DNA of 64,000 nucleotides from contig PWMU01000037.1 in the NCBI GenBank assembly GCA_003558065.1, forward strand, positions 19,473 to 83,472, read 5' to 3'. Below, in pieces: positions 1 to 64,000 of the stretch. The stretch is from Opitutia bacterium. GTDB lineage: Bacteria; Verrucomicrobiota; Verrucomicrobiia; Opitutales; T3Sed10-336. Under the pieces are notes generated by a model. It was not told where the DNA came from, searched no databases, and saw nothing but the letters and a program-made list of their open reading frames with translations. Both the position numbers and the translations under genes were made by a program. Position 1 is the first letter of the stretch, and every line of letters starts with the position of its first letter.

Positions 1-1079
1 CAGATATCCGTGCCGGCCAGGGAAGCCCGGGTGATCTCGTAGGGACAGATCCCGGCGCGCCGTCCCGACTCGCGGAGCGTGTCGAGTGCCAGTTCCGTTC
101 CGTCGTGGAGGAAATGTCCGGCGAGCCCGCTTTGCTTCCAGCGCTCCTCAAGGTTGTCGAGGTGGGGGCAGGTCTCGCGGAAGCAGTGAAAGACGGTATG
201 GATGCAGTGGTCCCTCTTGTTCCTGACCTGAACGTAGGAGACGGGAGCTCCGGCGGGAAGCATGGACCGCAGTTGCCGGAGGACCTGCAGCTGGCCGGTT
301 GATTTGCCGGTCAGGTAGACGATGCGCGTGATGCGTCCGTCTTTGAGTTCATTGAGCGCCATCTCCAGGAGGTAGCCCGTCTTGCCGAATCCGGTCGGGG
401 CCTGGAAGAGGAGTACCGGTTTTTCCATTACAGCATGGGCAAGAATCCGCGAGGTGTTCTCCTGGCCGGGCCTCGGTTCGGTGAAAGGGGGCAAAAGGGG
501 GCAATCCCGGAGGCGCCGGAGGTGGTCTTCCCGCATCCGGAGGAAACCGATCAGCTGTCCCATCTGCGCTTCAAAGGCGGTGTCGTCTTCCGCCGCGAGC
601 CGGACCCGCTGAGTCAGACCGGTGGAGATTTCCAGAAAAAGCAATTCCGCCGCGGGCCGCTCGAAAGCGCCCCGGGAGGGATCGCTCAGCGGATAGAGGG
701 CGCGGTAGGCTGCGAGTTGGCGGAAATAAGCGGGATACGTTTCGCGAAGCTCGCTTTCCGAGGCGGGCAGCGGCGTCGTGATCGTCTTGACTTCCCGCAG
801 AAGGACGTCCTCGTCGAACGGCAGGACCTGGTCGGCGCGTCCCTGGAGCTCGACGATCCAGTCTTCGTGGGGCCAGCGGCCGCCGACCAGAACCTCAAAC
901 CGGGCTCCCGGGGTCGCTGCTTCGGACTGCCGGCGAAGCTCCTCGTGCCAGGAGGTCCCGACCTGCGCGCGCCACAAGCCGGCCTGTCGGCCGTCGCCCG
1001 CGGAAGCCGGAGCCAGTGTGAAGGACGCAAATTCCCCGATCGAGAGAGAAACGACTTTCTGCTCGAAGCGGATCTTCAT
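1..1079 (-). CDS. PD-(D/E)xK nuclease-like N-terminal module fused to an XPD/DinG-type Fe-S SF2 helicase (C-terminal part runs off the window)
   Basis: Absent from the ORF track because it is open at the window edge. My minus-strand translation from ATG 1079 reads MKIRFEQKVVSLSIGEF...GRADQVL...LLREVKT...YFRQLAAY, giving D, ExK and QxxxY nuclease-type motifs. It continues with PRPGQ and LLFQAPTGFGKTG (Q motif plus Walker A), then HCIHTVFHCFRETCPH...GICPYE (cysteine cluster typical of XPD/DinG). Confidence 0.65.
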   Translation of the reverse strand, partial: MKIRFEQKVVSLSIGEFASFTLAPASAGDGRQAGLWRAQVGTSWHEELRRQSEAATPGARFEVLVGGRWPHEDWIVELQGRADQVLPFDEDVLLREVKTITTPLPASESELRETYPAYFRQLAAYRALYPLSDPSRGAFERPAAELLFLEISTGLTQRVRLAAEDDTAFEAQMGQLIGFLRMREDHLRRLRDCPLLPPFTEPRPGQENTSRILAHAVMEKPVLLFQAPTGFGKTGYLLEMALNELKDGRITRIVYLTGKSTGQLQVLRQLRSMLPAGAPVSYVQVRNKRDHCIHTVFHCFRETCPHLDNLEERWKQSGLAGHFLHDGTELALDTLRESGRRAGICPYEITRASLAGTDI

Positions 1080-1133
1080 TGCGTGCGAGCCGTCCGCGGG
1101 GCGCCGGTGAAAAAGGGCGCGGTACGTGCGCGG

Positions 1134-2985
1134 TTACTGAGCGGGTCGAACGGAGGTGCCGGGCGTGATCCCATGGGGATTCCATCGTGACGCCCCGGCC
1201 GTGCGGGGCAAGTCCGGACCGCCGGGATCGATGGCGTAGCATTCCGGAGCGGTGTTGTCCGGGGTGCGGATGATCCAGCCGGCCATGGCGCGGGAGGGGA
1301 CGTTGCGGAAGGTGTCGGAGACGATGTGGATTTGGGGGAGATCCCCGATGGTGCCGATCACCCAGAGGTTTTCGCGGTTGAGTTCGATGATCTCGCGGAA
1401 CATTTCAATCCGTCGTTCCGGGTCGATCTCGTACTCGATTTCGCGGTAAAGGTCCATGCATCGGCGGATCAGGGGAGGCGGTTCCTGGCCTTCACTGCCG
1501 TGTGTCTGGAACCAGCGTCCCCAGTCCGCGGCATGGTACGAGTGCGCGTCGAAGGGAAAGAACCAGCCGGGCCCAATGAGCGGAAAGAAAGTGTCGGCCG
1601 CACTCCAGACAGCCACGTCGTGCATGCGGGCGGACACCCGGTGGGTAAAGAGCTGGCGGGCGTGGCGGCGAACCTCCGCGTCAATGCCGAGGTTCTGCCA
1701 GTCGTCGGCGACCAGTTGCAGCATCTGGTGGTTGCGTCCGCCCTGGGTGGTTTCGATCCGGAGACGGAGGGGGCGCCCGTCCGGGCGGAGCCGTATTCCG
1801 TGTTTGTTGCGTTGTTCCAGCCCCATCCCGTCCAGGATTCGGTTCGCTTCGGCGGGATCATGCTCGAGATGGGCCGATTCGTATTCGGGGGAATAAAAAG
1901 CCGAGGCCGGTGGCGGAGCCACCTGTCTCGGGGTGCCCAGGTCGAAGAAGCCGGCACGATTGAGGGTGTCGCGGTCGACTCCGGTTGAGAGGGCGATCCG
2001 GAACCGGCGGTCGTTGAGGATCCCGGCCATGACGGGGTCCCTGTGATTCAGGTTGGGCGCGAGCACGAGGGCGCCGCCGCCCGAGTCCTCCCAGGTCCGC
2101 ACCTGGTAACCTCCCTCGCGGCGGTGTTCCATGAGCAGGGGAAGGTTGGCGAGGCTGATATGCCGGCCCTGCATGCCCACGCCGCCCTGCAGGACCCGGA
2201 GCGCGATGATTTCGTTATCGAAGATGTGGAAGCCGACCTCGTCGATATAGGGGAGTTGGTTCCCTTCGGAATCCACTTTCCAGTAATAGGGATTGCGCCT
2301 GAAGGTTACAGGCGAACCGGGAGGCGGGCGGCTGATGACCCATGCCGTGAGCGCGGGAAGGGCGCGGTTCTGCCAGTCGTACTTGTCATAAAAAAGTTCG
2401 TACCAGAAGAGGATGTCTTCAGAGGTGAACGGGTGGCCGTCGGACCAGCGAACTCCGCGCCTGAGGTGAAAGGTGAAGGTTCTGCCGTCGTCCTCGATTT
2501 CCCAATGGGTGGCGAGGTTGGGGATCACTTCGCGGCCTCTGGCATCCCACCGGACCAGTCCCTCATAGGTCAGGCGCGTACTGAAAAAAAATCGAAATGT
2601 CGTTTGGACCGCTTGCGTAGCGGGTCCAGGTTCCGCCGTACGGACCGTTTTGTTCGGGAGGATGAATGACAAGCGGGTTTTGAGGGAGGCGTTCCGCTAC
2701 CGGTGGAAGATGGCCCTGTTTTTGCGCTTTTTCAAATTCCGGTGCCTGGGCGAATCGGCGCGGACGGTCCGCCGGCCATTCTCCGACCGTAGGCGTTCCG
2801 ACCTCGCGAGAGGCGGGGGTAATGGCTTCCCGGTCGGACTCCGCCGCCGCGGGAGGGAGGGACGGCTCGGGGGCCAGTTGCCACATCCCCCAGCCAAGCA
2901 GGCAGACGAGGCCCAGAAATCCGGCAACCAGCGCGAATACCGGCCAAATGCAGGAGAAACCGGTGACTTGGAGGAATCCTTTCAT
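1134..2985 (-). pseudogene. ABC transporter substrate-binding protein, family 5 (peptide/nickel type), interrupted by a frameshift in an A8/T8 run at 2584-2591
   Basis: The N-terminal part lies in the frame of ORF 2563..3327 starting at ATG 2985: MKGFLQVTGFSCIWPVFALVAGFLGL (membrane anchor)...GGTWTRYASGPNDISIFF. The remainder lies in ORF 1134..2672: STRLTYEGLVRWDARG...RRNPYYW.... Removing one T from the T8 run joins them as ...DISIFFSTRLTYEGLV.... Confidence 0.7.
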
Positions 2986-3052
2986 CGACGATGTCTTAAC
3001 GCAAAAGGTGCACGACGGATGTTTTCGGGCAAGCCCGGGCGGTGGTTTCGGT

Positions 3053-3676
3053 TCAGAATCGGATCTCATGATCGTACTGCAGCCAGCTCTCCAGGCTTTC
3101 GATGAGCTTCTTCGTGTTGCCGGTTGCATCCGGAGCGGATTGTTCGGCGAGGGGCCGGTGCAGCCGCAGTTCGGTCTCGGATTGCCGGGCGCGGGGCAGG
3201 CGCGCCCACCAGTCTTCCCGGACCGGAAACCCCTCGCCTTTGGCGTAGAGGTAAAGTGTTTTGAAATAGACGATTTCGGGGTGCCGGTCGTGTTCCCAGG
3301 CCTCCAGAGCGTGGTCCAGGCTTTCAAAGAGGGGGAGCCAGGCGTCGTGGTGGAGGGGGTTCTTCAGAATAAGCGCCGCAAACCGCGAGGCGTAGCGAAG
3401 ACTTGCATAGTTCCGGCCGATGCCGGTGTATCGGCGGGTGACGACATGTTCTTTGACGAACCAGGTGCGGCCTTCGTTCTTGGTTTCCAGGACGACATCG
3501 AGCCGGTCGAACAGGTCCGGGGCAGGCGTTGCCGGCGTCCGTTTCCGGCTGACACGCAGCCAGGCGTGAATGAGGCCGATGCCGGCGCTGAAGAGCCGGA
3601 GGTGAAGCATGGATTCCCCGGACGGTTCCCGCGTCAGGACGAACGCGCTGGTGTGATGGAAGGGCATGGACTCCAT
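3053..3676 (-). CDS. recO: DNA repair protein RecO-like
   Basis: 207 aa. The N-terminal OB-like segment AFVLTREPSGESMLHLRLFSAGIGLIHAWLRVSRK and the helical C-terminal half follow the RecO pattern. Its position downstream of ybeY in a phoH-ybeY-type string is typical. No CxxC zinc finger was seen. Confidence 0.5.
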   Translation of the reverse strand: MESMPFHHTSAFVLTREPSGESMLHLRLFSAGIGLIHAWLRVSRKRTPATPAPDLFDRLDVVLETKNEGRTWFVKEHVVTRRYTGIGRNYASLRYASRFAALILKNPLHHDAWLPLFESLDHALEAWEHDRHPEIVYFKTLYLYAKGEGFPVREDWWARLPRARQSETELRLHRPLAEQSAPDATGNTKKLIESLESWLQYDHEIRF

Positions 3677-3747
3677 CCCGGCGGCTGCGATTCCGAATGA
3701 AAAGCCTACGTCGGGGAAAGGACGAGAGAGGTTGCCGGTTTCGGGTG

Positions 3748-4479
3748 TCAGTGTCGGGTTTTGCGATTCGACCGGGCGGGCTGGCGGGCGGAGATGTGGC
3801 TGTGTTCTTCAGTCCGGACGGCCGTGATCTCCTTCTGATCCTGATATTTGGGAACGACGGCGCCGCCCGAGATAATGAGTTTCATTCCGTCGCCGACGTT
3901 CATCTCCAGCTCGATCACGTCCTTCCATGGAACCATGAGAAGAAACCCGCTGGTGGGATTGGGGGTGGTGGGGACGAAAACGTTGCACAGGTCATCGGAA
4001 GTTCTCGCCTGGGGCTCGCCCTTGGCCCGGCTCGTCAGGAAGCCGATGGCCCAGGTTCCCTTGCGCGGGTATTCGAGCATGACCACTTTCTGGAAGATGG
4101 CCTCCTGCTGCATGCTGAAGGTCTGGACGATCTGCTTGACCGAGTTGTAGACGGTTTTCACGAAAGGGAAGGAGGTGATGATCTTTTCCGAAAGATTGAC
4201 GAAATACTTCGCGATCAGGTAGCGGGAGAAGTAGCCCAGGAGGGTGACCAGGATGATGACCTTGAGGGTCGCGGCGATATTCCACAGGGCGACCAGCCCG
4301 CGCCGCCCCAACATTTCCTCCGGGATGTAGAAGAAGAAGTGATCTCTGAACTGGCCGCCGATGTTGGAAACCAGGATATTGATAACGTAAAGCGTGACCG
4401 CCAGCTGCGTGAGAAGGACGATTCCCGCGAGGAACGCGTTGCGCAGGGAGGTCAGTATGGCGGACGGTTTCTTGTGCAT
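3748..4479 (-). CDS. DUF502 family membrane protein
   Basis: Has N-terminal TM helices and the conserved FVPTTPNPTSGFLLMVP...IISGG signature of DUF502. Confidence 0.75.
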   Translation of the reverse strand: MHKKPSAILTSLRNAFLAGIVLLTQLAVTLYVINILVSNIGGQFRDHFFFYIPEEMLGRRGLVALWNIAATLKVIILVTLLGYFSRYLIAKYFVNLSEKIITSFPFVKTVYNSVKQIVQTFSMQQEAIFQKVVMLEYPRKGTWAIGFLTSRAKGEPQARTSDDLCNVFVPTTPNPTSGFLLMVPWKDVIELEMNVGDGMKLIISGGAVVPKYQDQKEITAVRTEEHSHISARQPARSNRKTRH

Positions 4480-4481
4480 GG

Positions 4482-4961
4482 TTACGTATCGACACGGAAA
4501 AGAGGAAGTTTGTCCGAACTTTCAAGCAAACCGAGCGCTTTCTTTTCGGCAGCTCTCATTCGGCGGCGGTCGGCGGGCTCGATATCGTCGAATCCGGCCA
4601 GGTGAAGGTAGCCGTGGACCACGTACAGCGTGACTTCGCGAGAAAAATCCGTGCCGTGTTCGGCGGCGTAACGTTGTGCGTGTTCGACGGAGACGCAGAT
4701 TTCTCCGGCGAATCCCATTTCCGGTTCCCCCTCGAACGTGATGACGTCGGTCGGTTCCGGGTCATTGAAAAACTCCCGGTGGATCTTTGCGATTTGCTCG
4801 TCTCCCATGAATACCAGGGAAACTTCCCCGGGCGGACAGGGGAAAAGGTTGCTGCTGTCGAGGGCACGCACCGCGTTGCGGACCTCATTGGGAACGAACT
4901 TGAGGGCTTTCCACTGTCTTTGGATCGGAACGGGCCGCCTTTTGGTTTTCGCGGGATTCAT
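4482..4961 (-). CDS. ybeY: rRNA maturation endoribonuclease YbeY
   Basis: Contains PTDVITF and the zinc motif HGYLHLAGFDD (HGxLHLxGxDH type). If translation starts at 4961 the 5' end overlaps the upstream HD gene by 77 nt, so the start is uncertain. Confidence 0.85.
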   Translation of the reverse strand: MNPAKTKRRPVPIQRQWKALKFVPNEVRNAVRALDSSNLFPCPPGEVSLVFMGDEQIAKIHREFFNDPEPTDVITFEGEPEMGFAGEICVSVEHAQRYAAEHGTDFSREVTLYVVHGYLHLAGFDDIEPADRRRMRAAEKKALGLLESSDKLPLFRVDT

Positions 4962-7359
4962 TCTTTGCGGATTGGCTCGTTTTTGAATTGTCCTTGTTCC
5001 TGGTGTTCTCGTCCGAAGGGTATTCCACCCGGGAGTGGAGCATATTGAGAAGGGTGAAGCAAAAACTCTTCTTGATCCGGGCGATCTGTTCCATTGTCAG
5101 CGGACATTCGTCAAGTTGCCCGTCCTCAATGCGGCTGCGGAAGATCTTGTCGATCAGCTCTTCGATGCTCTGCTGATTCACCTTCTTCAGCGTTCGGCTG
5201 GCGGCTTCGAGCGCGTCGGCGAAGAAAATGATGGCGCTTTCCTCGAACTGAGGTTTCGGTCCGTTGTACCGGTAGGTGCTTTCGCTCACCTTGTCCAGCT
5301 CGACGGAGCCGGCCCCGGCGAACGGGGGAATCGACTCTTTCTTCTCCTGTTGCTTGGCCTGGTAGAAGAAGTATTCTATCAACGTTGTTCCGTGATGTTG
5401 GCGAATGACGTCCACGATCACCCGCGGAAGCTTGAATTTCACTGCGAGATCGACGCCTTCCTTGACGTGGCTCTTGATGATCAGGGCGCTGAAGGACGGG
5501 TTGCGTTCAATGTGCGGGTTAAAGCCGTCGCGCTGGTTTTCGGTGAAGTACTCGGGTTTCACGAGTTTGCCAATGTCGTGGAAGAGTGCGCAGACACGGC
5601 ATTTGAGAGGGTTGGCCCCGATTTCACCGGCGGCGTTCTCCGAAAGGTTGGCGACCACCAGGCTGTGGTGATAGCTGCCGGGCGCCTCCATCTGCATACG
5701 TTTCAGGAGAGGATGGTTGGAGTCGGTCAGTTCGAGCAGGGTGATGTCCGTGATGCGGCGGAACAGCGTTTCCAGGATGGGAAGGATTCCGACGACGACG
5801 ATGCCGGTGAGTGCGCCGACGGCCAGGCCGGCGGCCATCTGTTTTGCCACGAGAGTAACGTCGAGCAGGGCCGCGGCGCCGAGGAGCAGGGCGGAGACGG
5901 CCACGGTCAATCCGGTCATGCAACCGGCCTTGACCAACCTGCCGCGGAACCGGACCTGATGACAGAAGTAGATGCCGACAAGGGATGAGAGAAACGCGAT
6001 CACGAACATTTCGACCTTGTAGCCGAACATGATGGCGGTGAAGAAGCTGATCACCAGCGCCATGAAGATGGCGGGACGCTGGCCGATGAGCATTGCCACG
6101 ATCAGGGGAGAAAAGGCGGCCGGGATCAGATAGGGAATGACGGGCAGCCAGGCGGTGTCGCCCGCGATGGCGGGCGCGTTGCTCAGGTTGATGACGCACC
6201 AGACCAGGCTCAGGTTGATGGCGGCAAGCAAGCCGAGCAGTGCGAGGCGGCTGTTGCTCTTCAGGGTTTCCCGGTCTTCGATACGGATGTAAACCACCGC
6301 GGACAGGAGGATCCCAAGGACCAGCAGGAGGCGGTGCATCACCTGCTCGTCGAGATCAAGGGGCTGTTCGCCCCGTGCCGCGAGCTGCTCGAGATAAGCC
6401 ACGTACATTTCGTACTGTTCCTCGGTGACGGTGACTCCCGGCCGGATGATGGTATCCCCTTCTTCAACCTCGACCTCCACGGGCGGGGTGGCACGGGCCA
6501 CCTGTTCCTTGCGTTCTTCGGTTTTTCGTTCGTCGTATTCGAAATTGGGAGCGATGCCGTCCCGGAAGATGCGCCGCAGGGCCAGGGCCACTTCTTCGGG
6601 AGCGTTGAGTTCTTCCAGGCGGTCGCGCAGGGCCTGGCGCGCCTCCTGCTCGCTGCGGATACTGCGTTCCGCGAGCCGGGAGGCATCCGGGCCGTAGATG
6701 GTAAAGAGCGTGAGTCCCTCAGGTGTGTCCTGGGAAGGGAACGTGTCCGGAGCGTAGATCCCGTCGCGGTGGATTCCCTCAAGGATTTCCAGACTGGCCT
6801 CGAACCAGTCTTTGCGCTCCTCGGTCTCCGCTTTGTCCAGCAGCGAAAAGACGTCTTCGTAGCTGATGTTGAAGCGGGTGCGTTCGCCGTAATTCTCCAC
6901 GAACGCACGAACGGCCGAGGCCCTTTCATTCTCGTCCATCCCCTGGGTTTCCTTCTCAAGGCGGTTGATTTCCGCCAGGAGAATTTCCGCGTGTTCGGTG
7001 AAGCGTTCGAAGCGGGCGGGTCGGATCGAGTAGGCGGGGCCGACGAGGTTGATCTGGCGCTGGCGTTCGCGCTGTGTCTGGACTTCGCTTTCGTAATCGA
7101 AGGCAATGCTGGCGGTAACCCGAACCGGCGAAACCTGGTGGGGGATGACCTGAGTTCCGGTGGGGTGGAGCCCGATCAGGCTGAGCGTGCCGATCCCCGC
7201 CGCGGTCAACAGGAAGATCGCGACCGCGACGACGCGGCTGGTCTCGAGATACTGGACGAATCCCGACTTCTGGTCTGTTTTGCGTTTGCGGCGCGACGCT
7301 TCCGTCGCGGCCGGCTTCGTGGCTTTGTTAGACATGGATGCGGTCAGGTGCAGGCCCAA
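4885..7359 (-). CDS. 7TM-receptor/HD-domain phosphohydrolase (HDIG, PgpH/YqfF-like)
   Basis: 824 aa with an extracellular coiled region, seven TM helices, then HHSLVVANLSE...CALFHDIGKLVKPEYFTENQ (HD/HDIG motifs). It has the classic phoH and ybeY neighbours. Confidence 0.85.
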   Translation of the reverse strand: MGLHLTASMSNKATKPAATEASRRKRKTDQKSGFVQYLETSRVVAVAIFLLTAAGIGTLSLIGLHPTGTQVIPHQVSPVRVTASIAFDYESEVQTQRERQRQINLVGPAYSIRPARFERFTEHAEILLAEINRLEKETQGMDENERASAVRAFVENYGERTRFNISYEDVFSLLDKAETEERKDWFEASLEILEGIHRDGIYAPDTFPSQDTPEGLTLFTIYGPDASRLAERSIRSEQEARQALRDRLEELNAPEEVALALRRIFRDGIAPNFEYDERKTEERKEQVARATPPVEVEVEEGDTIIRPGVTVTEEQYEMYVAYLEQLAARGEQPLDLDEQVMHRLLLVLGILLSAVVYIRIEDRETLKSNSRLALLGLLAAINLSLVWCVINLSNAPAIAGDTAWLPVIPYLIPAAFSPLIVAMLIGQRPAIFMALVISFFTAIMFGYKVEMFVIAFLSSLVGIYFCHQVRFRGRLVKAGCMTGLTVAVSALLLGAAALLDVTLVAKQMAAGLAVGALTGIVVVGILPILETLFRRITDITLLELTDSNHPLLKRMQMEAPGSYHHSLVVANLSENAAGEIGANPLKCRVCALFHDIGKLVKPEYFTENQRDGFNPHIERNPSFSALIIKSHVKEGVDLAVKFKLPRVIVDVIRQHHGTTLIEYFFYQAKQQEKKESIPPFAGAGSVELDKVSESTYRYNGPKPQFEESAIIFFADALEAASRTLKKVNQQSIEELIDKIFRSRIEDGQLDECPLTMEQIARIKKSFCFTLLNMLHSRVEYPSDENTRNKDNSKTSQSAKNESRENQKAARSDPKTVESPQVRSQ

Positions 7360-7611
7360 TCGTTTCGCTGCCGGTGCTCGTTCACCCGGCGAAAGTGAAG
7401 TAGGCGGGACAACGAACCTGAGGTTGCCGGTTGCCGGTTTGGGCGCGGTGGTGGTGACTGCGGGTTGCCTGAACGTGCGTCATTATTTTCTGCAGCGTAA
7501 TCGGGGTTTCCAAAAAATTCGAGTAGATTGTGAATTCCGCGGGTCGGGGAGAATTATGGGCAAAACCAGGAGTCTGTCGGGCTTGGGCTACCGCCCAAGT
7601 CCGACAGACTG

Positions 7612-8586
7612 CTAGGATTTTCCCTTTTGAGGTCCGGGGTCCTCGGTTTCTTCGTAGGCCTCGATAATGCGGAGGACCAGCGGATGGCGGACGACGTCGG
7701 AGGAGGAAAAATGAAAGAACCGGATCCCCTTGACCCGGTCGAGGATGCGGCGCGACTCGACCAGGCCCGAGTTCTGGCGGCGCGGAAGATCGATCTGGGT
7801 GATGTCCCCCGTGATGACCATTTTGCTGTTGTCGCCGAGCCGGGTGAGGAACATCAACATTTGCTCGGAGGTCGTGTTCTGGGCCTCGTCCAGGATGATG
7901 AAGGAATCGGACAGGGTGCGGCCCCGCATGTAGGCGAGGGGGGCGATCTCGATAATCCCCTTGTCGATCATTCGGGCCACGTCCTCTCTCGGAATCATGT
8001 CGTACAGGGCATCGTAAACGGGGCGAAGATAGGGCAGGATTTTTTCCCGCAGGTCTCCGGGCAGAAAGCCGAGCGCCTCGCCGGCTTCGACCGCCGGGCG
8101 GGAAAGAATGATCTTCTTGATGTCGTTTTTAAGGAGAGCCGAGACGGCCATTGCCATGGCGAGGTAAGTCTTGCCCGTCCCGGCGGGACCGATGCCGAAG
8201 ACGATGTCGGCCTCCTCAATATATTGAAGGTAGCGTTTCTGGCCGAGTGTCTTAGGGACGACGGTCTTGCGGTTGAGTTCGACAACAAAGGGATTTCGCA
8301 GCATTTCCGAAAAATCCTCTTCTTCGCCCCGCGCCACTCCCTGGAGGATGTGGGTGAAGTCGGAGCTGCGGATCTTCATCCCTTGGCGGCGGCCTTCTTC
8401 GAGGAGCGAAAAGAAGGTTTCCGCCTTGTTGACCTCCGGTTCCGGTCCCTCCAGTTGAAGCCAGCCGTCGCGGGTGACGACCTTGACCCCGAGCACCTGC
8501 TGAACCCGTTCCAGGTTGTTGTCCTGACTGCAGTAGAGCTGGTCGAGGGTGCGCGGATTCTCGAAATGAAGCGTTTTCGTAGTCAT
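7612..8586 (-). CDS. phoH: PhoH-like ATPase (YbeZ family)
   Basis: Contains GPAGTGKTYLAMAMAV (Walker A) and ILSRPAVEAGEALGFLPGDL. The likely start is the internal ATG at 8586 (MTTKTLHF...), because the upstream part of ORF 7612..8748 overlaps the HIT gene. Confidence 0.9.
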   Translation of the reverse strand: MTTKTLHFENPRTLDQLYCSQDNNLERVQQVLGVKVVTRDGWLQLEGPEPEVNKAETFFSLLEEGRRQGMKIRSSDFTHILQGVARGEEEDFSEMLRNPFVVELNRKTVVPKTLGQKRYLQYIEEADIVFGIGPAGTGKTYLAMAMAVSALLKNDIKKIILSRPAVEAGEALGFLPGDLREKILPYLRPVYDALYDMIPREDVARMIDKGIIEIAPLAYMRGRTLSDSFIILDEAQNTTSEQMLMFLTRLGDNSKMVITGDITQIDLPRRQNSGLVESRRILDRVKGIRFFHFSSSDVVRHPLVLRIIEAYEETEDPGPQKGKS

Positions 8587-8606
8587 AGAGAAGGCAACAT
8601 GGCTTC

Positions 8607-9110
8607 TCAGTGCTCCCCTTCCGGGGAATCGGGGCAGCGGGCGCGGAGGCGTTTCCACATGGCGTGCATCGAGGCCGGAAGGACACGGGTATCGCCGAGC
8701 ACGGGCATGAAATTGGTATCTCCTTCCCACCGGGGAACAATGTGGCAATGAAGGTGCTCGGGGAGGCCCGCCCCGCCCGCTTTGCCGAGGTTGAAGCCGA
8801 TATTGAACCCGTCCGGGCGGATGGCGGCCTCGAGGATCTCCTTTCCCAGGATAATCAGATTCATGAGATCGGCGCGTTCGGGTTCCTCCAGCTCACTGAG
8901 ATCGGACACTTCCCGGAAGGGGATCGCGAGCAAGTGGCCCGCATTGTAGGGGTAGCGGTTGAGAACCAGGTAGGAGAACCCGCTCCTGTGCAGAAGGTAG
9001 GTGTCCTCGTCGTCGCCGGAATTCGGAAGGTCGCGGAACGGATGGGCGCTTTCCGGGAATTTCGGCGCTTCCACGTATTCCATTCTCCAGTATGAGTGTA
9101 ACCGCTGCAT
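8607..9110 (-). CDS. HIT family hydrolase/nucleotidyltransferase
   Basis: Carries the histidine triad HLHCHIVPRW and has HIT-domain length (167 aa). Confidence 0.8.
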   Translation of the reverse strand: MQRLHSYWRMEYVEAPKFPESAHPFRDLPNSGDDEDTYLLHRSGFSYLVLNRYPYNAGHLLAIPFREVSDLSELEEPERADLMNLIILGKEILEAAIRPDGFNIGFNLGKAGGAGLPEHLHCHIVPRWEGDTNFMPVLGDTRVLPASMHAMWKRLRARCPDSPEGEH

Positions 9111-9301
9111 TCAACGGAACAACGTGGTTCCGTTTCCCGGAAAAGTCAAAACCGCCTTTTTGCTCGACTTGCAAAATTGGATAGACTTAACAAGTTACAA
9201 AGGAGTCTTCGTGTCCGGCAGACGCCCGCCTATGAGACACCTAACCGGGGCGGCGTTATTCTTGTTTCCCATACTTTTTTGCATCAGGTTCTATTTTTAC
9301 T

Positions 9302-10351
9302 ATGTCAGACCAGTCCCGTTTCCATGATCTTCCCCAGTCGTTTCGGTATACCCTCGCTTTGAGCGGGGTGATGGCACTCTTCGTGGTCTGGGACCAGTGG
9401 CACTGGTGGAACACTCGGGAGGATTATTCCTTCGGGTTTTTGGTACCGTTTTTTGTCGGGTACGTCGTTTTCGACCGGTGGGAGCAGATTTGCAACCTGT
9501 TGAAGGGGAAAGGAAGAAACCCTGAAATTGCTGCGGAAGGGGAAACCTCCGGGGAGCCGGTGAAGGCGGCATCCCCGCATCCGGTTGCAAGCCGCGTGTT
9601 GCCGCCCGCGGCCTACCTGCTGCTGGCGTTCGGGCTCCTCGCCTTTTTCCTCGGCGCGTTTTATCGGGCGGGCTCCGGGCCCTCCAATCCCGGTTCGCTG
9701 CTCATAGCAGTGGGCTTCGGCTGCATCCTGCTGCCGCTGATTTTTCTTGCTGTCCCGAAAGGGATTCCCAATCCGGAGGCGGCGGAAAGTCCTTCCTGGA
9801 AACGGGTGTTCGGGGACACGCGTTTTGTCGTCGCGAGCCTGTTTCTGTTTCCAGCCTTTATCTGGGTGATTTCAGCCCCGCTGGTATCGGTGGTTGAGAA
9901 CACCATCAGCCTGTTCCTTCTCGCGCAGGTAACCCAGATCGTCTTTTTCGTGTTCGACATGGGCGGCTACCCGCTGGAGCAACAGGGCAATACCTTGATC
10001 CTGCCTACCGGCAGGGTCGGAGTCGAGGACGCCTGTTCGGGAATCCGGTCGCTGACGGCCTGCCTGTTCGCGGGAAGTTTTCTCGGGGCGGTCTTTCTGA
10101 AAGAACTCTGGAAGAAGGTTCTCCTCGTTGGCATGGCCATGCTCTTCGCCTTCTTCACCAATATTTTGCGCAGTCTTTTCCTCACCGGCTGGGCTTACGC
10201 CAACGGCCCTGAGGCGATTGACGGTACGGTTCACGACGTCACCGGCTACGCGGTCCTGGGACTCACCTGCGTCGGGCTGATCGTGCTGTTGCCCCTTTTC
10301 AACTTCAAGTCCGAGTGGATCGAGCCGGAGGAATTGAAGAAGCCGGAGTAA
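9302..10351 (+). CDS. Exosortase/archaeosortase family transpeptidase
   Basis: Polytopic membrane protein with the catalytic-Cys signature VEDACSGIRSLTACLF and conserved downstream Arg/His region (NILRSLFLTGW...VHDVTGY). Confidence 0.75.
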   Translation: MSDQSRFHDLPQSFRYTLALSGVMALFVVWDQWHWWNTREDYSFGFLVPFFVGYVVFDRWEQICNLLKGKGRNPEIAAEGETSGEPVKAASPHPVASRVLPPAAYLLLAFGLLAFFLGAFYRAGSGPSNPGSLLIAVGFGCILLPLIFLAVPKGIPNPEAAESPSWKRVFGDTRFVVASLFLFPAFIWVISAPLVSVVENTISLFLLAQVTQIVFFVFDMGGYPLEQQGNTLILPTGRVGVEDACSGIRSLTACLFAGSFLGAVFLKELWKKVLLVGMAMLFAFFTNILRSLFLTGWAYANGPEAIDGTVHDVTGYAVLGLTCVGLIVLLPLFNFKSEWIEPEELKKPE

Positions 10352-10393
10352 ATTAATTAGGCTGTTGAAAATGCCTGCGCGGAACGCGCCGGC

Positions 10394-10555
10394 TCATTCC
10401 TCCGGCTTGGTCTTGCGCAGCCCGACCACGCGGTTGCCTTCTTTCCACTGGCCGCGTTTCCGAAGCAATTCAACCCGCTCGAAGCGTTTGAGGACGTTGC
10501 GTTTCTTCGCGGCCGCACCGGTGGCGACTCCTTTAAAACTGTTGTGCTGTGACAT
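10394..10555 (-). CDS. Small basic protein (53 aa; Planctomycetes/Verrucomicrobia-type family)
   Basis: Internal ATG at 10555 of ORF 10394..10831 gives MSQHNSFKGVATGAAAKKRNVLKRFERVELLRKRGQWKEGNRVVGLRKTKPEE. I recognise the KRNVLKRFERVELLRKRG core as the conserved small basic protein family (from memory, TIGR04137-like). Confidence 0.6.
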   Translation of the reverse strand: MSQHNSFKGVATGAAAKKRNVLKRFERVELLRKRGQWKEGNRVVGLRKTKPEE

Positions 10556-10586
10556 GACTCTTTTCCCTTTATATTTAAAAGACCCG

Positions 10587-10928
10587 TTACTTTGTGACTT
10601 CACGCGCCCATTGCAAGTACTTTTCTGCCGTGTGGTCCGCGACGAGGACAACCCACTCCGGGGTATCGTAGGGGTGGTTTCGCTGAATCCAGTCCTCCAG
10701 CTCCTCATTGCGGGAGGCGACGAACTTGAAAAGGAGGCGGTATTCGGTGGCCCGCTCCTGTTTTCCTTTCCAGGAAAAGAACGAAGTGACGGGTGCTTCC
10801 ACCTGGATGCAGGCCGCGAGCCCGCTTTCAACGGCTTCGCCGGCCAGCTTCTCGGCTTCCTCCCGGGTTTCCACCGTGGTGAACCCCAGGAGGAGGGGGC
10901 CGTCCGGTGCGTCTTTTTGGTCGGTCAT
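10587..10928 (-). CDS. cutA: Divalent-cation tolerance protein CutA
   Basis: 113 aa with LAACIQV...SFFSWKGK...E..LLFK...HPYDTPEWVV...YLQW, the canonical CutA1 pattern. Confidence 0.8.
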   Translation of the reverse strand: MTDQKDAPDGPLLLGFTTVETREEAEKLAGEAVESGLAACIQVEAPVTSFFSWKGKQERATEYRLLFKFVASRNEELEDWIQRNHPYDTPEWVVLVADHTAEKYLQWAREVTK

Positions 10929-11065
10929 GGCTGAAAACGATCTGCGAAAAGTGAAAGGTCTGCCGATGCTGGACCGCGAGGGCTCGGGTTTTTGCGGCGA
11001 ATCGACTTGACCTTGTCTTTGGGGAGCGTAATTGTCAACGGCTTCACCAAAAACAGGAGATTGCC

Positions 11066-11266
11066 TTGAGAGAAGATTACATAGAACAGGCTCTGACGAC
11101 GATACCGGACCCGAACATACTCATCAACGTCGTGTCGCGACGGGTCAAGCAACTGCGCTACAGCAGTCGTCCGCTCGTCGAGTCGCTGGAACGGCTGGAT
11201 CCTGAAGATACCGCCCTCCGCGAGATCATCGAAGGTAAGATCAGTTACGAACTGGCCGAAGATTGA
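11066..11266 (+). CDS. rpoZ: DNA-directed RNA polymerase subunit omega
   Basis: 66 aa with a TTG start preceded by AGGAG. NILINVVSRRVKQL is the typical omega core. Confidence 0.7.
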   Translation: MREDYIEQALTTIPDPNILINVVSRRVKQLRYSSRPLVESLERLDPEDTALREIIEGKISYELAED

Positions 11267-11308
11267 GGTTGGCCCGGATCCTGGAAGAGGGTCCGGGGGC
11301 GATGGAAT

Positions 11309-11827
11309 TTGTTGCCGGTGCGGCCGGCAGAATCGCTGAAAGCGACGTTTTCCGTGTGCGCAAAAAAACAGAAGAGTGAGCGTTTCAAGGAAATACGGAA
11401 TGCCAAGGTCTTTCGTGACTACTTTGTTGAGGACAAGCTTGAGGCCGGAATTGTCCTGACCGGAACGGAGTTGAAATCCATTCGCAACGGCCGGGCCCAG
11501 ATTACCGATGCCTTCGCGAAAGTCGAGAAGGGCGAGGTGATCCTGCGCGGGGCGTACATCGACGAATATGCGTTCGGGAATATCAATAACCACGAGCCGA
11601 GGCGGCCGCGGAAATTGCTGCTTCACCGGAAGGAGATCGGGCGCCTGGCAGAGGAGGTTACCCAGGGCGGCAAGACCCTGGTGCCCATGCGGATGTATTT
11701 CAAAGAGGGGCTTGTGAAAGTGGAGTTGGCCATTTGTACTGGCAAAAAGCTTTACGACAAGCGGGAAACGCTTAAGAAGAAAGCTCAGATGCAGGAAATT
11801 GAACGAGAAATGCGCCGCCGCCGGTAG
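11309..11827 (+). CDS. smpB: SsrA-binding protein SmpB
   Basis: Contains FRDYFVEDKLEAGIVLTGTELKSIRNG...HEPRRPRKLLLHRKEI...TLVPMRMYFK...GKKLYDKRE. The start is uncertain: TTG at 11309 or GTG at 11354. Confidence 0.9.
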   Translation: MLPVRPAESLKATFSVCAKKQKSERFKEIRNAKVFRDYFVEDKLEAGIVLTGTELKSIRNGRAQITDAFAKVEKGEVILRGAYIDEYAFGNINNHEPRRPRKLLLHRKEIGRLAEEVTQGGKTLVPMRMYFKEGLVKVELAICTGKKLYDKRETLKKKAQMQEIEREMRRRR

Positions 11828-11859
11828 TTTTTGGGCCTGGTACACAAGAGGAGTCGTCG

Positions 11860-12777
11860 ATGTCGAAACCCCGTACGTTCAAAATACGTGTTCCCGCCAG
11901 CACGTCCAACTGCGGGCCCGGATTCGATACTCTGGGGATCGCCTTGAACCTGTACAATCACCTGACGTTGACCCTCGCCGACGGCGGAGCGGTTGAATAC
12001 GCCGGGGATCTGCCGGACTTCCATCCATCCGCCTTGCAGATGGTCCGGAAGGCGGCGGAGACTTTTTTTAACAAGGCGGGGATAGCGCCTTTCGGTTTTA
12101 CCTTCGACGTCGAGGGAGATGTTCCCAGGGCCCGGGGCCTGGGATCCAGCGTGACTCTGCGTGCCGGTATCCTGGCCGGATTGAATGCGGCGGCCGGGGA
12201 GCCGATGACCCGGAAACAATTGGTTTCGCTGGTCTCGCTTCTGGAAGGGCACCCCGACAATGCGGCGGCAGCGGTCCTGGGAGGGTTTTGTGTCGCGCGT
12301 ACCTGTCCCGACACCGGCCGTTTTCTCGATGCCCTGCGATTTGATGTCGGGTCCGATCTTTCCTTCGTCGTGGTTTCGCCGGACAAGGAAGTGCTCACCG
12401 CGACCTCCAGGACCTCTCTTCCCCTCCAGCTTCCTTTCTTCGATGTTGTCAAGAGCCTGAACAGCCTGGCTTACATTGTTTCCGTTTTTGCCGTGGGGGA
12501 TTACGAACGGCTGCGTCACGGAGTCACTGATTTTTTGCATCAGCCCACGCGGGTGCCGGGGATCAACGGCGCCCGCGAAGCGATCGCCGCCGGCCTGGAT
12601 TCCGGCGCCTATACCGGTTGGCTCAGCGGCAGCGGATCGAGCGTTTTGTGTGCCGGTCCGGCGGAGACGGCCAAGGCGGTCGGCGAGGCGATGGCTGGCG
12701 CCTTTGCCGAGTGGGACACGGAATCGCGGGTGTACCTGTTGAAGGCCGATAATGAAGGCCTCCACCTGGGAGGGTAA
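11860..12777 (+). CDS. thrB: Homoserine kinase
   Basis: GHMP kinase motifs: VPASTSNCGPGFDTLG and PRARGLGSSVTLRAG. Confidence 0.85.
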   Translation: MSKPRTFKIRVPASTSNCGPGFDTLGIALNLYNHLTLTLADGGAVEYAGDLPDFHPSALQMVRKAAETFFNKAGIAPFGFTFDVEGDVPRARGLGSSVTLRAGILAGLNAAAGEPMTRKQLVSLVSLLEGHPDNAAAAVLGGFCVARTCPDTGRFLDALRFDVGSDLSFVVVSPDKEVLTATSRTSLPLQLPFFDVVKSLNSLAYIVSVFAVGDYERLRHGVTDFLHQPTRVPGINGAREAIAAGLDSGAYTGWLSGSGSSVLCAGPAETAKAVGEAMAGAFAEWDTESRVYLLKADNEGLHLGG

Positions 12778-12863
12778 CCGGGGTTTGTTCCGTGTGGACT
12801 GTGCCGTGTGTTCCCCTACCGCCCGGTGAAAGTTTTTGGGAACCAAATTGGATTTTGGCGTAC

Positions 12864-12882
12864 TATCATTCTCGAAATGATA
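12864..12882. promoter_or_regulatory. Palindrome TATCATT-CTCGA-AATGATA in the AT-rich region upstream of the XRE gene (candidate operator)
   Basis: Perfect 7-nt inverted arms with a 5-nt spacer. Tandem GCAATT GCAATT and ATTGAT..TTAAT elements follow at 12961-13008, just before ATG 13021. Confidence 0.2.
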
Positions 12883-13020
12883 AACTTTTATGGGGAGGGC
12901 TCCTTCCTTTCAGGCGCTGGTTTTTACAGGTTCTTTACTTGGATGAACCTTTGTCTCGGCATTGATTAATGCTATTTGTTTGCCGCAATTGCAATTGATG
13001 ATTAATAAAAGGTCGGGAAA

Positions 13021-13443
13021 ATGATAGAAGAAAATGAACAGAGTCAATTAGTCGATCCCAACGGGCTGGAGTATGATTTTCTCAAGCTGAGAAAACAGTA
13101 CCGCCTGACTCAGGCGGATCTGGCTGAGCTGCTCAAGGTATCGAAAAACTACATCTGCCAGATTGAAACCGGGCGCAAGGTGCCCAGCCAGTCTTTGGTG
13201 GAACTTGTGCAGCGGATCGAGAAGGAGCTGGCCATCAATCCCCCCGCCCAGCGGCTCAAGGACGCGGTGGGCAGCTATCCGCTCAATGACAATCCGGCCT
13301 CGGAATACATGAGAAAAGTGTGGGCTGCGGCACGTAACGACCGGTATCTCGAGGGGTATATCCTGACAAAGCTCAAGCTGGAGTTTCCGATTCACAAACC
13401 ACCGTTTGTTCCCGACGACCAGGAAAAGCCCGTAATCGATTGA
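13021..13443 (+). CDS. XRE-family helix-turn-helix transcriptional regulator
   Basis: LRKQYRLTQADLAELLKVSKNYICQIETGRKVPS is a canonical HTH_3/Cro-C1 motif. The gene and its upstream region are visibly lower in GC than their neighbours. Confidence 0.75.
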   Translation: MIEENEQSQLVDPNGLEYDFLKLRKQYRLTQADLAELLKVSKNYICQIETGRKVPSQSLVELVQRIEKELAINPPAQRLKDAVGSYPLNDNPASEYMRKVWAAARNDRYLEGYILTKLKLEFPIHKPPFVPDDQEKPVID

Positions 13444-13547
13444 ACCGCCCGTAAGCAGAACTCAGGCGGGAGTGTTGGATTCCCCCCGCGCGACCTCGCC
13501 GCGGAACGGCGGGGCAGCGATGGTGAAGTGGCCCGGATCTTCCCTCT

Positions 13548-14006
13548 ATGCTTCACATTATCCTCTTTCAGCCCGACATTCCCCAGAATACCGGAAATAT
13601 CGGCCGGCTTTGCGCCGTGACCCGCACCCGCTTGCACCTGGTCCATCCTCTCGGCTTTTCGATTTCCGACCGGCATCTCAAAAGGAGCGGAATGGACTAC
13701 TGGCATTCGCTCGACGTTCATCATCACGATAACTGGGAAATGTTTCTTGCCAGCGAAGCCGCCCCGGAGCGGGTCTGGCTTTTCACGACGAAGGCCGCCC
13801 GTTGTTACTGGGATGCCGCGTTTTCGGATGGTGACGGATTGCTCTTTGGCAGGGAAACGGCCGGCTGTCCCGAGTGGCTGCATGAATGGGCCGGCGAGGA
13901 GCGTCGCCTGACGATCCCCCAATACGACCCGGAACTGCGCTCGCTCAATCTGTCAACGAGTGTCGGTATCGCTGCCTACGAGGCTCTCCGGCAGTTGAGG
14001 GGGTAG
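13548..14006 (+). CDS. trmL: tRNA (cytidine/uridine-2'-O-)-methyltransferase TrmL (SpoU/TrmH class)
   Basis: MLHIILFQPDIPQNTGNIGRLCA...LFGRETAG...IP......RSLNLSTSVGIAAYEALRQ, in a 152-aa TrmL-size protein. Confidence 0.85.
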   Translation: MLHIILFQPDIPQNTGNIGRLCAVTRTRLHLVHPLGFSISDRHLKRSGMDYWHSLDVHHHDNWEMFLASEAAPERVWLFTTKAARCYWDAAFSDGDGLLFGRETAGCPEWLHEWAGEERRLTIPQYDPELRSLNLSTSVGIAAYEALRQLRG

Positions 14007-14012
14007 GGCGTT

Positions 14013-14049
14013 GTCCGTTATTCGTTATTCGTGATTCGTGATCAGGTAT
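14013..14049. repeat. Heptanucleotide tandem array (ATTCGT[G/T]-type units), left arm of a long inverted repeat
   Basis: Units are gtccgtt|attcgtt|attcgtg|attcgtg|atcaggt. The 16-nt segment 14034-14049 (ATTCGTGATCAGGTAT) is the exact reverse complement of 14161-14176. Confidence 0.8.
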
Positions 14050-14160
14050 CGGGGGCGGATGAGGGGGACCCGATCATTCGAATCCTGATCCGTTCCCGCG
14101 GCAGGAGCGGGTTTACCCCGCGATCGTTCGTGGCGGAAACCAGGACAACCCCCATAACCC

Positions 14161-14218
14161 ATACCTGATCACGAATAACGAATCACGGATCACGAATAGC
14201 GAACAACCGGTAACGAAC
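14161..14218. repeat. Heptanucleotide tandem array (CACGAAT-type units), right arm of the inverted repeat
   Basis: Units are (acctgat)|cacgaat|aacgaat|cacggat|cacgaat|agcgaac|aaccggt|aacgaac with strict 7-nt periodicity. The array lies between the convergent trmL and MOP-transporter genes. Confidence 0.8.
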
Positions 14219-14225
14219 ATCCCCA

Positions 14226-15500
14226 TCACCGTCTGCTGAACCGTGTGTACAGCATGACCGTGATCGCCTCGGTGAAGAAGCCGAGGAAGAGCAGGAAGGC
14301 GCCCGTGCGCCCGTCGAGCATTCCGAGTGCCTGGAGGAGCCAGCAGGCCAGAACGATGCTGGAGATCCGCACGAGGCTCCCGATGCCCATCCGGCCGGTG
14401 GTCCGGTTGACCAGCGAGAGGCCGTGGAAGTAGTTGCGCAGGCCCATGGCCAGCGGCACCAGGCAGAGGACCAGAAACGCCTGGCCGGCGGTTTCCAGAA
14501 CCTCTCCTTTGACCCCGAGAAGGTCGGAGAAAATAACGCGGTGCAAAGGCGTGAGCGCCACGATCAGCATCAGACTGAAGATCACGGCCAACATCCGGAA
14601 CAGGAAGCGCCGCAACCCCTCCAGGTCGGCCATGCCGAAGGTCACGAACAGGTGCCGGAACTGGTTCACGGGGTTGCAGAAGATCAGGGAGAAATCAAAC
14701 GCCACCCGCAGCGCGGCAATCAGTACCACCGCATCGGGCGTGCGGCTGGCGAAGAAGAAAATGACCGGGCGGCTGAGGGCGAACATCAGGCTCGTCAACG
14801 CGACCGGCCAGAAGAACCGGAACAGGTCGGCGTGGGTGAGCTTTTCCTCCTTTCCGCCCGAAGGAAGGCGGTAGTGACGCCGGAACATCCACACGAGCAG
14901 GACCAGCGACACCAGTGCCGGAAGCAGTTGCGACAAGCCGACCGTCACCATCGCCGGCGCCTCCAGGGAGAACCCGGTCAGGAGCACGAGCAGGACCAGG
15001 GTGAGGTAGAGCACATTGAGAAGCGTCACGGTCCCGGTGCGCTCCGCCTGGACGAGCAGGCCGGTCAGGCAGTGACGCATGCCGTCGACCACCAGCAGGG
15101 GGAGGAGAAGGCGCAGGTAGGCCGTCACTGTGGCCAATGCGTCGCCCTCGATGTTGAACACCGCCGAGACAAACGCCGCTCCGCTCGCCGTCCAACCGAG
15201 CCAGACCAGCGGAACCGTCAGCACCAGTCCCACCCTGAAAACGAACCGGAAGCACAGGCGGAGGGCGGAACGCGACTGGCTGAAGACATTGGCGAGTTGC
15301 GGCGTGAACGCCAGCGTCGCGTGCAGGAAACCGAAAAAACTGGCCGCCATGGCAAAGAGCGCCAATTCCTCCGCCCCCTCCGGGTACCGCGCGAGGATTG
15401 CGTTGCGGAATTGCTGCGCGAGCAACATCGCCAGCCCGGTCAAAGTAAGAGGCCAGTAGAATCGCCAGTAGCGCGCCTGTGAATGCGTGGCTTCGGACAC
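14226..15500 (-). CDS. Polytopic membrane protein, MATE/MOP (flippase/efflux) superfamily-like
   Basis: 424 aa with about 12 predicted TM helices and MATE/MOP-like size and topology. I saw no specific diagnostic motif. Confidence 0.4.
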   Translation of the reverse strand: MSEATHSQARYWRFYWPLTLTGLAMLLAQQFRNAILARYPEGAEELALFAMAASFFGFLHATLAFTPQLANVFSQSRSALRLCFRFVFRVGLVLTVPLVWLGWTASGAAFVSAVFNIEGDALATVTAYLRLLLPLLVVDGMRHCLTGLLVQAERTGTVTLLNVLYLTLVLLVLLTGFSLEAPAMVTVGLSQLLPALVSLVLLVWMFRRHYRLPSGGKEEKLTHADLFRFFWPVALTSLMFALSRPVIFFFASRTPDAVVLIAALRVAFDFSLIFCNPVNQFRHLFVTFGMADLEGLRRFLFRMLAVIFSLMLIVALTPLHRVIFSDLLGVKGEVLETAGQAFLVLCLVPLAMGLRNYFHGLSLVNRTTGRMGIGSLVRISSIVLACWLLQALGMLDGRTGAFLLFLGFFTEAITVMLYTRFSRR

Positions 15501-15542
15501 CGTTTCGATTAAGACGGCACGTGCCGCGCTTCGGCAACCTTT

Positions 15543-16028
15543 TTGGTGCCGGCGCTCCCTGCTACTGCGAAAACGACTCTCGCAAAACGCATGGCCGAGG
15601 AATTCAGGACAGAGTGGATACCTGGATACGGGCCATCCTTTTGGGAAAGCAAGCAGGTGAACCGGCGCCTCACTCCATCACAGCTTCTGGAGATCGTTCA
15701 GAAACACACTGAGCAGGAGGACGCGCTTCTGACGAAGGCCAATCGGTTCTTCTTCACCGACACGAACGCGATCACCACCGCGACGTTTGCCCGATACCAC
15801 CACGGGACGATTCAGGCCGATCTTGCAGCGTTGGCCGACCAGGCGGTCTTTCCCGACCAGGCGGTCTTCCGTTACGATCCGGTCTTCCTCTGCGACAACC
15901 ACATTCCCTGTTCGGACACGCCGTACCGTGCCGGCGAGGTCAGGCGCTCTGAATTCCAACGGCAGGTCGTGGGCGACCTTCACCGGCGCAAAGTCCCCTG
16001 CATCGTGCTTCAGGGGAGCCTGGAGTAA
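15543..16028 (+). CDS. NadR-type (AAA_28) ATPase/kinase-like protein with an atypical P-loop region
   Basis: Contains ...PATAKTTLAKRMAEEF...FFFTDTNAITTATFARYHHG...LCDNHIPCSDTPYR. The Walker A reads A-K-T rather than G-K-T, and an overlapping frame encodes LFGAGAP just upstream. The start (TTG) is uncertain. Confidence 0.45.
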   Translation: MVPALPATAKTTLAKRMAEEFRTEWIPGYGPSFWESKQVNRRLTPSQLLEIVQKHTEQEDALLTKANRFFFTDTNAITTATFARYHHGTIQADLAALADQAVFPDQAVFRYDPVFLCDNHIPCSDTPYRAGEVRRSEFQRQVVGDLHRRKVPCIVLQGSLE

Positions 16029-16360
16029 CGGGTGGGGAAGGTGCGAGGCGTCCTGGATAAATTTAAGAAGTACACGAACCGTTGGACCTCATGGAGACCA
16101 CCGGAAAATTCATGAGTTTTGTCGCCATGGGGTTGATGGTGAGGGCGGATCGACAGTTGGATCTACTGGATCATTGTGAAGGTGATTGGAAGTATGCAGC
16201 TCCGGGCCAAAAACTAAGGAAAGAAAACCCACTAATAAAATCCAGTTTCACACAGCCGCGTTTGAGGCGCTTTCAGAACGCCCGTGCCGCAACAGAAGAG
16301 AGAGGGGAAATCTGCTTGACCCGGCAAAATCTGAAACGAAAGCTGATTTGACGAAATGTA

Positions 16361-18172
16361 ATGCCAAAACGCCGTTCATCCAAGCGCCCCCAAAAAGAGT
16401 CTCCGCCTCCAAAGGAGCCTTTTTCAGCCGGGAATGCCGCAGGACGGGACGACGACCCCGAAACCAGTGGCTCCTCCTCGAAGAAAAACCTGAAGGCTGG
16501 CGAAACTCCTGAAACCGACCCCCCAAAACCCTCTTCGCCCGACCCGGAAATATTAGAGGAATTCGAGCGGACGGTGGCAAGGTCGCTTGACCGGGAGCAA
16601 TCCGCGCGCATGGAGGAAGCGGCTCCGATTGCCGCGGACCCTCAAATTGAGGCGTTCTCCGGGGTTGCCCCCACCGAGTTTCTACGTCCCGGAATCCCCT
16701 CATTGTTTGTGGCCATGGTCACTCCCGAATTGGCTCCCGCCGCAAAAACCGGGGGATTGGCGGATGTGGTTTTCGGGCTTTCGCGTGAATTGGAAATCCG
16801 CGGCAACAGCGTGGAGATCATTCTCCCCAAATACGATTGCACGCGATGGAATCACGTTTGGAACCCCACTCCGTGCTTCGACAACCTGTGGGTTCCCTGG
16901 TACGACGGGGCGATTCACTGCACTGTCTATTTCGGTTTCGTGCACGAGAGAAAATGCTTTTTCATCGAGCCGCACTCCCGGGACCGGTTTTTCGAGCGGG
17001 GCAAAATCTACGGCGACCCTGACGACACATTCCGCTTTGCGTTTTTCTCGAGGGCGGCCACGGAATTTTTGCTCCAGTCCGGCAAACGGCCCGACATCAT
17101 CCACTGCCACGACTCACAGACGGCACTGGTTCCGGTTTTCCTGTACGAGGTTTACCAGAACCTCGGCCTGAGTCATTCGCGGGTTTGTTACACCATCCAC
17201 AATTTCAAACACCAGGGCCTATGCGGGCCCGAAATGCTCCGGGCAACGGGCCTCAATCGCCCGGAGTATTACTTTCACCCGGACCGGCTCGGCTGGCACG
17301 CGCCGGGCTGCCTCAACCTGATGAAGGGAGGCATTGTGTACAGCAACTTCACCACCACGGTTTCTCCCACCTACGCAGGCGAGGCCAAAGACCGGGGCAA
17401 TGCCTTCGGACTGGAATCCGTCCTCCATACCCATCACATCAAATACGGCGGCGTCCTCAACGGAATCGACTACGAAGCGTGGAACCCCGCGACCGATCCT
17501 CACATTCCTGCCCGGTACGACCTTGCACGGATCGAACAGAAGTATGAGAATAAACGGGCCTTGCGCGGGCGCCTGCTGCTCAGTGACAACGAAAGCCCGC
17601 TCGTCGCCTACGTGGGACGCCTCGATTCGCAGAAGGGGCTCGACCTGGTGAGGCATGCCCTCTTTTACTGCGTCAATCACGGAGCCCAGTTCGTGCTGCT
17701 GGGAACCGCTCCCGAGGATGCGACCAACGAACACTTCCGCAGCGTCAAAGAAGAAATCAACGAAAACCCCGATTCGCACCTGGAGATCGACTTCGACGAG
17801 GAACTGTCGCACCTGATTTATGCGGGAGCGGACATCATGATTGTGCCCAGCCGTTTCGAACCCTGCGGGCTCACTCAACTTATTGCCATGCGTTATGGAA
17901 CGATTCCGGTTGTTCGGGCGGTGGGAGGACTGGCGGATACGGTCTTCGACAAAGACTACTCAAACAAACCGCTGAATGAGCGAAACGGCTACGTTTTCCA
18001 CCATGACGATACAACGGGCATTGAATCGGCGCTGGCGCGGGCGATTTCCTGCTACTACGTCTACCCGGAACACTTCAGAGAACTCATGTGCAACGCGATG
18101 CGTTCCGACTATTCGTGGAATGTTCCGGGCCAGCACTATCTTAATATCTACGATCACATTCGAAATAAATGA
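16361..18172 (+). CDS. glgA: Glycogen/starch synthase (GT5) with a ~110-aa low-complexity N-terminal extension
   Basis: Contains LFVAMVTPELAPAAKTGGLADVVFGLSRELEIRGNSVEIILPKYD and the C-terminal VPSRFEPCGLTQLIAMRYGTIPVVRAVGGLADTV. The N-terminus is rich in P/S/E/K. Confidence 0.9.
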   Translation: MPKRRSSKRPQKESPPPKEPFSAGNAAGRDDDPETSGSSSKKNLKAGETPETDPPKPSSPDPEILEEFERTVARSLDREQSARMEEAAPIAADPQIEAFSGVAPTEFLRPGIPSLFVAMVTPELAPAAKTGGLADVVFGLSRELEIRGNSVEIILPKYDCTRWNHVWNPTPCFDNLWVPWYDGAIHCTVYFGFVHERKCFFIEPHSRDRFFERGKIYGDPDDTFRFAFFSRAATEFLLQSGKRPDIIHCHDSQTALVPVFLYEVYQNLGLSHSRVCYTIHNFKHQGLCGPEMLRATGLNRPEYYFHPDRLGWHAPGCLNLMKGGIVYSNFTTTVSPTYAGEAKDRGNAFGLESVLHTHHIKYGGVLNGIDYEAWNPATDPHIPARYDLARIEQKYENKRALRGRLLLSDNESPLVAYVGRLDSQKGLDLVRHALFYCVNHGAQFVLLGTAPEDATNEHFRSVKEEINENPDSHLEIDFDEELSHLIYAGADIMIVPSRFEPCGLTQLIAMRYGTIPVVRAVGGLADTVFDKDYSNKPLNERNGYVFHHDDTTGIESALARAISCYYVYPEHFRELMCNAMRSDYSWNVPGQHYLNIYDHIRNK

Positions 18173-18391
18173 AAACGCCAACCCGTCCGATAAGAACCGA
18201 TACCGCACGATTCGGAATCCGAAGACCTTTTACGCCGGGATTCAAGGCCCGGACTCTTGCTGTTGGGGGGAGGGCGGCGGAACCCTTGCTCCGCCCGGCC
18301 GTGCGAATGAAGTCTCATGAGCGATGCGGCACCCGATATTTCACGATGAGGTTCGCGGGATCGGAATTTTTCGCGGGCCAACGGTGATTCC

Positions 18392-19513
18392 ATGGACAAC
18401 TCAACGGACACGCACTTTGAGATAATCCCCGTGGATCCGCATCGGTTCCTCGCCTTCTGGAAACTGGATCCGGAACTGCTGCTGCGGGCCGAAAACGTCT
18501 TGGGAATTCCGCATACGGAGGCCGGATGGTTTCTTCGCGCCTTCCGCCTGGCCGATCCCGGCCACGGGCCGGAGCAGGCATTTTCCATGCAGGATTTTCC
18601 GATTACCGGGTCTCGTCAGGAAACCTATTTTGCCCTGAGTTTTCCCGGTGGCTTCGTCAGCGCGGTCCTCGGAGTCAAGGATCGAAACGGCCGGTTTTCG
18701 CCGCTGCTCCGGGCGCCGTGCGTGGCCCTGCCCGAAGCGCCGGAGTCCGGGGCGTCCGCCGAAGTTCATCCGGCGGAGGAAGTGCCGGCGCCCGGGGACG
18801 AAACGGCATTCGGAACCATCGACGATACCAACGCTCTGCCGGAGGAACTTCGGCACCCGCCGCCGGCCGCATCCGAAAGCCCACCCGAACCGACCCGGGC
18901 TCCGGTCAGCCGCCTTCCCGAAACGCCGGCCCTCGACGAAGGGATGATCGTAACCGCGGCCCTCTCCGGAAAACACCCGTCTTCGGTTCGCGCGGAAAAA
19001 CCGGGCCGGGAAACACCCGAACGTTCGACCTTTCCGGCCGCAACGGGACGGACAATCGGGCGTGGCTCCCATGCACGGTGCCGGCTCGCCAGCCGGTTTG
19101 ATGGCGAAAGCGGCGGCGCGCCTCTGGCGCTGCGGGGCGCCCTCGCTGTCGAAGGCATCCTCCGCCCGGGCCAGCGCCTGGAAATCGACGGCATGGAAAT
19201 CCTGCCGCGAATGGACGGAAGGTTCACCTGGACGCGTCCGTTGGAAGACTTTTCCCTCCTCTGGTCCCTTCTGACGGAAGCCGCTTTCGATGTTACGGCT
19301 TCATCCGCACTGGATTCCCGCTTTTCGGAATTTCTCCTGCGCACCCTGATCGATATCGAGGGTGAGGTGCGCGATCCGGACTACCGGGTTTATCTTCCGC
19401 CCGGCATCCGACCGGATGCCTCCGGGCGTTTTCGGCTGATCCGCGAAATCGGGCCGGACTTCGATTTTATTCCCCGGATTGCGCCGCTCACTCGAAGCGT
19501 TGCGGCTCCTTGA
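18392..19513 (+). CDS. DUF4912-like protein (GH57-associated)
   Basis: N-terminal FEIIPVDPHRFLAFWKLDPELL...GWFLRAF matches my recollection of DUF4912, which is commonly encoded next to GH57 branching enzymes. The middle of the protein is a P/E/A-rich linker. Confidence 0.5.
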   Translation: MDNSTDTHFEIIPVDPHRFLAFWKLDPELLLRAENVLGIPHTEAGWFLRAFRLADPGHGPEQAFSMQDFPITGSRQETYFALSFPGGFVSAVLGVKDRNGRFSPLLRAPCVALPEAPESGASAEVHPAEEVPAPGDETAFGTIDDTNALPEELRHPPPAASESPPEPTRAPVSRLPETPALDEGMIVTAALSGKHPSSVRAEKPGRETPERSTFPAATGRTIGRGSHARCRLASRFDGESGGAPLALRGALAVEGILRPGQRLEIDGMEILPRMDGRFTWTRPLEDFSLLWSLLTEAAFDVTASSALDSRFSEFLLRTLIDIEGEVRDPDYRVYLPPGIRPDASGRFRLIREIGPDFDFIPRIAPLTRSVAAP

Positions 19514-19519
19514 GTCCAG

Positions 19520-21205
19520 TTGCGCCTGCCAATGGGAAGCCGCCAGCAAATCACCGACGGAAACGAAACTCGCGGCGGCTCGCTCGTGTTGCTGCTGCAC
19601 GCCCATCTTCCCTACTGTCGCAAGCCGAAGCATCCGGTAAGCCTGGAGGAAAACTGGTTTTTCGAGGCGCTGACCGAGTGTTACCTCCAACTCGTTCGCG
19701 TGCTGGACCGCCTTGAACGCGACGGGATAACGCCCCGCCTCACCCTCAGCCTTTCACCGACATTGATTTGCCTGCTCGGCGATCAATCCCTTCTCGACCA
19801 GTACCGCCGGCGACTGGCCCTGGCTGAGAAGATTGCCGAGCGCGACGCCCAGTCCGGCGAGTTCCAGGAAGCGGCCGCCCGGCAGGCCCGGTTTTTTGCC
19901 GAAACCCGTCACACCTGGGAGGAGCGGTGCGGCGGCGATCCGCTCGGGGTTTTCCGTGAGTACGCCGAGACGGGAAGGATCGAGCTGGCGACGACGGCGG
20001 CCACCCACGCCTTTCTCCCCGCCTACCAGGCAAGGCCGCACATCGTCGAATCCCAGATCCGGGTGGGAATCGATTGTTTTGAAAAAACCTTCGAGCACCG
20101 CCCCGGTTTTTTCTGGCTTCCGGAATGCGGCTATTTTCCGGGGATCGAAACCATGCTTGAGGCGGCCGGAGTTCGTGCCTTCGGCCTGGAAAGCCACGCG
20201 ATCACCCGCGCGCGCCCCGCGCCGGAACGCGGAGTGCGTTCTCCTTTGCGTTGCCCCAACGGACTTGTAGGATTCGGGCGGGACGAGGCGATTTCCCGGC
20301 TCGTGTGGAGCGCCGCCGAAGGCTATCCGGGCCACCCCGATTACCGGGAGTTTCATCGCGACCGTATCCACGAGCTTCCGGAATCGATCCTCGGTGAATG
20401 GCTGCGGGAAACCGGGGTCCGCCTGCCCGCCGGACTGAAATACTGGCGGGTGACCGGACCGGAACAGGAAAAAGCATTGTACGATGCGCGCGCAGCTGCC
20501 GCACGAGCCCGCGAACACGCGGAGCATTTTCTTGAAGTCGTGCGGCGCGCTGACCGTGACGACGGCGGCAACCCGGACGACGGAATCCGGTTTGCTCCTT
20601 TCGACGCGGAATTGTTCGGGCATTGGTGGTTCGAAGGACCGCTGTGGCTGGAAGAACTCTTTCGGGCTCTTTCCCGGCAGAACGAGCTCGTGCCCGTAAC
20701 CGCGACCGAGGCGGTTGCCGGTTGCCACCGGCCCGCCGAAGGGTGTCCTGCTCCCTCGAGCTGGGGCGACCGCGGGGACAATTCCCACTGGATCAACAGG
20801 GAGACCGACTGGATTTATCCGATCCTTTTCGAAGCCGACCACCGCTTGCGCAAGCTCCTGCAACGCCACGGCGGCGCACCGGGGAACAGCCCGGAGGGAC
20901 GCGCCTTGCGGCAGGCCTGCCGGACTTTCTTGCTCGCACAGGCCTCCGACTGGCCCTTCATGATAAGAGCCGGAACGGCAGCCGACCTCGCCGTCCGGCA
21001 CATGGAAGGGCTGCTGGGCCGCCTGCGGCGGCTACTGGCCGACCTCGAAGACGGTCGGATCGACCGGAAGTTTCTCTCCGAATGTGAAGCGACCGACCGC
21101 GCTTTTCCCGAATTAAAAGTGGATCACTTTACGCCTGCGCGTCATGCTGGTTCCGGATCCCCCGAAAAATCGGCCTCCATTCAACCGCGCCGGCAAACGC
21201 TCTGA
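19520..21205 (+). CDS. GH57-family 1,4-alpha-glucan branching enzyme (DUF1957-containing type)
   Basis: Contains GSLVLLLHAHLPY...EENWFFEALTECYLQLV...LSLSPTLICLL...WLPECGY...FDAELFGHWWFEGPLWL. TTG at 19520 or ATG at 19532 is the start. Confidence 0.85.
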   Translation: MRLPMGSRQQITDGNETRGGSLVLLLHAHLPYCRKPKHPVSLEENWFFEALTECYLQLVRVLDRLERDGITPRLTLSLSPTLICLLGDQSLLDQYRRRLALAEKIAERDAQSGEFQEAAARQARFFAETRHTWEERCGGDPLGVFREYAETGRIELATTAATHAFLPAYQARPHIVESQIRVGIDCFEKTFEHRPGFFWLPECGYFPGIETMLEAAGVRAFGLESHAITRARPAPERGVRSPLRCPNGLVGFGRDEAISRLVWSAAEGYPGHPDYREFHRDRIHELPESILGEWLRETGVRLPAGLKYWRVTGPEQEKALYDARAAAARAREHAEHFLEVVRRADRDDGGNPDDGIRFAPFDAELFGHWWFEGPLWLEELFRALSRQNELVPVTATEAVAGCHRPAEGCPAPSSWGDRGDNSHWINRETDWIYPILFEADHRLRKLLQRHGGAPGNSPEGRALRQACRTFLLAQASDWPFMIRAGTAADLAVRHMEGLLGRLRRLLADLEDGRIDRKFLSECEATDRAFPELKVDHFTPARHAGSGSPEKSASIQPRRQTL

Positions 21206-21211
21206 TAAAGC

Positions 21212-24200
21212 ATGACCAAAGAAATCGCCACTGAAGCGGGGACACGCATGCGGATCGAGCACGTTGAGCGCAAGAACCGATCCTGGGTGAATCTGTCGCT
21301 TTCAAGCCCGGAACCCTGTCACCTGCATTGGGCGCTGAGTGCCTCTCCGGACGGAGAATGGTGCGCCCCCCCGAAATCAATGTGGCCGAAAGGCACGTTG
21401 CCCCAAGGAAAGGCAGCGGTCCAGACACCGTTCCAGGAAAACGGAGACCGGTCCGTCCAGCTACCGGTTTCCTCATCGCCGTCCCTTTCCTACCTCGTTT
21501 TTGTACTGTATTTTCCCGAATCCAAGAAATGGGACAACAACCGGGGCCGGAATTACGCGCACCCGCTCATTGCCGGGGCGCCGTTCGACGTCGCTTCGCT
21601 CCTGGACGAATCCATCGGTGACCGGGAAAAACTCTTCCGCGAAATATTCGAACTGGAGGGAGGTTTCCGGCTCGGCGCAGCCGTAATCAAGAACGGGGAG
21701 GACCGGGAAGTGATCCTGCTGACCGACCTCGCGACACCGGTTAATCTTCACTGGGGCATCGCCGAACGTACTCCGAGGGATTGGCGCTTCCCGCCACCCG
21801 AAATTCGTCCCGCCGGCACAACCTCCTTCGATGAGAAAGCGGCCAACACTCCGTTTGTTCGCGCGGGCGCGGTCAATCGCCTCAACCTCGTTTTCCCGAA
21901 AGACTCGACTCCGGCGGGCCTCCCGTTTGTGCTCCGGGAAATCGACCCGGAACGGTGGCGCAAGAACCGGGGACGCAACTTCTTTATTCCTTTGGCCGAA
22001 CCACGCACATCGGGTGCCGGCTCCTCCGCACTCGCCCGGGAGATCATCGAGGCGGAAACAGGTCCCAACTCGTGGAGCCTCATGCACCGCCACAACCTCT
22101 GCCACGATCTTCTGGACCGGACCGGCGGCAACCCCCATGAGCTCGCGCTCCTGTATGTCTGGCTGCGTTTTTCGGCCTTGCGGCAACTCGACTGGCAGCG
22201 GAATTACAACACGAAACCGCGCGAACTCGCCCACGCCCAGGACCGCCTGACCCGGAGAATGGCCGGGATTTATATCGAATATCCGGATACACAGGAATGG
22301 ATCCGGCTCATGCTGGGATCGGTGGGGCGGGGCGGCGAAGGACAGCAGATCCGGGACGAGATCCTCGCCATCATGCACCGGCATCACATCAAAGAGGCGT
22401 CCGGACATTTCATGGAGGAATGGCACCAGAAGCTTCACAACAACACGACTCCCGACGATGTTGTGATCTGCCGGGCTTTCATCGAATTCCTCAAGAGCGA
22501 CGGCAACCTCGATGTTTTTCATCGGACACTTGAAGCCGACGGCGTGACCCGGGAGAGGCTCGCGAGTTTCGAACGTCCCATCGTATCGCAGCCGGACTTT
22601 GTTCCACATCTTAAGGACGCCCTTATTGCAGACTTTTCCCGTTTCCTCAAAATGCTCAGGTCAGTCCATTCCGGAACCGATCTCGATCTGGCGATCGAGA
22701 ATGCCGTCCCCCTCATCGGCGACGACACCCGCGGACGACTGCACCGCCTCCGCGACGCGCTGCGAAACCCCGACGCCCCTCTCCTCGAACGCGCCTCCGC
22801 GCTCACCGACGTACGCGGAGCCGTGACCGGGCAACTGCGGCATGAATCGGACGCCGGCCGCGCGCGCGAGTTGCTTTACCTGGACATCGCTCTGGAGGAG
22901 GCCCTGCGCATGGCGGTTGAAAGGGACGCCCACGATTCCACGGACGAAAGAACCGGGATCACGCTCCTCGAACGGGTGCTTCGGAATGTTGCCTGGAGTC
23001 ACAACGACGACGAACTGCCGCTTTGCGAGAGCGATTGGGCCCACTGGGAAGAAAGCCGGGAGTCCGAATCCGTCCTCGCCCTGAAACGAATGGCGCTGTT
23101 CGACCGGCTTCGCCGGGCGGTTACGAACATCATGGATCGTCTTTACCAAAAGGTTCAGCCGCTTGCGGGAGAGCTCGGCGAAGCCTTCGGCGCGGCGCCG
23201 TGGACCGTCAATCTGTTCGGCGAAGCGGTCGTTCGGGGACGTCCGATCTTTGCGCTGTCATCGCTGATTCGACACCTTGACCCGATCCTCCGCGAAAAGG
23301 CCGGGATCGGCGGCTGGCAGATCGTCAGCCGGGGGGAAGCTTACGGAAAACTGGAGGTGGTACAGTCGCTTCAATCCCTGCAGGGAAAAGTCTTTAAGGA
23401 AAAAACCATCGTTGTCGCCGATACCGTCTCCGGTGAAGAGGAGCCTCCGCCAGGCGTGACCGGCATCATCACTTCCCGGCCGATCGACCTGGTTTCGCAT
23501 GTGGCTGTCCGCGCGCGCAATGCCCCGGTGCTTTTCGCCATCTGCTACGAGGCGGCGATCCTGGAGCGCTTGAAAAGCCTCGCCGGGAAACAGGTCTACC
23601 TCGAAGCCAGACCCTCCGGCACCGTCGAGTTCCGGGAATCTCAGAAAGGAGAAAGGACCGGACCGTCCAACGCCGGCGGAGAGTCGACTCCGTTGTCGAT
23701 CGCCAAACCCGAACTCACCCGGGAACCCATTACCCGGGAGGAATTCCGGGAAGGCCTGGTGGGCGGCAAAGCCCAGCAGCTTCGCGCACTGCGGGACCGC
23801 CTTCCCGATTGGGTCCATGTTCCCGCATCGGCGGCGCTTCCCTTCGGTGTCTTCGAAGCGACGCTCGAAGCCCCGGCCAACAAAGACGTTCTGGCGGAAT
23901 ATAAAAAGCTCCGCGCGCGGGCGGACAAGGATGCCGAGCAGGCGCTTCCCGCCCTTCGCAAAGCCCTTCTCAAACTGGAGCCGGCCGAGGGCCTCGCCGG
24001 AAAACTCTCGGCAACCCTGACGCGCGCGGGGATTTCCGCACCGCCGGAAAGTGATTGGGAAAAAGTCTGGCATGGGATCAAACAAGTCTGGGCCTCGAAA
24101 TGGAATGATCGTGCCTTCTTCAGTCGCAGGGCCCGCTCCATCTCCCACGAAGAGATCCATATGGCAGTCCTGATACAGGAGCTGGTTCCGGTCGACTACG

Positions 24201-24688
24201 CCTTCGTCCTGCACACAGCCGATCCCTTCACGGGCAGTGATCGGGACCTGTACGGGGAACTGGTCAACGGTCTGGGCGAAACGCTTGTCAGCAACTACCC
24301 GGGCACGGCACTGAGCTTTCGCTCGCCGAAAAAGCAACCGAAACCCAAGGTACTCGCCTATTCCAGCAAAAGCCTTGCCCTCGCCGGAAAAGGATGGATC
24401 TTCCGGTCCGATTCGAACGCGGAGGACCTTTCCGGTTATGCAGGAGCCGGGTTGTACGAAAGCATCGTGGTCCCGCCGCCCGAAACGGTACGGCTCCGGT
24501 ACGCCCAGGACCGGCTGATGACCGACGCCGCTTTTTGCGAATCCCTGCTCAAGCGCATCACCGAGCTCGGAAGCGCGGTTGAATCGGCCTTCGACGGCGT
24601 ACCTCAGGACATCGAGGGCGGGTATGTGAACGAGCGCTTCCACGTCGTCCAAAGCCGCCCCCAGGTAGGCACGACGCCCGCGCCCTGA
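21212..24688 (+). CDS. alpha-glucan, water dikinase (GWD1/R1-type) homologue with two N-terminal CBM45-like modules
   Basis: Central block LYVWLRFSALRQLDWQRNYNTKPRELAHAQDRLT...GRGGEGQQIRDEILAIMHRH...MEEWHQKLHNNTTPDDVVICRAFIEF...LRSVHSGTDLDLAIE. The phosphohistidine loop is SGEEEPPPGVTGIITSRPIDLVSHVAVRARNAPVLFAICYE (His codon 23498-23500). There is a C-terminal PPDK_N-type nucleotide-binding domain (GGKAQQL...WASKWNDRAF...MAVLIQE...DIEG). Two LHW[GA]...W..PP...FVL....W..N.G.N[FY] modules lie at about 21251-21565 and 21659-21994. Confidence 0.85.
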   Translation: MTKEIATEAGTRMRIEHVERKNRSWVNLSLSSPEPCHLHWALSASPDGEWCAPPKSMWPKGTLPQGKAAVQTPFQENGDRSVQLPVSSSPSLSYLVFVLYFPESKKWDNNRGRNYAHPLIAGAPFDVASLLDESIGDREKLFREIFELEGGFRLGAAVIKNGEDREVILLTDLATPVNLHWGIAERTPRDWRFPPPEIRPAGTTSFDEKAANTPFVRAGAVNRLNLVFPKDSTPAGLPFVLREIDPERWRKNRGRNFFIPLAEPRTSGAGSSALAREIIEAETGPNSWSLMHRHNLCHDLLDRTGGNPHELALLYVWLRFSALRQLDWQRNYNTKPRELAHAQDRLTRRMAGIYIEYPDTQEWIRLMLGSVGRGGEGQQIRDEILAIMHRHHIKEASGHFMEEWHQKLHNNTTPDDVVICRAFIEFLKSDGNLDVFHRTLEADGVTRERLASFERPIVSQPDFVPHLKDALIADFSRFLKMLRSVHSGTDLDLAIENAVPLIGDDTRGRLHRLRDALRNPDAPLLERASALTDVRGAVTGQLRHESDAGRARELLYLDIALEEALRMAVERDAHDSTDERTGITLLERVLRNVAWSHNDDELPLCESDWAHWEESRESESVLALKRMALFDRLRRAVTNIMDRLYQKVQPLAGELGEAFGAAPWTVNLFGEAVVRGRPIFALSSLIRHLDPILREKAGIGGWQIVSRGEAYGKLEVVQSLQSLQGKVFKEKTIVVADTVSGEEEPPPGVTGIITSRPIDLVSHVAVRARNAPVLFAICYEAAILERLKSLAGKQVYLEARPSGTVEFRESQKGERTGPSNAGGESTPLSIAKPELTREPITREEFREGLVGGKAQQLRALRDRLPDWVHVPASAALPFGVFEATLEAPANKDVLAEYKKLRARADKDAEQALPALRKALLKLEPAEGLAGKLSATLTRAGISAPPESDWEKVWHGIKQVWASKWNDRAFFSRRARSISHEEIHMAVLIQELVPVDYAFVLHTADPFTGSDRDLYGELVNGLGETLVSNYPGTALSFRSPKKQPKPKVLAYSSKSLALAGKGWIFRSDSNAEDLSGYAGAGLYESIVVPPPETVRLRYAQDRLMTDAAFCESLLKRITELGSAVESAFDGVPQDIEGGYVNERFHVVQSRPQVGTTPAP

Positions 24689-24701
24689 AACGGCTGTTGA
24701 G

Positions 24702-27700
24702 ATGGCCTCCGTTTGTCACCGACCTTTCGATCTCACCACTATGCACACTCCCGGCTTCAGGATCCGAATCGGCAACCAGACATCCTTTGCTTCAGGCAAC
24801 CTGCTGGACCCGTTCAAATTCGCCCTCGAACAGGGCTTCGACGCGTTTGAATGGTTTCCCGACAAGAAGGAGTCCGGCGAAGGGTGGGAAGTGAACGACA
24901 TCGACGATGAAATGAGATTCTGGATACGCCAGCGCGCCGAACGGCATAAGATCACCCTCACGGTTCACGCGCCCGCTTCCCTGAATTACCTCGATCCAGC
25001 CCAACCCGACCTTGTTGAAGAAACCCTGGAATTCGCCCGCGGGATCCGCGCCTCCCTCCTGAACCTTCATCTGCAATCCGAAGAAGGCATCGAACGCTGC
25101 CTCAAGGGGCTGGAACCGTGGATCCGCGGCACGGCGAAGCACGGACTTCAAATCGCCCTCGAAAACACTCCCATGACCCCTCCCGGGGACTTCAATGCTT
25201 TTTTCGAAACTCTGATTGCCCGCTCCGATTGGCCCACCGGGCACGTCGGCATGTGTTTCGACCTGGGACACGCCAACCTCTGTGCACGCACTCGGAACGA
25301 TTACCTCAAGTTCCTGGACCTCCTTGCCGCGGAAGTGCCGATCAAGCACTTGCACCTGCACGAAAACCACGGGGAAGGGGACCATCACCTCTGCCTCTTT
25401 ACCGGTCCCTCGCAATCGGATGAATCCGGGATCCGGGGTATGATCGAAAGACTGCGGGCACGGGAGTTCGACGGATGCGCTATCCTGGAGCAGTGGCCCG
25501 ACCCTCCTGAACTTCTGGCCGGAGCCCGGGACCGCCTGCGGGCTCTTTTTCCGGAACCGGCTTCCGGCGGCCAACGGGAATCTCCCGACGACACCGATAA
25601 GCCCTCCATCTCAAATTCGGAAGAACCCTTTCTGAATGCACTGATGGAAGCCCACCGCAATACCCGGAGCTGGAGGGAAAAGCTCCAACGGATCCACGCG
25701 TTTCTGACCGATCCGGATAATCCCCCCGACGCCGACGCGCTGGCCTACACGGCCGTCTACCTCGAGTGGATTCACACGGGACTCATCACCTGCGAAGAGG
25801 ACTCGCGCCACTTCCGCCCCCACCATCACGCGCAGATTGCGGGCGAAATTCACGAGTGCATCCGGAAACTCATGACGCAGGAGAACGCGCTGCCCATTCG
25901 CAGGATCTATCCGTCCCTTCCGTCGTTCCATCCCGACTTCCAGTGTGCCGAACCGCTGACCCGCATCCGGGACATCGCACACAGGAACGACCTTCCCAAA
26001 GAGCTCAAAGAGGAGATCAAGCACACCCTCCAGAACAAACTTCATCGCTGTGCGGGACCGGAAGACCTGAAAACCTCGGAAAAACTCCTGGGACGGATAT
26101 CGGGCTCCGATGCCGATTATCCCGAAACTTTCGTGGACGAGTTCCGACGCTTTCACGACGAACTCAAGGAGTTCTTCAACGCCCAGTCGCTCGACCTCCG
26201 TCTGGAAAGGCTCGCCGAATCATTCCCGGACAGCCGAATCGTCAAATCGATCCGCACCTTTCTACGGCGCAAATCAACATCCGAAGACCCGGGCGGAAGC
26301 AGGAATATCCCGGCCCTCTTGAAGGAGCTCACGCGCCTGCGCGCGACCCTGTCCCGCGAGGCCGATCGGCGCAATGACTCGGAATCCCAGGAATGCCGGA
26401 TGGCGGAAATAGCCCTTGAGGACTACGCCTTCGCCCTCTTGAGCGAATGGATCAATCAGTTCGAATCCAACTCCGAAGCGGAACACATGACCGCGCTCAC
26501 GGCCCTGTCTCTGACCCTCGAAAACCTGGAACTCGATCTCATCCTTCCCCGGGAATGCCGCGCAATCAGGGCCGAAAACGATGCGCTTCGGGACTGCACT
26601 GACCAGGATAATCCGGAATTCCCGATGCGCCTGGCAGCCAACATGCAGCGCGGGCAGCGCCTCTTTGAAACCTTCACCGATCACTCACTCGGTCACTTCA
26701 CCGACAAAGCCGAACGGCTTGCCCGGGCGTTGGAAATCCCCAAAGAGGAATTGATCCTTTTCGTGGAAGCAACCGTGCGCAGGCACTTGATCTTTCAGTA
26801 CTCCAAACTGGTCACCTCTTTGCTCGGATCCATTCGCAACGATGCCGATCTCCCCTCCTGGGAGACCCTGGTTTCCGGAAAGGCGACCGGTCGAGTGATC
26901 CGGACGCGGAGGCTGACCGACCTCCCCGCGACACTTCCGGAACCGACTCTGGCGCTGGTGGAAGCCGCGGACGGTGAAGAGATCATTCCGGACGGAGTTC
27001 GTGCCGTGATCCTCCGTCACGACGTCCCGCACCTGTCCCATCTCGGCGTCCGCGCGCGCCAGGCCCGAATCGTTTTTGTCGCCTGCTCCGAAACGGAAGA
27101 GTTCGACTCGCTGGCCGAGCAGGTCGGCCGGAAAGTGGAACTGGAGGCGACCCCCGAAAGCCTGGAGGCAAGGGCGGTGTCTTCTGCAGCGACATCGGAC
27201 GCCCCCGTTGCGAAGCGGAAGCTCTTCGAGCTTCCGAAGGTTTCTATGGAACCGGGCGACCGCGTGCTCCCGCTCAGCGGAATCACCTCCGAAACCGCTG
27301 GGCCGAAAGCGGATTCGCTCCGGCGGCTGGAGGAACTGGCCGTTTCGGGAAAAGCCGAGTTCCATACGCCGCCCGCCGCGGTGCTGCCGTTCGGAATCCT
27401 GAACGGCCTGCTTTCCGCGGGCGACAAGTCGTCTGGAGCGCCCGGCACCGACGCTGCGAGCGGAAAAATCCGAGAACGGATTGCCGCACTGTCGCTGCCG
27501 GAGTCCCTGGTTTCCGAAATGCGATCCGTGTTCGGCAGGAACCCGCGCCTTGTGGTTCGGTCAAGTTCGAATCTCGAAGACCTGGAAACCTTTGCGGCAG
27601 CCGGACTGTATGAATCCGTCGTAAACGTATCAATGCGATCGCTACGCGATGCCGTCCGAAGAGTCTGGGCTTCCCTTTGGAGCGAGCGTGCGGTCGCCGA

Positions 27701-28181
27701 GCGACGCCGTCTTCAGATTCCCGAGTCAGGGGCCCACATGGCGGTCATCCTGCAATTGATGGTGGAGGCCGACCTATCTTTTTTCATGCACACTGCGAGC
27801 CCGTTTTCGGAATCCTCCCGGGAAGGCTATGTGGAACTCGCGGCCGGAATGGGCGGGTCTCTGGCCTCGGCCGCCGAGGCCGGACGGCCGTATCGGGCGA
27901 TCTTGGACAAGCCCTCGGGAACAGGAAAAATCATCGCGTTCGCCAGCTTCAGTCACGCCCTTCGTCCCGGCAGGGACGGGGAGCTGACGGCGAAAACCCT
28001 GGACTATTCGCGGATCCCTTTTTCGCGGGACCCGGACTTTCGTCAAAGAATCCTCGACCGGCTCGCCACCCTTGCAGGCGCCGTGGAAAAGGCCTTTGGG
28101 CGCCCGCAGGACATCGAGGGAACGATCCGCAACGGCGAAATCTCACTCGTCCAATCCCGTCCCCAGCACGAAGCTCCATGA
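24702..28181 (+). CDS. Fusion protein: xylose-isomerase-like (AP_endonuc_2) TIM barrel plus a phosphoglucan, water dikinase (PWD/GWD3-type) homologue
   Basis: The N-terminal ~285 aa carry VHAP, ALEN, FDLGHANL, HLHLHENHGEGDHH and ILEQW (TIM-barrel metal-ligand pattern). Next come LTRIRDIAHRNDLPKELKEEIKHTLQNKLHRCAGPEDL and the phosphohistidine loop DGEEIIPDGVRAVILRHDVPHLSHLGVRARQARIVFVAC (His codon 27039-27041). A C-terminal PPDK_N-type domain follows (SSNLEDL...AGLYES...WASLWSERA...MAVILQ...DIEG). Confidence 0.85.
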   Translation: MASVCHRPFDLTTMHTPGFRIRIGNQTSFASGNLLDPFKFALEQGFDAFEWFPDKKESGEGWEVNDIDDEMRFWIRQRAERHKITLTVHAPASLNYLDPAQPDLVEETLEFARGIRASLLNLHLQSEEGIERCLKGLEPWIRGTAKHGLQIALENTPMTPPGDFNAFFETLIARSDWPTGHVGMCFDLGHANLCARTRNDYLKFLDLLAAEVPIKHLHLHENHGEGDHHLCLFTGPSQSDESGIRGMIERLRAREFDGCAILEQWPDPPELLAGARDRLRALFPEPASGGQRESPDDTDKPSISNSEEPFLNALMEAHRNTRSWREKLQRIHAFLTDPDNPPDADALAYTAVYLEWIHTGLITCEEDSRHFRPHHHAQIAGEIHECIRKLMTQENALPIRRIYPSLPSFHPDFQCAEPLTRIRDIAHRNDLPKELKEEIKHTLQNKLHRCAGPEDLKTSEKLLGRISGSDADYPETFVDEFRRFHDELKEFFNAQSLDLRLERLAESFPDSRIVKSIRTFLRRKSTSEDPGGSRNIPALLKELTRLRATLSREADRRNDSESQECRMAEIALEDYAFALLSEWINQFESNSEAEHMTALTALSLTLENLELDLILPRECRAIRAENDALRDCTDQDNPEFPMRLAANMQRGQRLFETFTDHSLGHFTDKAERLARALEIPKEELILFVEATVRRHLIFQYSKLVTSLLGSIRNDADLPSWETLVSGKATGRVIRTRRLTDLPATLPEPTLALVEAADGEEIIPDGVRAVILRHDVPHLSHLGVRARQARIVFVACSETEEFDSLAEQVGRKVELEATPESLEARAVSSAATSDAPVAKRKLFELPKVSMEPGDRVLPLSGITSETAGPKADSLRRLEELAVSGKAEFHTPPAAVLPFGILNGLLSAGDKSSGAPGTDAASGKIRERIAALSLPESLVSEMRSVFGRNPRLVVRSSSNLEDLETFAAAGLYESVVNVSMRSLRDAVRRVWASLWSERAVAERRRLQIPESGAHMAVILQLMVEADLSFFMHTASPFSESSREGYVELAAGMGGSLASAAEAGRPYRAILDKPSGTGKIIAFASFSHALRPGRDGELTAKTLDYSRIPFSRDPDFRQRILDRLATLAGAVEKAFGRPQDIEGTIRNGEISLVQSRPQHEAP

Positions 28182-29200
28182 ACGCCTCGCCGCACATCCT
28201 CGGGCTTTTTCAGAAGCGCCTGGCCGGCGATGACGCCCTTCTCGAACTGGCCCGGCTCCGCTTCGAGGAAGTCGCGATGGACCCGGATATACACGCCGGG
28301 TCTCCGGAGGATTTCCTGCATCAGCACTCCTTCCGCCCTGAAAACGCTTGCACCGTTGTCGTTCACTTTCCCAGGAACTGGAGCCTGCTCAATGCCGACG
28401 ATCACGAACAGATCCGCCGTATGGCCCGTTGTGCGGCAGGGAAAGCGCACGGGTTCGTTATCCATGATCTCAAGGAGATGGAGCGTGCGCCTGAATTAGT
28501 GGTTCGTCAACTCCGGAAACTCGCCGCACTACTCCGGGAGATACCGGAATCACCCGTGTTGTTCGTCGAATATGCGGTCGGCATCGACCCCGGGCGATTT
28601 GTGGAAACCCTTCAACGGGTGAAGGAGCACCGTGAAATCAGCGCCTGCATCGACATCGGCCACATCGGTATCCGGCAGGCGCGCCGGGCCTATGCCGAGC
28701 GATATCCGGGCGAAGATCCCTGTGCCCTCACTCCCGAATCGAGGGAACTTCCCGACCGAATCGATGCCCTCATCGATTCGGCTCGGATCGGTCTGCGGAG
28801 CACCGTCGAGGTCATCCGCGAGACCGCCGTATCCGGAAAACCCCTCCACTTTCATCTCCACGACGGTCACCCGCTGGCAAAGAGTTCCTACGGGGTTCCG
28901 GACCACCGTGGATTCCTTGAGCCCATCCCGATTCCTTTTGTCTGTAACGGCCGCCGCAGCCTCCCGCCCCTTTTTGGTCCGGCCGGGCTCCGAAAGATCG
29001 TCGACGCCGCCCGCACCCGCGCCGGCGCCGGATACCTTACGTTTACGTTCGAAATCCACGAAACCCACGGCCGCCTTCCCCTCGGAAACGCGGAGCCGCT
29101 TTTCGGCAATTGGAACGACACCGGAAACGCCGAACAAATGAATCACTGGCTTTCCAGTCTTCAGAATCACGCTGAACTTCTGCGAGCCGGGTGGGAGTAA
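28178..29200 (+). CDS. Stand-alone xylose-isomerase-like TIM-barrel protein (sugar-phosphate isomerase/epimerase superfamily)
   Basis: ATG at 28178 overlaps the stop of the preceding gene (ATGA). Motifs VVVHFP, FVEYA, CIDIGHIG, LHFHLHDGHP....VPDH and FTFEIH are present. The long ORF 27677..29200 is an upstream read-through in the same frame. Confidence 0.7.
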   Translation: MNASPHILGLFQKRLAGDDALLELARLRFEEVAMDPDIHAGSPEDFLHQHSFRPENACTVVVHFPRNWSLLNADDHEQIRRMARCAAGKAHGFVIHDLKEMERAPELVVRQLRKLAALLREIPESPVLFVEYAVGIDPGRFVETLQRVKEHREISACIDIGHIGIRQARRAYAERYPGEDPCALTPESRELPDRIDALIDSARIGLRSTVEVIRETAVSGKPLHFHLHDGHPLAKSSYGVPDHRGFLEPIPIPFVCNGRRSLPPLFGPAGLRKIVDAARTRAGAGYLTFTFEIHETHGRLPLGNAEPLFGNWNDTGNAEQMNHWLSSLQNHAELLRAGWE

Positions 29201-29348
29201 GGGCGGAACTCTTTAACCTGGAAAGACCGTCCAACATTGAAGGTTCAAAGCCGGACGTTGAGCGTTCTTCCCCAACTTCCGTCACTCACCCCCAACCGTT
29301 TTCCCGCATCCCCTGGATTCCCTGGCCCGCATTCCTTTACCCGGTTCA

Positions 29349-29376
29349 CACCGATCACCGATTACGGATCACGGAT
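29349..29376. repeat. Heptanucleotide tandem array caccgat|caccgat|tacggat|cacggat
   Basis: Four units with strict 7-nt periodicity. The unit CACGGAT is shared with the array at 14170-14218. It lies in the 243-nt gap before the debranching-enzyme gene. Confidence 0.7.
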
Positions 29377-29443
29377 AAGCAAAAACTTTTTTCATCCTCG
29401 TCTTACGAACGGGTTCGTGGCAAGTAGTACTTCAGCTAACACT

Positions 29444-31891
29444 ATGTCCGGAACACCTACTGAAATCACACACGCCTACTGGCTGGCACCTGGATTGGGG
29501 TGCGTATTTCTGCACAAGGACTGGAGCGAAGAAGGCCTGCCTCCCATTGTTCCCGCCTCGAACGGCCTGCGCCTGAAAAACCTGCGACCGGCTCCCGAAG
29601 ATTTTATCGGACGATTCTGCGGCTATTATCAACGTGGAGATGGAACCGTCGTTTTCTGCCAGGAAGCCGAGCGTCACCCGCAGACCGACTTCGAATGCAC
29701 ACCGGTACGGGTGGCCGGTTCGTTCAACGACTGGGGTCGGGACGGCACCGAAGACGATTGGATTCTCGAACCCCGGGAAACCGAGGACGGGCGCCTTCTC
29801 TGGGAACGGGCCGTTCCGCTCGAACGTTTGGGCGAGGAGGAAGCTCAATACCGCTTCGTCTCTTCGGAGTGGCATTGGCTCAGACCCCTGGACTGTGCGC
29901 CCAACCTGGTTTGTGACGATGCGGGGATCACCAACTACCACTTCAACGCCCGGCGCAGCCAGGACCACGCGTTCTTCTTCAACGTCGACGGGGGGCGGGG
30001 AATGGACGGCAAGCATTACCTGACGTGCCGTCGGCCCCAAGACCATCGTGACGTGCTGATTGTTCCGGGCCTCTCCTTTTACGATTTGTCCACCGACCTT
30101 CCTCTCGGGGCACGGATTGAACGAAAGAAAACCGTCTTCCGCGTATTCGCTCCGAGGGCACGCAAAGTATGGATTGAGCTGGTCGGGACCCCTGATGCCA
30201 AAACAGGGAAAAGGCATTCGATGAGTTTGCTCGACGACCAGCTCACCTGGGAAGTGCGGCTTTGGGGAAACCACCACGGCGGCTATTACTATCTGATTGT
30301 CGAAGGGGAAAACGACGGGATTACGACTGCATTCGAAGGCGACCGGCGCCTGCTCGATCCCTGGGCGCTCGCCACAGCGGGCCCTTACGGACCCGGAATC
30401 GTCGTTGACACCGGACGTCTTCCACGCCGCGAACCAGTCGCTTCGTTTCATCCGCCGCATCCACGGGACCTCGTTATCCTCGAAGGCCATGTGAGGGATC
30501 TGACCGCCCACGCCCCCATCGCCCTTCCGGACGAACAGCGGGATGGTTTCCGCGGACTTCAGAAATGGCTGGAAACCGACGGTAATTACGTTCAAGAGCT
30601 CGGCGTCAATGCCCTGGAGCTTCAGCCCGTTCACCAGTTCGACAGCGCGACACGGGAGGAATACCACTGGGGTTACATGGCAACCAACTTCTTTTCGCCC
30701 TGCTGCCATTATGCCGGAGATCCGGCCAAGGCTTCACAAATCGAAGAATTCCGGGATCTCGTCGCCGCCTGCCATCGTATGGGGTTGGCGGTAATCATCG
30801 ACGTCGTTTACAATCATGTCGGAGAGCCTCCGTTTCTCGCTTTCATCGACAAACAGTACTATTTTCACGTCGAGGACGACGGAGAGCTGACCAACTGGAG
30901 CGGCACGGGCAATACGCTCCGGGCGGAGTCCGCCATGTCCCGCCGCCTGATCATCGAGAGCCTGATTCATTTCATCGAAACCTACGACGTCGACGGCTTT
31001 CGCTTCGATCTCGCCGAACTGCTCTCGCTCGAGGCCCTCAAGGAGATCGAGGACGCTCTCAAATCAGTCAAGGAAACGATTATTCTCATCGCGGAGCCCT
31101 GGAGTTTCCGCGGAAACATCGCCTGGGAACTCCGGAACACGGGATTCTCATTCTGGAACGATGGGTTCCGTGAATTCGTGCCCTCCTATCTGCGGGGCGA
31201 AGGCGACGCCGGGGGACTCTCGTACTTCATGAAAGGCTGCCTTGACCACCTCTCGGCCTGGCCTTCCCAGAGCATCAATTACGTGGAGTCGCATGACGAC
31301 CGGTGCTGGATCGACAAGATCACCGAGAATCCGGAACACAACGGCTCGGATCCAACGGAAGCCGACATTCACCGCACCCACCTCCTGGTGGCGATCCTGA
31401 TGTGCTCGATCGGCACCCCTATGTTGTCGGCCGGGCAGGATTTTCTCCGATCAAAGGGCGGGCGCAACAACACCTACCTTGAAGGCGAAGTCAATGCGCT
31501 CGACTATGGAAGACTGGAACGATTCGCAGCGTCCCACTCCTATTTCAAACAGTGGATCGCATTCCGCAACTCCGATTGGGGCGCGTTATTGCGTCTTTCC
31601 GACCGCCCGTCCGACAACTACGTTCGCCTTTTTCCGGTCGACGGAGTTTCGGCCGCGGCCCTCATGTTCAACGCGGATCGCAGCCGGGGAAACGCTCAAC
31701 TGCTTTTCGGCATCAATCCGCATCCGGACCCGGTCACTGTGCCCCTCAACGATTTCGAGCCCGATCGCTGGCTGGAAGTCGCCGGCAGGGAGAGTTTCAA
31801 TTTCCACGGTCTGCGGAACGGGCGTCTCAAGAAAGGCGAATGCCGGCTCGAACTCGGACCGCTCGACTGCGGTCTCTGGATGAGGGAATAG
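29444..31891 (+). CDS. GH13 pullulanase-type (type I) debranching enzyme with N-terminal CBM48-like modules
   Basis: Contains VAGSFNDWG (AMPK-beta/CBM48-like), TVFRVFAPRARKVWIEL, ELGVNALELQPVH, HWGYMATNFF, VIIDVVYNHV, DGFRFDLAELL, IAEPWS and YVESHDD (GH13 regions I-IV). The start is probably ATG 29444 rather than TTG 29237. Confidence 0.85.
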   Translation: MSGTPTEITHAYWLAPGLGCVFLHKDWSEEGLPPIVPASNGLRLKNLRPAPEDFIGRFCGYYQRGDGTVVFCQEAERHPQTDFECTPVRVAGSFNDWGRDGTEDDWILEPRETEDGRLLWERAVPLERLGEEEAQYRFVSSEWHWLRPLDCAPNLVCDDAGITNYHFNARRSQDHAFFFNVDGGRGMDGKHYLTCRRPQDHRDVLIVPGLSFYDLSTDLPLGARIERKKTVFRVFAPRARKVWIELVGTPDAKTGKRHSMSLLDDQLTWEVRLWGNHHGGYYYLIVEGENDGITTAFEGDRRLLDPWALATAGPYGPGIVVDTGRLPRREPVASFHPPHPRDLVILEGHVRDLTAHAPIALPDEQRDGFRGLQKWLETDGNYVQELGVNALELQPVHQFDSATREEYHWGYMATNFFSPCCHYAGDPAKASQIEEFRDLVAACHRMGLAVIIDVVYNHVGEPPFLAFIDKQYYFHVEDDGELTNWSGTGNTLRAESAMSRRLIIESLIHFIETYDVDGFRFDLAELLSLEALKEIEDALKSVKETIILIAEPWSFRGNIAWELRNTGFSFWNDGFREFVPSYLRGEGDAGGLSYFMKGCLDHLSAWPSQSINYVESHDDRCWIDKITENPEHNGSDPTEADIHRTHLLVAILMCSIGTPMLSAGQDFLRSKGGRNNTYLEGEVNALDYGRLERFAASHSYFKQWIAFRNSDWGALLRLSDRPSDNYVRLFPVDGVSAAALMFNADRSRGNAQLLFGINPHPDPVTVPLNDFEPDRWLEVAGRESFNFHGLRNGRLKKGECRLELGPLDCGLWMRE

Positions 31892-32039
31892 GCGAATTCT
31901 TTCCAGGGGGTCCCGGCAAGCGGGACCTCACTGATTTTAACTATTTGAATGATCCTGTGGTTGCTCTGGTGGAGCGGCGGGCTGGAGACTGGCGGGTGAA
32001 AAGGCCGCACGGTACCGTAAAACTCCAGTCACTTTTTTT

Positions 32040-32771
32040 ATGCCGCAGTTCCGCCTTCACACATTTCGGCCCTTTCTTGTTTGCGCGGTTGCCGCGCTGG
32101 TTTCGCCGTTCGCTTCGGATTGTGCGGCGGAGAAATCCGCATCTCCGGTTCTTTTCGAAGACTTCGAGGAAGCGGACGATTCGGGTCTTTACGCGGCACT
32201 CACCGGCCATCGTTTGCTCGAAGCGGTCGAGGGCGCCGGAGTCGACGGCGGGACGGCGTTGCTGGCGGCGTATGAAGGCTACGATCAGGGGAGCCGGCGG
32301 ATTGTGCTGCAGTATCCCCTCGGCGAATCGGGAGCGGAGTTCACCTTGAATGAGTACGACGTTCGTTTCGACGAGGATTTCCAGGTTACGCGCGGGGGCA
32401 AACTCCATGGGCTCGCTCCGGAGAACCGGGTGACCGGCGGAAACCAGGTGGTGCCGGAGGGATGGAGCGCCCGCGTCAACTTTTCGGGCGATGGGGGCGT
32501 CCGGAGTTATCTGTATTCCCAACGGCGGGACGGGACCTATGGCAACTCGGTGGCGAACCCGGATTTCCGGTTCGAGAAAGGACGCTGTCACGCGGTTTCG
32601 CTCCACGTGAAACTCAAACAAGCTCCGCGTCGCATCGAATGTCACCCGTCGTTAAGAAACGGAATGAACGCCGGCGGTTGTTTGATCGGCCCGCGACAGC
32701 GATCGAGGGGCCCGCTTATTTTCCGGTCCGGGGGTCGAAGGCGTCGCGGAGGCCGTCGCCGAGAAAGTTGA
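32040..32771 (+). CDS. Secreted polysaccharide-lyase-like (PF14099-type) protein, 3' part apparently degenerate
   Basis: Signal peptide MPQFRLHTFRPFLVCAVAALVSPFASDCA. The core GGKLHGLAPENRVTGGN...EGWSARVNFSGDGGVRSYLYSQ...YGNS...FRFEKGRCHAVSLHVKL matches my recollection of that family. The last ~55 aa are Arg/Gly-rich junk overlapping dppC by 56 nt. Confidence 0.35.
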   Translation: MPQFRLHTFRPFLVCAVAALVSPFASDCAAEKSASPVLFEDFEEADDSGLYAALTGHRLLEAVEGAGVDGGTALLAAYEGYDQGSRRIVLQYPLGESGAEFTLNEYDVRFDEDFQVTRGGKLHGLAPENRVTGGNQVVPEGWSARVNFSGDGGVRSYLYSQRRDGTYGNSVANPDFRFEKGRCHAVSLHVKLKQAPRRIECHPSLRNGMNAGGCLIGPRQRSRGPLIFRSGGRRRRGGRRRES

Positions 32772-33606
32772 GGGAGAAGAGGGTCAGCGCGAAGGCGAGG
32801 CCGGGGACGATCAGGAGCCAGGGGGCGCCTTCCATGGAGGTCGCGCCGTCGTTGATGAGGAGTCCCAGGGAACTCATCGGGGGTTGGACGCCGAGGCCCA
32901 GGAAACTGACGAACGCTTCGAGCAGCATGACGTTGGGAATGGTGAGGGTGGTGTAGACAATAATCGGGCCGGCGGCGTTGGGGAGGATGTGGCCCGAGAG
33001 GAGTTTTCCGGGACGCTGGCCGAGGATGCGCGCCGCTTCAACAAAGGCCCGCTGTCTGAGGGAGAGCACCTGCCCGCGCACAATCCGCGCCATGGTCAGC
33101 CATTCCACCGCTCCGATTGCCAGGAAGAGGAGGACAAGGCTGCGTCCGAAGAAAACCATCAGGAGTATCACGAAAACCGTGAAAGGGAGCGCATAGAGAA
33201 TGTCGACGAACCGCATCATGGCGGAGTCGGTCTTGCCGCCCAGAAATCCGGAGAGGGCTCCGTAAGCGACGCCGATGGTGAGCGAGACGGCCGTGGCGAG
33301 GAGCCCGACCAGCAGCGAGATCCGTCCGCCGTGGAAAAGCCGGGTGGCGAGGTCGCGTCCCCGGTGGTCGGTGCCGAGCCAGTGCTGCGCGCCTGGCGGC
33401 GTCGCTCCCTCGGCAATCAGAGGTTGTTCCTGGAAGCCGTACGGAGAAAACCAGGGGCCGGTGAGGCAGAGGCCGGAAAAGAAAACCAGGAATGCCAGCC
33501 CGGCCATCGCCATGCGATTCGACCGCAGCCGTTGCCAGGCGAGGCGCCCCGGAGACAGGTGTTCGGCGCTGGACGGGAGGGCGGTTGCGGGGACGGTGAC
33601 GCTCAT
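32716..33606 (-). CDS. Peptide ABC transporter permease (DppC/OppC type)
   Basis: ATG 33606 overlaps the stop of the upstream permease (ATGA). Contains GTDHRGRDLATRL, the EAA-like region VEAARILGQRPGKLLSGHILPN and the C-terminal NFLGDGLRDAFDPR. Confidence 0.9.
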   Translation of the reverse strand: MSVTVPATALPSSAEHLSPGRLAWQRLRSNRMAMAGLAFLVFFSGLCLTGPWFSPYGFQEQPLIAEGATPPGAQHWLGTDHRGRDLATRLFHGGRISLLVGLLATAVSLTIGVAYGALSGFLGGKTDSAMMRFVDILYALPFTVFVILLMVFFGRSLVLLFLAIGAVEWLTMARIVRGQVLSLRQRAFVEAARILGQRPGKLLSGHILPNAAGPIIVYTTLTIPNVMLLEAFVSFLGLGVQPPMSSLGLLINDGATSMEGAPWLLIVPGLAFALTLFSLNFLGDGLRDAFDPRTGK

Positions 33607-34520
33607 TCGAAACGTTGTCGCGGGTTGAGCAGGACCTGGCCGATGTCCACCAGGAGGTTGAAGAGGAGGATCATGGCCGCGAACAGCACCACGACCCCGA
33701 GGACGAGGGTGTAGTCGCGGTTGAAGGCGGCGTTGACGAATTCGCGTCCCAGCCCGGGGATGTGGAAAACGGTTTCCACAACGAAGGAGCCGCTGAGCAG
33801 ACCGGCGGCTGCGGGACCGAGAAATGCGAGGGCGGGGAGGATGCCGGGCCGGAGGGCGTGCTTGGCGAGGACTTTGCCCCGCGGCAATCCCTTGGCAAGC
33901 GCGGTGCGGATGAAATCCTGCCCGATCACTTCCCGCATGCCCCCGCGGGTCAGGCGGGCGATGTAGGCGGCGTAGAAGAGCCCGAGTGTCAGTGCCGGGA
34001 GGACGCGGTCGCCGGCGGTGTTCCAGCCGGTGGCATTGAACCAGCCGAGCCAGAGCGAAAAAACAAGCACCAGGAGCGGCCCCAGCACGAAGGTGGGCAG
34101 GCAGATGCCGATCATGGCTCCGCCCATCGGCAGCGAATCCAGCCAGGAATCGGGACGGACCATGGAAACGACCCCGGCGCCGATTCCGACCAGCAGCGCC
34201 ACCAGCAAGCCCCACAGGCCGAGTTCGAGCGAGATCGGCAGGTGGTCGCGAATGATCTCATTCACGGTGCGGGTCGGGTAGTGGTACGAAGGGCCGAGGT
34301 CCCCCTGTACGAGATTCCCGAGATAGCTCGTGTACTGTAGGAACAGGGGCCGGTCGAGGCCGTAGTGGGCTTCCATTCGCGCGAGGGTGGCGGCCGGGAT
34401 GTCGACCTCGGCGCTGAAGGGGCCGCCCGGGGCGAGGCGCAGCAGGAAGAAGCAGGCTGTAACGACGAGAAAGAGGACCGGAAGCGCCTCCAGGAAGCGA
34501 CGTGCGATGTAAATCAGCAT
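33603..34520 (-). CDS. Peptide ABC transporter permease (DppB/OppB type)
   Basis: Contains MLIYIARRFLEALPVLFLVVTACFFLLRLAPGGP...YGLDRPLFLQY...FIRTALAKGLPRGKVLAKHALR. Confidence 0.9.
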   Translation of the reverse strand: MLIYIARRFLEALPVLFLVVTACFFLLRLAPGGPFSAEVDIPAATLARMEAHYGLDRPLFLQYTSYLGNLVQGDLGPSYHYPTRTVNEIIRDHLPISLELGLWGLLVALLVGIGAGVVSMVRPDSWLDSLPMGGAMIGICLPTFVLGPLLVLVFSLWLGWFNATGWNTAGDRVLPALTLGLFYAAYIARLTRGGMREVIGQDFIRTALAKGLPRGKVLAKHALRPGILPALAFLGPAAAGLLSGSFVVETVFHIPGLGREFVNAAFNRDYTLVLGVVVLFAAMILLFNLLVDIGQVLLNPRQRFE

Positions 34521-34524
34521 GGGA

Positions 34525-36177
34525 TCACTCTTCGGCGGCCAACCTCACGTCCTTGTACGTGCGGTAGCCGATCGGGGTCGGCCGCCAGTTTTGAACGGCG
34601 GGATGCTTGAGGTACATGCGGTTGTAAAAGAACAGGGGAATGACCGGGGCCTCATTGACAAGGAGGGTTTCGGCTTCCCGTATCCGTTGCCGGCGCGCCC
34701 CGGTGTCGCGGGTGCCGACGATTTCATTGAGCAGCGCGTCGTAGTCGTCGTTTGCCCAGCCGGTCCGGTTGTTTCCGCCGCCGCCGGCCATTGTGTTGAG
34801 AAAGTTGTACGGATCGAGGTAGTCGCCGATCCATCCGGAACGCGCGATGTGGTACTCAAGCCGGTTGGTGCGGTCGAGGTAGACCTGCCACTCGGCATTC
34901 TCGAGAGAAAGGTTCAGCCCGAGATCGCGCCGCCACATTTCCTGGGCAAGCTGCGCGATCGCGCTGTGTTCGTCGGAGGTATTGTAGAGGATCCGCATCG
35001 AGGGAAAGCCTTCGCCCGAGGGGTACCCGGCTTCGCTCAACAGTTCGCGGGCGCGGTCGAGGTCCGGTTCGATCACCGGTTCCGGTTCGTAATCCGGAAC
35101 CCCCGGCGGAACGAAGGAATACGCGGCCGGCCGCTCGCCGCCGTAGATGTTGTCGACGATCATTTCACGATCGAGCGCGAGCGAGAGGGCGAGCCGGACC
35201 CGGGGATCGTCGAGGGGCGGGACGGTGACGTTGAGCCGGAAGTAATAGGTGCCGAAAAAGTCGTCGGTCATGAAAACCTCCGGAAGTTGGTCGCGGTAAT
35301 AGGGTATGCGTTCCGGCGGGACGGGATCCGTGATATGGAGTTGGCCCGAGCGGAAAGCCCGCTCGCCGACCGGGGGGTCCAGCGGGTAGAAGTGGGTGCC
35401 GTTAAGGTGGATCCGGCCGGCGTCCCAGTAATCGGGATTCCGCTTAACCTCGATCCTGCGTCCGGTCGCCCAGCGTTCCAGGGTGAACGGGCCGTTGCCG
35501 ACGAAGTTCTCCGGCCGGATCCAGCGGGTGTGGGGGTCGTCGATAGCACCGTGCGCGAGAATGGTGTCCGGGTGAACCGGATACCAGGTGTTGTGACTGA
35601 GGAGGCTGAGGAAGGTGGGCACCGGCTGATGGAGGGTGATCTCGAGAGTGTGGTCGTCAATGGCGCGCGCGCCGACCTCGCCGAAATCCTCGATTTCGCC
35701 TTCGTTGAAAGCGCGGGCTCCCTTCATCGGGAAGAGCATGTAGGCGTACTGGGAGGCGAGGTTGGGCGAGAGGATGCGTTCGAAGCCGAACAGAAAATCG
35801 CGGGCCGTGACCGGATCGCCGTTCGACCAGGTCGCGTCCTCGCGCAGGTAAAACGTGTACACGGTTCCGTCGCCGGACACCTCCCATTCGCGCGCGGCCG
35901 CCGGCGCGGGGCTCATGTCCTCGGGATCGACCGCGGTCAGTCCTTCGAGAAGCGCGGCGACGACGTGAAACTCGGGGAGGCCGGTGACGGTGTGCGGATC
36001 GAGACTCCGGATGTCGGTTGCGTTGTTGATGTGCAGGACCTGCTCGCGGATGCCGGATTCCACGCGGTTTTCGGAGGGACCGCATCCGGCGGCGAGTCCG
36101 ATCAGGCAAAGGGAAAGCACCGAACCCGTCGGGGAGGCAAAGGCGGAACGCAGGGAGTGGTTCGTCATGGCACCCAT
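34525..36177 (-). CDS. Peptide ABC transporter substrate-binding lipoprotein (family 5)
   Basis: Lipobox LIGLAAGC. Contains LLEGLTAVDPED...YTFYLREDATWSNGDPVTARDF...KRNPDYWD. Confidence 0.9.
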   Translation of the reverse strand: MGAMTNHSLRSAFASPTGSVLSLCLIGLAAGCGPSENRVESGIREQVLHINNATDIRSLDPHTVTGLPEFHVVAALLEGLTAVDPEDMSPAPAAAREWEVSGDGTVYTFYLREDATWSNGDPVTARDFLFGFERILSPNLASQYAYMLFPMKGARAFNEGEIEDFGEVGARAIDDHTLEITLHQPVPTFLSLLSHNTWYPVHPDTILAHGAIDDPHTRWIRPENFVGNGPFTLERWATGRRIEVKRNPDYWDAGRIHLNGTHFYPLDPPVGERAFRSGQLHITDPVPPERIPYYRDQLPEVFMTDDFFGTYYFRLNVTVPPLDDPRVRLALSLALDREMIVDNIYGGERPAAYSFVPPGVPDYEPEPVIEPDLDRARELLSEAGYPSGEGFPSMRILYNTSDEHSAIAQLAQEMWRRDLGLNLSLENAEWQVYLDRTNRLEYHIARSGWIGDYLDPYNFLNTMAGGGGNNRTGWANDDYDALLNEIVGTRDTGARRQRIREAETLLVNEAPVIPLFFYNRMYLKHPAVQNWRPTPIGYRTYKDVRLAAEE

Positions 36178-36210
36178 TTTTTGGAGAAACCGGGGCCGAA
36201 GGCAAAACCT

Positions 36211-37749
36211 TCAATAAAAAAGATTGCGGTCGAGGTTGCGGTACTGGATCGCTTCGAGCAGGTGAGGCGCCCGAATGGCATCCGAGTCCGCCAGGTCGGC
36301 GATGGTGCGGGCGACCTTGCGGACCCGGTCGTAGGCGCGCGCCGAAAGCGACAGCTCCTCCATCGCCCGCTGGAGGAGGTTGCCGAGGGCGTCGTCGAGC
36401 GCGCAGAACTGTCGCAACTGGCTGTGGGTCATGCGTGCGTTGGCGGGCGTGGAGGACTCGGGCAGGCGTTGTTGCTGGCGCTCGCGTGCGCGCCCGATGC
36501 GTTCGCGCATGGTGATGGAATTCTCACCTTCCTTTTCCGTTCGCAGCTCCTCGATCGACAGCGCGGGCGCTTCCACGTGCAGGTCGATCCGGTCGAGAAG
36601 CGGACCGCTGATCCGGGATCGATAGCGCTGAATCTGGGTGGCGCCGCAACGGCATTCGTGTTTGGCATCGCCCAGATACCCGCAGGGGCAGGGGTTCATG
36701 GCCGCCACCAGCATGAACTGGCAGGGAAACGTCACCTTCCCCGCGCTGCGGGAGATGGTGACGCTGCCCTCCTCCAGGGGTTGCCGGAGCACTTCGAGGG
36801 CGGAGCGTTTGAACTCGGGCAGCTCGTCCAGGAAGAGAACCCCCTGGTGGGCGAGCGAGATTTCGCCCGGGCCGGGAATGCTGCCGCCGCCCAGGAGGCC
36901 GACGTCGCTGATCGTGTGATGAGGCGCCCGGTGGGGGCGCTCCATGAACCCGAGTTCGCCGGACAGGGTGCGGCCGGCCGCCGACTGAATGCGGAGAATC
37001 TCCAGAAACTCGTCAAGGTTGGGCTCGGGCATGATGGTGGGAATGCGCTGGGCGATCATCGACTTTCCCGATCCCGGAGGGCCGATCATCAGGATATTAT
37101 GCAATCCGGCCACCGCGATCTCCACGGCGCGGCGCACCGTTTGCTGGCCCTTGATTTCGGAAAAGTCGGCCTTACCCGCCGGCTGGGCAGGGGCCGCGTC
37201 GAAAAACGCGTCCTGCCTGAATGGTTCGATTCGAATCTCTCCCGTGAGAAAACGGTGGGCGGCGTCGAGCGATTCCACCGGGATCACCTCGATTTCCTCG
37301 ACTAGCGCCGCCTCCCTGGCCGAGAGCGTCGGCAGCAGCACGCCGCGTTTGCCGGTTTCCTTCGCCAGCAGCGCCATCGCGAGGGCGCCCTTCACCGGCC
37401 GGGTTTCGCCCGAGAGTCCCAGTTCGCCGGCGATCAGGTAGTTCTTCGCCACCCCGGCCTCCATCTGGCCCGTGGCGTCCAGGATGCCCAGGGCGATCGG
37501 GAGGTCGTAGAAAGGTCCCTCCTTCTTCAGGTCCCCCGGGGCCAGGTTGATGGTGGTTCGGGTTCGGGGCATTTTGAAACCACTGTTGCTGAGGGCCGAA
37601 AAAACCCGATCGTCCGATTCTTTGACGGCGGCATCGGGCAGCCCAACCATAATCAGTTTCGGTTCTCCGGATTCGCCGGAGTTGACCTCGACCTGAACGG
37701 GTGCTGCGTCGATCCCCTGGAGCGCGGCGGATGAGACGTTTGCGAGCAT
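36211..37749 (-). CDS. comM: YifB/ComM family Mg-chelatase-like AAA+ ATPase
   Basis: Contains [26 protein letters not shown]...[23 protein letters not shown], the Walker [23 protein letters not shown] and a C-terminal ChlI-like region. Confidence 0.9.
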
Positions 37750-37913
37750 GCTGGGGCTTCAGGAAAGCGATCTTTATCCAAAGGGCAATAATGGATTTCC
37801 CTATTCGAAGGCCTGGGGTGCGGGAGGGGTGTCAGTCTTGTCTGAAACCCGAAACCCTCTTCGAGTCTCTGAGATGTTTGACTTGCCGACGGCACGCGCA
37901 AGAATGCCGGGCT

Positions 37914-38327
37914 ATGGTTAACATTTCGATCGATTACCAGGGTGAGCTTCGTTGCGAGGCCTGGCACGGGCCGTCGGGACGCAGGCTGGAGACGGACGCG
38001 CCGGTCGACAATCACGGGAAGGGCGAGTCGTTTTCGCCGACCGATCTCGCCGCGACCGCGCTCGGTTCGTGCATGGCGACGATTATGGGGATTGCCGCCG
38101 GCCAGCGCGGTCTCGATCTCTCGGGCATGCGAATGGAGGTCACCAAGGAGATGTCGGCCGACTCGCCCCGGCGTATTACCCGGATCACGACCTCCTTTCA
38201 GATTCCAGGAGAGTTTTCCGAGGACGACCGGAAAATGCTGGAGCGGGCGGCCCTGGAGTGCCCGGTGCACCAAAGCCTTCACCCCGGCATCGAACGGCCG
38301 GTCACCTTCAACTGGAACGCCTCATGA
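37914..38327 (+). CDS. OsmC/Ohr family peroxiredoxin-like protein
   Basis: Internal ATG 37914 gives MVNISIDYQGELRCEAWH...SFSPTDLAATALGSCMATIM...ALECPVHQSL (two conserved Cys). Confidence 0.8.
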   Translation: MVNISIDYQGELRCEAWHGPSGRRLETDAPVDNHGKGESFSPTDLAATALGSCMATIMGIAAGQRGLDLSGMRMEVTKEMSADSPRRITRITTSFQIPGEFSEDDRKMLERAALECPVHQSLHPGIERPVTFNWNAS

Positions 38328-39904
38328 TCCGAACCTCCGATTTCCGGCGCGCGCTGGCGGCCTGGGGACTCCTGGTCGCTTTCGCCGGCTGTGCGCCCGA
38401 GGAAAGCGAGCCGGAGGCGTTTGTTTTCGCCCGAGGCAGCGACGCCCAGCGGCTGGATCCCGCGGACGTCGACGACGGGGAATCGGTCAACACGCTGACC
38501 CAGATCTGCGAGGGGCTGGTGCGTTTCAAGAGCGGGACCCTGGAGATCGAGCCGGCCCTGGCGGAGGAGTATTCGATTTCAGAGGACGGGCTGACCTACA
38601 CCTTTCGCCTTCGCGAGGGCGTGACCTTTCACGACGGGACGCCCCTCGACGCGGAAACGGCCCTGTTTTCGTTCCGGCGTCAGATGGATCCGGATCATCC
38701 GGGACATTTGCCCGGTGCGAATTTCCAGTACTGGAACTACCTGTACCAGGAAATCGAGGATGTGAAGGCCACCGGCCCCATGACCCTCGAGTTCACCCTG
38801 AGCGAACCCAACGCTTCGCTCCTTCATTCGCTGGCCATCTTTCCCGCTTCGCTGGTGAGCCCTCAGGCCCTTGAGGATCACGGAACCGGCATGCGGCATC
38901 ACCCGGTGGGCACGGGGCCCTACCGGTTCGTGCGCTGGTCGCGCAACGAGTCGATCGTTTTGGAACGCAATCCGGACTACTGGGACGGTCCGCCGGAGTT
39001 CGAACGGTTGATATTTCGGGTCGTTCCGGAGAACACGACCCGCCTGATGGAACTGCAGGCGGGGCAGGTGCACGGGCTGGACGGGTTGCAGCCGGCTGAG
39101 GTGGAGGCTCTCGCAGGCGATGACCGGTTCGCCGTTTACCGGGGTCCCGGGCTCAATGTGGGGTACCTGACATTCAGCGGCTTTTCCGAGCGGTTGGAGG
39201 AACCCGAGATCCGCGAGGCCATCCACCTGGCTATCGACCGCGAGCGCTTGGTGGAAGTGGCACTCGACGGGGCGGGGACCGTGGCCGACATCCCGCTTCC
39301 GCCCGGCTTCCTCGGGTACCCGGACGATCCCGGGCGCGTTCCCCACGACCCCGAGCGGGCGAAGGAGATTCTCTCGCGCTACGCGGATCGCTGGGAGCGT
39401 CCGGTCGAATTGAGCGTGATGAATGCTCCGCGCCAGTATTTTCCCGATTCGGAGCGAGCCGCTTCTTTGATCCGCAGTGATTTGCGCCAAGCCGGCATCG
39501 AGGTCGAGGTCAGGGTTCGGGATTTCGGCAGTCACCTCGACCGGTTGCGTCACGGGGACTACGAGATGGCGCTGATCGGGTGGATCGGGGACAACGGCGA
39601 CACCGACAATTTCCTGTCGGTGTTTTTCGGGAGCTGGGCCGCGGAGGTGGGCTCGGCGAGCAATTTTTCCTTTTATAAAGACGAGGAAATGGACGGTCTG
39701 CTTCTCCAGGGCCGGCGGGAGACCGATCCCGGCCGCCGGCACGAAATCTACGGGCGGGCGTTGGAGCTTTGGCGCCGCGATTTGCCGATTCTGCCTCTGG
39801 TCCACGGCGATAATATCATCGTTCTGCGCTCGGAAGTGTCCGGCTTCGAACTGCAGAAATCCGCGGATCTCCGTTTCGGGCGGATCAGCTGGGGATCGGA
39901 ATGA
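38324..39904 (+). CDS. ABC transporter substrate-binding lipoprotein (family 5)
   Basis: ATG 38324 overlaps the osmC stop (ATGA). Lipobox LVAFAGC. Contains ICEGLVRFKSGTLEIEPALAE...YTFRLREGVTFHDGTPLDAE...ERNPDYWDG. Confidence 0.85.
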   Translation: MIRTSDFRRALAAWGLLVAFAGCAPEESEPEAFVFARGSDAQRLDPADVDDGESVNTLTQICEGLVRFKSGTLEIEPALAEEYSISEDGLTYTFRLREGVTFHDGTPLDAETALFSFRRQMDPDHPGHLPGANFQYWNYLYQEIEDVKATGPMTLEFTLSEPNASLLHSLAIFPASLVSPQALEDHGTGMRHHPVGTGPYRFVRWSRNESIVLERNPDYWDGPPEFERLIFRVVPENTTRLMELQAGQVHGLDGLQPAEVEALAGDDRFAVYRGPGLNVGYLTFSGFSERLEEPEIREAIHLAIDRERLVEVALDGAGTVADIPLPPGFLGYPDDPGRVPHDPERAKEILSRYADRWERPVELSVMNAPRQYFPDSERAASLIRSDLRQAGIEVEVRVRDFGSHLDRLRHGDYEMALIGWIGDNGDTDNFLSVFFGSWAAEVGSASNFSFYKDEEMDGLLLQGRRETDPGRRHEIYGRALELWRRDLPILPLVHGDNIIVLRSEVSGFELQKSADLRFGRISWGSE

Positions 39905-39969
39905 CCCGGAAAGAAAGGGAATTTCTGAAATCGCTGGAATTTTCCTGAGAGTTTGCCCATGGTGGAGGC

Positions 39970-40146
39970 ATGCGTGGTTGGAAATTTTTTCTCGCTCTCC
40001 TGGTATTCGCCGCTTCCGTGGTTGCTATGACCGGTTGCGCCACGACGGAACGGGACGGCGTTATCATCGAACAGCGGCGCTGGTGGCACATATTCAGCGA
40101 GACGGAGCCGTCCCAGGAGACGGATGAAGAGACGTATCCCTCGTGA
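39970..40146 (+). CDS. Small putative lipoprotein (58 aa)
   Basis: Below the ORF-track size cut-off. My translation is MRGWKFFLALLVFAASVVAMTGCATTERDGVIIEQRRWWHIFSETEPSQETDEETYPS, a signal peptide plus AMTGC lipobox. Confidence 0.45.
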   Translation: MRGWKFFLALLVFAASVVAMTGCATTERDGVIIEQRRWWHIFSETEPSQETDEETYPS

Positions 40147-40313
40147 TTCTCCTGCGTTGGGGGGCGGCTCGACCCCCGGGCCCCGTCCCTGCTGTTCCCC
40201 GCTCGACCCCCAATCCTCGATCACCCCACCGGAGGGCCGGTGTGAAGAAAGAATCGCCCGCTTTCGGGGGAATCGGATTGCATCATGAAATTTTTTAAGG
40301 AGCATGGGGAGCT

Positions 40314-42536
40314 ATGAAAACCGAAATCTCCTCTTTCTGTACCGAGTTTAGCGAGGTATTAACCCCATTCAACCAGACCCTCCAGAGCACCCTTGATGAC
40401 ATTCGAGGCAAGCCTGAAAGCCAGGCGCTGAAACATCCCCTTTCCGGCCTCGCCGACGTCCATCACCGGATGAAAGCGCTGGTCGATAAAGTGGAGCAGC
40501 AGCAGGCCTACGTGATCATTTTCGGCCCCCTGAAAAGCGGGAAGTCCACCCTCATGAACGCCATCAGTTCCGCCTATGTGAGCGAGGTGACCTCGCTTCC
40601 CGCATACCCGTGTTTGGTCTACGTGAAGCACAGCGAGGAACGGAAATATCAGTCCACAAGCTACAATGGCAAAAAGGACACAACGACGGACGGCGCCTAT
40701 ATGCAACGCGTGGTGCGCGACGGTCACCAGACTCTGGCCGAACGGATCCGGCAGGTTGAAGAGCAGGGAGAGGCGTTCGATCCGGGGGTGCATTACCCGG
40801 ACGCGATCCGGCGCATCGACGTCGAGGTTCCCGCCAAGAACCTCAAGGATTCGCTGACCGTTCTCGTCGATACGCCCGGGCTCTACAGCAAGATGAAGTT
40901 CGGATATGACCTGATGACCCGGGAATTCAGGAACAGTGCCGCTTGTGCGGTCTTCGTGGTCAAAACGGACAACCTGTTCCTCGAACAGGTCTTCGCCGAG
41001 TTCAACGATCTTCTCGACCTGTTCAGCCGGATTTTCCTGGTCGTCAACATCGACGCGAACAAGCAGGATCTCGGTCCGGACGGCGCCCTGCGCCCCAGCC
41101 TGGAAAGCGAGAACCCCGACCGGATCATCCGCGCTTTCGAATCACTCGCCATGAGCGCACCCCTTCGCCGGGCGGCCGATGAAGGGCGTCTGCGGATTTA
41201 CCCGATTGACCTGCTCAGTTCCGCTTCCTCGTCCCTCCTTGACGGAGAGGTTGCCTATGCGAACCGGCCGGCCGATGACGATGAAGAAGAGCCGGCGGAC
41301 GAAGGCGAATCCGCCGGGGATCTCGATACGCTGGATTCGGAGGAAGGGGCCGGCGCCGCGGCGAAACGGGGGAACGGAAAGCTGGAGGAGCCCTTCTCGG
41401 AGTTCCTGACCGACCTGACGGATTACTTGAACAGCAGCGATTACCTGGTGGAGTTTATGAGCGACAGTCTTCGCCAGGGAGCTACGTTGGCCGAGGATAT
41501 CCAGAGGTTCTGTTCGGAGGATTCGTTGTGGCACTTTTATCAGGAAAAGGTCAATCTGGAGGAGCGGATAAAAAAGGAGAAAGAGCGGCTCGCCGCGGTC
41601 GAGCGACTGAGCGGGCTCGAGTGGGAGATGGCCTTTGAAGATCTTCGCGAGCGCAACCGGAAGGAGGCGGACGCCTTCTCCACCAAAGTCCGGTCGGAAC
41701 TGCAAGGGTCCCTCACCGAGGCGATCGATCAGTGGCACGAAACTGATGAGAGCCTGCAGGACCTTCAGGAAAACCGTTTCAACAGCGTCCTTACCGGTCA
41801 GGGAAACCGGGTTCAGGAGGACGCGTTCGAGCGCATTCGTTCGCTCACGGAAGGCTCGCTCGGCGGAATGCAATTGGGCGCGGAGTCGCTGCGGGCGCTC
41901 GACCGTCTGGAGCTCGCCCTCGAGCCGATCCTCAGAGAAAGCCTGGAATCGGTCCTGGAAGAGGGCAAAAGGCCCTCGTCATGCGCCATTCACATTTCCA
42001 GCGAGAAAATACCGGTCAAGAAGGGATTCTGGGACTGGATCCTGTTCCGCAGCCAGTCGGCTGTGCGCCGCCGGATGTTCGGTCCGACCGAGGAGCCCGA
42101 TCAGCCGATTCCCGAGGGAATCAAGAAAAAGCGCCTGGGCGACACGTCAAGGGAAGCGTTGAACAGTATCCTCGATACTCACCTGCAAAAACTGTTTCCG
42201 GATCTTCCCCGCGAGTACTCGGACCAATTGCTGGCCGAGTACGTGAAGCGGTTCAACGAAAAGGTTCGCGAGGAAGTGGATGCCATTAAGGGAGAACTCA
42301 GCAGCAACCTGCCCGAACTTGAGCAACGCCTGAATGCCAACAAGGAGATCCAGGTGCTCCTGGAGCGATTGAAGGACATTTCGATCGAGGTTCGGGAATC
42401 CATCGATCAACTCAAGGAGCGGCATTCCAATGTGGTCACTTTGCGCGCCAGGGAAGGGGATAACGGGGATTCGGATGCGGCGGCCGATGAGTTAGGCGAA
42501 GAACTCGACGACGAGAATGATAGGCCCGATCAGTAG
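40314..42536 (+). CDS. Bacterial dynamin-like protein (large GTPase) with acidic insert and long coiled-coil stalk
   Basis: G1 is FGPLKSGKSTLMNAI, G3 is LVDTPGLYS and G4 is NKQD. An AAGGAG sits 10 nt upstream of the ATG. There is a D/E-rich insert (PADDDEEEPADEGESAGDLDTLDSEE) and an acidic C-terminus. Confidence 0.8.
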   Translation: MKTEISSFCTEFSEVLTPFNQTLQSTLDDIRGKPESQALKHPLSGLADVHHRMKALVDKVEQQQAYVIIFGPLKSGKSTLMNAISSAYVSEVTSLPAYPCLVYVKHSEERKYQSTSYNGKKDTTTDGAYMQRVVRDGHQTLAERIRQVEEQGEAFDPGVHYPDAIRRIDVEVPAKNLKDSLTVLVDTPGLYSKMKFGYDLMTREFRNSAACAVFVVKTDNLFLEQVFAEFNDLLDLFSRIFLVVNIDANKQDLGPDGALRPSLESENPDRIIRAFESLAMSAPLRRAADEGRLRIYPIDLLSSASSSLLDGEVAYANRPADDDEEEPADEGESAGDLDTLDSEEGAGAAAKRGNGKLEEPFSEFLTDLTDYLNSSDYLVEFMSDSLRQGATLAEDIQRFCSEDSLWHFYQEKVNLEERIKKEKERLAAVERLSGLEWEMAFEDLRERNRKEADAFSTKVRSELQGSLTEAIDQWHETDESLQDLQENRFNSVLTGQGNRVQEDAFERIRSLTEGSLGGMQLGAESLRALDRLELALEPILRESLESVLEEGKRPSSCAIHISSEKIPVKKGFWDWILFRSQSAVRRRMFGPTEEPDQPIPEGIKKKRLGDTSREALNSILDTHLQKLFPDLPREYSDQLLAEYVKRFNEKVREEVDAIKGELSSNLPELEQRLNANKEIQVLLERLKDISIEVRESIDQLKERHSNVVTLRAREGDNGDSDAAADELGEELDDENDRPDQ

Positions 42537-42583
42537 GCGAGTGAAACCGTATTCTTGCCAAGTCGTCCCGTTCCACCCAAGAT

Positions 42584-43945
42584 GTGCCCGCCGTGAAAGA
42601 TCTGCTTGAAGAAACCGCCAAATCCGTACAGGAAACCTATCGAAAATCCATCGATCCTCTGGCGAGGAAATTCGCGTTTGAAAAGCGACCGAGCGACGGT
42701 GAGATATTAGGGGGGCCGCTCGTGCTGTTTGTCGGCAACCATTCCTCCGGGAAATCGACCTTCATCAATTTTCTCCTCGGTGAACCCATCCAGCGTACCG
42801 GAATGGCGCCGACCGACGATTGTTTTACCATCATCCGCCACGGCAGGCACCGGGAGGAGAAGGACGGGCGCGCCATTGTTTCCAATCCGGAGCTGCCTTT
42901 CGGCGGCGCCGCCCACATCGGCCCGGAATTCCTGTCCCACTTTCGGATGCGGCTTTTGCCCAATGAGTTTCTCCGCGATATTACCCTGGTGGATACGCCT
43001 GGAATGATTGATTCGGCCGGCCCGGACAGCACCCGGGGCTATGATTTTTCCTCGGTGGTCCGCTGGTTCGCCGAGCGTGCCGATCTCGTCCTGGTTTTTT
43101 TCGATCCCGAGCGTCCCGGCACCACCGCCGAGACCATGACCGAGCTGACCGAGTCCCTCGGGCGTATTGATCACAAGCTGCTGGTGGTGATGAATAAGAT
43201 GGACCAGTTCCGGAGCCTGCGGGATTTCGCACGTTGCTACGGAACGCTCTGCTGGAACCTGGGCAAGGTCATTCCCAAAAAGGACATTCCCCAGATTTTC
43301 ACCACCTTTGTGCCCGTTAAGGGCGCGGCGGAATCGGCGCTGTCGCTGACTGATTTCGCGCAGGCCCGGGATGAACTGGTGCAGGAGATCAAGCGGACGC
43401 CGGTGCGGCGCCTGGACAATATCCTCACCCAGGCAAGCATTTACGGGCGGCGTTTGAAGATGTATGTGCGCATTATCAATCGCACGCGACAGTTGCTGAT
43501 GCGTTTCCGCCGCGGCTTGTACGCGGCTCTCGGGGCCGTGCTGGTGCTGGGGCTCATGGGAGGCGGCTACTTTGTCGCCCAGGAGTCGTGGGTGACGGGT
43601 CTACTGATTGCCGCGGTTTCGGTGGGGGCGGCTGTCGGAGGCTTTTTCGGTTTTCGCGAGATGGTCCGTCGGCGCGAAAAGAAACTGATCAACGACCTCG
43701 ATTCCATTTTTGAAGAGGTCTATAAACGCGACCTGGTCGTGGGGAACCGGGAGGACGATTTGATCCTTTTGTGGAAGGATGTCCGCCCGTCGATTATATG
43801 GACCCTCGAAAACCTCGGCCTCCTGACATTGCCCCGCTTGAAGAATTCCGAGCATGCCCGGTTGGACGAAGTGCTGCAGAAAGAGGTTCCGGATCTTCGA
43901 GCCAAACTGCACCGGAAACTCGAATCAAAACCGACGATTTATTGA
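42584..43945 (+). CDS. EHD-like dynamin-superfamily NTPase with a C-terminal transmembrane hairpin
   Basis: Contains LVLFVGNHSSGKSTFINFLLGE, LVDTPGM, TRGYDFSSVVRWFAERADLVLVFFD, VVMNKMDQF and CYGTLCWNLGKVI. This is near-colinear with the eukaryotic EHD G domain as I recall it. A hydrophobic hairpin follows: LYAALGAVLVLGLMGGGYFVAQESWVTGLLIAAVSVGAAVGGFFGF. Confidence 0.75.
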   Translation: MPAVKDLLEETAKSVQETYRKSIDPLARKFAFEKRPSDGEILGGPLVLFVGNHSSGKSTFINFLLGEPIQRTGMAPTDDCFTIIRHGRHREEKDGRAIVSNPELPFGGAAHIGPEFLSHFRMRLLPNEFLRDITLVDTPGMIDSAGPDSTRGYDFSSVVRWFAERADLVLVFFDPERPGTTAETMTELTESLGRIDHKLLVVMNKMDQFRSLRDFARCYGTLCWNLGKVIPKKDIPQIFTTFVPVKGAAESALSLTDFAQARDELVQEIKRTPVRRLDNILTQASIYGRRLKMYVRIINRTRQLLMRFRRGLYAALGAVLVLGLMGGGYFVAQESWVTGLLIAAVSVGAAVGGFFGFREMVRRREKKLINDLDSIFEEVYKRDLVVGNREDDLILLWKDVRPSIIWTLENLGLLTLPRLKNSEHARLDEVLQKEVPDLRAKLHRKLESKPTIY

Positions 43946-43948
43946 ACC

Positions 43949-44911
43949 ATGAACAGGATATTACTCACAACCACCTCGTTCCAGGATACACCGGGCCCGC
44001 ACCACGACAAACTGGAAGAAGCAGGCTATGAAATCATCAGGGAGCGCGGCCCGCTTTCGGAAGACCGCATGCTGGAGCTGGTCGGCGAGGTGGACGGTCT
44101 TCTCTGCGGAGACGACGCCATAACGCGCGCGGTTATCGAAAAGGCCCTTCCGCGGCTGAAGGTGATCAGCAAGTACGGAATCGGCCTTGACAAGGTCGAG
44201 GTGGAGGCCGCCACGGAGAATAAGGTGCCGGTGACGTTCTGCCCGGGCGTCAATCACACCACGGTCGCCGAACACACCTTCGGGCTACTCCTGGCGGTCT
44301 ACCGTCACATCGTCACCGAGTGCAATCACGTCAAATCCGGCGAATGGAAACGCCTTACCGGACACGAATTGATGGGGAAAACGATCGGGATTGTCGGGTT
44401 GGGCCGGATAGGCAAGGAGGTTGCTATACGGGCCCGGGCTTTCGGTATGAAAGTGCTGGGATACGATATTTACTGGGATGATGACTTTGCGAAGCAGCAT
44501 GACGTGGAGCGCGTCGAGTCGGCCATCGACATTTTCCGCGCCGCCGAAGTGATCAGCTTGCACACCAATCTGACCGGCGAGACCCGTCACATGATCAATG
44601 CCGACACCCTCAAGTTGATGAAGAAGGAAACGGTCCTGCTCAATTGCGCCAGGGGCGAACTCGTCGAGACGGCGGCGTTGGTGACGGCCCTCAATGAAGG
44701 GGCTATTGCCGGCTACGGAACCGATGTGCTCGACCAGGAGCCGCCCCCCGCCGACCATCCGCTCCTTTCCTGTGAAACAGCGGTAATCACGCCTCATATC
44801 GGGTCGCGTACGTACGAAAGCGTCGTGCGGCAGGCGAGCATGGCGGTTGATAACCTGATTGCGGTCCTCAAGGGTGAAAAGCCGCGGGCCCAGGCCAATA
44901 CTATCGGGTAA
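43949..44911 (+). CDS. D-isomer-specific 2-hydroxyacid dehydrogenase (PGDH/glyoxylate reductase-like)
   Basis: NAD-binding motif [17 protein letters not shown], plus the catalytic region NCARGELV...TPHIGS. Confidence 0.85.
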
Positions 44912-44931
44912 CCGGCAACCGGACCTTCATT

Positions 44932-46026
44932 ATGGATGAAACCTATTATATCGTACCCGAAAGGGCCCATAACGAACTGGTGGCCGCGGTGTATCGGAGT
45001 CGCGGTTACACCGAACAGGAAGGCGAGGACGCCGCCAGGTTTTGCGCCGAGGCGGCCCGGCACGGCATCCGCACGCATAACGCGATCAAGGCGCTCCATC
45101 TCGACCACCTCTTCGGCAGCGGCTCGCAGGGATGCGTGCCTGGAGCGGAGATCGAGGTTCTGCAGAGCCGTTTCCCGGCTTCCCTCGTCTGGAATGCCAA
45201 CCGCAAGCTCGGCCAGTCGGTGGCCTACCGGGCGATGGAGAAGTGCATGAATCTGGCCGACGAGTACGGCGTGGGTATCGTCAGTGTCGACAATGCTTTT
45301 CACTACCTGTGGGGGGGCGGCTATGTCATGGATGCTGCCAGAAAGGGTTACATCGCTTATACCAATTGCACGGCGGCCCTTGCGGAAGTGGTTCCTTTTA
45401 TGGGAAAAATGCCGACGCTCGGCACGAATCCCCACAGTTGGGGGTTTCCCACGGTCGATGCGCTGGGGTATCCCGTCGTGATCGACTGGGCGACGTCGGT
45501 TGTGGCGATGGGGCGCGTTCAGCAGCTCAAGCGGGAGGGCAAGACCCTGCCGCCCGATGCCGCGGTCGACGCGGAAGGAAATCCCACCACCGACCCGGGA
45601 AAAGCGGTCGCGCTGCTGCCGTTCGGGGCGCACAAGGGGTACGGGCTCAGTCTCATCAACGAAATCGTCGGGGCGATGATCGGCGGGTCGCTCCCTACGC
45701 TGCGCAGCCGTTGGACCGACGACGGGGACAAACACACGCCCAATTTCTTTTTCCAGGTGATTCATCCCGATGCGCTCGATGGCGGCAATTTCGCGAAGGG
45801 GCGTACTCAGGTGGACAACCTGAAGAAGGTGCTCGATGATATTTTTCAGGATGGCAACCGGGATTGCATCCTTCCCGGCCAGATTGAAGCCGAAGCCGCC
45901 GCGCGTTCGGCCAGGTACGGAGGATTGCTCTTCTCTCAGGCCGAAATCGAAGCCTTCAACGAGATCGCCGCTGAAGCCGGCCGGGAACCCTGGGATACTG
46001 CTTCGTTCAAAACGGCCGACTCATGA
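44932..46026 (+). CDS. Ldh_2 family (malate/L-lactate/ureidoglycolate-type) dehydrogenase
   Basis: Contains GTNPHSWGFPT...AMGRVQQLKREGKTLPPDAAVDAEGNPTTDP...PFGAHKGYGLSLINEIV. Confidence 0.8.
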   Translation: MDETYYIVPERAHNELVAAVYRSRGYTEQEGEDAARFCAEAARHGIRTHNAIKALHLDHLFGSGSQGCVPGAEIEVLQSRFPASLVWNANRKLGQSVAYRAMEKCMNLADEYGVGIVSVDNAFHYLWGGGYVMDAARKGYIAYTNCTAALAEVVPFMGKMPTLGTNPHSWGFPTVDALGYPVVIDWATSVVAMGRVQQLKREGKTLPPDAAVDAEGNPTTDPGKAVALLPFGAHKGYGLSLINEIVGAMIGGSLPTLRSRWTDDGDKHTPNFFFQVIHPDALDGGNFAKGRTQVDNLKKVLDDIFQDGNRDCILPGQIEAEAAARSARYGGLLFSQAEIEAFNEIAAEAGREPWDTASFKTADS

Positions 46027-46192
46027 AGCTCTGATCGGATAACCCGCGGGAAAACGCAGTCGTATTCCGGCTGGCGTTAGCCGCAATCGGACCCTGCCGG
46101 GATCGCGATCAATCCGACAACCTGAAATGCGTAAACCACGGCAATAATTGATAGGACCTTCTCAAGTATAATCATCTGCACGGAGAACCATC

Positions 46193-47293
46193 ATGACAGC
46201 GATGAAGATCAAACCAGTCGATTCCTGTAACTACGACCTTCTCGCCCTGGGCGAGATCATGCTGCGGCTTGATCCGGGCGAGGGCCGCGTGCGTACCGCA
46301 CGCTCTTTCCAGGTTTGGGAGGGCGGTGGCGAGTACAATGTCGCCCGCGGACTCCGGCGCTGCTTCGGGTTGCGCACCGGCGTTGTCACCGCTTTCGCCG
46401 ACAACGATATCGGACGCCTTATTGAAGACTTCATTCTTCAAGGAGGTGTCGATACCTCGCTCATCAAATGGGTGCCCTATGACGGACTCGGGCGAACGGT
46501 TCGCAACGGTCTCAATTTCACCGAGCGCGGCTTTGGGATTCGTGGCGCTGTCGGCGTGCCGGATCGCGGATTGACCGCGGCTTCCCAGATCAAGCCCGGA
46601 GACATTGATTGGGAGGATATTTTCGGGCGCCAGGGAGTGCGCTGGTTTCACACCGGGGGAATCTATGCCGCCCTGTCCGAGAGCAGCGCGGCTGTGGTTG
46701 AAGAGGCGGTCGAGGCCGCCAATAAACACGGGACAATCGTGTCCTACGACCTCAATTACCGGCCCTCCCTCTGGAAGTCAATCGGCGGCCTCGAAAAGGC
46801 GCAGGAGATCAATCGGCGCATCGCCCGATTTGTCGACGTCATGATCGGGAACGAGGAGGACTTCACGGCGTGCCTCGGGTTCGAAGTGGAAGGGGTGGAT
46901 GAAAACATTTCCTCGATCGAGGTCGAGAGTTTCAAGAAGATGATCACGCGCGTGGTGAAAGAGTTTTCCAACTTCAAAGCCACCGCCACGACCCTGCGTA
47001 CCGTCAAGACAGCGACGATCAATGACTGGGGGGCGATTTGCTGGCACGACGGGCGGTTTTGCGAAGCCACCTACCGGGAGAATCTCGAAATTCTCGACCG
47101 GGTCGGGGGCGGCGACAGCTTTGCTTCCGGCCTGATATACGGTTTCCTGAGTACCGGCGATCCCCGGAAGGCTGTCGAGTACGGAGCCGCCCACGGTGCC
47201 CTCGCCATGACGACGCCGGGCGACACGTCCATGGCCAGCAAGGCCGAAGTCGAAAAAATCATGTCAGGGGGCGGAGCCCGGGTGGTGAGATGA
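46193..47293 (+). CDS. kdgK: PfkB-family sugar kinase, 2-dehydro-3-deoxygluconokinase-like
   Basis: Contains YDLLALGEIMLRLDP...GGGEYNVARGL... and the C-terminal DRVGGGDSFASGLIYGFL (PfkB signature 2). Confidence 0.7.
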   Translation: MTAMKIKPVDSCNYDLLALGEIMLRLDPGEGRVRTARSFQVWEGGGEYNVARGLRRCFGLRTGVVTAFADNDIGRLIEDFILQGGVDTSLIKWVPYDGLGRTVRNGLNFTERGFGIRGAVGVPDRGLTAASQIKPGDIDWEDIFGRQGVRWFHTGGIYAALSESSAAVVEEAVEAANKHGTIVSYDLNYRPSLWKSIGGLEKAQEINRRIARFVDVMIGNEEDFTACLGFEVEGVDENISSIEVESFKKMITRVVKEFSNFKATATTLRTVKTATINDWGAICWHDGRFCEATYRENLEILDRVGGGDSFASGLIYGFLSTGDPRKAVEYGAAHGALAMTTPGDTSMASKAEVEKIMSGGGARVVR

Positions 47294-47497
47294 CCCGCCG
47301 GTATTGGGTCAGTGAACGGTCCCGGCCTGTAAAGCTTTCCTGCTCTGAATGTTCACCGGCAGCCTCGATGCTTTGGACCCACACCCGGCAACTCCTCCCG
47401 CAATCAAATCCTTTCCTGCAGGGGCGGGTTTAGCCCGCGACCTGGAAATACTCCCCGCGAGTCAAACTGAAACCTGAACAACTGAAACCACTTTCCC

Positions 47498-48283
47498 ATG
47501 TCGAATAAATACCTGACAGATCTCTTTTCACTCAAAGGCAAGGTCGCCGTCGTTATCGGCGGGACCGGCGAACTCTGCGGCCAGATGGCCGAGGGATTGG
47601 CGGGGGCCGGGGCCGAGGTCATCCTCGTTGGCCGAAGCGAGGAAAAAGCAAAAAAGCGCCTGGCCGCCATCGAAAAGCTGGGGGGCAAGGGAACCTTTAT
47701 CGCCGCGGATGTCACGACCAAGAGCAGCCTGGAAAAACTTTTGGTCGACGCCGTCGAGGCCTCGGGAAAGGTCGATATTCTTGTTAACGGTGCGGGTGTC
47801 AATTCTCCGACGCCGTTTTTCGAGATTTCCGAGGAGGAATATGACAAGATCATGACGACCAACCTAAAAGCGGTTTTCCTCGCCTGCCAGGTGTTCGGGA
47901 AGTACTTCGTCGACCGCGGGGAGCCCGCGTCGATTATCAATGTCGGTTCGATGTCCGGCGTCATTCCGATTTCCCGCGTCTTTACCTACTCAGTGACGAA
48001 GGCAGGGGTTCACAATCTCTCGAAGAACCTCGCCCGCGAGTGGGCTGAGAAACAGGTACGTGTCAACACCCTGGTGCCCGGCTTCTTCCCCGCCGAACAG
48101 AACAAGAAAGTCCTCACGCCCGACCGCGTCGAGAGCATTATGGGCCACACGCCGATGAACCGCTTCGGACGGGCGGAGGAACTCGTCGGAGCCACTGTCC
48201 TTCTCGCTTCCGAAAAAGCCGGCTCCTTCATCACCGGCGAGGAACTCATTGTCGACGGCGGCTTTGCTTCCATGACGATATAG
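47498..48283 (+). CDS. SDR-family oxidoreductase
   Basis: Contains [20 protein letters not shown] and [16 protein letters not shown] (YxxxK). Sits in a hexuronate-cluster context. Confidence 0.8.
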
Positions 48284-48348
48284 AGCGAAGCGAGTCGAGG
48301 GACCGCCGGGAACCACGAACCAGGAATCTTCCATTCCAGCCTCCCCCC

Positions 48349-49767
48349 ATGAAGACGTTCATCACTGAAGACTTTCTCCTGCAGAGCGAAACGGCACGCG
48401 AGCTCTATCACGATTATGCGAAGAAGGAGCCGATCTTCGACTATCATTGCCACCTGCCGCCCGGGGAAATTGCCGGAAACAAATCGTTCCCGAATCTCGG
48501 GGCCATCTGGCTGGCCGGCGATCATTACAAGTGGCGTGCCATGCGGGCCAACGGGGTGGAGGAGCGGTATTGCACCGGCGACGCCGGCGATCGGGAGAAA
48601 TTCCTGGCCTACGCCCGTACCGTGTCGAAGGCCCTTCGCAATCCGTTGTATCACTGGACGCACCTCGAGTTAAAGCGGTTTTTCGGGATCGATAAACTCC
48701 TCAACGAAGCTACCGCCGAGGAAATCTGGGAGGAGACACGCGAGAAACTCGCCCGACCCGAGATGTCGGTGAACGGCATTCTCGAAAGCAACCGGGTCTC
48801 GGTCATCTGTACCACGGACGATCCGGTCGATTCGCTCGAACATCACAGAAAGATCCGGGACGACGGCGTTGTTAAGACCCGCGTCTACCCGACCTTCCGG
48901 CCCGACAAGGCGCTCGCGATCGATCAGCCGGAGGCGTTCAATGCCTGGACCGAACGCCTCGCGGAAGCGACCGGGTGCGATTGCGGAAAATTCGACGGGT
49001 TCCTCGACGCCTTGAAGAGCCGTCACGATTTCTTCCACTCCCTCGGAGGACGGCTTTCCGATCACGGCATGAGCCGCTGCGACAACGAGGACTGCACCGA
49101 TGTGGAAGCCCGGGCCGTTTTCGACAAGGGCCGATCGGGAAAGGCGGTTTCCCCGGCGGATGTCGCAAAGTTCCGGACCTACATGATGGTCTTTTTCGGG
49201 CACCTCGACGCCGAAAAGGGCTGGACCAAGCAGCTTCACCTCGGCGCCATGCGCAATAACAATACGAGGCTTTTTGAAAAACTCGGCCCGGATACCGGGT
49301 TCGACTCCATCGGCGATTATCCCCAGGCCGAACGCCTTTCCGGATTTCTCGACCGTCTGGACCGGACCGATCAGCTGCCCAGGACGATCCTCTACAACAA
49401 CAATCCCAACGACAACTACATCTTCGCCACCATGATCGGAAACTTCCAGGATGGCAGTATTCCCGGAAAGATGCAGTTCGGCAGCGGCTGGTGGCATCTC
49501 GATCAGAAGGAGGGTATGGAATGGCAGTTGAACGCCCTTTCCAACCTCGGCCTCCTGAGCCGTTTCGTCGGGATGCTGACCGATTCCCGGAGCTTTCTCT
49601 CGTATTCACGTCACGAATACTTCCGCCGAATCCTCTGCAACCTGATCGGCCGTGATGTGGAGAATGGCGAACTGCCCCGGGATACGGAACTGCTCGGCGG
49701 CATGGTTCGTGACATCTGCTTCCGCAACGCGGAAGGTTATTTCGGCCTGGAAACAGGAGAGGTTTGA
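48349..49767 (+). CDS. uxaC: Glucuronate isomerase
   Basis: FITEDFLLQSETARELYHDYAKKEPIFDYHCHLPP...GDHYKWRAMRANGV is the canonical UxaC N-terminus. Confidence 0.9.
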   Translation: MKTFITEDFLLQSETARELYHDYAKKEPIFDYHCHLPPGEIAGNKSFPNLGAIWLAGDHYKWRAMRANGVEERYCTGDAGDREKFLAYARTVSKALRNPLYHWTHLELKRFFGIDKLLNEATAEEIWEETREKLARPEMSVNGILESNRVSVICTTDDPVDSLEHHRKIRDDGVVKTRVYPTFRPDKALAIDQPEAFNAWTERLAEATGCDCGKFDGFLDALKSRHDFFHSLGGRLSDHGMSRCDNEDCTDVEARAVFDKGRSGKAVSPADVAKFRTYMMVFFGHLDAEKGWTKQLHLGAMRNNNTRLFEKLGPDTGFDSIGDYPQAERLSGFLDRLDRTDQLPRTILYNNNPNDNYIFATMIGNFQDGSIPGKMQFGSGWWHLDQKEGMEWQLNALSNLGLLSRFVGMLTDSRSFLSYSRHEYFRRILCNLIGRDVENGELPRDTELLGGMVRDICFRNAEGYFGLETGEV

Positions 49768-49851
49768 CGGGAACGCGGGCGACCAGGGTTGTTTATCGGT
49801 TCCCGAAAATACGGATTGAGTGGCCGCCCCCGGGCTACTACGGTGTTTTCC

Positions 49852-50982
49852 ATGGGCGACAAGAAGGAGCGGACGGATCCCTTTGATTCGGTGGAAACGG
49901 CGATCGGCGCCATTGCGGACGGCCGGATGGTGATCGTTACCGACGACGAGGACCGGGAGAATGAAGGGGATCTGGTGATGGCGGCTTCCAAGGCGACGCC
50001 AGAGACGGTCAATATGATGATCCGGCACGCCAGGGGACTGATCTGCGTCCCGACCACGAGTCATCAGTTGAAGCGTCTGGGGATCAATCAAATGGTTTCG
50101 GAGAACCGCGATCCGAACCGCACCGACTTTTCCGTTTCGGTGGACGCGGCGGAGGGCATAACAACCGGTATCAGCGCGTATGACCGGTGTCGCACCATCG
50201 AACTCCTGGCGGATCCCGAACGCCGTCCGGACGATCTGGTTCAGCCCGGCCACGTTTTTCCCCTGCGGGCGAAACCCGGAGGCGTGCTCGAGCGGGCCGG
50301 TCACACGGAGGCGTCGGTAGACCTCGCTTCGCTGGCCGGGCTCAATCCCACCGGCGTGATCTGCGAGATCCTCAATGAGGACGGTTCCGTGGCACGGGTG
50401 CCGGAACTTCTGGCATTTAAGGAAAAATTCGGGCTCCCGATGATTTCCATTGCCTCATTGATCGACTACCGCCGCCGTCGCGAGCGATTGGTGGAGGAGA
50501 TTAACCGGCGCCCGTTCGAGTCGGAGTTCGGTAAATTCCAGTTGCACCTTTTCCGAAGCCGGCTCGACGATCGCTTTCACCTGGCTTTCACAATGGGTAA
50601 GCTGGACGGTTCTCCCACGCTGGTGCGTGTGCACAGCGAGAACGTGCTCAGCGATGTATTTCGTGCCGTGGGCTTCGGAAGCTACCACTCCCTGATGGGA
50701 TCCCTCCGGAAGATCGCCGAAGAAGGCTGCGGGGCAGTGGTGTACATCGGGCAACCGCACGACGGCCTCAATCACTTGCTGGAAACACCGGTTCGTGGGG
50801 AGACCCCCGTGAAATCAACGGACTCCGGGCCTCCCAGGCAATTCCGCGATTACGGCATCGGCGCCCAGATTCTCGTCGCTCTGGGACTGCGCCAAATCCG
50901 GCTCCTTTCGAGCCACAGCCGGCACGTTGTCGGTCTTGAAGGCTACGGTCTCGAGATTGTGGAACAGGTCTCGACGGAGTGA
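49852..50982 (+). CDS. ribB: 3,4-dihydroxy-2-butanone-4-phosphate synthase fused to a degenerate GTP cyclohydrolase II-like domain (RibBX type)
   Basis: The DHBPS part has IADGRMVIVTDDEDRENEGDLVMAA...RHARGLICVP...GHVFPL...GVLERAGHTEA. The C-terminal domain keeps RVHSE and YGIGAQIL...IRLLS but lacks the Cys zinc ligands (HSENVLSDVFRAVGFGS). Confidence 0.85.
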   Translation: MGDKKERTDPFDSVETAIGAIADGRMVIVTDDEDRENEGDLVMAASKATPETVNMMIRHARGLICVPTTSHQLKRLGINQMVSENRDPNRTDFSVSVDAAEGITTGISAYDRCRTIELLADPERRPDDLVQPGHVFPLRAKPGGVLERAGHTEASVDLASLAGLNPTGVICEILNEDGSVARVPELLAFKEKFGLPMISIASLIDYRRRRERLVEEINRRPFESEFGKFQLHLFRSRLDDRFHLAFTMGKLDGSPTLVRVHSENVLSDVFRAVGFGSYHSLMGSLRKIAEEGCGAVVYIGQPHDGLNHLLETPVRGETPVKSTDSGPPRQFRDYGIGAQILVALGLRQIRLLSSHSRHVVGLEGYGLEIVEQVSTE

Positions 50983-51010
50983 CACGGAGCCGGCGGCCGA
51001 CCGAGCCGAT

Positions 51011-51685
51011 CTACCGCCGGCTGAGAAGGAAAAGCCAGACGAGGTTCGCGAGGCTGCTCACAAAAGCGGCGACGTAGGTGAGGGCGGCGGCGTTGAGAGT
51101 CTTGCTGACCCCGACCATCTCGTCCTGGTCGATGATTCCGATGCCGACCAATTCCTGCTTGGCCCGGCGGCTCGCGTCGAATTCGACCGGGAGAGTGACA
51201 AGCTGGAACACCGTCAGCACGAGGTAGACCAGAACCCCCAGTTGGATGAGCCCGAGCATGTTGAAGACCAGGCCGCCGATAATAACAAACGGAAGCATCT
51301 GGGAAGCGATGCCCGTGACCGGAACCAGCGCCATGCGCGCCTTCAATGCCTTGTATCCGACCTTGTGCTGGATGGCGTGGCCGGCCTCGTGCGCGGCCAC
51401 GCCGAGCGCGGCCAGGCTGGTGCCGTGGAAGTTCTCACTGCTGAGGACCAGGCGCTTGTGGATCGGATCGTAGTGGTCGGTGAGGTGGCCGCCGGTCTCG
51501 ATGATGTCCACGCCGCTGACCCCGGCCTTGCGCATGACCGCGTCGGCCGCTTCCCGCCCGGTGATTCCTCCGCGCGAAGGCACCTTGACCCACTTATTGT
51601 AAGTCGAAGTGACCTTGTGTTGCGCGTAAACGCCCAGAATAATCGTCGGTACGATGAGAACCAGAAAAAGTGTCATTCCTTCCAT
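51011..51685 (-). CDS. YugP-type membrane zinc metallopeptidase (Zn_peptidase_2)
   Basis: Contains YAQHKVTSTYNKW...GHLTDHYDP..K.LVLS...SLAALGVAAHEAGHAIQH. The start is 51685, 51676 or 51703. Confidence 0.8.
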   Translation of the reverse strand: MEGMTLFLVLIVPTIILGVYAQHKVTSTYNKWVKVPSRGGITGREAADAVMRKAGVSGVDIIETGGHLTDHYDPIHKRLVLSSENFHGTSLAALGVAAHEAGHAIQHKVGYKALKARMALVPVTGIASQMLPFVIIGGLVFNMLGLIQLGVLVYLVLTVFQLVTLPVEFDASRRAKQELVGIGIIDQDEMVGVSKTLNAAALTYVAAFVSSLANLVWLFLLSRR

Positions 51686-51822
51686 GTTTCTTGAGAGTTG
51701 CAATTATGCAATAGTCAAAAAACAGCGAAATGGCAAAAGGGTTCCCCGTTTTTGGTCCGGGAAGGAGGCTGGGACCACTTCCCCGGCAACCAGCCCGGAT
51801 CAACGAATCCGGATCTCTCCCC

Positions 51823-53829
51823 CTAACCCTCCCCGGCCAGGATGGGCGGCATGGGGCAACCGAGCTCGTCGGCGATGGCGCGGAGAAGTTCGCCTTCCTC
51901 CACGGCGAGTTTTCCGTCGGACGCGACGCAGAAGGACGCGCCCTGCAGGAAACGTTTCTTCATCGGCGGGGAGGTTTGTGCCAGGCGGTCCAGCGCCTTG
52001 CCGATCGCTTCGGGCGTGCACTCGTTTTCGGGAACCAGGCGGGCGTGGGCCTGGATCATTCGAAGCCGGGAAATGCCGTTCGAAAACGCCTTGGTTGTGT
52101 CCTTTTCGCCCGCATGGGCGAGTGCCGATAGAATGAGGCTCACCTCGTCCGCCACTGCCTGGAAGGCATGGAGTTGGGCGACCCGCGCCGTCTTCTTCTC
52201 AAAGTGTTCGTCGAGGTGGCGAAACAGGATCTTCTCCAGACAGAACTCGAAGAGGGACAGGTTTTCATCCGCGGCGATCAGTTCACCCACGACTCCCTTG
52301 AAATGATCATACTGTTCGGGAGAAAGCTGGCGGAGTGCGGGGAGTGAAATGTCCAGCAGAGGCAGGCGTGCTTCCGGTTTGAGGGCCTCCATCTCGGGGC
52401 GGAGTTTTTCCAGCTCGCCGAGTACGCGCGGATCCGCCTTTTCTTTGAGGAGTTCCAGCTGTTGATCACACACCTTGTCGTCTTTCGAGAGGAGGAGTAT
52501 ATAAACGATCGCCTTGGCGCCGAGGGGTTCGTGAGCACCGTCGCGGAGAGGATCCGGAAACGATTCCAGGATTTTGGCCGCGCGCTGCTGGTGGGCGTTG
52601 CCCAGGGTCCCGATGCTGGCCAGGAGGATCTCCGGGCGGATCGGCAGGAAATCGCCCCCGGGCAAGGGGCTGGCCCCGCCTGGGGGCGGGCGCCGTCGCG
52701 CTTGGGGTCTGGGCTCGGGAGGCTGTTCATGCCGGGGCTTGGGCGGGCTGACCCTGGGAAAGGTTCCGTCAAAGGAGGGGTCCACCTTCCGGATGCGCCG
52801 CTTCAGCGGCGGATGGGTCGCGAACAGATTGGCGGCACTGCGCGAGAGGGCGTTAGCGAAAAAGAAGTGCCCCGCCTCGACCGAATGGGCGGACCGGACC
52901 TGGCCCTTGAATACAAGGCCGCCGATCTTTTTCAGCGCCCCCGCGATGCCGTCGGGATTGCGGGTGAACTGCACGGCGGCCGCGTCGGCAAGGTATTCGC
53001 GGCGGCGGGAGATCGCGCTCTGGATCAGCCGTGCGAAGATCACCCCGAGGTACCCGATGATCGTCAGGGCGATGGAAAGGGCGATGATGGCGACAATCGC
53101 CGCTCCGCCCCCTCCGCCGCCGCGCCCCCGTCCTCCCCCGCCCGAGAAGGAGCCCCGCCTGCGTCCCGCGCTTCCGACAAAGATGCCGCTGACCATCCCG
53201 AGACCGATGAGGTGGATCAGCAGGATGCCGTTCAGAATGCCCATCAGGCGGACGTTGAGGGCCATGTCGCCATTGAGGATGTGACTGAACTCGTGGGCGA
53301 TCACACCCTGGAGTTCGTCGCGGTTGAGAGTCTCCAGGGTGCCGCGGGTGACCGCGACTGCGGCGTTGTTCGGCGAGTTGCCCGCGGCGAAGGCGTTGAT
53401 GCCCAGCTCCTGTTCGAGGACGTAAATTTCCGGGACCGGCGTGCCCGAGGCGATGGACATTTCCTCGACGACGTTGACAAGACGTTTCGCCGCGGGGTCG
53501 TCGGTCGAGGGGGTGACCTCGGTGCCGCCGAGCAGCCGCGCGACCTTGCCGCCGCTTCCCCGGAGCTCCAAAATCCGGTAGAGGCTGCCGCCGCTGATGA
53601 TCAGCACCGTTATACCGGCGATCCAGCCGAACAACGGCCAGTCCCAGTAGCTCAACCACCCCTCCTCCGCCACCGGCTCCCCCAGGCGCAGGTCGTGGCC
53701 GGCGAAATCAAACGCCACCACGGTCACCGCATACACGGCGAGTACGATGCCGGCTACCGCGAGCAGATAAAGCAGCAGGAGCAGCGTGGTCTGTCGCTTT
53801 GCCCGGTCCTGGGATTCGAAGAAGTCCAT
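51823..53829 (-). CDS. M48-family (HtpX-like) zinc metalloprotease with a C-terminal TerB-like domain
   Basis: HEXXH appears in VIAHEFSHILNGD. There are TM segments, a Gly/Arg-rich loop, and a C-terminal ...DGKLAVEEGELLRAIADELG (TerB-like repeat). Confidence 0.75.
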   Translation of the reverse strand: MDFFESQDRAKRQTTLLLLLYLLAVAGIVLAVYAVTVVAFDFAGHDLRLGEPVAEEGWLSYWDWPLFGWIAGITVLIISGGSLYRILELRGSGGKVARLLGGTEVTPSTDDPAAKRLVNVVEEMSIASGTPVPEIYVLEQELGINAFAAGNSPNNAAVAVTRGTLETLNRDELQGVIAHEFSHILNGDMALNVRLMGILNGILLIHLIGLGMVSGIFVGSAGRRRGSFSGGGGRGRGGGGGGAAIVAIIALSIALTIIGYLGVIFARLIQSAISRRREYLADAAAVQFTRNPDGIAGALKKIGGLVFKGQVRSAHSVEAGHFFFANALSRSAANLFATHPPLKRRIRKVDPSFDGTFPRVSPPKPRHEQPPEPRPQARRRPPPGGASPLPGGDFLPIRPEILLASIGTLGNAHQQRAAKILESFPDPLRDGAHEPLGAKAIVYILLLSKDDKVCDQQLELLKEKADPRVLGELEKLRPEMEALKPEARLPLLDISLPALRQLSPEQYDHFKGVVGELIAADENLSLFEFCLEKILFRHLDEHFEKKTARVAQLHAFQAVADEVSLILSALAHAGEKDTTKAFSNGISRLRMIQAHARLVPENECTPEAIGKALDRLAQTSPPMKKRFLQGASFCVASDGKLAVEEGELLRAIADELGCPMPPILAGEG

Positions 53830-53961
53830 GAGAAGGGTCAGGTTCCTGAGGCGGGCGGCCCGCGGCGGAAGCGCCCGCCCTCGCGGGCCCTGAGCCGGCG
53901 TTTGCCGGCGGGCGCACGAGGGAGGCCGCTCACTGAGAACATTCCGGTCAATCTGAGCGGA

Positions 53962-54567
53962 TTACTTATCCTTATCGAATGAGACCTTGGGAGCCTCGCG
54001 CTCTTCGGCACGCTCGAGTTCGAAGAGCTGCGCCTCTTTAAAATTGAAAGGAGCGGCGAGCATGTTGTTGGGGAATTTCTCCCGCTCGGTGTTGTAGCGC
54101 ATGACCGCGTCGTTGAACGCCTGCCGGGCGAAGGCGATCTTGTTTTCCGTCGAGGAGAGCTCTTCGGAAAGCTGGGCCATGTTTTGATTCGCCTTCAGGT
54201 CGGGGTAGGCTTCCGACAGGGCGAAAAGCTTGCCAAGCGCGCCGGTGAGAGCGGTCTCAGCGCCCATCAATCCCTTGATTGCCGACGGGTCGTCCGGGTG
54301 AGCGGCAGCCTGGTCGCTCGCCTGGCTGGCGGTATTGCGGGCCTGGATCACCGCTTCGAGTGTCTCCCGCTCATGGGACAGGTAGGCCTTGGCGGTTTCG
54401 ACCAGGTTCGGAATCAGGTCGTAGCGGCGTTTCAACTGGACATCAATCTGGGAAAACGCGTTCTTGAAGCGATTTCTCATGGTGACCAGCCGGTTGTATA
54501 TGCCGACGGTGAAAAAAACCAGGCCGACGATGACGACCAGAACAATGATAATCGGAAGGTACTCCAT
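53962..54567 (-). CDS. lemA: LemA family protein
   Basis: N-terminal TM helix, then YNRLVTMRNRFKNAFSQIDVQLKRRYDLIPNLVETAKAY...AYPDLKANQNM, the canonical LemA pattern. Confidence 0.9.
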   Translation of the reverse strand: MEYLPIIIVLVVIVGLVFFTVGIYNRLVTMRNRFKNAFSQIDVQLKRRYDLIPNLVETAKAYLSHERETLEAVIQARNTASQASDQAAAHPDDPSAIKGLMGAETALTGALGKLFALSEAYPDLKANQNMAQLSEELSSTENKIAFARQAFNDAVMRYNTEREKFPNNMLAAPFNFKEAQLFELERAEEREAPKVSFDKDK

Positions 54568-54762
54568 AACGGGATTCGGGTTGGGTGTTGGGTTTGACGT
54601 TGATTAAGAAGCCGGTTTGACCCGGCTCAAACGATTTCTCGCCCATCCTAAGGTTTTCAACGTGAAGGGCGAGAGGAAAATAGGATGAACCTGACTCGTT
54701 TTTCAAGGTCCATGGGGTTGCGTATTGTCAAGCAATGGCATTGTGTTAAGCTGATCGGTTAA

Positions 54763-57450
54763 ATGACGGAAACCGCTTTACAGGTGCGCGCGTCGGAAAG
54801 CCCCGCAGTCTCCGGCGGGCGCCGGCAGTTCTTGGTTGTTGCCATCCTCGCTTTGGGCAGTGTGATGCTGTTTCCGAGCGGGGCGCAGGCAACGACCGCG
54901 GTGCCGGCCGGACAGGATACCATTCCTCTCGCCGAGGAGGACGCGCGCCGGAGCGGCGACAGACTCGCCCATTTCGTCTGGATGCGGCAGTCTGCCGACG
55001 ATGCTCTTCGACAGGGCTTTCCGTCGCTGGCGGTTCGCCTCTACTGGCGCGCCGCGGAAGTTCTGCCCGAAGACGATTATCGTCACAACGAAATCGACCT
55101 GATGGTCAGTACCGCGTTGCTGGCCATGGGCCGGTATGACGAGGCGCGGGAGCTGTTGGAGGAGTACCGGGGCGAAGTGAACGATGAAGTGTTGCTGCGG
55201 AGGGCGATTCTTTCTTGGCGGGGACAGCGATGGGATGAGTTGGAGTACAGGCTGAGCGAGATCAGCTCCGGGGCGATCTCGAGGCGGAACATCGGGTGGT
55301 ACTCTTTTCTCCAGGGCCAACTGAAAGAGGTGGAGGGCGATGCCGGGGAGGCTGAGAAATGGTTTCGTCGTGCCGAGGAGGAAGCGGTTTCGCCGGCCCA
55401 GCGCGCCCAGTTCGTTCTTGCCCGCTTCCGTTTGAAACTCCTCGATGAAGAGCCGGACGATGCGTTGCTTGACAGCCTCAAGGAGGAGATGGAGGCGTAC
55501 GAGGGAACCGAGGACGGGTACCGGTTCGCGCAGAAGTACGTAATTGCCCTGGATTCACTTGACCGGCGCAATGAAGCGATTGAGGTCGTGCGCTCGAAGC
55601 TGCAGATGATCCCGGAGATGGAGAAAGAGCTGAGAGACCAGTTTCTTCTGCTCGAAGGGGTGATCGGCGGGCGCGACAGCGAGGCCGGAGTGGAGGCGTT
55701 TGAGAAGCTTTTGAGAACCGGGGATACCCGCCGTTATCAGCGGGCCGCTCTTTACGAACTCGGGAGGGACCTGTCCGACGGTGCGGTGCAGGATCGCTTC
55801 AAGGAACTGCTGTCCGAGCTGATTGATGCGGAGGCGGAGCATCCGCTGATCGACGAATTGTTGACATTCCGTTCGAGGATTTCTTTCGAGCGGCGGGATT
55901 TCGAAGAGGCGTCGGAGGATGCGGAGACGGTGTTGAGTCAGTATCCGGGGTCCCGCTTTAAAAAGGACGCCCTCCGGCTGTTGGCCCATATCGCCTGGGA
56001 GGAGCGGAAATTCCGCACGGCCGCGGATTACGTGACCCGTCTTCGTGCCGAGATTCCCGAAGGGGAGCGCAGGTCGGAACTCGGGGTGTTGATCGCGGAT
56101 TGTTATTTTCGAGCCCAGGATTACAACAACGCGGCCGATGCGTACGGGAATGTGCTGCGGGAGCAGCCGGAGCGCATCTCCCGGGGACTTTTGGTTTTTC
56201 AACGCGTCCAGGCCGAGCTCCGGGGGGGACGTCTCGATCGCGCCAGGGAGCACCTCGACGATGCGGCTTTCGAGACCCTGGAGGATCTCGATTTCCTGTG
56301 GCAGGCCGAATGGAACCTTCTGAAGATCATGCAGCGAAAGGGCCGGATGGAGGAGGCCTACGGCAGGGTGACCGAGCTGCTTGAAGACCGCGAAGACTAT
56401 CCGCTCCCCCATGCCCTGAGAGTGCGTTTTACGTGGTTGCAGGCACAGCTCTCCTTCGAGGCGGGACGCCCGGAGGATACTCTTTCGCTGGTGGAAATGG
56501 TCTTCTCAGAACTTGCGCGGGATGATGCGGGTTCCGATCTTACAGAGACCCTGAGGCGTTCCGTCCGCAGTTACGCCATGCTGATGCAGTCGCAGGCGTT
56601 GTTGGAGACCGGCGAGGCCGAGGAGGCGGTGAGGATTCTCCAGGAACTCCGGGAGGAAGACAGGGCCGGCGAACCGGCCGTCTATTCCTACCTGGTGGAG
56701 GCACGCTACCATGCGGCCGCTGGCCAGCCGGTGGAGGCGCAGCGCTTGCTTAATTCGCTCGCTGATTCGTATGAAAACAGCCCGTATGCCCCCATTGCTC
56801 TCTACGAGGCAGCGGTCATTACCGATCGTGGCGGACTGGGTGACGGCTACCAGGAACGCGCGATCAGCCGGCTTGAGCAGTTGGTGGAATCGTATCCGGA
56901 CCACCCGCTCGCGTTCTACGCCCGGTTGAAACAGGCCGATTTTCTGAGGGAGATGAATCGGTTCGGTACCGCCCGGCGGATCTACGAGTCTCTGGAAAAC
57001 CGGCACCCGGATCATCCGGACTGGTTTCGCGTCAAGGTGGCATTGGCCGATACCCACCTCGCCCAGGGAGAGGGGGGCGACGAATCCTTTCTCGAACGGG
57101 CGTTGGTCACCCTGGAACGCCTCTACGACCTGCCCAACCTTACTCCGGATATGAGGGCCGAAGCCGGGTTCAAATATGGCTTTGCGTATGAGAAGATTGG
57201 CGACAAAGAGCAGGCTCAGGAGGTGTATTGGCTGGTGATTTCGTCCTCCCTTCAGGACGATAACAACCTGTCGGAACTCGGATCCAAGGGACGCTACTGG
57301 GTCGCCCGTTCCGTGCTGCACCTGGGGAGGCTGCTGGAGGATTCCGAGCGATGGGGCGAGGCGCGCGAAGCCTACGCCCTCATCCCCGCGTACCAGCTCC
57401 CGGGGGAAGGGCTTGCCCGATCCAGGATTTCACCTCTGACAGCGCGGTAA
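54763..57450 (+). CDS. Large secreted/periplasmic TPR-repeat protein
   Basis: Signal-like N-terminus (FLVVAILALGSVMLFPSGAQA) followed by multiple TPR-like A/Y/L-periodic helical repeats. Sits directly upstream of exbB/exbD. Confidence 0.6.
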   Translation: MTETALQVRASESPAVSGGRRQFLVVAILALGSVMLFPSGAQATTAVPAGQDTIPLAEEDARRSGDRLAHFVWMRQSADDALRQGFPSLAVRLYWRAAEVLPEDDYRHNEIDLMVSTALLAMGRYDEARELLEEYRGEVNDEVLLRRAILSWRGQRWDELEYRLSEISSGAISRRNIGWYSFLQGQLKEVEGDAGEAEKWFRRAEEEAVSPAQRAQFVLARFRLKLLDEEPDDALLDSLKEEMEAYEGTEDGYRFAQKYVIALDSLDRRNEAIEVVRSKLQMIPEMEKELRDQFLLLEGVIGGRDSEAGVEAFEKLLRTGDTRRYQRAALYELGRDLSDGAVQDRFKELLSELIDAEAEHPLIDELLTFRSRISFERRDFEEASEDAETVLSQYPGSRFKKDALRLLAHIAWEERKFRTAADYVTRLRAEIPEGERRSELGVLIADCYFRAQDYNNAADAYGNVLREQPERISRGLLVFQRVQAELRGGRLDRAREHLDDAAFETLEDLDFLWQAEWNLLKIMQRKGRMEEAYGRVTELLEDREDYPLPHALRVRFTWLQAQLSFEAGRPEDTLSLVEMVFSELARDDAGSDLTETLRRSVRSYAMLMQSQALLETGEAEEAVRILQELREEDRAGEPAVYSYLVEARYHAAAGQPVEAQRLLNSLADSYENSPYAPIALYEAAVITDRGGLGDGYQERAISRLEQLVESYPDHPLAFYARLKQADFLREMNRFGTARRIYESLENRHPDHPDWFRVKVALADTHLAQGEGGDESFLERALVTLERLYDLPNLTPDMRAEAGFKYGFAYEKIGDKEQAQEVYWLVISSSLQDDNNLSELGSKGRYWVARSVLHLGRLLEDSERWGEAREAYALIPAYQLPGEGLARSRISPLTAR

Positions 57451-57518
57451 GGTGCGGCGGCCGCGGCAATCCAATGGAAATTCAGGGTACTCGGACTCCG
57501 GTTTTTTGACCAAATATT

Positions 57519-58193
57519 ATGAATGTTTTTGATTTCACGCTATTCGAAAAAGGCGGTCCTGTCATGTGGCTCTTGCTGCTGTTGAGCATGATCGGGCTGA
57601 TCCTTTTCATCGAACGAACTCTCTTTCTGCATCGCAGTCAGATCCGTTCCACCGAGTTCGTTTCGGGCATCAAGAATATCCTCAGAAAGAGGCGGCTGGT
57701 GGAGGCGTTGACGGTGTGCGAAGAGACGCCCGGCCCTGTTGCCAGCGTGGTCAAGGCGGGGTTGCTTCATCACGAAGACGATGAGCAGAAGCTGCGGTTT
57801 GCTATTCAGGAGGCGGCCCTGGTGGAGATCCCCGCGATGGAGCGGAGGATCGGTTCGATTGCCGCGATCGCGCATGTCGCACCCCTTCTGGGGCTTTTGG
57901 GAACGGTTCTCGGCTTGATCAATGCTTTCCACCTCCTGCAGACGGAGGGCGCCTACGCCCACGCGGGCGTCTTGGCGGGAGGAGTCTGGCAGGCGCTGCT
58001 GACCACGGCCGCCGGACTGGCCATTGCCGCTCCCGCCTACCTGGCCCAGCATTTTCTTTACGGTCGCGTGCGGGCGCTGGTTCACGATATGGAATGGGTC
58101 GGCAACGAGATGATGCAATTCCTCCTGAAAGATCTCCGTGGCGAGCTGAAAGTGGGGACGGGAGAAGCAGGGAGTTCCGAGCTGAAGTCATGA
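57519..58193 (+). CDS. exbB: MotA/TolQ/ExbB proton-channel protein
   Basis: Three TM helices and the conserved APLLGLLGTVLGLINAF...ALLTTAAGLAIAAPA. Confidence 0.85.
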   Translation: MNVFDFTLFEKGGPVMWLLLLLSMIGLILFIERTLFLHRSQIRSTEFVSGIKNILRKRRLVEALTVCEETPGPVASVVKAGLLHHEDDEQKLRFAIQEAALVEIPAMERRIGSIAAIAHVAPLLGLLGTVLGLINAFHLLQTEGAYAHAGVLAGGVWQALLTTAAGLAIAAPAYLAQHFLYGRVRALVHDMEWVGNEMMQFLLKDLRGELKVGTGEAGSSELKS

Positions 58194-58645
58194 TCACCAG
58201 GCCGCTCAATCTTCAGAGCAAATTGAAAAGGTCCTCGGGGAGCTTTGATTTCATCGCGTTACTCGATGTCGTCGTGCTCGCCCTCGGGTTCACGCTGCTC
58301 AGTTCACGCTTTATTTTCGCTCCCGGCATTACCGTCGATCTTCCGCGGGTCGGACAGGGTGAGTTGACGGGAATGCGGACGGATGCGGTCCTGACTATCG
58401 GCGCGAATGAGATGCTCCTGTTCGAGGGAGCGATCCTTAATTTCGACAACTTTGAAGGTTACCTTCGCGACTATTTCGCCGACGAATCCGGCGCTGCCCT
58501 CCTGATACGGGCCGACCGAAGCATTTCGATGGAGACTCTGATGGAGGTTGCAGAGATGGCGAGGGCTGCCGGGGTGGATCGCGTGCAGATCGCCGCGACT
58601 CCTCCCCGTACCGAGGAGCGTGAGTTCTTCGAAACACCCCGGTAG
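58190..58645 (+). CDS. exbD: ExbD/TolR biopolymer transport protein
   Basis: ATG 58190 overlaps the exbB stop (ATGA). Single TM helix (FIALLDVVVLALGFTLL), then LIRADRSISMETLMEVAEMARAAGVDRVQIA. Confidence 0.8.
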   Translation: MITRPLNLQSKLKRSSGSFDFIALLDVVVLALGFTLLSSRFIFAPGITVDLPRVGQGELTGMRTDAVLTIGANEMLLFEGAILNFDNFEGYLRDYFADESGAALLIRADRSISMETLMEVAEMARAAGVDRVQIAATPPRTEEREFFETPR

Positions 58646-58674
58646 CATCAGTTGCGGAGAGTGGACGGAACCTT

Positions 58675-59463
58675 GTGGATTTTTCGAAAAGGAAAAGCAA
58701 AGTCATGACCAGGGGAGAAAAGGGATTTCGGCGGGCGCCAGTGCGGTTCTGGTTGTGCGCCGCCGCCGCGGGCCTTTTAGTGCACGCGGCCGGGTTGGCG
58801 CTTCTCCATGTCGAAACCCTGCCCGAGACCTCTGTGTTGATCGAGCGACCGTATGCGTCGATTTTGTCTGGTCAAGCCGAGCCTGTGCCGCGGGACTCGT
58901 TCGACCGTATTGCGCTCATGGATACCTCCCCGCTTTTCCTGCCTACCCGCTGGAACACCACCAGCGGTAATCTTCAGGCTATCCGCGGGAGAAAGCCGGG
59001 CGAGTTGTTTGATCTCTATTCTCCGGAACTTTCTTTCGACGATTCCCCGGCGGCGGCCGAGCTTTCCCTGCGCCTGCAAATCGTGGCGGAGCCCCACGAG
59101 CACCTCCTGGTCCGCGACCGCTTTCCTTTTTCCTCTCTGGGACGGCAGGACTATGAACCGCCTGAGCTCAGGGGGCGTTTTGCGGTTGTTGAAGTGTATT
59201 CATTTGACGGCCACGCTCCCGAATATCAATTCGAAGTGACGAAAGATGAAGTCCCGGAATCCGTCGACGAGCCGACCTATTCCGCGGATTCGCTGATCTT
59301 CACCTTCCAGGTCAGCTCGGTCGGGTTCATGGGATCGCTTTTTCTGGTGGAGAGTTCCGGTGACGATGAGCTCGACGAGTTTTTCCGCGGACAAGTCACG
59401 GAATCACTGCGTGAAAAAGGAGGGCTGGATTCCGGCTATTACCGCGTCGAAGTCGGACCGTGA
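58675..59463 (+). CDS. Membrane-anchored protein with a TonB-C-like terminus (candidate energy transducer)
   Basis: N-terminal anchor (FWLCAAAAGLLVHAAGLALL), C-terminal LFLVESSGDDELDEFFRGQV (SSG..LD motif), and position after exbBD. Confidence 0.4.
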   Translation: MDFSKRKSKVMTRGEKGFRRAPVRFWLCAAAAGLLVHAAGLALLHVETLPETSVLIERPYASILSGQAEPVPRDSFDRIALMDTSPLFLPTRWNTTSGNLQAIRGRKPGELFDLYSPELSFDDSPAAAELSLRLQIVAEPHEHLLVRDRFPFSSLGRQDYEPPELRGRFAVVEVYSFDGHAPEYQFEVTKDEVPESVDEPTYSADSLIFTFQVSSVGFMGSLFLVESSGDDELDEFFRGQVTESLREKGGLDSGYYRVEVGP

Positions 59464-59480
59464 TTCTTGAATGAACAAAA

Positions 59481-59520
59481 CAAAAAAGCCTTATTGCCGC
59501 ACGGGAGCGGCAATAAGGCT
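59481..59520 (-). terminator. Rho-independent terminator for ppdK; the hairpin is shared with the convergent TonB-like gene
   Basis: Perfect 14-bp stem AGCCTTATTGCCGC (59487-59500) / GCGGCAATAAGGCT (59507-59520) with a 6-nt loop. On the minus strand it is followed by a T6 run (plus-strand caaaaaa, 59481-59487). Confidence 0.7.
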
Positions 59521-59546
59521 CGGTGGCTTGACGCCGGTTTAAGCGT

Positions 59547-62315
<2,769 letters not shown>

Positions 62316-62506
62316 CTGTGCTAACTGTGTTAGTTGTTGGCTACAACGATTTGTAGATAGGAATGAAAGGAGACAGTTGAAAACCGATCCCTTGTTTGGT
62401 GTCAATTACTTAACCCGAATACCGTCGAACCGATCACGGTTCTTGAGCGATTCCGCCGACTTTGCCAGTTGCAATAAACGCGCTTTCCGCCCAAGTTTTG
62501 GCAAAT

Positions 62507-63346
62507 ATGAGTGACGACCGCGACGAAGAGGATTCCTCCGATGATTGGGAGGATGGAGACGAGGAGATCTCCGGCGACCGGAAGGCCATGGGCTTTCTCG
62601 ACCACCTCGATGAGTTGCGGTGGGTTGTGGCCAAATGCGCGGCGGTTTTCCTCGGGGCCGCGCTTCTGGTGGCCTTCTTCCTGAAGGATTTCGCGTCGCT
62701 TTTGAACTGGCCGCTCCGAAGCGCCATCGGAGAGTCCGGATTGATGGAGGGGCTGGTAACCACATCCCCGACCGCCGTTTTTGCGGTCCTCGTACAACTT
62801 TGCTTTTTGGGCGGCCTGGGACTCTCGCTGCCGTTCATTCTGTATTTTATCGCCAGGTTCGTGGCGCCCGCGCTGACAAAAAGAGAGCTGAAGTTGTTGA
62901 AGCCGGTGTGTATTGCCTGCCTGGGGCTGTTTCTGGGCGGGGCGTTTTTCAGTTACCTGGTGCTGGTTCCGGGCGTGATCCGGTTCTCGGTTTCTCTGAA
63001 CGAAATGCTCGGCCTCCAGCTCCTCTGGTCTGCCGATCGCTATTATAATATGCTGGTCTGGATGACGATCGGTATCGGTATGGCCTTTCAGTTTCCGATG
63101 GTGATCTGTCTGATGGTGTACCTTGGGCTCGTTACCACTGATAAGTTACGCAGCGGTCGCCCGTACGCGATCGTGGGATTCTTTGTTGCCGGAATGACCC
63201 TGACCGCCACGTGGGATCCGGTGACCCAGACGATGGTCGCCCTGCCGATGTGGGGACTTTATGAGATTGCCATTATCGTTGGGCGGCGAATGGAGAGAAA
63301 ACGGGAGGACGAACTCTCCGAAGCTGATCTGGACGGACCCGCCTGA
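62507..63346 (+). CDS. tatC: Twin-arginine translocase subunit TatC with an acidic N-terminal extension
   Basis: Contains MGFLDHLDELRWVV...PFILYFIARFVAPALTKRE...YLVLVPGVIRF (six TM helices). The likely start is ATG 62507 (MSDDRDEEDSSDDWEDGDEE). Confidence 0.85.
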   Translation: MSDDRDEEDSSDDWEDGDEEISGDRKAMGFLDHLDELRWVVAKCAAVFLGAALLVAFFLKDFASLLNWPLRSAIGESGLMEGLVTTSPTAVFAVLVQLCFLGGLGLSLPFILYFIARFVAPALTKRELKLLKPVCIACLGLFLGGAFFSYLVLVPGVIRFSVSLNEMLGLQLLWSADRYYNMLVWMTIGIGMAFQFPMVICLMVYLGLVTTDKLRSGRPYAIVGFFVAGMTLTATWDPVTQTMVALPMWGLYEIAIIVGRRMERKREDELSEADLDGPA

Positions 63347-63588
63347 GGGTGTGCCGGCGGGGCGTCCTTCCCCGTCCTCGCCGGGAGTGAAAGAGCGGAG
63401 GGTTGCGGGGCGGGAACAGGGACCGAGATTGGCGGAAAATAAGTTTGCCCATCGCGGCTGCACGTGTGGTAGAATTCGGTTTCCGGTTTGAAGGCGTTCC
63501 GGGATGCCGAGGGCGGGGGCCGAAGAGTCGGCTTCCCGCAGCGAAAGGAACCTGGCCGGGTGCGAAGAAACAGTAAAGGAAGCAAAAT

Positions 63589-63840
63589 ATGACGACGAAA
63601 TTGTATGTGGGCAATCTGCCGTTTGGTTCGGCGGAGGACGCCATTGAAGAGTTGTTTACCAGTGTCGGTAAGGTTGAGGAGGTTGCGTTGATCAAGGACA
63701 AGATGACCGGCAAGTCGCGCGGGTTTGCGTTTGTCACGATGTCTTCAGAGGACGAGGCCCAGAAGGGGATAGACGCTTTTGACGGGAAGGATTTCGACGG
63801 GCGGAAGCTGGTCGTGAACATGGCCCGGCCCCGGGAGTAG
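63589..63840 (+). CDS. RRM-type RNA-binding protein
   Basis: RNP-2 is LYVGNL and RNP-1 is RGFAFVTM. 83 aa, with AAGGAAG upstream. Confidence 0.9.
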   Translation: MTTKLYVGNLPFGSAEDAIEELFTSVGKVEEVALIKDKMTGKSRGFAFVTMSSEDEAQKGIDAFDGKDFDGRKLVVNMARPRE

Positions 63841-64000
63841 CGCCGCGCCCGGCCGCGGTTCCGGTTTCCAGGTTTGCGGTTCCGGGCGCCGGAGCCGTAT
63901 TGAGGCGTTCGGTCTCCTGTGGAGCTTCGGTGTTGCTGCGGCGTGTCGGGCTGTCGTCCGGCAGCTCCGTTGTGCCTGCGGTCCCCGTCCTTCCATCGAT

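Follow-up and report, generated by a model that had tools for sequence, protein, structure and literature searches.

In this study, we describe a 340-aa ORF that encodes an uncharacterised, predicted metal-binding TIM-barrel enzyme, whose putative active site resembles those of phosphate-ester-cleaving enzymes. It is encoded next to, or fused to, a bacterial starch-type glucan dikinase in 50 of 80 loci, and is therefore the best candidate for the phosphatase that bacterial glucan phosphorylation appears to lack. The ORF was found in a 64,000-nucleotide stretch of an Opitutia bacterium genome (contig PWMU01000037.1), hereafter called the window. A preliminary description, made from the sequence alone, had noted a stand-alone TIM barrel starting inside the stop codon of a PWD-like gene, had seen no CX5R phosphatase in or near the operon, and had proposed from context that one or both barrels supply the missing dephosphorylation step or another phospho-sugar step. 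The observation was confirmed, and every motif listed in it (H63-F-P, E131-Y132, D159-I-G-H162, H224-F-H-L-H-D-G-H231, D242-H243 and F-E292-I-H294) was found in the translation. The proposal itself is partly supported by the data presented here. The relevant features of the window are as follows.

16361–21205 (+), glucan synthesis genes of the same operon by Pfam: GT5 glycogen/starch synthase (16361–18172), a DUF4912 protein (18392–19513) and a GH57 branching enzyme (19520–21205).
21212–24688 (+), GWD1-like dikinase with Ig_N_CWD1 modules, a phosphohistidine domain and a PPDK_N domain (Pfam).
24702–28181 (+), the PWD-like dikinase, 1159 aa, with an N-terminal barrel (barrel 1, window 24702–25600; AP_endonuc_2, residues 38–280), a GWD1-type phosphohistidine domain (719–829) and a PPDK_N ATP-binding domain (917–1157).
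28178–28181 (+), ATGA start/stop overlap with the upstream dikinase gene, which suggests translational coupling.
28178–29200 (+), the stand-alone TIM-barrel gene, 340 aa, a candidate metal-dependent phosphoglucan phosphoesterase.
28364–28366 (+), codon for His63 at the end of strand 61–63 (HFP/HLP motif), proposed metal-site-1 ligand, equivalent to Endo IV His69 and CbiR His65.
28463–28468 (+), codons for His96-Asp97, just after strand 92–95; His96 is the proposed second site-1 ligand.
28568–28573 (+), codons for Glu131-Tyr132 at the end of strand 127–131, invariant; Glu131 is the proposed ligand bridging sites 1 and 2.
28646–28663 (+), C157-I-D159-I-G-H162 (CxDxGH motif), invariant and also present in Endo IV, CbiR and barrel 1; Asp159 is the proposed site-2 ligand and His162 the proposed site-3 ligand.
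28847–28870 (+), H224-F-H226-L-H228-D229-G-H231, a His-rich strand and loop, proposed to supply the site-2 His; it contains the HLH motif shared with CbiR.
28901–28906 (+), Asp242-His243 (the DH of the DHLS motif), proposed site-3 ligands, equivalent to Endo IV Asp229/His231 and CbiR Asp203/His204.
29051–29059 (+), Glu292-Ile-His294, just after strand 287–291; Glu292 is the proposed site-2 ligand.
29237–31891 (+), downstream ORF carrying CBM48 and GH13 (debranching-type enzyme, Pfam).

We first examined the gene and its junction. The ATG (28178–28180) overlaps the TGA stop (28179–28181) of the upstream gene, and the ORF runs to the stop at 29198–29200. The frame stays open upstream to 27677, but homologues align only from residue 2–10 onward, so the ATG is the real start. 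The tight junction recurs in other genomes. Among 50 related loci, 10 have the same ATGA overlap, 33 overlap or have a gap of 26 nt or less, and 2 are in-frame fusions. The only terminator-like hit between the listed start of the downstream CBM48/GH13 ORF and the end of the barrel gene does not exceed what shuffled sequence gives (3 found, 1.8 expected).

The protein has no Pfam hit above cut-off. Its PF01261 score is 13.4 bits (E 0.064) against a gathering cut-off of 31.1 bits, while 12 of 39 family members hit this model at E ≤ 0.1 (best 8.2e-5). Its membership in the xylose-isomerase-like / AP endonuclease 2 superfamily therefore rests on the predicted fold and on profile-profile comparison, not on the Pfam model. 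The AlphaFold (AF2) model is a confident TIM barrel (pLDDT 92.3, pTM 0.91). VIA-align superposed it on ketose 3-epimerases, xylose isomerases and the Endo IV-type AsfvAP (PDB 6ki3) with Z 18.5–19.5 and rmsd 2.7–3.5 Å over 232–258 residues, and Foldseek gave the same picture (E about 3e-6). AsfvAP (Z 19.3) has the highest identity in the list, 16% over 251 aligned residues. However, as all of these are tied near Z 19, the fold search could not discriminate phosphoesterase from isomerase relatives. The family has at least 843 relatives, all named hypothetical, in 251 clusters at 50% identity. A profile search of all PDB sequences gave no hit even at E 10, and the ESM Atlas returned only 'hypothetical protein' clusters and one PF01261 cluster.

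Next, we analysed the putative active site. Across 39 cluster representatives that go down to 28% identity, H63, H96, E131, D159, H162, H224, H228, D242, H243, E292 and H294 are invariant, and H226, D229 and H231 are at least 90% conserved. The core ligands of the superfamily (Glu, Asp, His, Glu) correspond to E131, D159, H226 and E292, which lie at strand ends and align to the Endo IV core columns. An Endo IV alignment that we built from 20 genomes has exactly H,H,E,D,H,H,D,H,E invariant, and the order and spacing match those of the present family. In the column mapping, 8 of the 9 three-metal ligand columns were matched by the family and 9 of 9 by barrel 1. The exception is His63, which is offset by three columns from the first Endo IV His in a low-confidence stretch, although it is aligned to the corresponding His of CbiR and barrel 1. 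Only about 2 of the 18 other PF01261 proteins in this genome carry most of the set, though many of those alignments are of low probability. The clustering of the ligands in three dimensions is inferred from their strand-end positions.

The closest characterised relative by profile is CbiR, the cobamide-remodelling phosphodiesterase of Akkermansia muciniphila (NF041277), which hydrolyses a sugar-O-phosphate ester, is EDTA-sensitive and requires its conserved His/Asp/Glu residues for activity, as shown by mutagenesis (mBio 2020, PMC7733943). It is essentially the only NCBIfam model hit, and the only NCBIfam family that either barrel hits within the superfamily: an NCBIfam scan of the stand-alone protein at E ≤ 1 returned only CbiR (E 1.1e-4, residues 54–167 only), 14 of 39 family members hit it, and barrel 1 hits it at 1.4e-8. 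The score of the stand-alone protein, 21.8 bits, is far below the equivalog cut-off of 105 bits. A CbiR alignment has the same ligand order and shares the HLP, CxDxGH, HLH and DHLS motifs and a final Glu. The CbiR invariants H65, H105, E145, D168, H171, H194, H196, D203, H204 and E234 correspond in the profile alignment to H63, H96, E131, D159, H162, H226, H228, D242, H243 and E292. On the other hand, the present family is about 90 residues longer, with a long helix inserted between strands (residues 191–217), a beta-hairpin (250–262) and a C-terminal helix carrying the NAExMNxW motif. It is also not found in cobamide loci; the neighbours are glucan enzymes and kinases in all 80 loci examined by tblastn with the proteins of the operon and, for a few loci, by Pfam.

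Profile-profile comparison of the family gave 94.2% probability with CbiR (E 1e-7, 213 columns), 86.5% with Endo IV (240 columns) and 97.5% with barrel 1 (E 7e-12, 255 columns). A more diverse alignment of the family was needed for this; the less diverse one gave only partial local alignments, and global mode gave a meaningless alignment. The description of the stand-alone protein as a paralogue of the fused barrel is therefore only partly right. BLASTP between the two barrels is not significant (E 0.39), which rejects a close paralogue, and only profile methods relate them. Barrel 1 passes the PF01261 threshold (78.8 bits) and lacks the family-specific insertions, but it carries the same ligand pattern, matches CbiR at 97% probability, and both barrels are found fused to the same dikinase body.

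We then examined the genomic context in 80 loci. In 50 of them, from at least eight phyla, namely Verrucomicrobiota, Thermodesulfobacteriota, Nitrospirota, Acidobacteriota, Planctomycetota, Pseudomonadota, Chloroflexota and Myxococcota-labelled MAGs, the gene directly follows the PWD-like dikinase or is fused to it. Natural fusions of the dikinase with this domain exist in at least 11 separate 50%-identity clusters and in one locus (L053), and another locus (L060) is a triple fusion of barrel 1, dikinase and this domain. Other loci keep GH13, DUF4912 and GH57 neighbours. This partnership with GWD/PWD-type dikinases is genetic linkage only. Co-occurrence within the phylum was uninformative, as the GWD phosphohistidine domain and this family were each found only in the window's own genome among 151 sampled Verrucomicrobiota genomes, both not being found in the other 150.

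A genome-wide search for DSP-type phosphatases had been named beforehand as a test of the proposal. The DSPc, Y_phosphatase, Y_phosphatase3 and PTPlike_phytase models found nothing in the 4.13-Mb, 97%-complete genome. A six-frame search for [HV]CxxGxx[RK][ST] gave 10 hits, none of them in this gene. We read them as off-frame translations, as the one examined in full is an off-frame ORF overlapped by longer ORFs and none was matched by the Pfam PTP/DSP models. With these models alone, an HAD, alkaline, histidine or LMW-PTP (PF01451) phosphatase is not excluded as the real glucan phosphatase. In other carrier genomes, DSPc was present above the Pfam cut-off in 3 of 5 (a fourth has a weak match below cut-off), but as open frames of 157–374 aa located far from or off the locus, which neither supports nor refutes the hypothesis. 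The stand-alone protein itself resembles the glucan phosphatases SEX4, LSF2 and laforin (PF00782) only in its proposed role. Its predicted fold is a TIM barrel, it has no CX5R motif, and no PTP-superfamily family was among its Pfam hits up to E 10. No CBM (CBM48 or CBM20) was recognised by Pfam, while the conserved aromatic residues F11, Y132, F246, F309, W312 and W324 could form a binding surface.

Taken together, we favour, with moderate confidence, the reading that the gene encodes a cytoplasmic, metal-dependent phosphoesterase from a previously undescribed branch of the superfamily. By analogy with Endonuclease IV, up to three metal ions would be held at the C-terminal ends of the barrel strands by His63, His96 and Glu131 (site 1), by Glu131, Asp159, a His of the 224–228 cluster and Glu292 (site 2), and by His162, Asp242 and His243 (site 3), and would activate water for attack on a sugar-O-phosphate ester. 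The substrate is inferred to be the phosphate that the neighbouring GWD-like and PWD-like dikinases put on the storage alpha-glucan at C6 and/or C3, or on phospho-oligosaccharides released from it. The enzyme would then do the job that the Cys-based dual-specificity phosphatases SEX4, LSF2 and laforin do in eukaryotes, closing a bacterial cycle of reversible glucan phosphorylation, and barrel 1 may be a second phosphoesterase. The Endo IV/CbiR-type ligand set of both barrels, which in this superfamily is known in the phosphoesterases and is not the minimal four-ligand isomerase/epimerase site, supports this view. Our data establish the fold (as a confident model), the conserved ligand pattern, the synteny and fusions, and the lack of DSP/PTP phosphatases, whereas metal binding, hydrolytic chemistry, the substrate and the position specificity are inferred, and an isomerase, epimerase or diesterase role is not excluded. 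An Endo IV-like site does not prove hydrolysis, as B. subtilis IolI is an isomerase with an Endo IV-like fold (a reference title cited in PMC7733943). Moreover, a phosphatase fused to the very dikinase whose product it removes would run a futile cycle unless it is regulated or acts on a different position or a different substrate state.

Among the alternatives, a sugar or sugar-phosphate isomerase, epimerase or dehydratase, like most members of the superfamily, is unlikely but survives best. It would act on glucose 6-phosphate, glucose 3-phosphate or phospho-oligosaccharides released from the phosphorylated glucan, or on phosphorylated residues in the chain, without removing the phosphate. The tied fold matches and the conserved Glu/Asp/His/Glu core, which these enzymes use, are consistent with this, and a processing enzyme would make sense because C3-phosphorylated glucose has no standard catabolic route. 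However, no NCBIfam isomerase or epimerase model is hit, and the extra invariant residues His63, His96, His162, Asp242 and His243 belong to the Endo IV/CbiR pattern. Association with three unrelated kinase types (see below) also fits removal of a phosphate better than one particular sugar rearrangement.

Less likely, the barrel is a phosphodiesterase that cleaves inter-chain glucan-phosphate-glucan bridges, a cyclic phosphate or a glucan-phosphate-X adduct, as its nearest characterised relatives by profile, CbiR and Endo IV, are primarily phosphodiesterases. But GWD and PWD make phosphomonoesters (PMC13666283), and no enzyme that would form a diester is evident in the operon. Endo IV also removes 3′-phosphate monoesters from a sugar in a polymer, which is chemically analogous to the reaction proposed here, so the site chemistry does not favour diesters over monoesters. 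It is doubtful that the barrel is merely an accessory or regulatory subunit of the dikinase, binding glucan in place of a CBM or acting on the phosphohistidine or pyrophosphoryl intermediate. The very tight coupling, the repeated fusion and the absence of a Pfam-recognisable CBM from the PWD-like dikinase are compatible with such a role, but the strict conservation of about eleven metal-ligand-type residues over wide divergence indicates catalysis, the family also occurs in five genomes with no GWD-type domain at all, and plant dikinases need no such partner. A divergent Endonuclease IV-type DNA repair nuclease lying in the operon by chance is very unlikely, since despite the Endo IV-like ligand set and the absence of a TIGR00587 (nfo) match in the genome at E ≤ 1e-20, the protein does not hit the nfo model, its profile similarity to Endo IV is weaker than to CbiR and barrel 1, its adjacency or fusion to glucan dikinases is conserved across phyla, and many bacteria lack nfo and use exonuclease III.

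Reversible phosphorylation of storage glucan is treated as a eukaryotic trait, with GWD/PWD and SEX4/LSF2 in plants and laforin in animals. A 2026 review states that prokaryotes lack laforin and that it is unknown how bacterial glycogen phosphorylation would be mediated (PMC13666283), and our literature searches found no paper on a bacterial GWD/PWD-linked TIM barrel. This locus and its many relatives would supply both halves of a bacterial cycle, with the erasing half done by a different fold and chemistry. This would provide a new enzyme class for removing phosphate from starch or glycogen, relevant to starch processing and to understanding Lafora-type phosphate control, a clue to where plant glucan dikinases came from, and a function for a large family with no Pfam assignment. 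A bolder and unlikely, though not excluded, possibility is that bacteria from many phyla run a complete cycle with two plant-type dikinases and two three-metal TIM-barrel phosphatases of a new class, unrelated to the DSPs, in which the fused and the stand-alone barrels divide the C6 and C3 positions between them. In that case, the same family would have been re-used in Actinomycetota as the eraser for at least one other, unrelated kinase (CotH), making it a general kinase-coupled sugar-phosphate eraser.

Finally, we looked at the loci where no dikinase is present. In one derived clade (SH-aLRT 99) the gene sits beside a CotH kinase instead, and in one Chloroflexi locus a small Pkinase/APH-like kinase overlaps the end of the gene, which makes three unrelated kinase folds as partners. 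The CotH-linked clade lives in genomes with no GWD-type domain, so at least those members act on something other than a GWD product, which suggests that the role of the family extends beyond alpha-glucan dikinases. The conserved unknown protein next to CotH is not a third barrel, as it has no similarity to barrel 1; it gives only weak beta-propeller 'Phytase-like' hits.

The ORF under study lies in a co-directional operon, in which we identified the following genes.

16361-18172, a GT5 glycogen/starch synthase
18392-19513, a DUF4912 protein
19520-21205, a GH57 branching enzyme
21212-24688, a GWD1-like dikinase (Ig_N_CWD1, GWD1_pHisD and PPDK_N)
24702-28181, a second dikinase whose N-terminus is an AP_endonuc_2 barrel (barrel 1, residues 38-280; pHisD at 719-829; PPDK_N at 917-1157)
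28178-29200, the ORF in question
29237-31891, a CBM48/GH13 enzyme

The ATG at 28178 overlaps the TGA of the dikinase gene, giving ATGA at 28178-28181, and the ORF encodes a protein of 340 aa (hereafter P0001). The observation made in the preliminary description is correct, as each of the motifs that it had listed (HFP, E-Y, DIGH, HFHLHDGH, DH and FEIH) is present in the translation. The frame stays open upstream to 27677; however, homologues align only from residue 2-10 onward, and therefore the ATG is the start. The one terminator-like hit between the end of this gene and the GH13 catalytic region does not exceed what is obtained with shuffled sequence (3 found, 1.8 expected). Just downstream of the operon region, a 928-aa ORF (34519-37305, + strand) gave no Pfam or NCBIfam hit at the thresholds used.

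P0001 has no Pfam hit above threshold (AP_endonuc_2 scores 13.4 bits against a cut-off of 31.1). Its only NCBIfam hit is CbiR, the cobamide-remodelling phosphodiesterase (E 1.1e-4). The family is large and anonymous. At least 843 proteins were found at E <= 1e-3 among the 8000 candidates scored, most of them at about 45% identity and 340-370 aa in length, and every source name was a variant of 'hypothetical protein'. The exhaustive search yielded 251 clusters at 50% identity. No sequence-level match to any PDB chain was observed, even at E 10, and the ESM Atlas returned only unnamed clusters.

Next, we modelled the protein by AlphaFold2 using a 30-sequence alignment, and obtained a confident model (pLDDT 92.3, pTM 0.91) of an eight-stranded beta/alpha barrel. 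Foldseek and VIA-align place this model in the xylose-isomerase-like TIM-barrel superfamily, with Z of 18.5-19.5 over 232-258 residues to ketose 3-epimerases, xylose isomerases, AsbF and the Endo IV-type AP endonuclease AsfvAP. These matches are tied, and so the fold alone says nothing about the chemistry.

We then analysed the conservation of the predicted active site. Across 39 cluster representatives down to 28% identity, the invariant residues are H63, H96, E131, D159, H162, H224, H228, D242, H243, E292 and H294, plus G270, while H226, D229 and H231 are at least 90% conserved. Cys157 and Cys182 are also conserved in this family; CbiR is oxygen-sensitive. By DSSP on the model, all the invariant and highly conserved positions of the putative site lie at or just after the C-terminal ends of barrel strands; the clustering of these residues in 3D is inferred from this and not from measured distances. 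For comparison, an Endonuclease IV alignment was built from 20 Verrucomicrobiota genomes and a CbiR alignment from 5. The Endo IV alignment has exactly H, H, E, D, H, H, D, H, E invariant, which is the known three-zinc ligand set (Hosfield et al. 1999, cited within PMC7733943). CbiR has the same order, with the motifs HLP, CxDxGH, HLH, DHLS and a final Glu, and all of these recur in P0001. The diverse alignment of the family was then used in profile-profile comparisons.

Profile-profile comparison of the family (compared with; probability; E-value; columns)
CbiR; 94.2%; 1e-7; 213
Endo IV; 86.5%; 5e-6; 240
Fused barrel 1; 97.5%; 7e-12; 255

Reading the residues that fall on the nine Endo IV ligand columns gave 8 of 9 for this family and 9 of 9 for barrel 1. 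In case of this family, His63 lies three residues from the first column, in a low-confidence stretch. As a rough control, we mapped the 18 other PF01261 proteins of the same genome in the same way. Only about two of them carry most of the set, and the rest typically have Asn or other residues at the extra positions, although many of those alignments are of low probability. The two exceptions are encoded at 11753-12451 (- strand) of contig C92 and at 46782-47585 (+ strand) of contig C101. They carry most of the set although the genome has no match to the TIGR00587 nfo model, and they may be further phosphoesterase-type barrels or divergent AP endonucleases. The epimerases and isomerases of the superfamily use only the Glu/Asp/His/Glu core, whereas the additional His/His and His/Asp/His ligands belong to the phosphoesterase members. 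CbiR is an experimentally proven, EDTA-sensitive phosphodiesterase, whose conserved His/Asp/Glu residues are needed for activity (PMC7733943).

To assess the genomic context, one genome per GTDB species was scanned. This gave 268 relatives, and 80 loci were searched by tblastn with the proteins of the operon. We observed the following. In 50 loci, a PWD-like dikinase ends within 350 nt upstream of the homologue or is fused to it. These loci come from Verrucomicrobiota, Thermodesulfobacteriota, Nitrospirota, Acidobacteriota, Planctomycetota (Scalindua), Pseudomonadota, Chloroflexota and Myxococcota-labelled MAGs. Cultured carriers of the family include a Luteolibacter marinus isolate (L028) and Desulfobacterota bacterium M19 (L016). 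Ten of the 50 have the identical ATGA overlap, and 33 overlap or are 26 nt or less apart. The GWD-like gene and barrel 1 are usually present but not always; the constant pair is the PWD-like dikinase plus this barrel. A small Desulfobacterales group has no dikinase in the 5-6 kb of upstream sequence available, and keeps the order barrel, GH13, DUF4912, GH57. In another Desulfobacterales locus (L055, 6092-10996), the tblastn hits run GWD-like dikinase, then a barrel 1 match (9129-9878), then the barrel homologue, with no separate PWD-like body, and barrel 1 may be a stand-alone gene here. The barrel gene on a 2.4-kb contig labelled Promethearchaeota archaeon (L039) is nearly identical to those of two Thermodesulfobacteriota MAGs (L046 and L050; tree branch lengths about 0.01-0.02). 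This short contig is probably mis-binned and not an archaeal copy.

Natural fusions confirm the link. At least eleven separate 50%-identity clusters are proteins of 1100-1330 aa having the dikinase body followed by this domain, and eight of them begin exactly where barrel 1 would end, so they lack barrel 1. Locus L053 (6950-11026) encodes such a fusion in a single ORF of 1358 aa, and locus L060 (3277-7785) encodes a 1502-aa triple fusion of barrel 1, PWD-like dikinase and this domain. The three modules are therefore shuffled between separate and fused states. Many loci, for example L012 (7206-8579) and L026 (6547-7887), also have a short (about 450 aa) GH13 enzyme with a hDGE_amylase-like match immediately after the barrel. 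One cluster representative, P0124, continues from the barrel into this GH13 domain, and another protein, P0032, has a C-terminal extension that may be the start of one. These could be gene-calling read-throughs or real fusions.

The family also occurs in a second context. Seventeen loci, from Actinomycetota, one Dormibacterota and one Acidobacteriota, have no dikinase within 10 kb (L063, 11007-13440, and L015, L037, L041, L061, L062, L064-L066, L068, L069, L072-L074, L077, L078 and L080). In these loci, the barrel sits beside a CotH-family kinase (PF08757, E 1e-48). In 15 of the 17, there is also a conserved protein of about 300-370 aa that gives only weak beta-propeller 'Phytase-like' hits, and one database protein (P0142, 54% identity) fuses this unknown to the barrel. 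In a quick maximum-likelihood tree, these 17 form a single clade (SH-aLRT 99) that falls among dikinase-linked members, although the root is only a midpoint. In one locus from a Chloroflexi MAG (L076, 9866-11864), the barrel homologue is overlapped at its end by a 294-aa Pkinase/APH/RIO-like kinase gene, and a DUF711 gene lies upstream. Five dikinase-less carrier genomes that were checked whole have no GWD phosphohistidine domain at all; four of them belong to the CotH-linked clade and the fifth is that of this Chloroflexi locus. The family is therefore found with three unrelated kinase folds, and the simplest common denominator is that it handles a kinase product.

Next, we searched for a canonical phosphatase. 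The genome carrying the operon (4.13 Mb, 197 contigs, 97% complete) has no match to DSPc, Y_phosphatase, Y_phosphatase3 or PTPlike_phytase, and it has one copy of the present family. A six-frame search for the PTP loop gave ten hits. We read them as off-frame translations, as the one examined in full lies in an off-frame ORF overlapped by longer ORFs, and none was picked up by the Pfam PTP/DSP models. Among five other carrier genomes, DSP domains occur above the Pfam cut-off in three, in open frames of 157-374 aa. They lie on another contig or, judged by coordinates on what appears to be the same contig, about 190 kb from the locus, and they decide nothing for or against the proposed role.

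The best-supported reading of these data is that P0001 is a metal-dependent phosphoesterase that would remove dikinase-installed phosphate from the storage glucan or from its phospho-oligosaccharide fragments, as a non-orthologous replacement of SEX4, LSF2 and laforin. Barrel 1 may be a second such enzyme. The proposal of the preliminary description, made from context alone, that one or both barrels provide the dephosphorylation step or another phospho-sugar processing step is thus partly supported. The predicted fold, the conserved ligand pattern, the gene linkage and fusions and the lack of DSP/PTP matches come from the analyses, while metal binding, hydrolytic activity and the substrate are inferred, no activity data being in existence. 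We consider this reading about as likely as not. The core ligands are shared with isomerases and epimerases, and at least one isomerase (IolI) has an Endo IV-like fold. A phosphatase fused to its own kinase implies a futile cycle, unless it is regulated or is specific for another position or for the soluble state. Moreover, the CotH-linked clade must act on something other than a GWD product. Among the alternatives, processing by an isomerase or epimerase is the strongest, though unlikely; a diesterase is less likely still, and a non-catalytic or regulatory partner is improbable. A role in DNA repair is very improbable.

The closest characterised relatives are CbiR and Endonuclease IV. P0001 fails both family models and lies in a different genomic context, so it would work like them but is not a member of either family. 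In the proposed role, it is functionally analogous to the DSP glucan phosphatases but structurally unrelated. In the literature that we searched, we found no paper describing a bacterial GWD/PWD-linked TIM barrel. A September 2026 review states that prokaryotes lack laforin, and that the machinery for any bacterial glycogen phosphorylation is unknown (PMC13666283). The function, erasing of glucan phosphate, is already known; what is new is its proposed assignment to a new enzyme family and mechanism, in bacteria.

Finally, we examined the distribution of the module within the phylum. Among 150 other sampled Verrucomicrobiota genomes, neither the GWD phosphohistidine domain nor this family was found, so that the GWD1-type domain (dikinase genes at 21212-28181) was found in only 1 of the 151, the genome carrying the operon. 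The closest locus is from an Opitutales MAG (L001), with 64% identity for the barrel and the same gene order. The module is therefore patchy and probably laterally acquired in this lineage.
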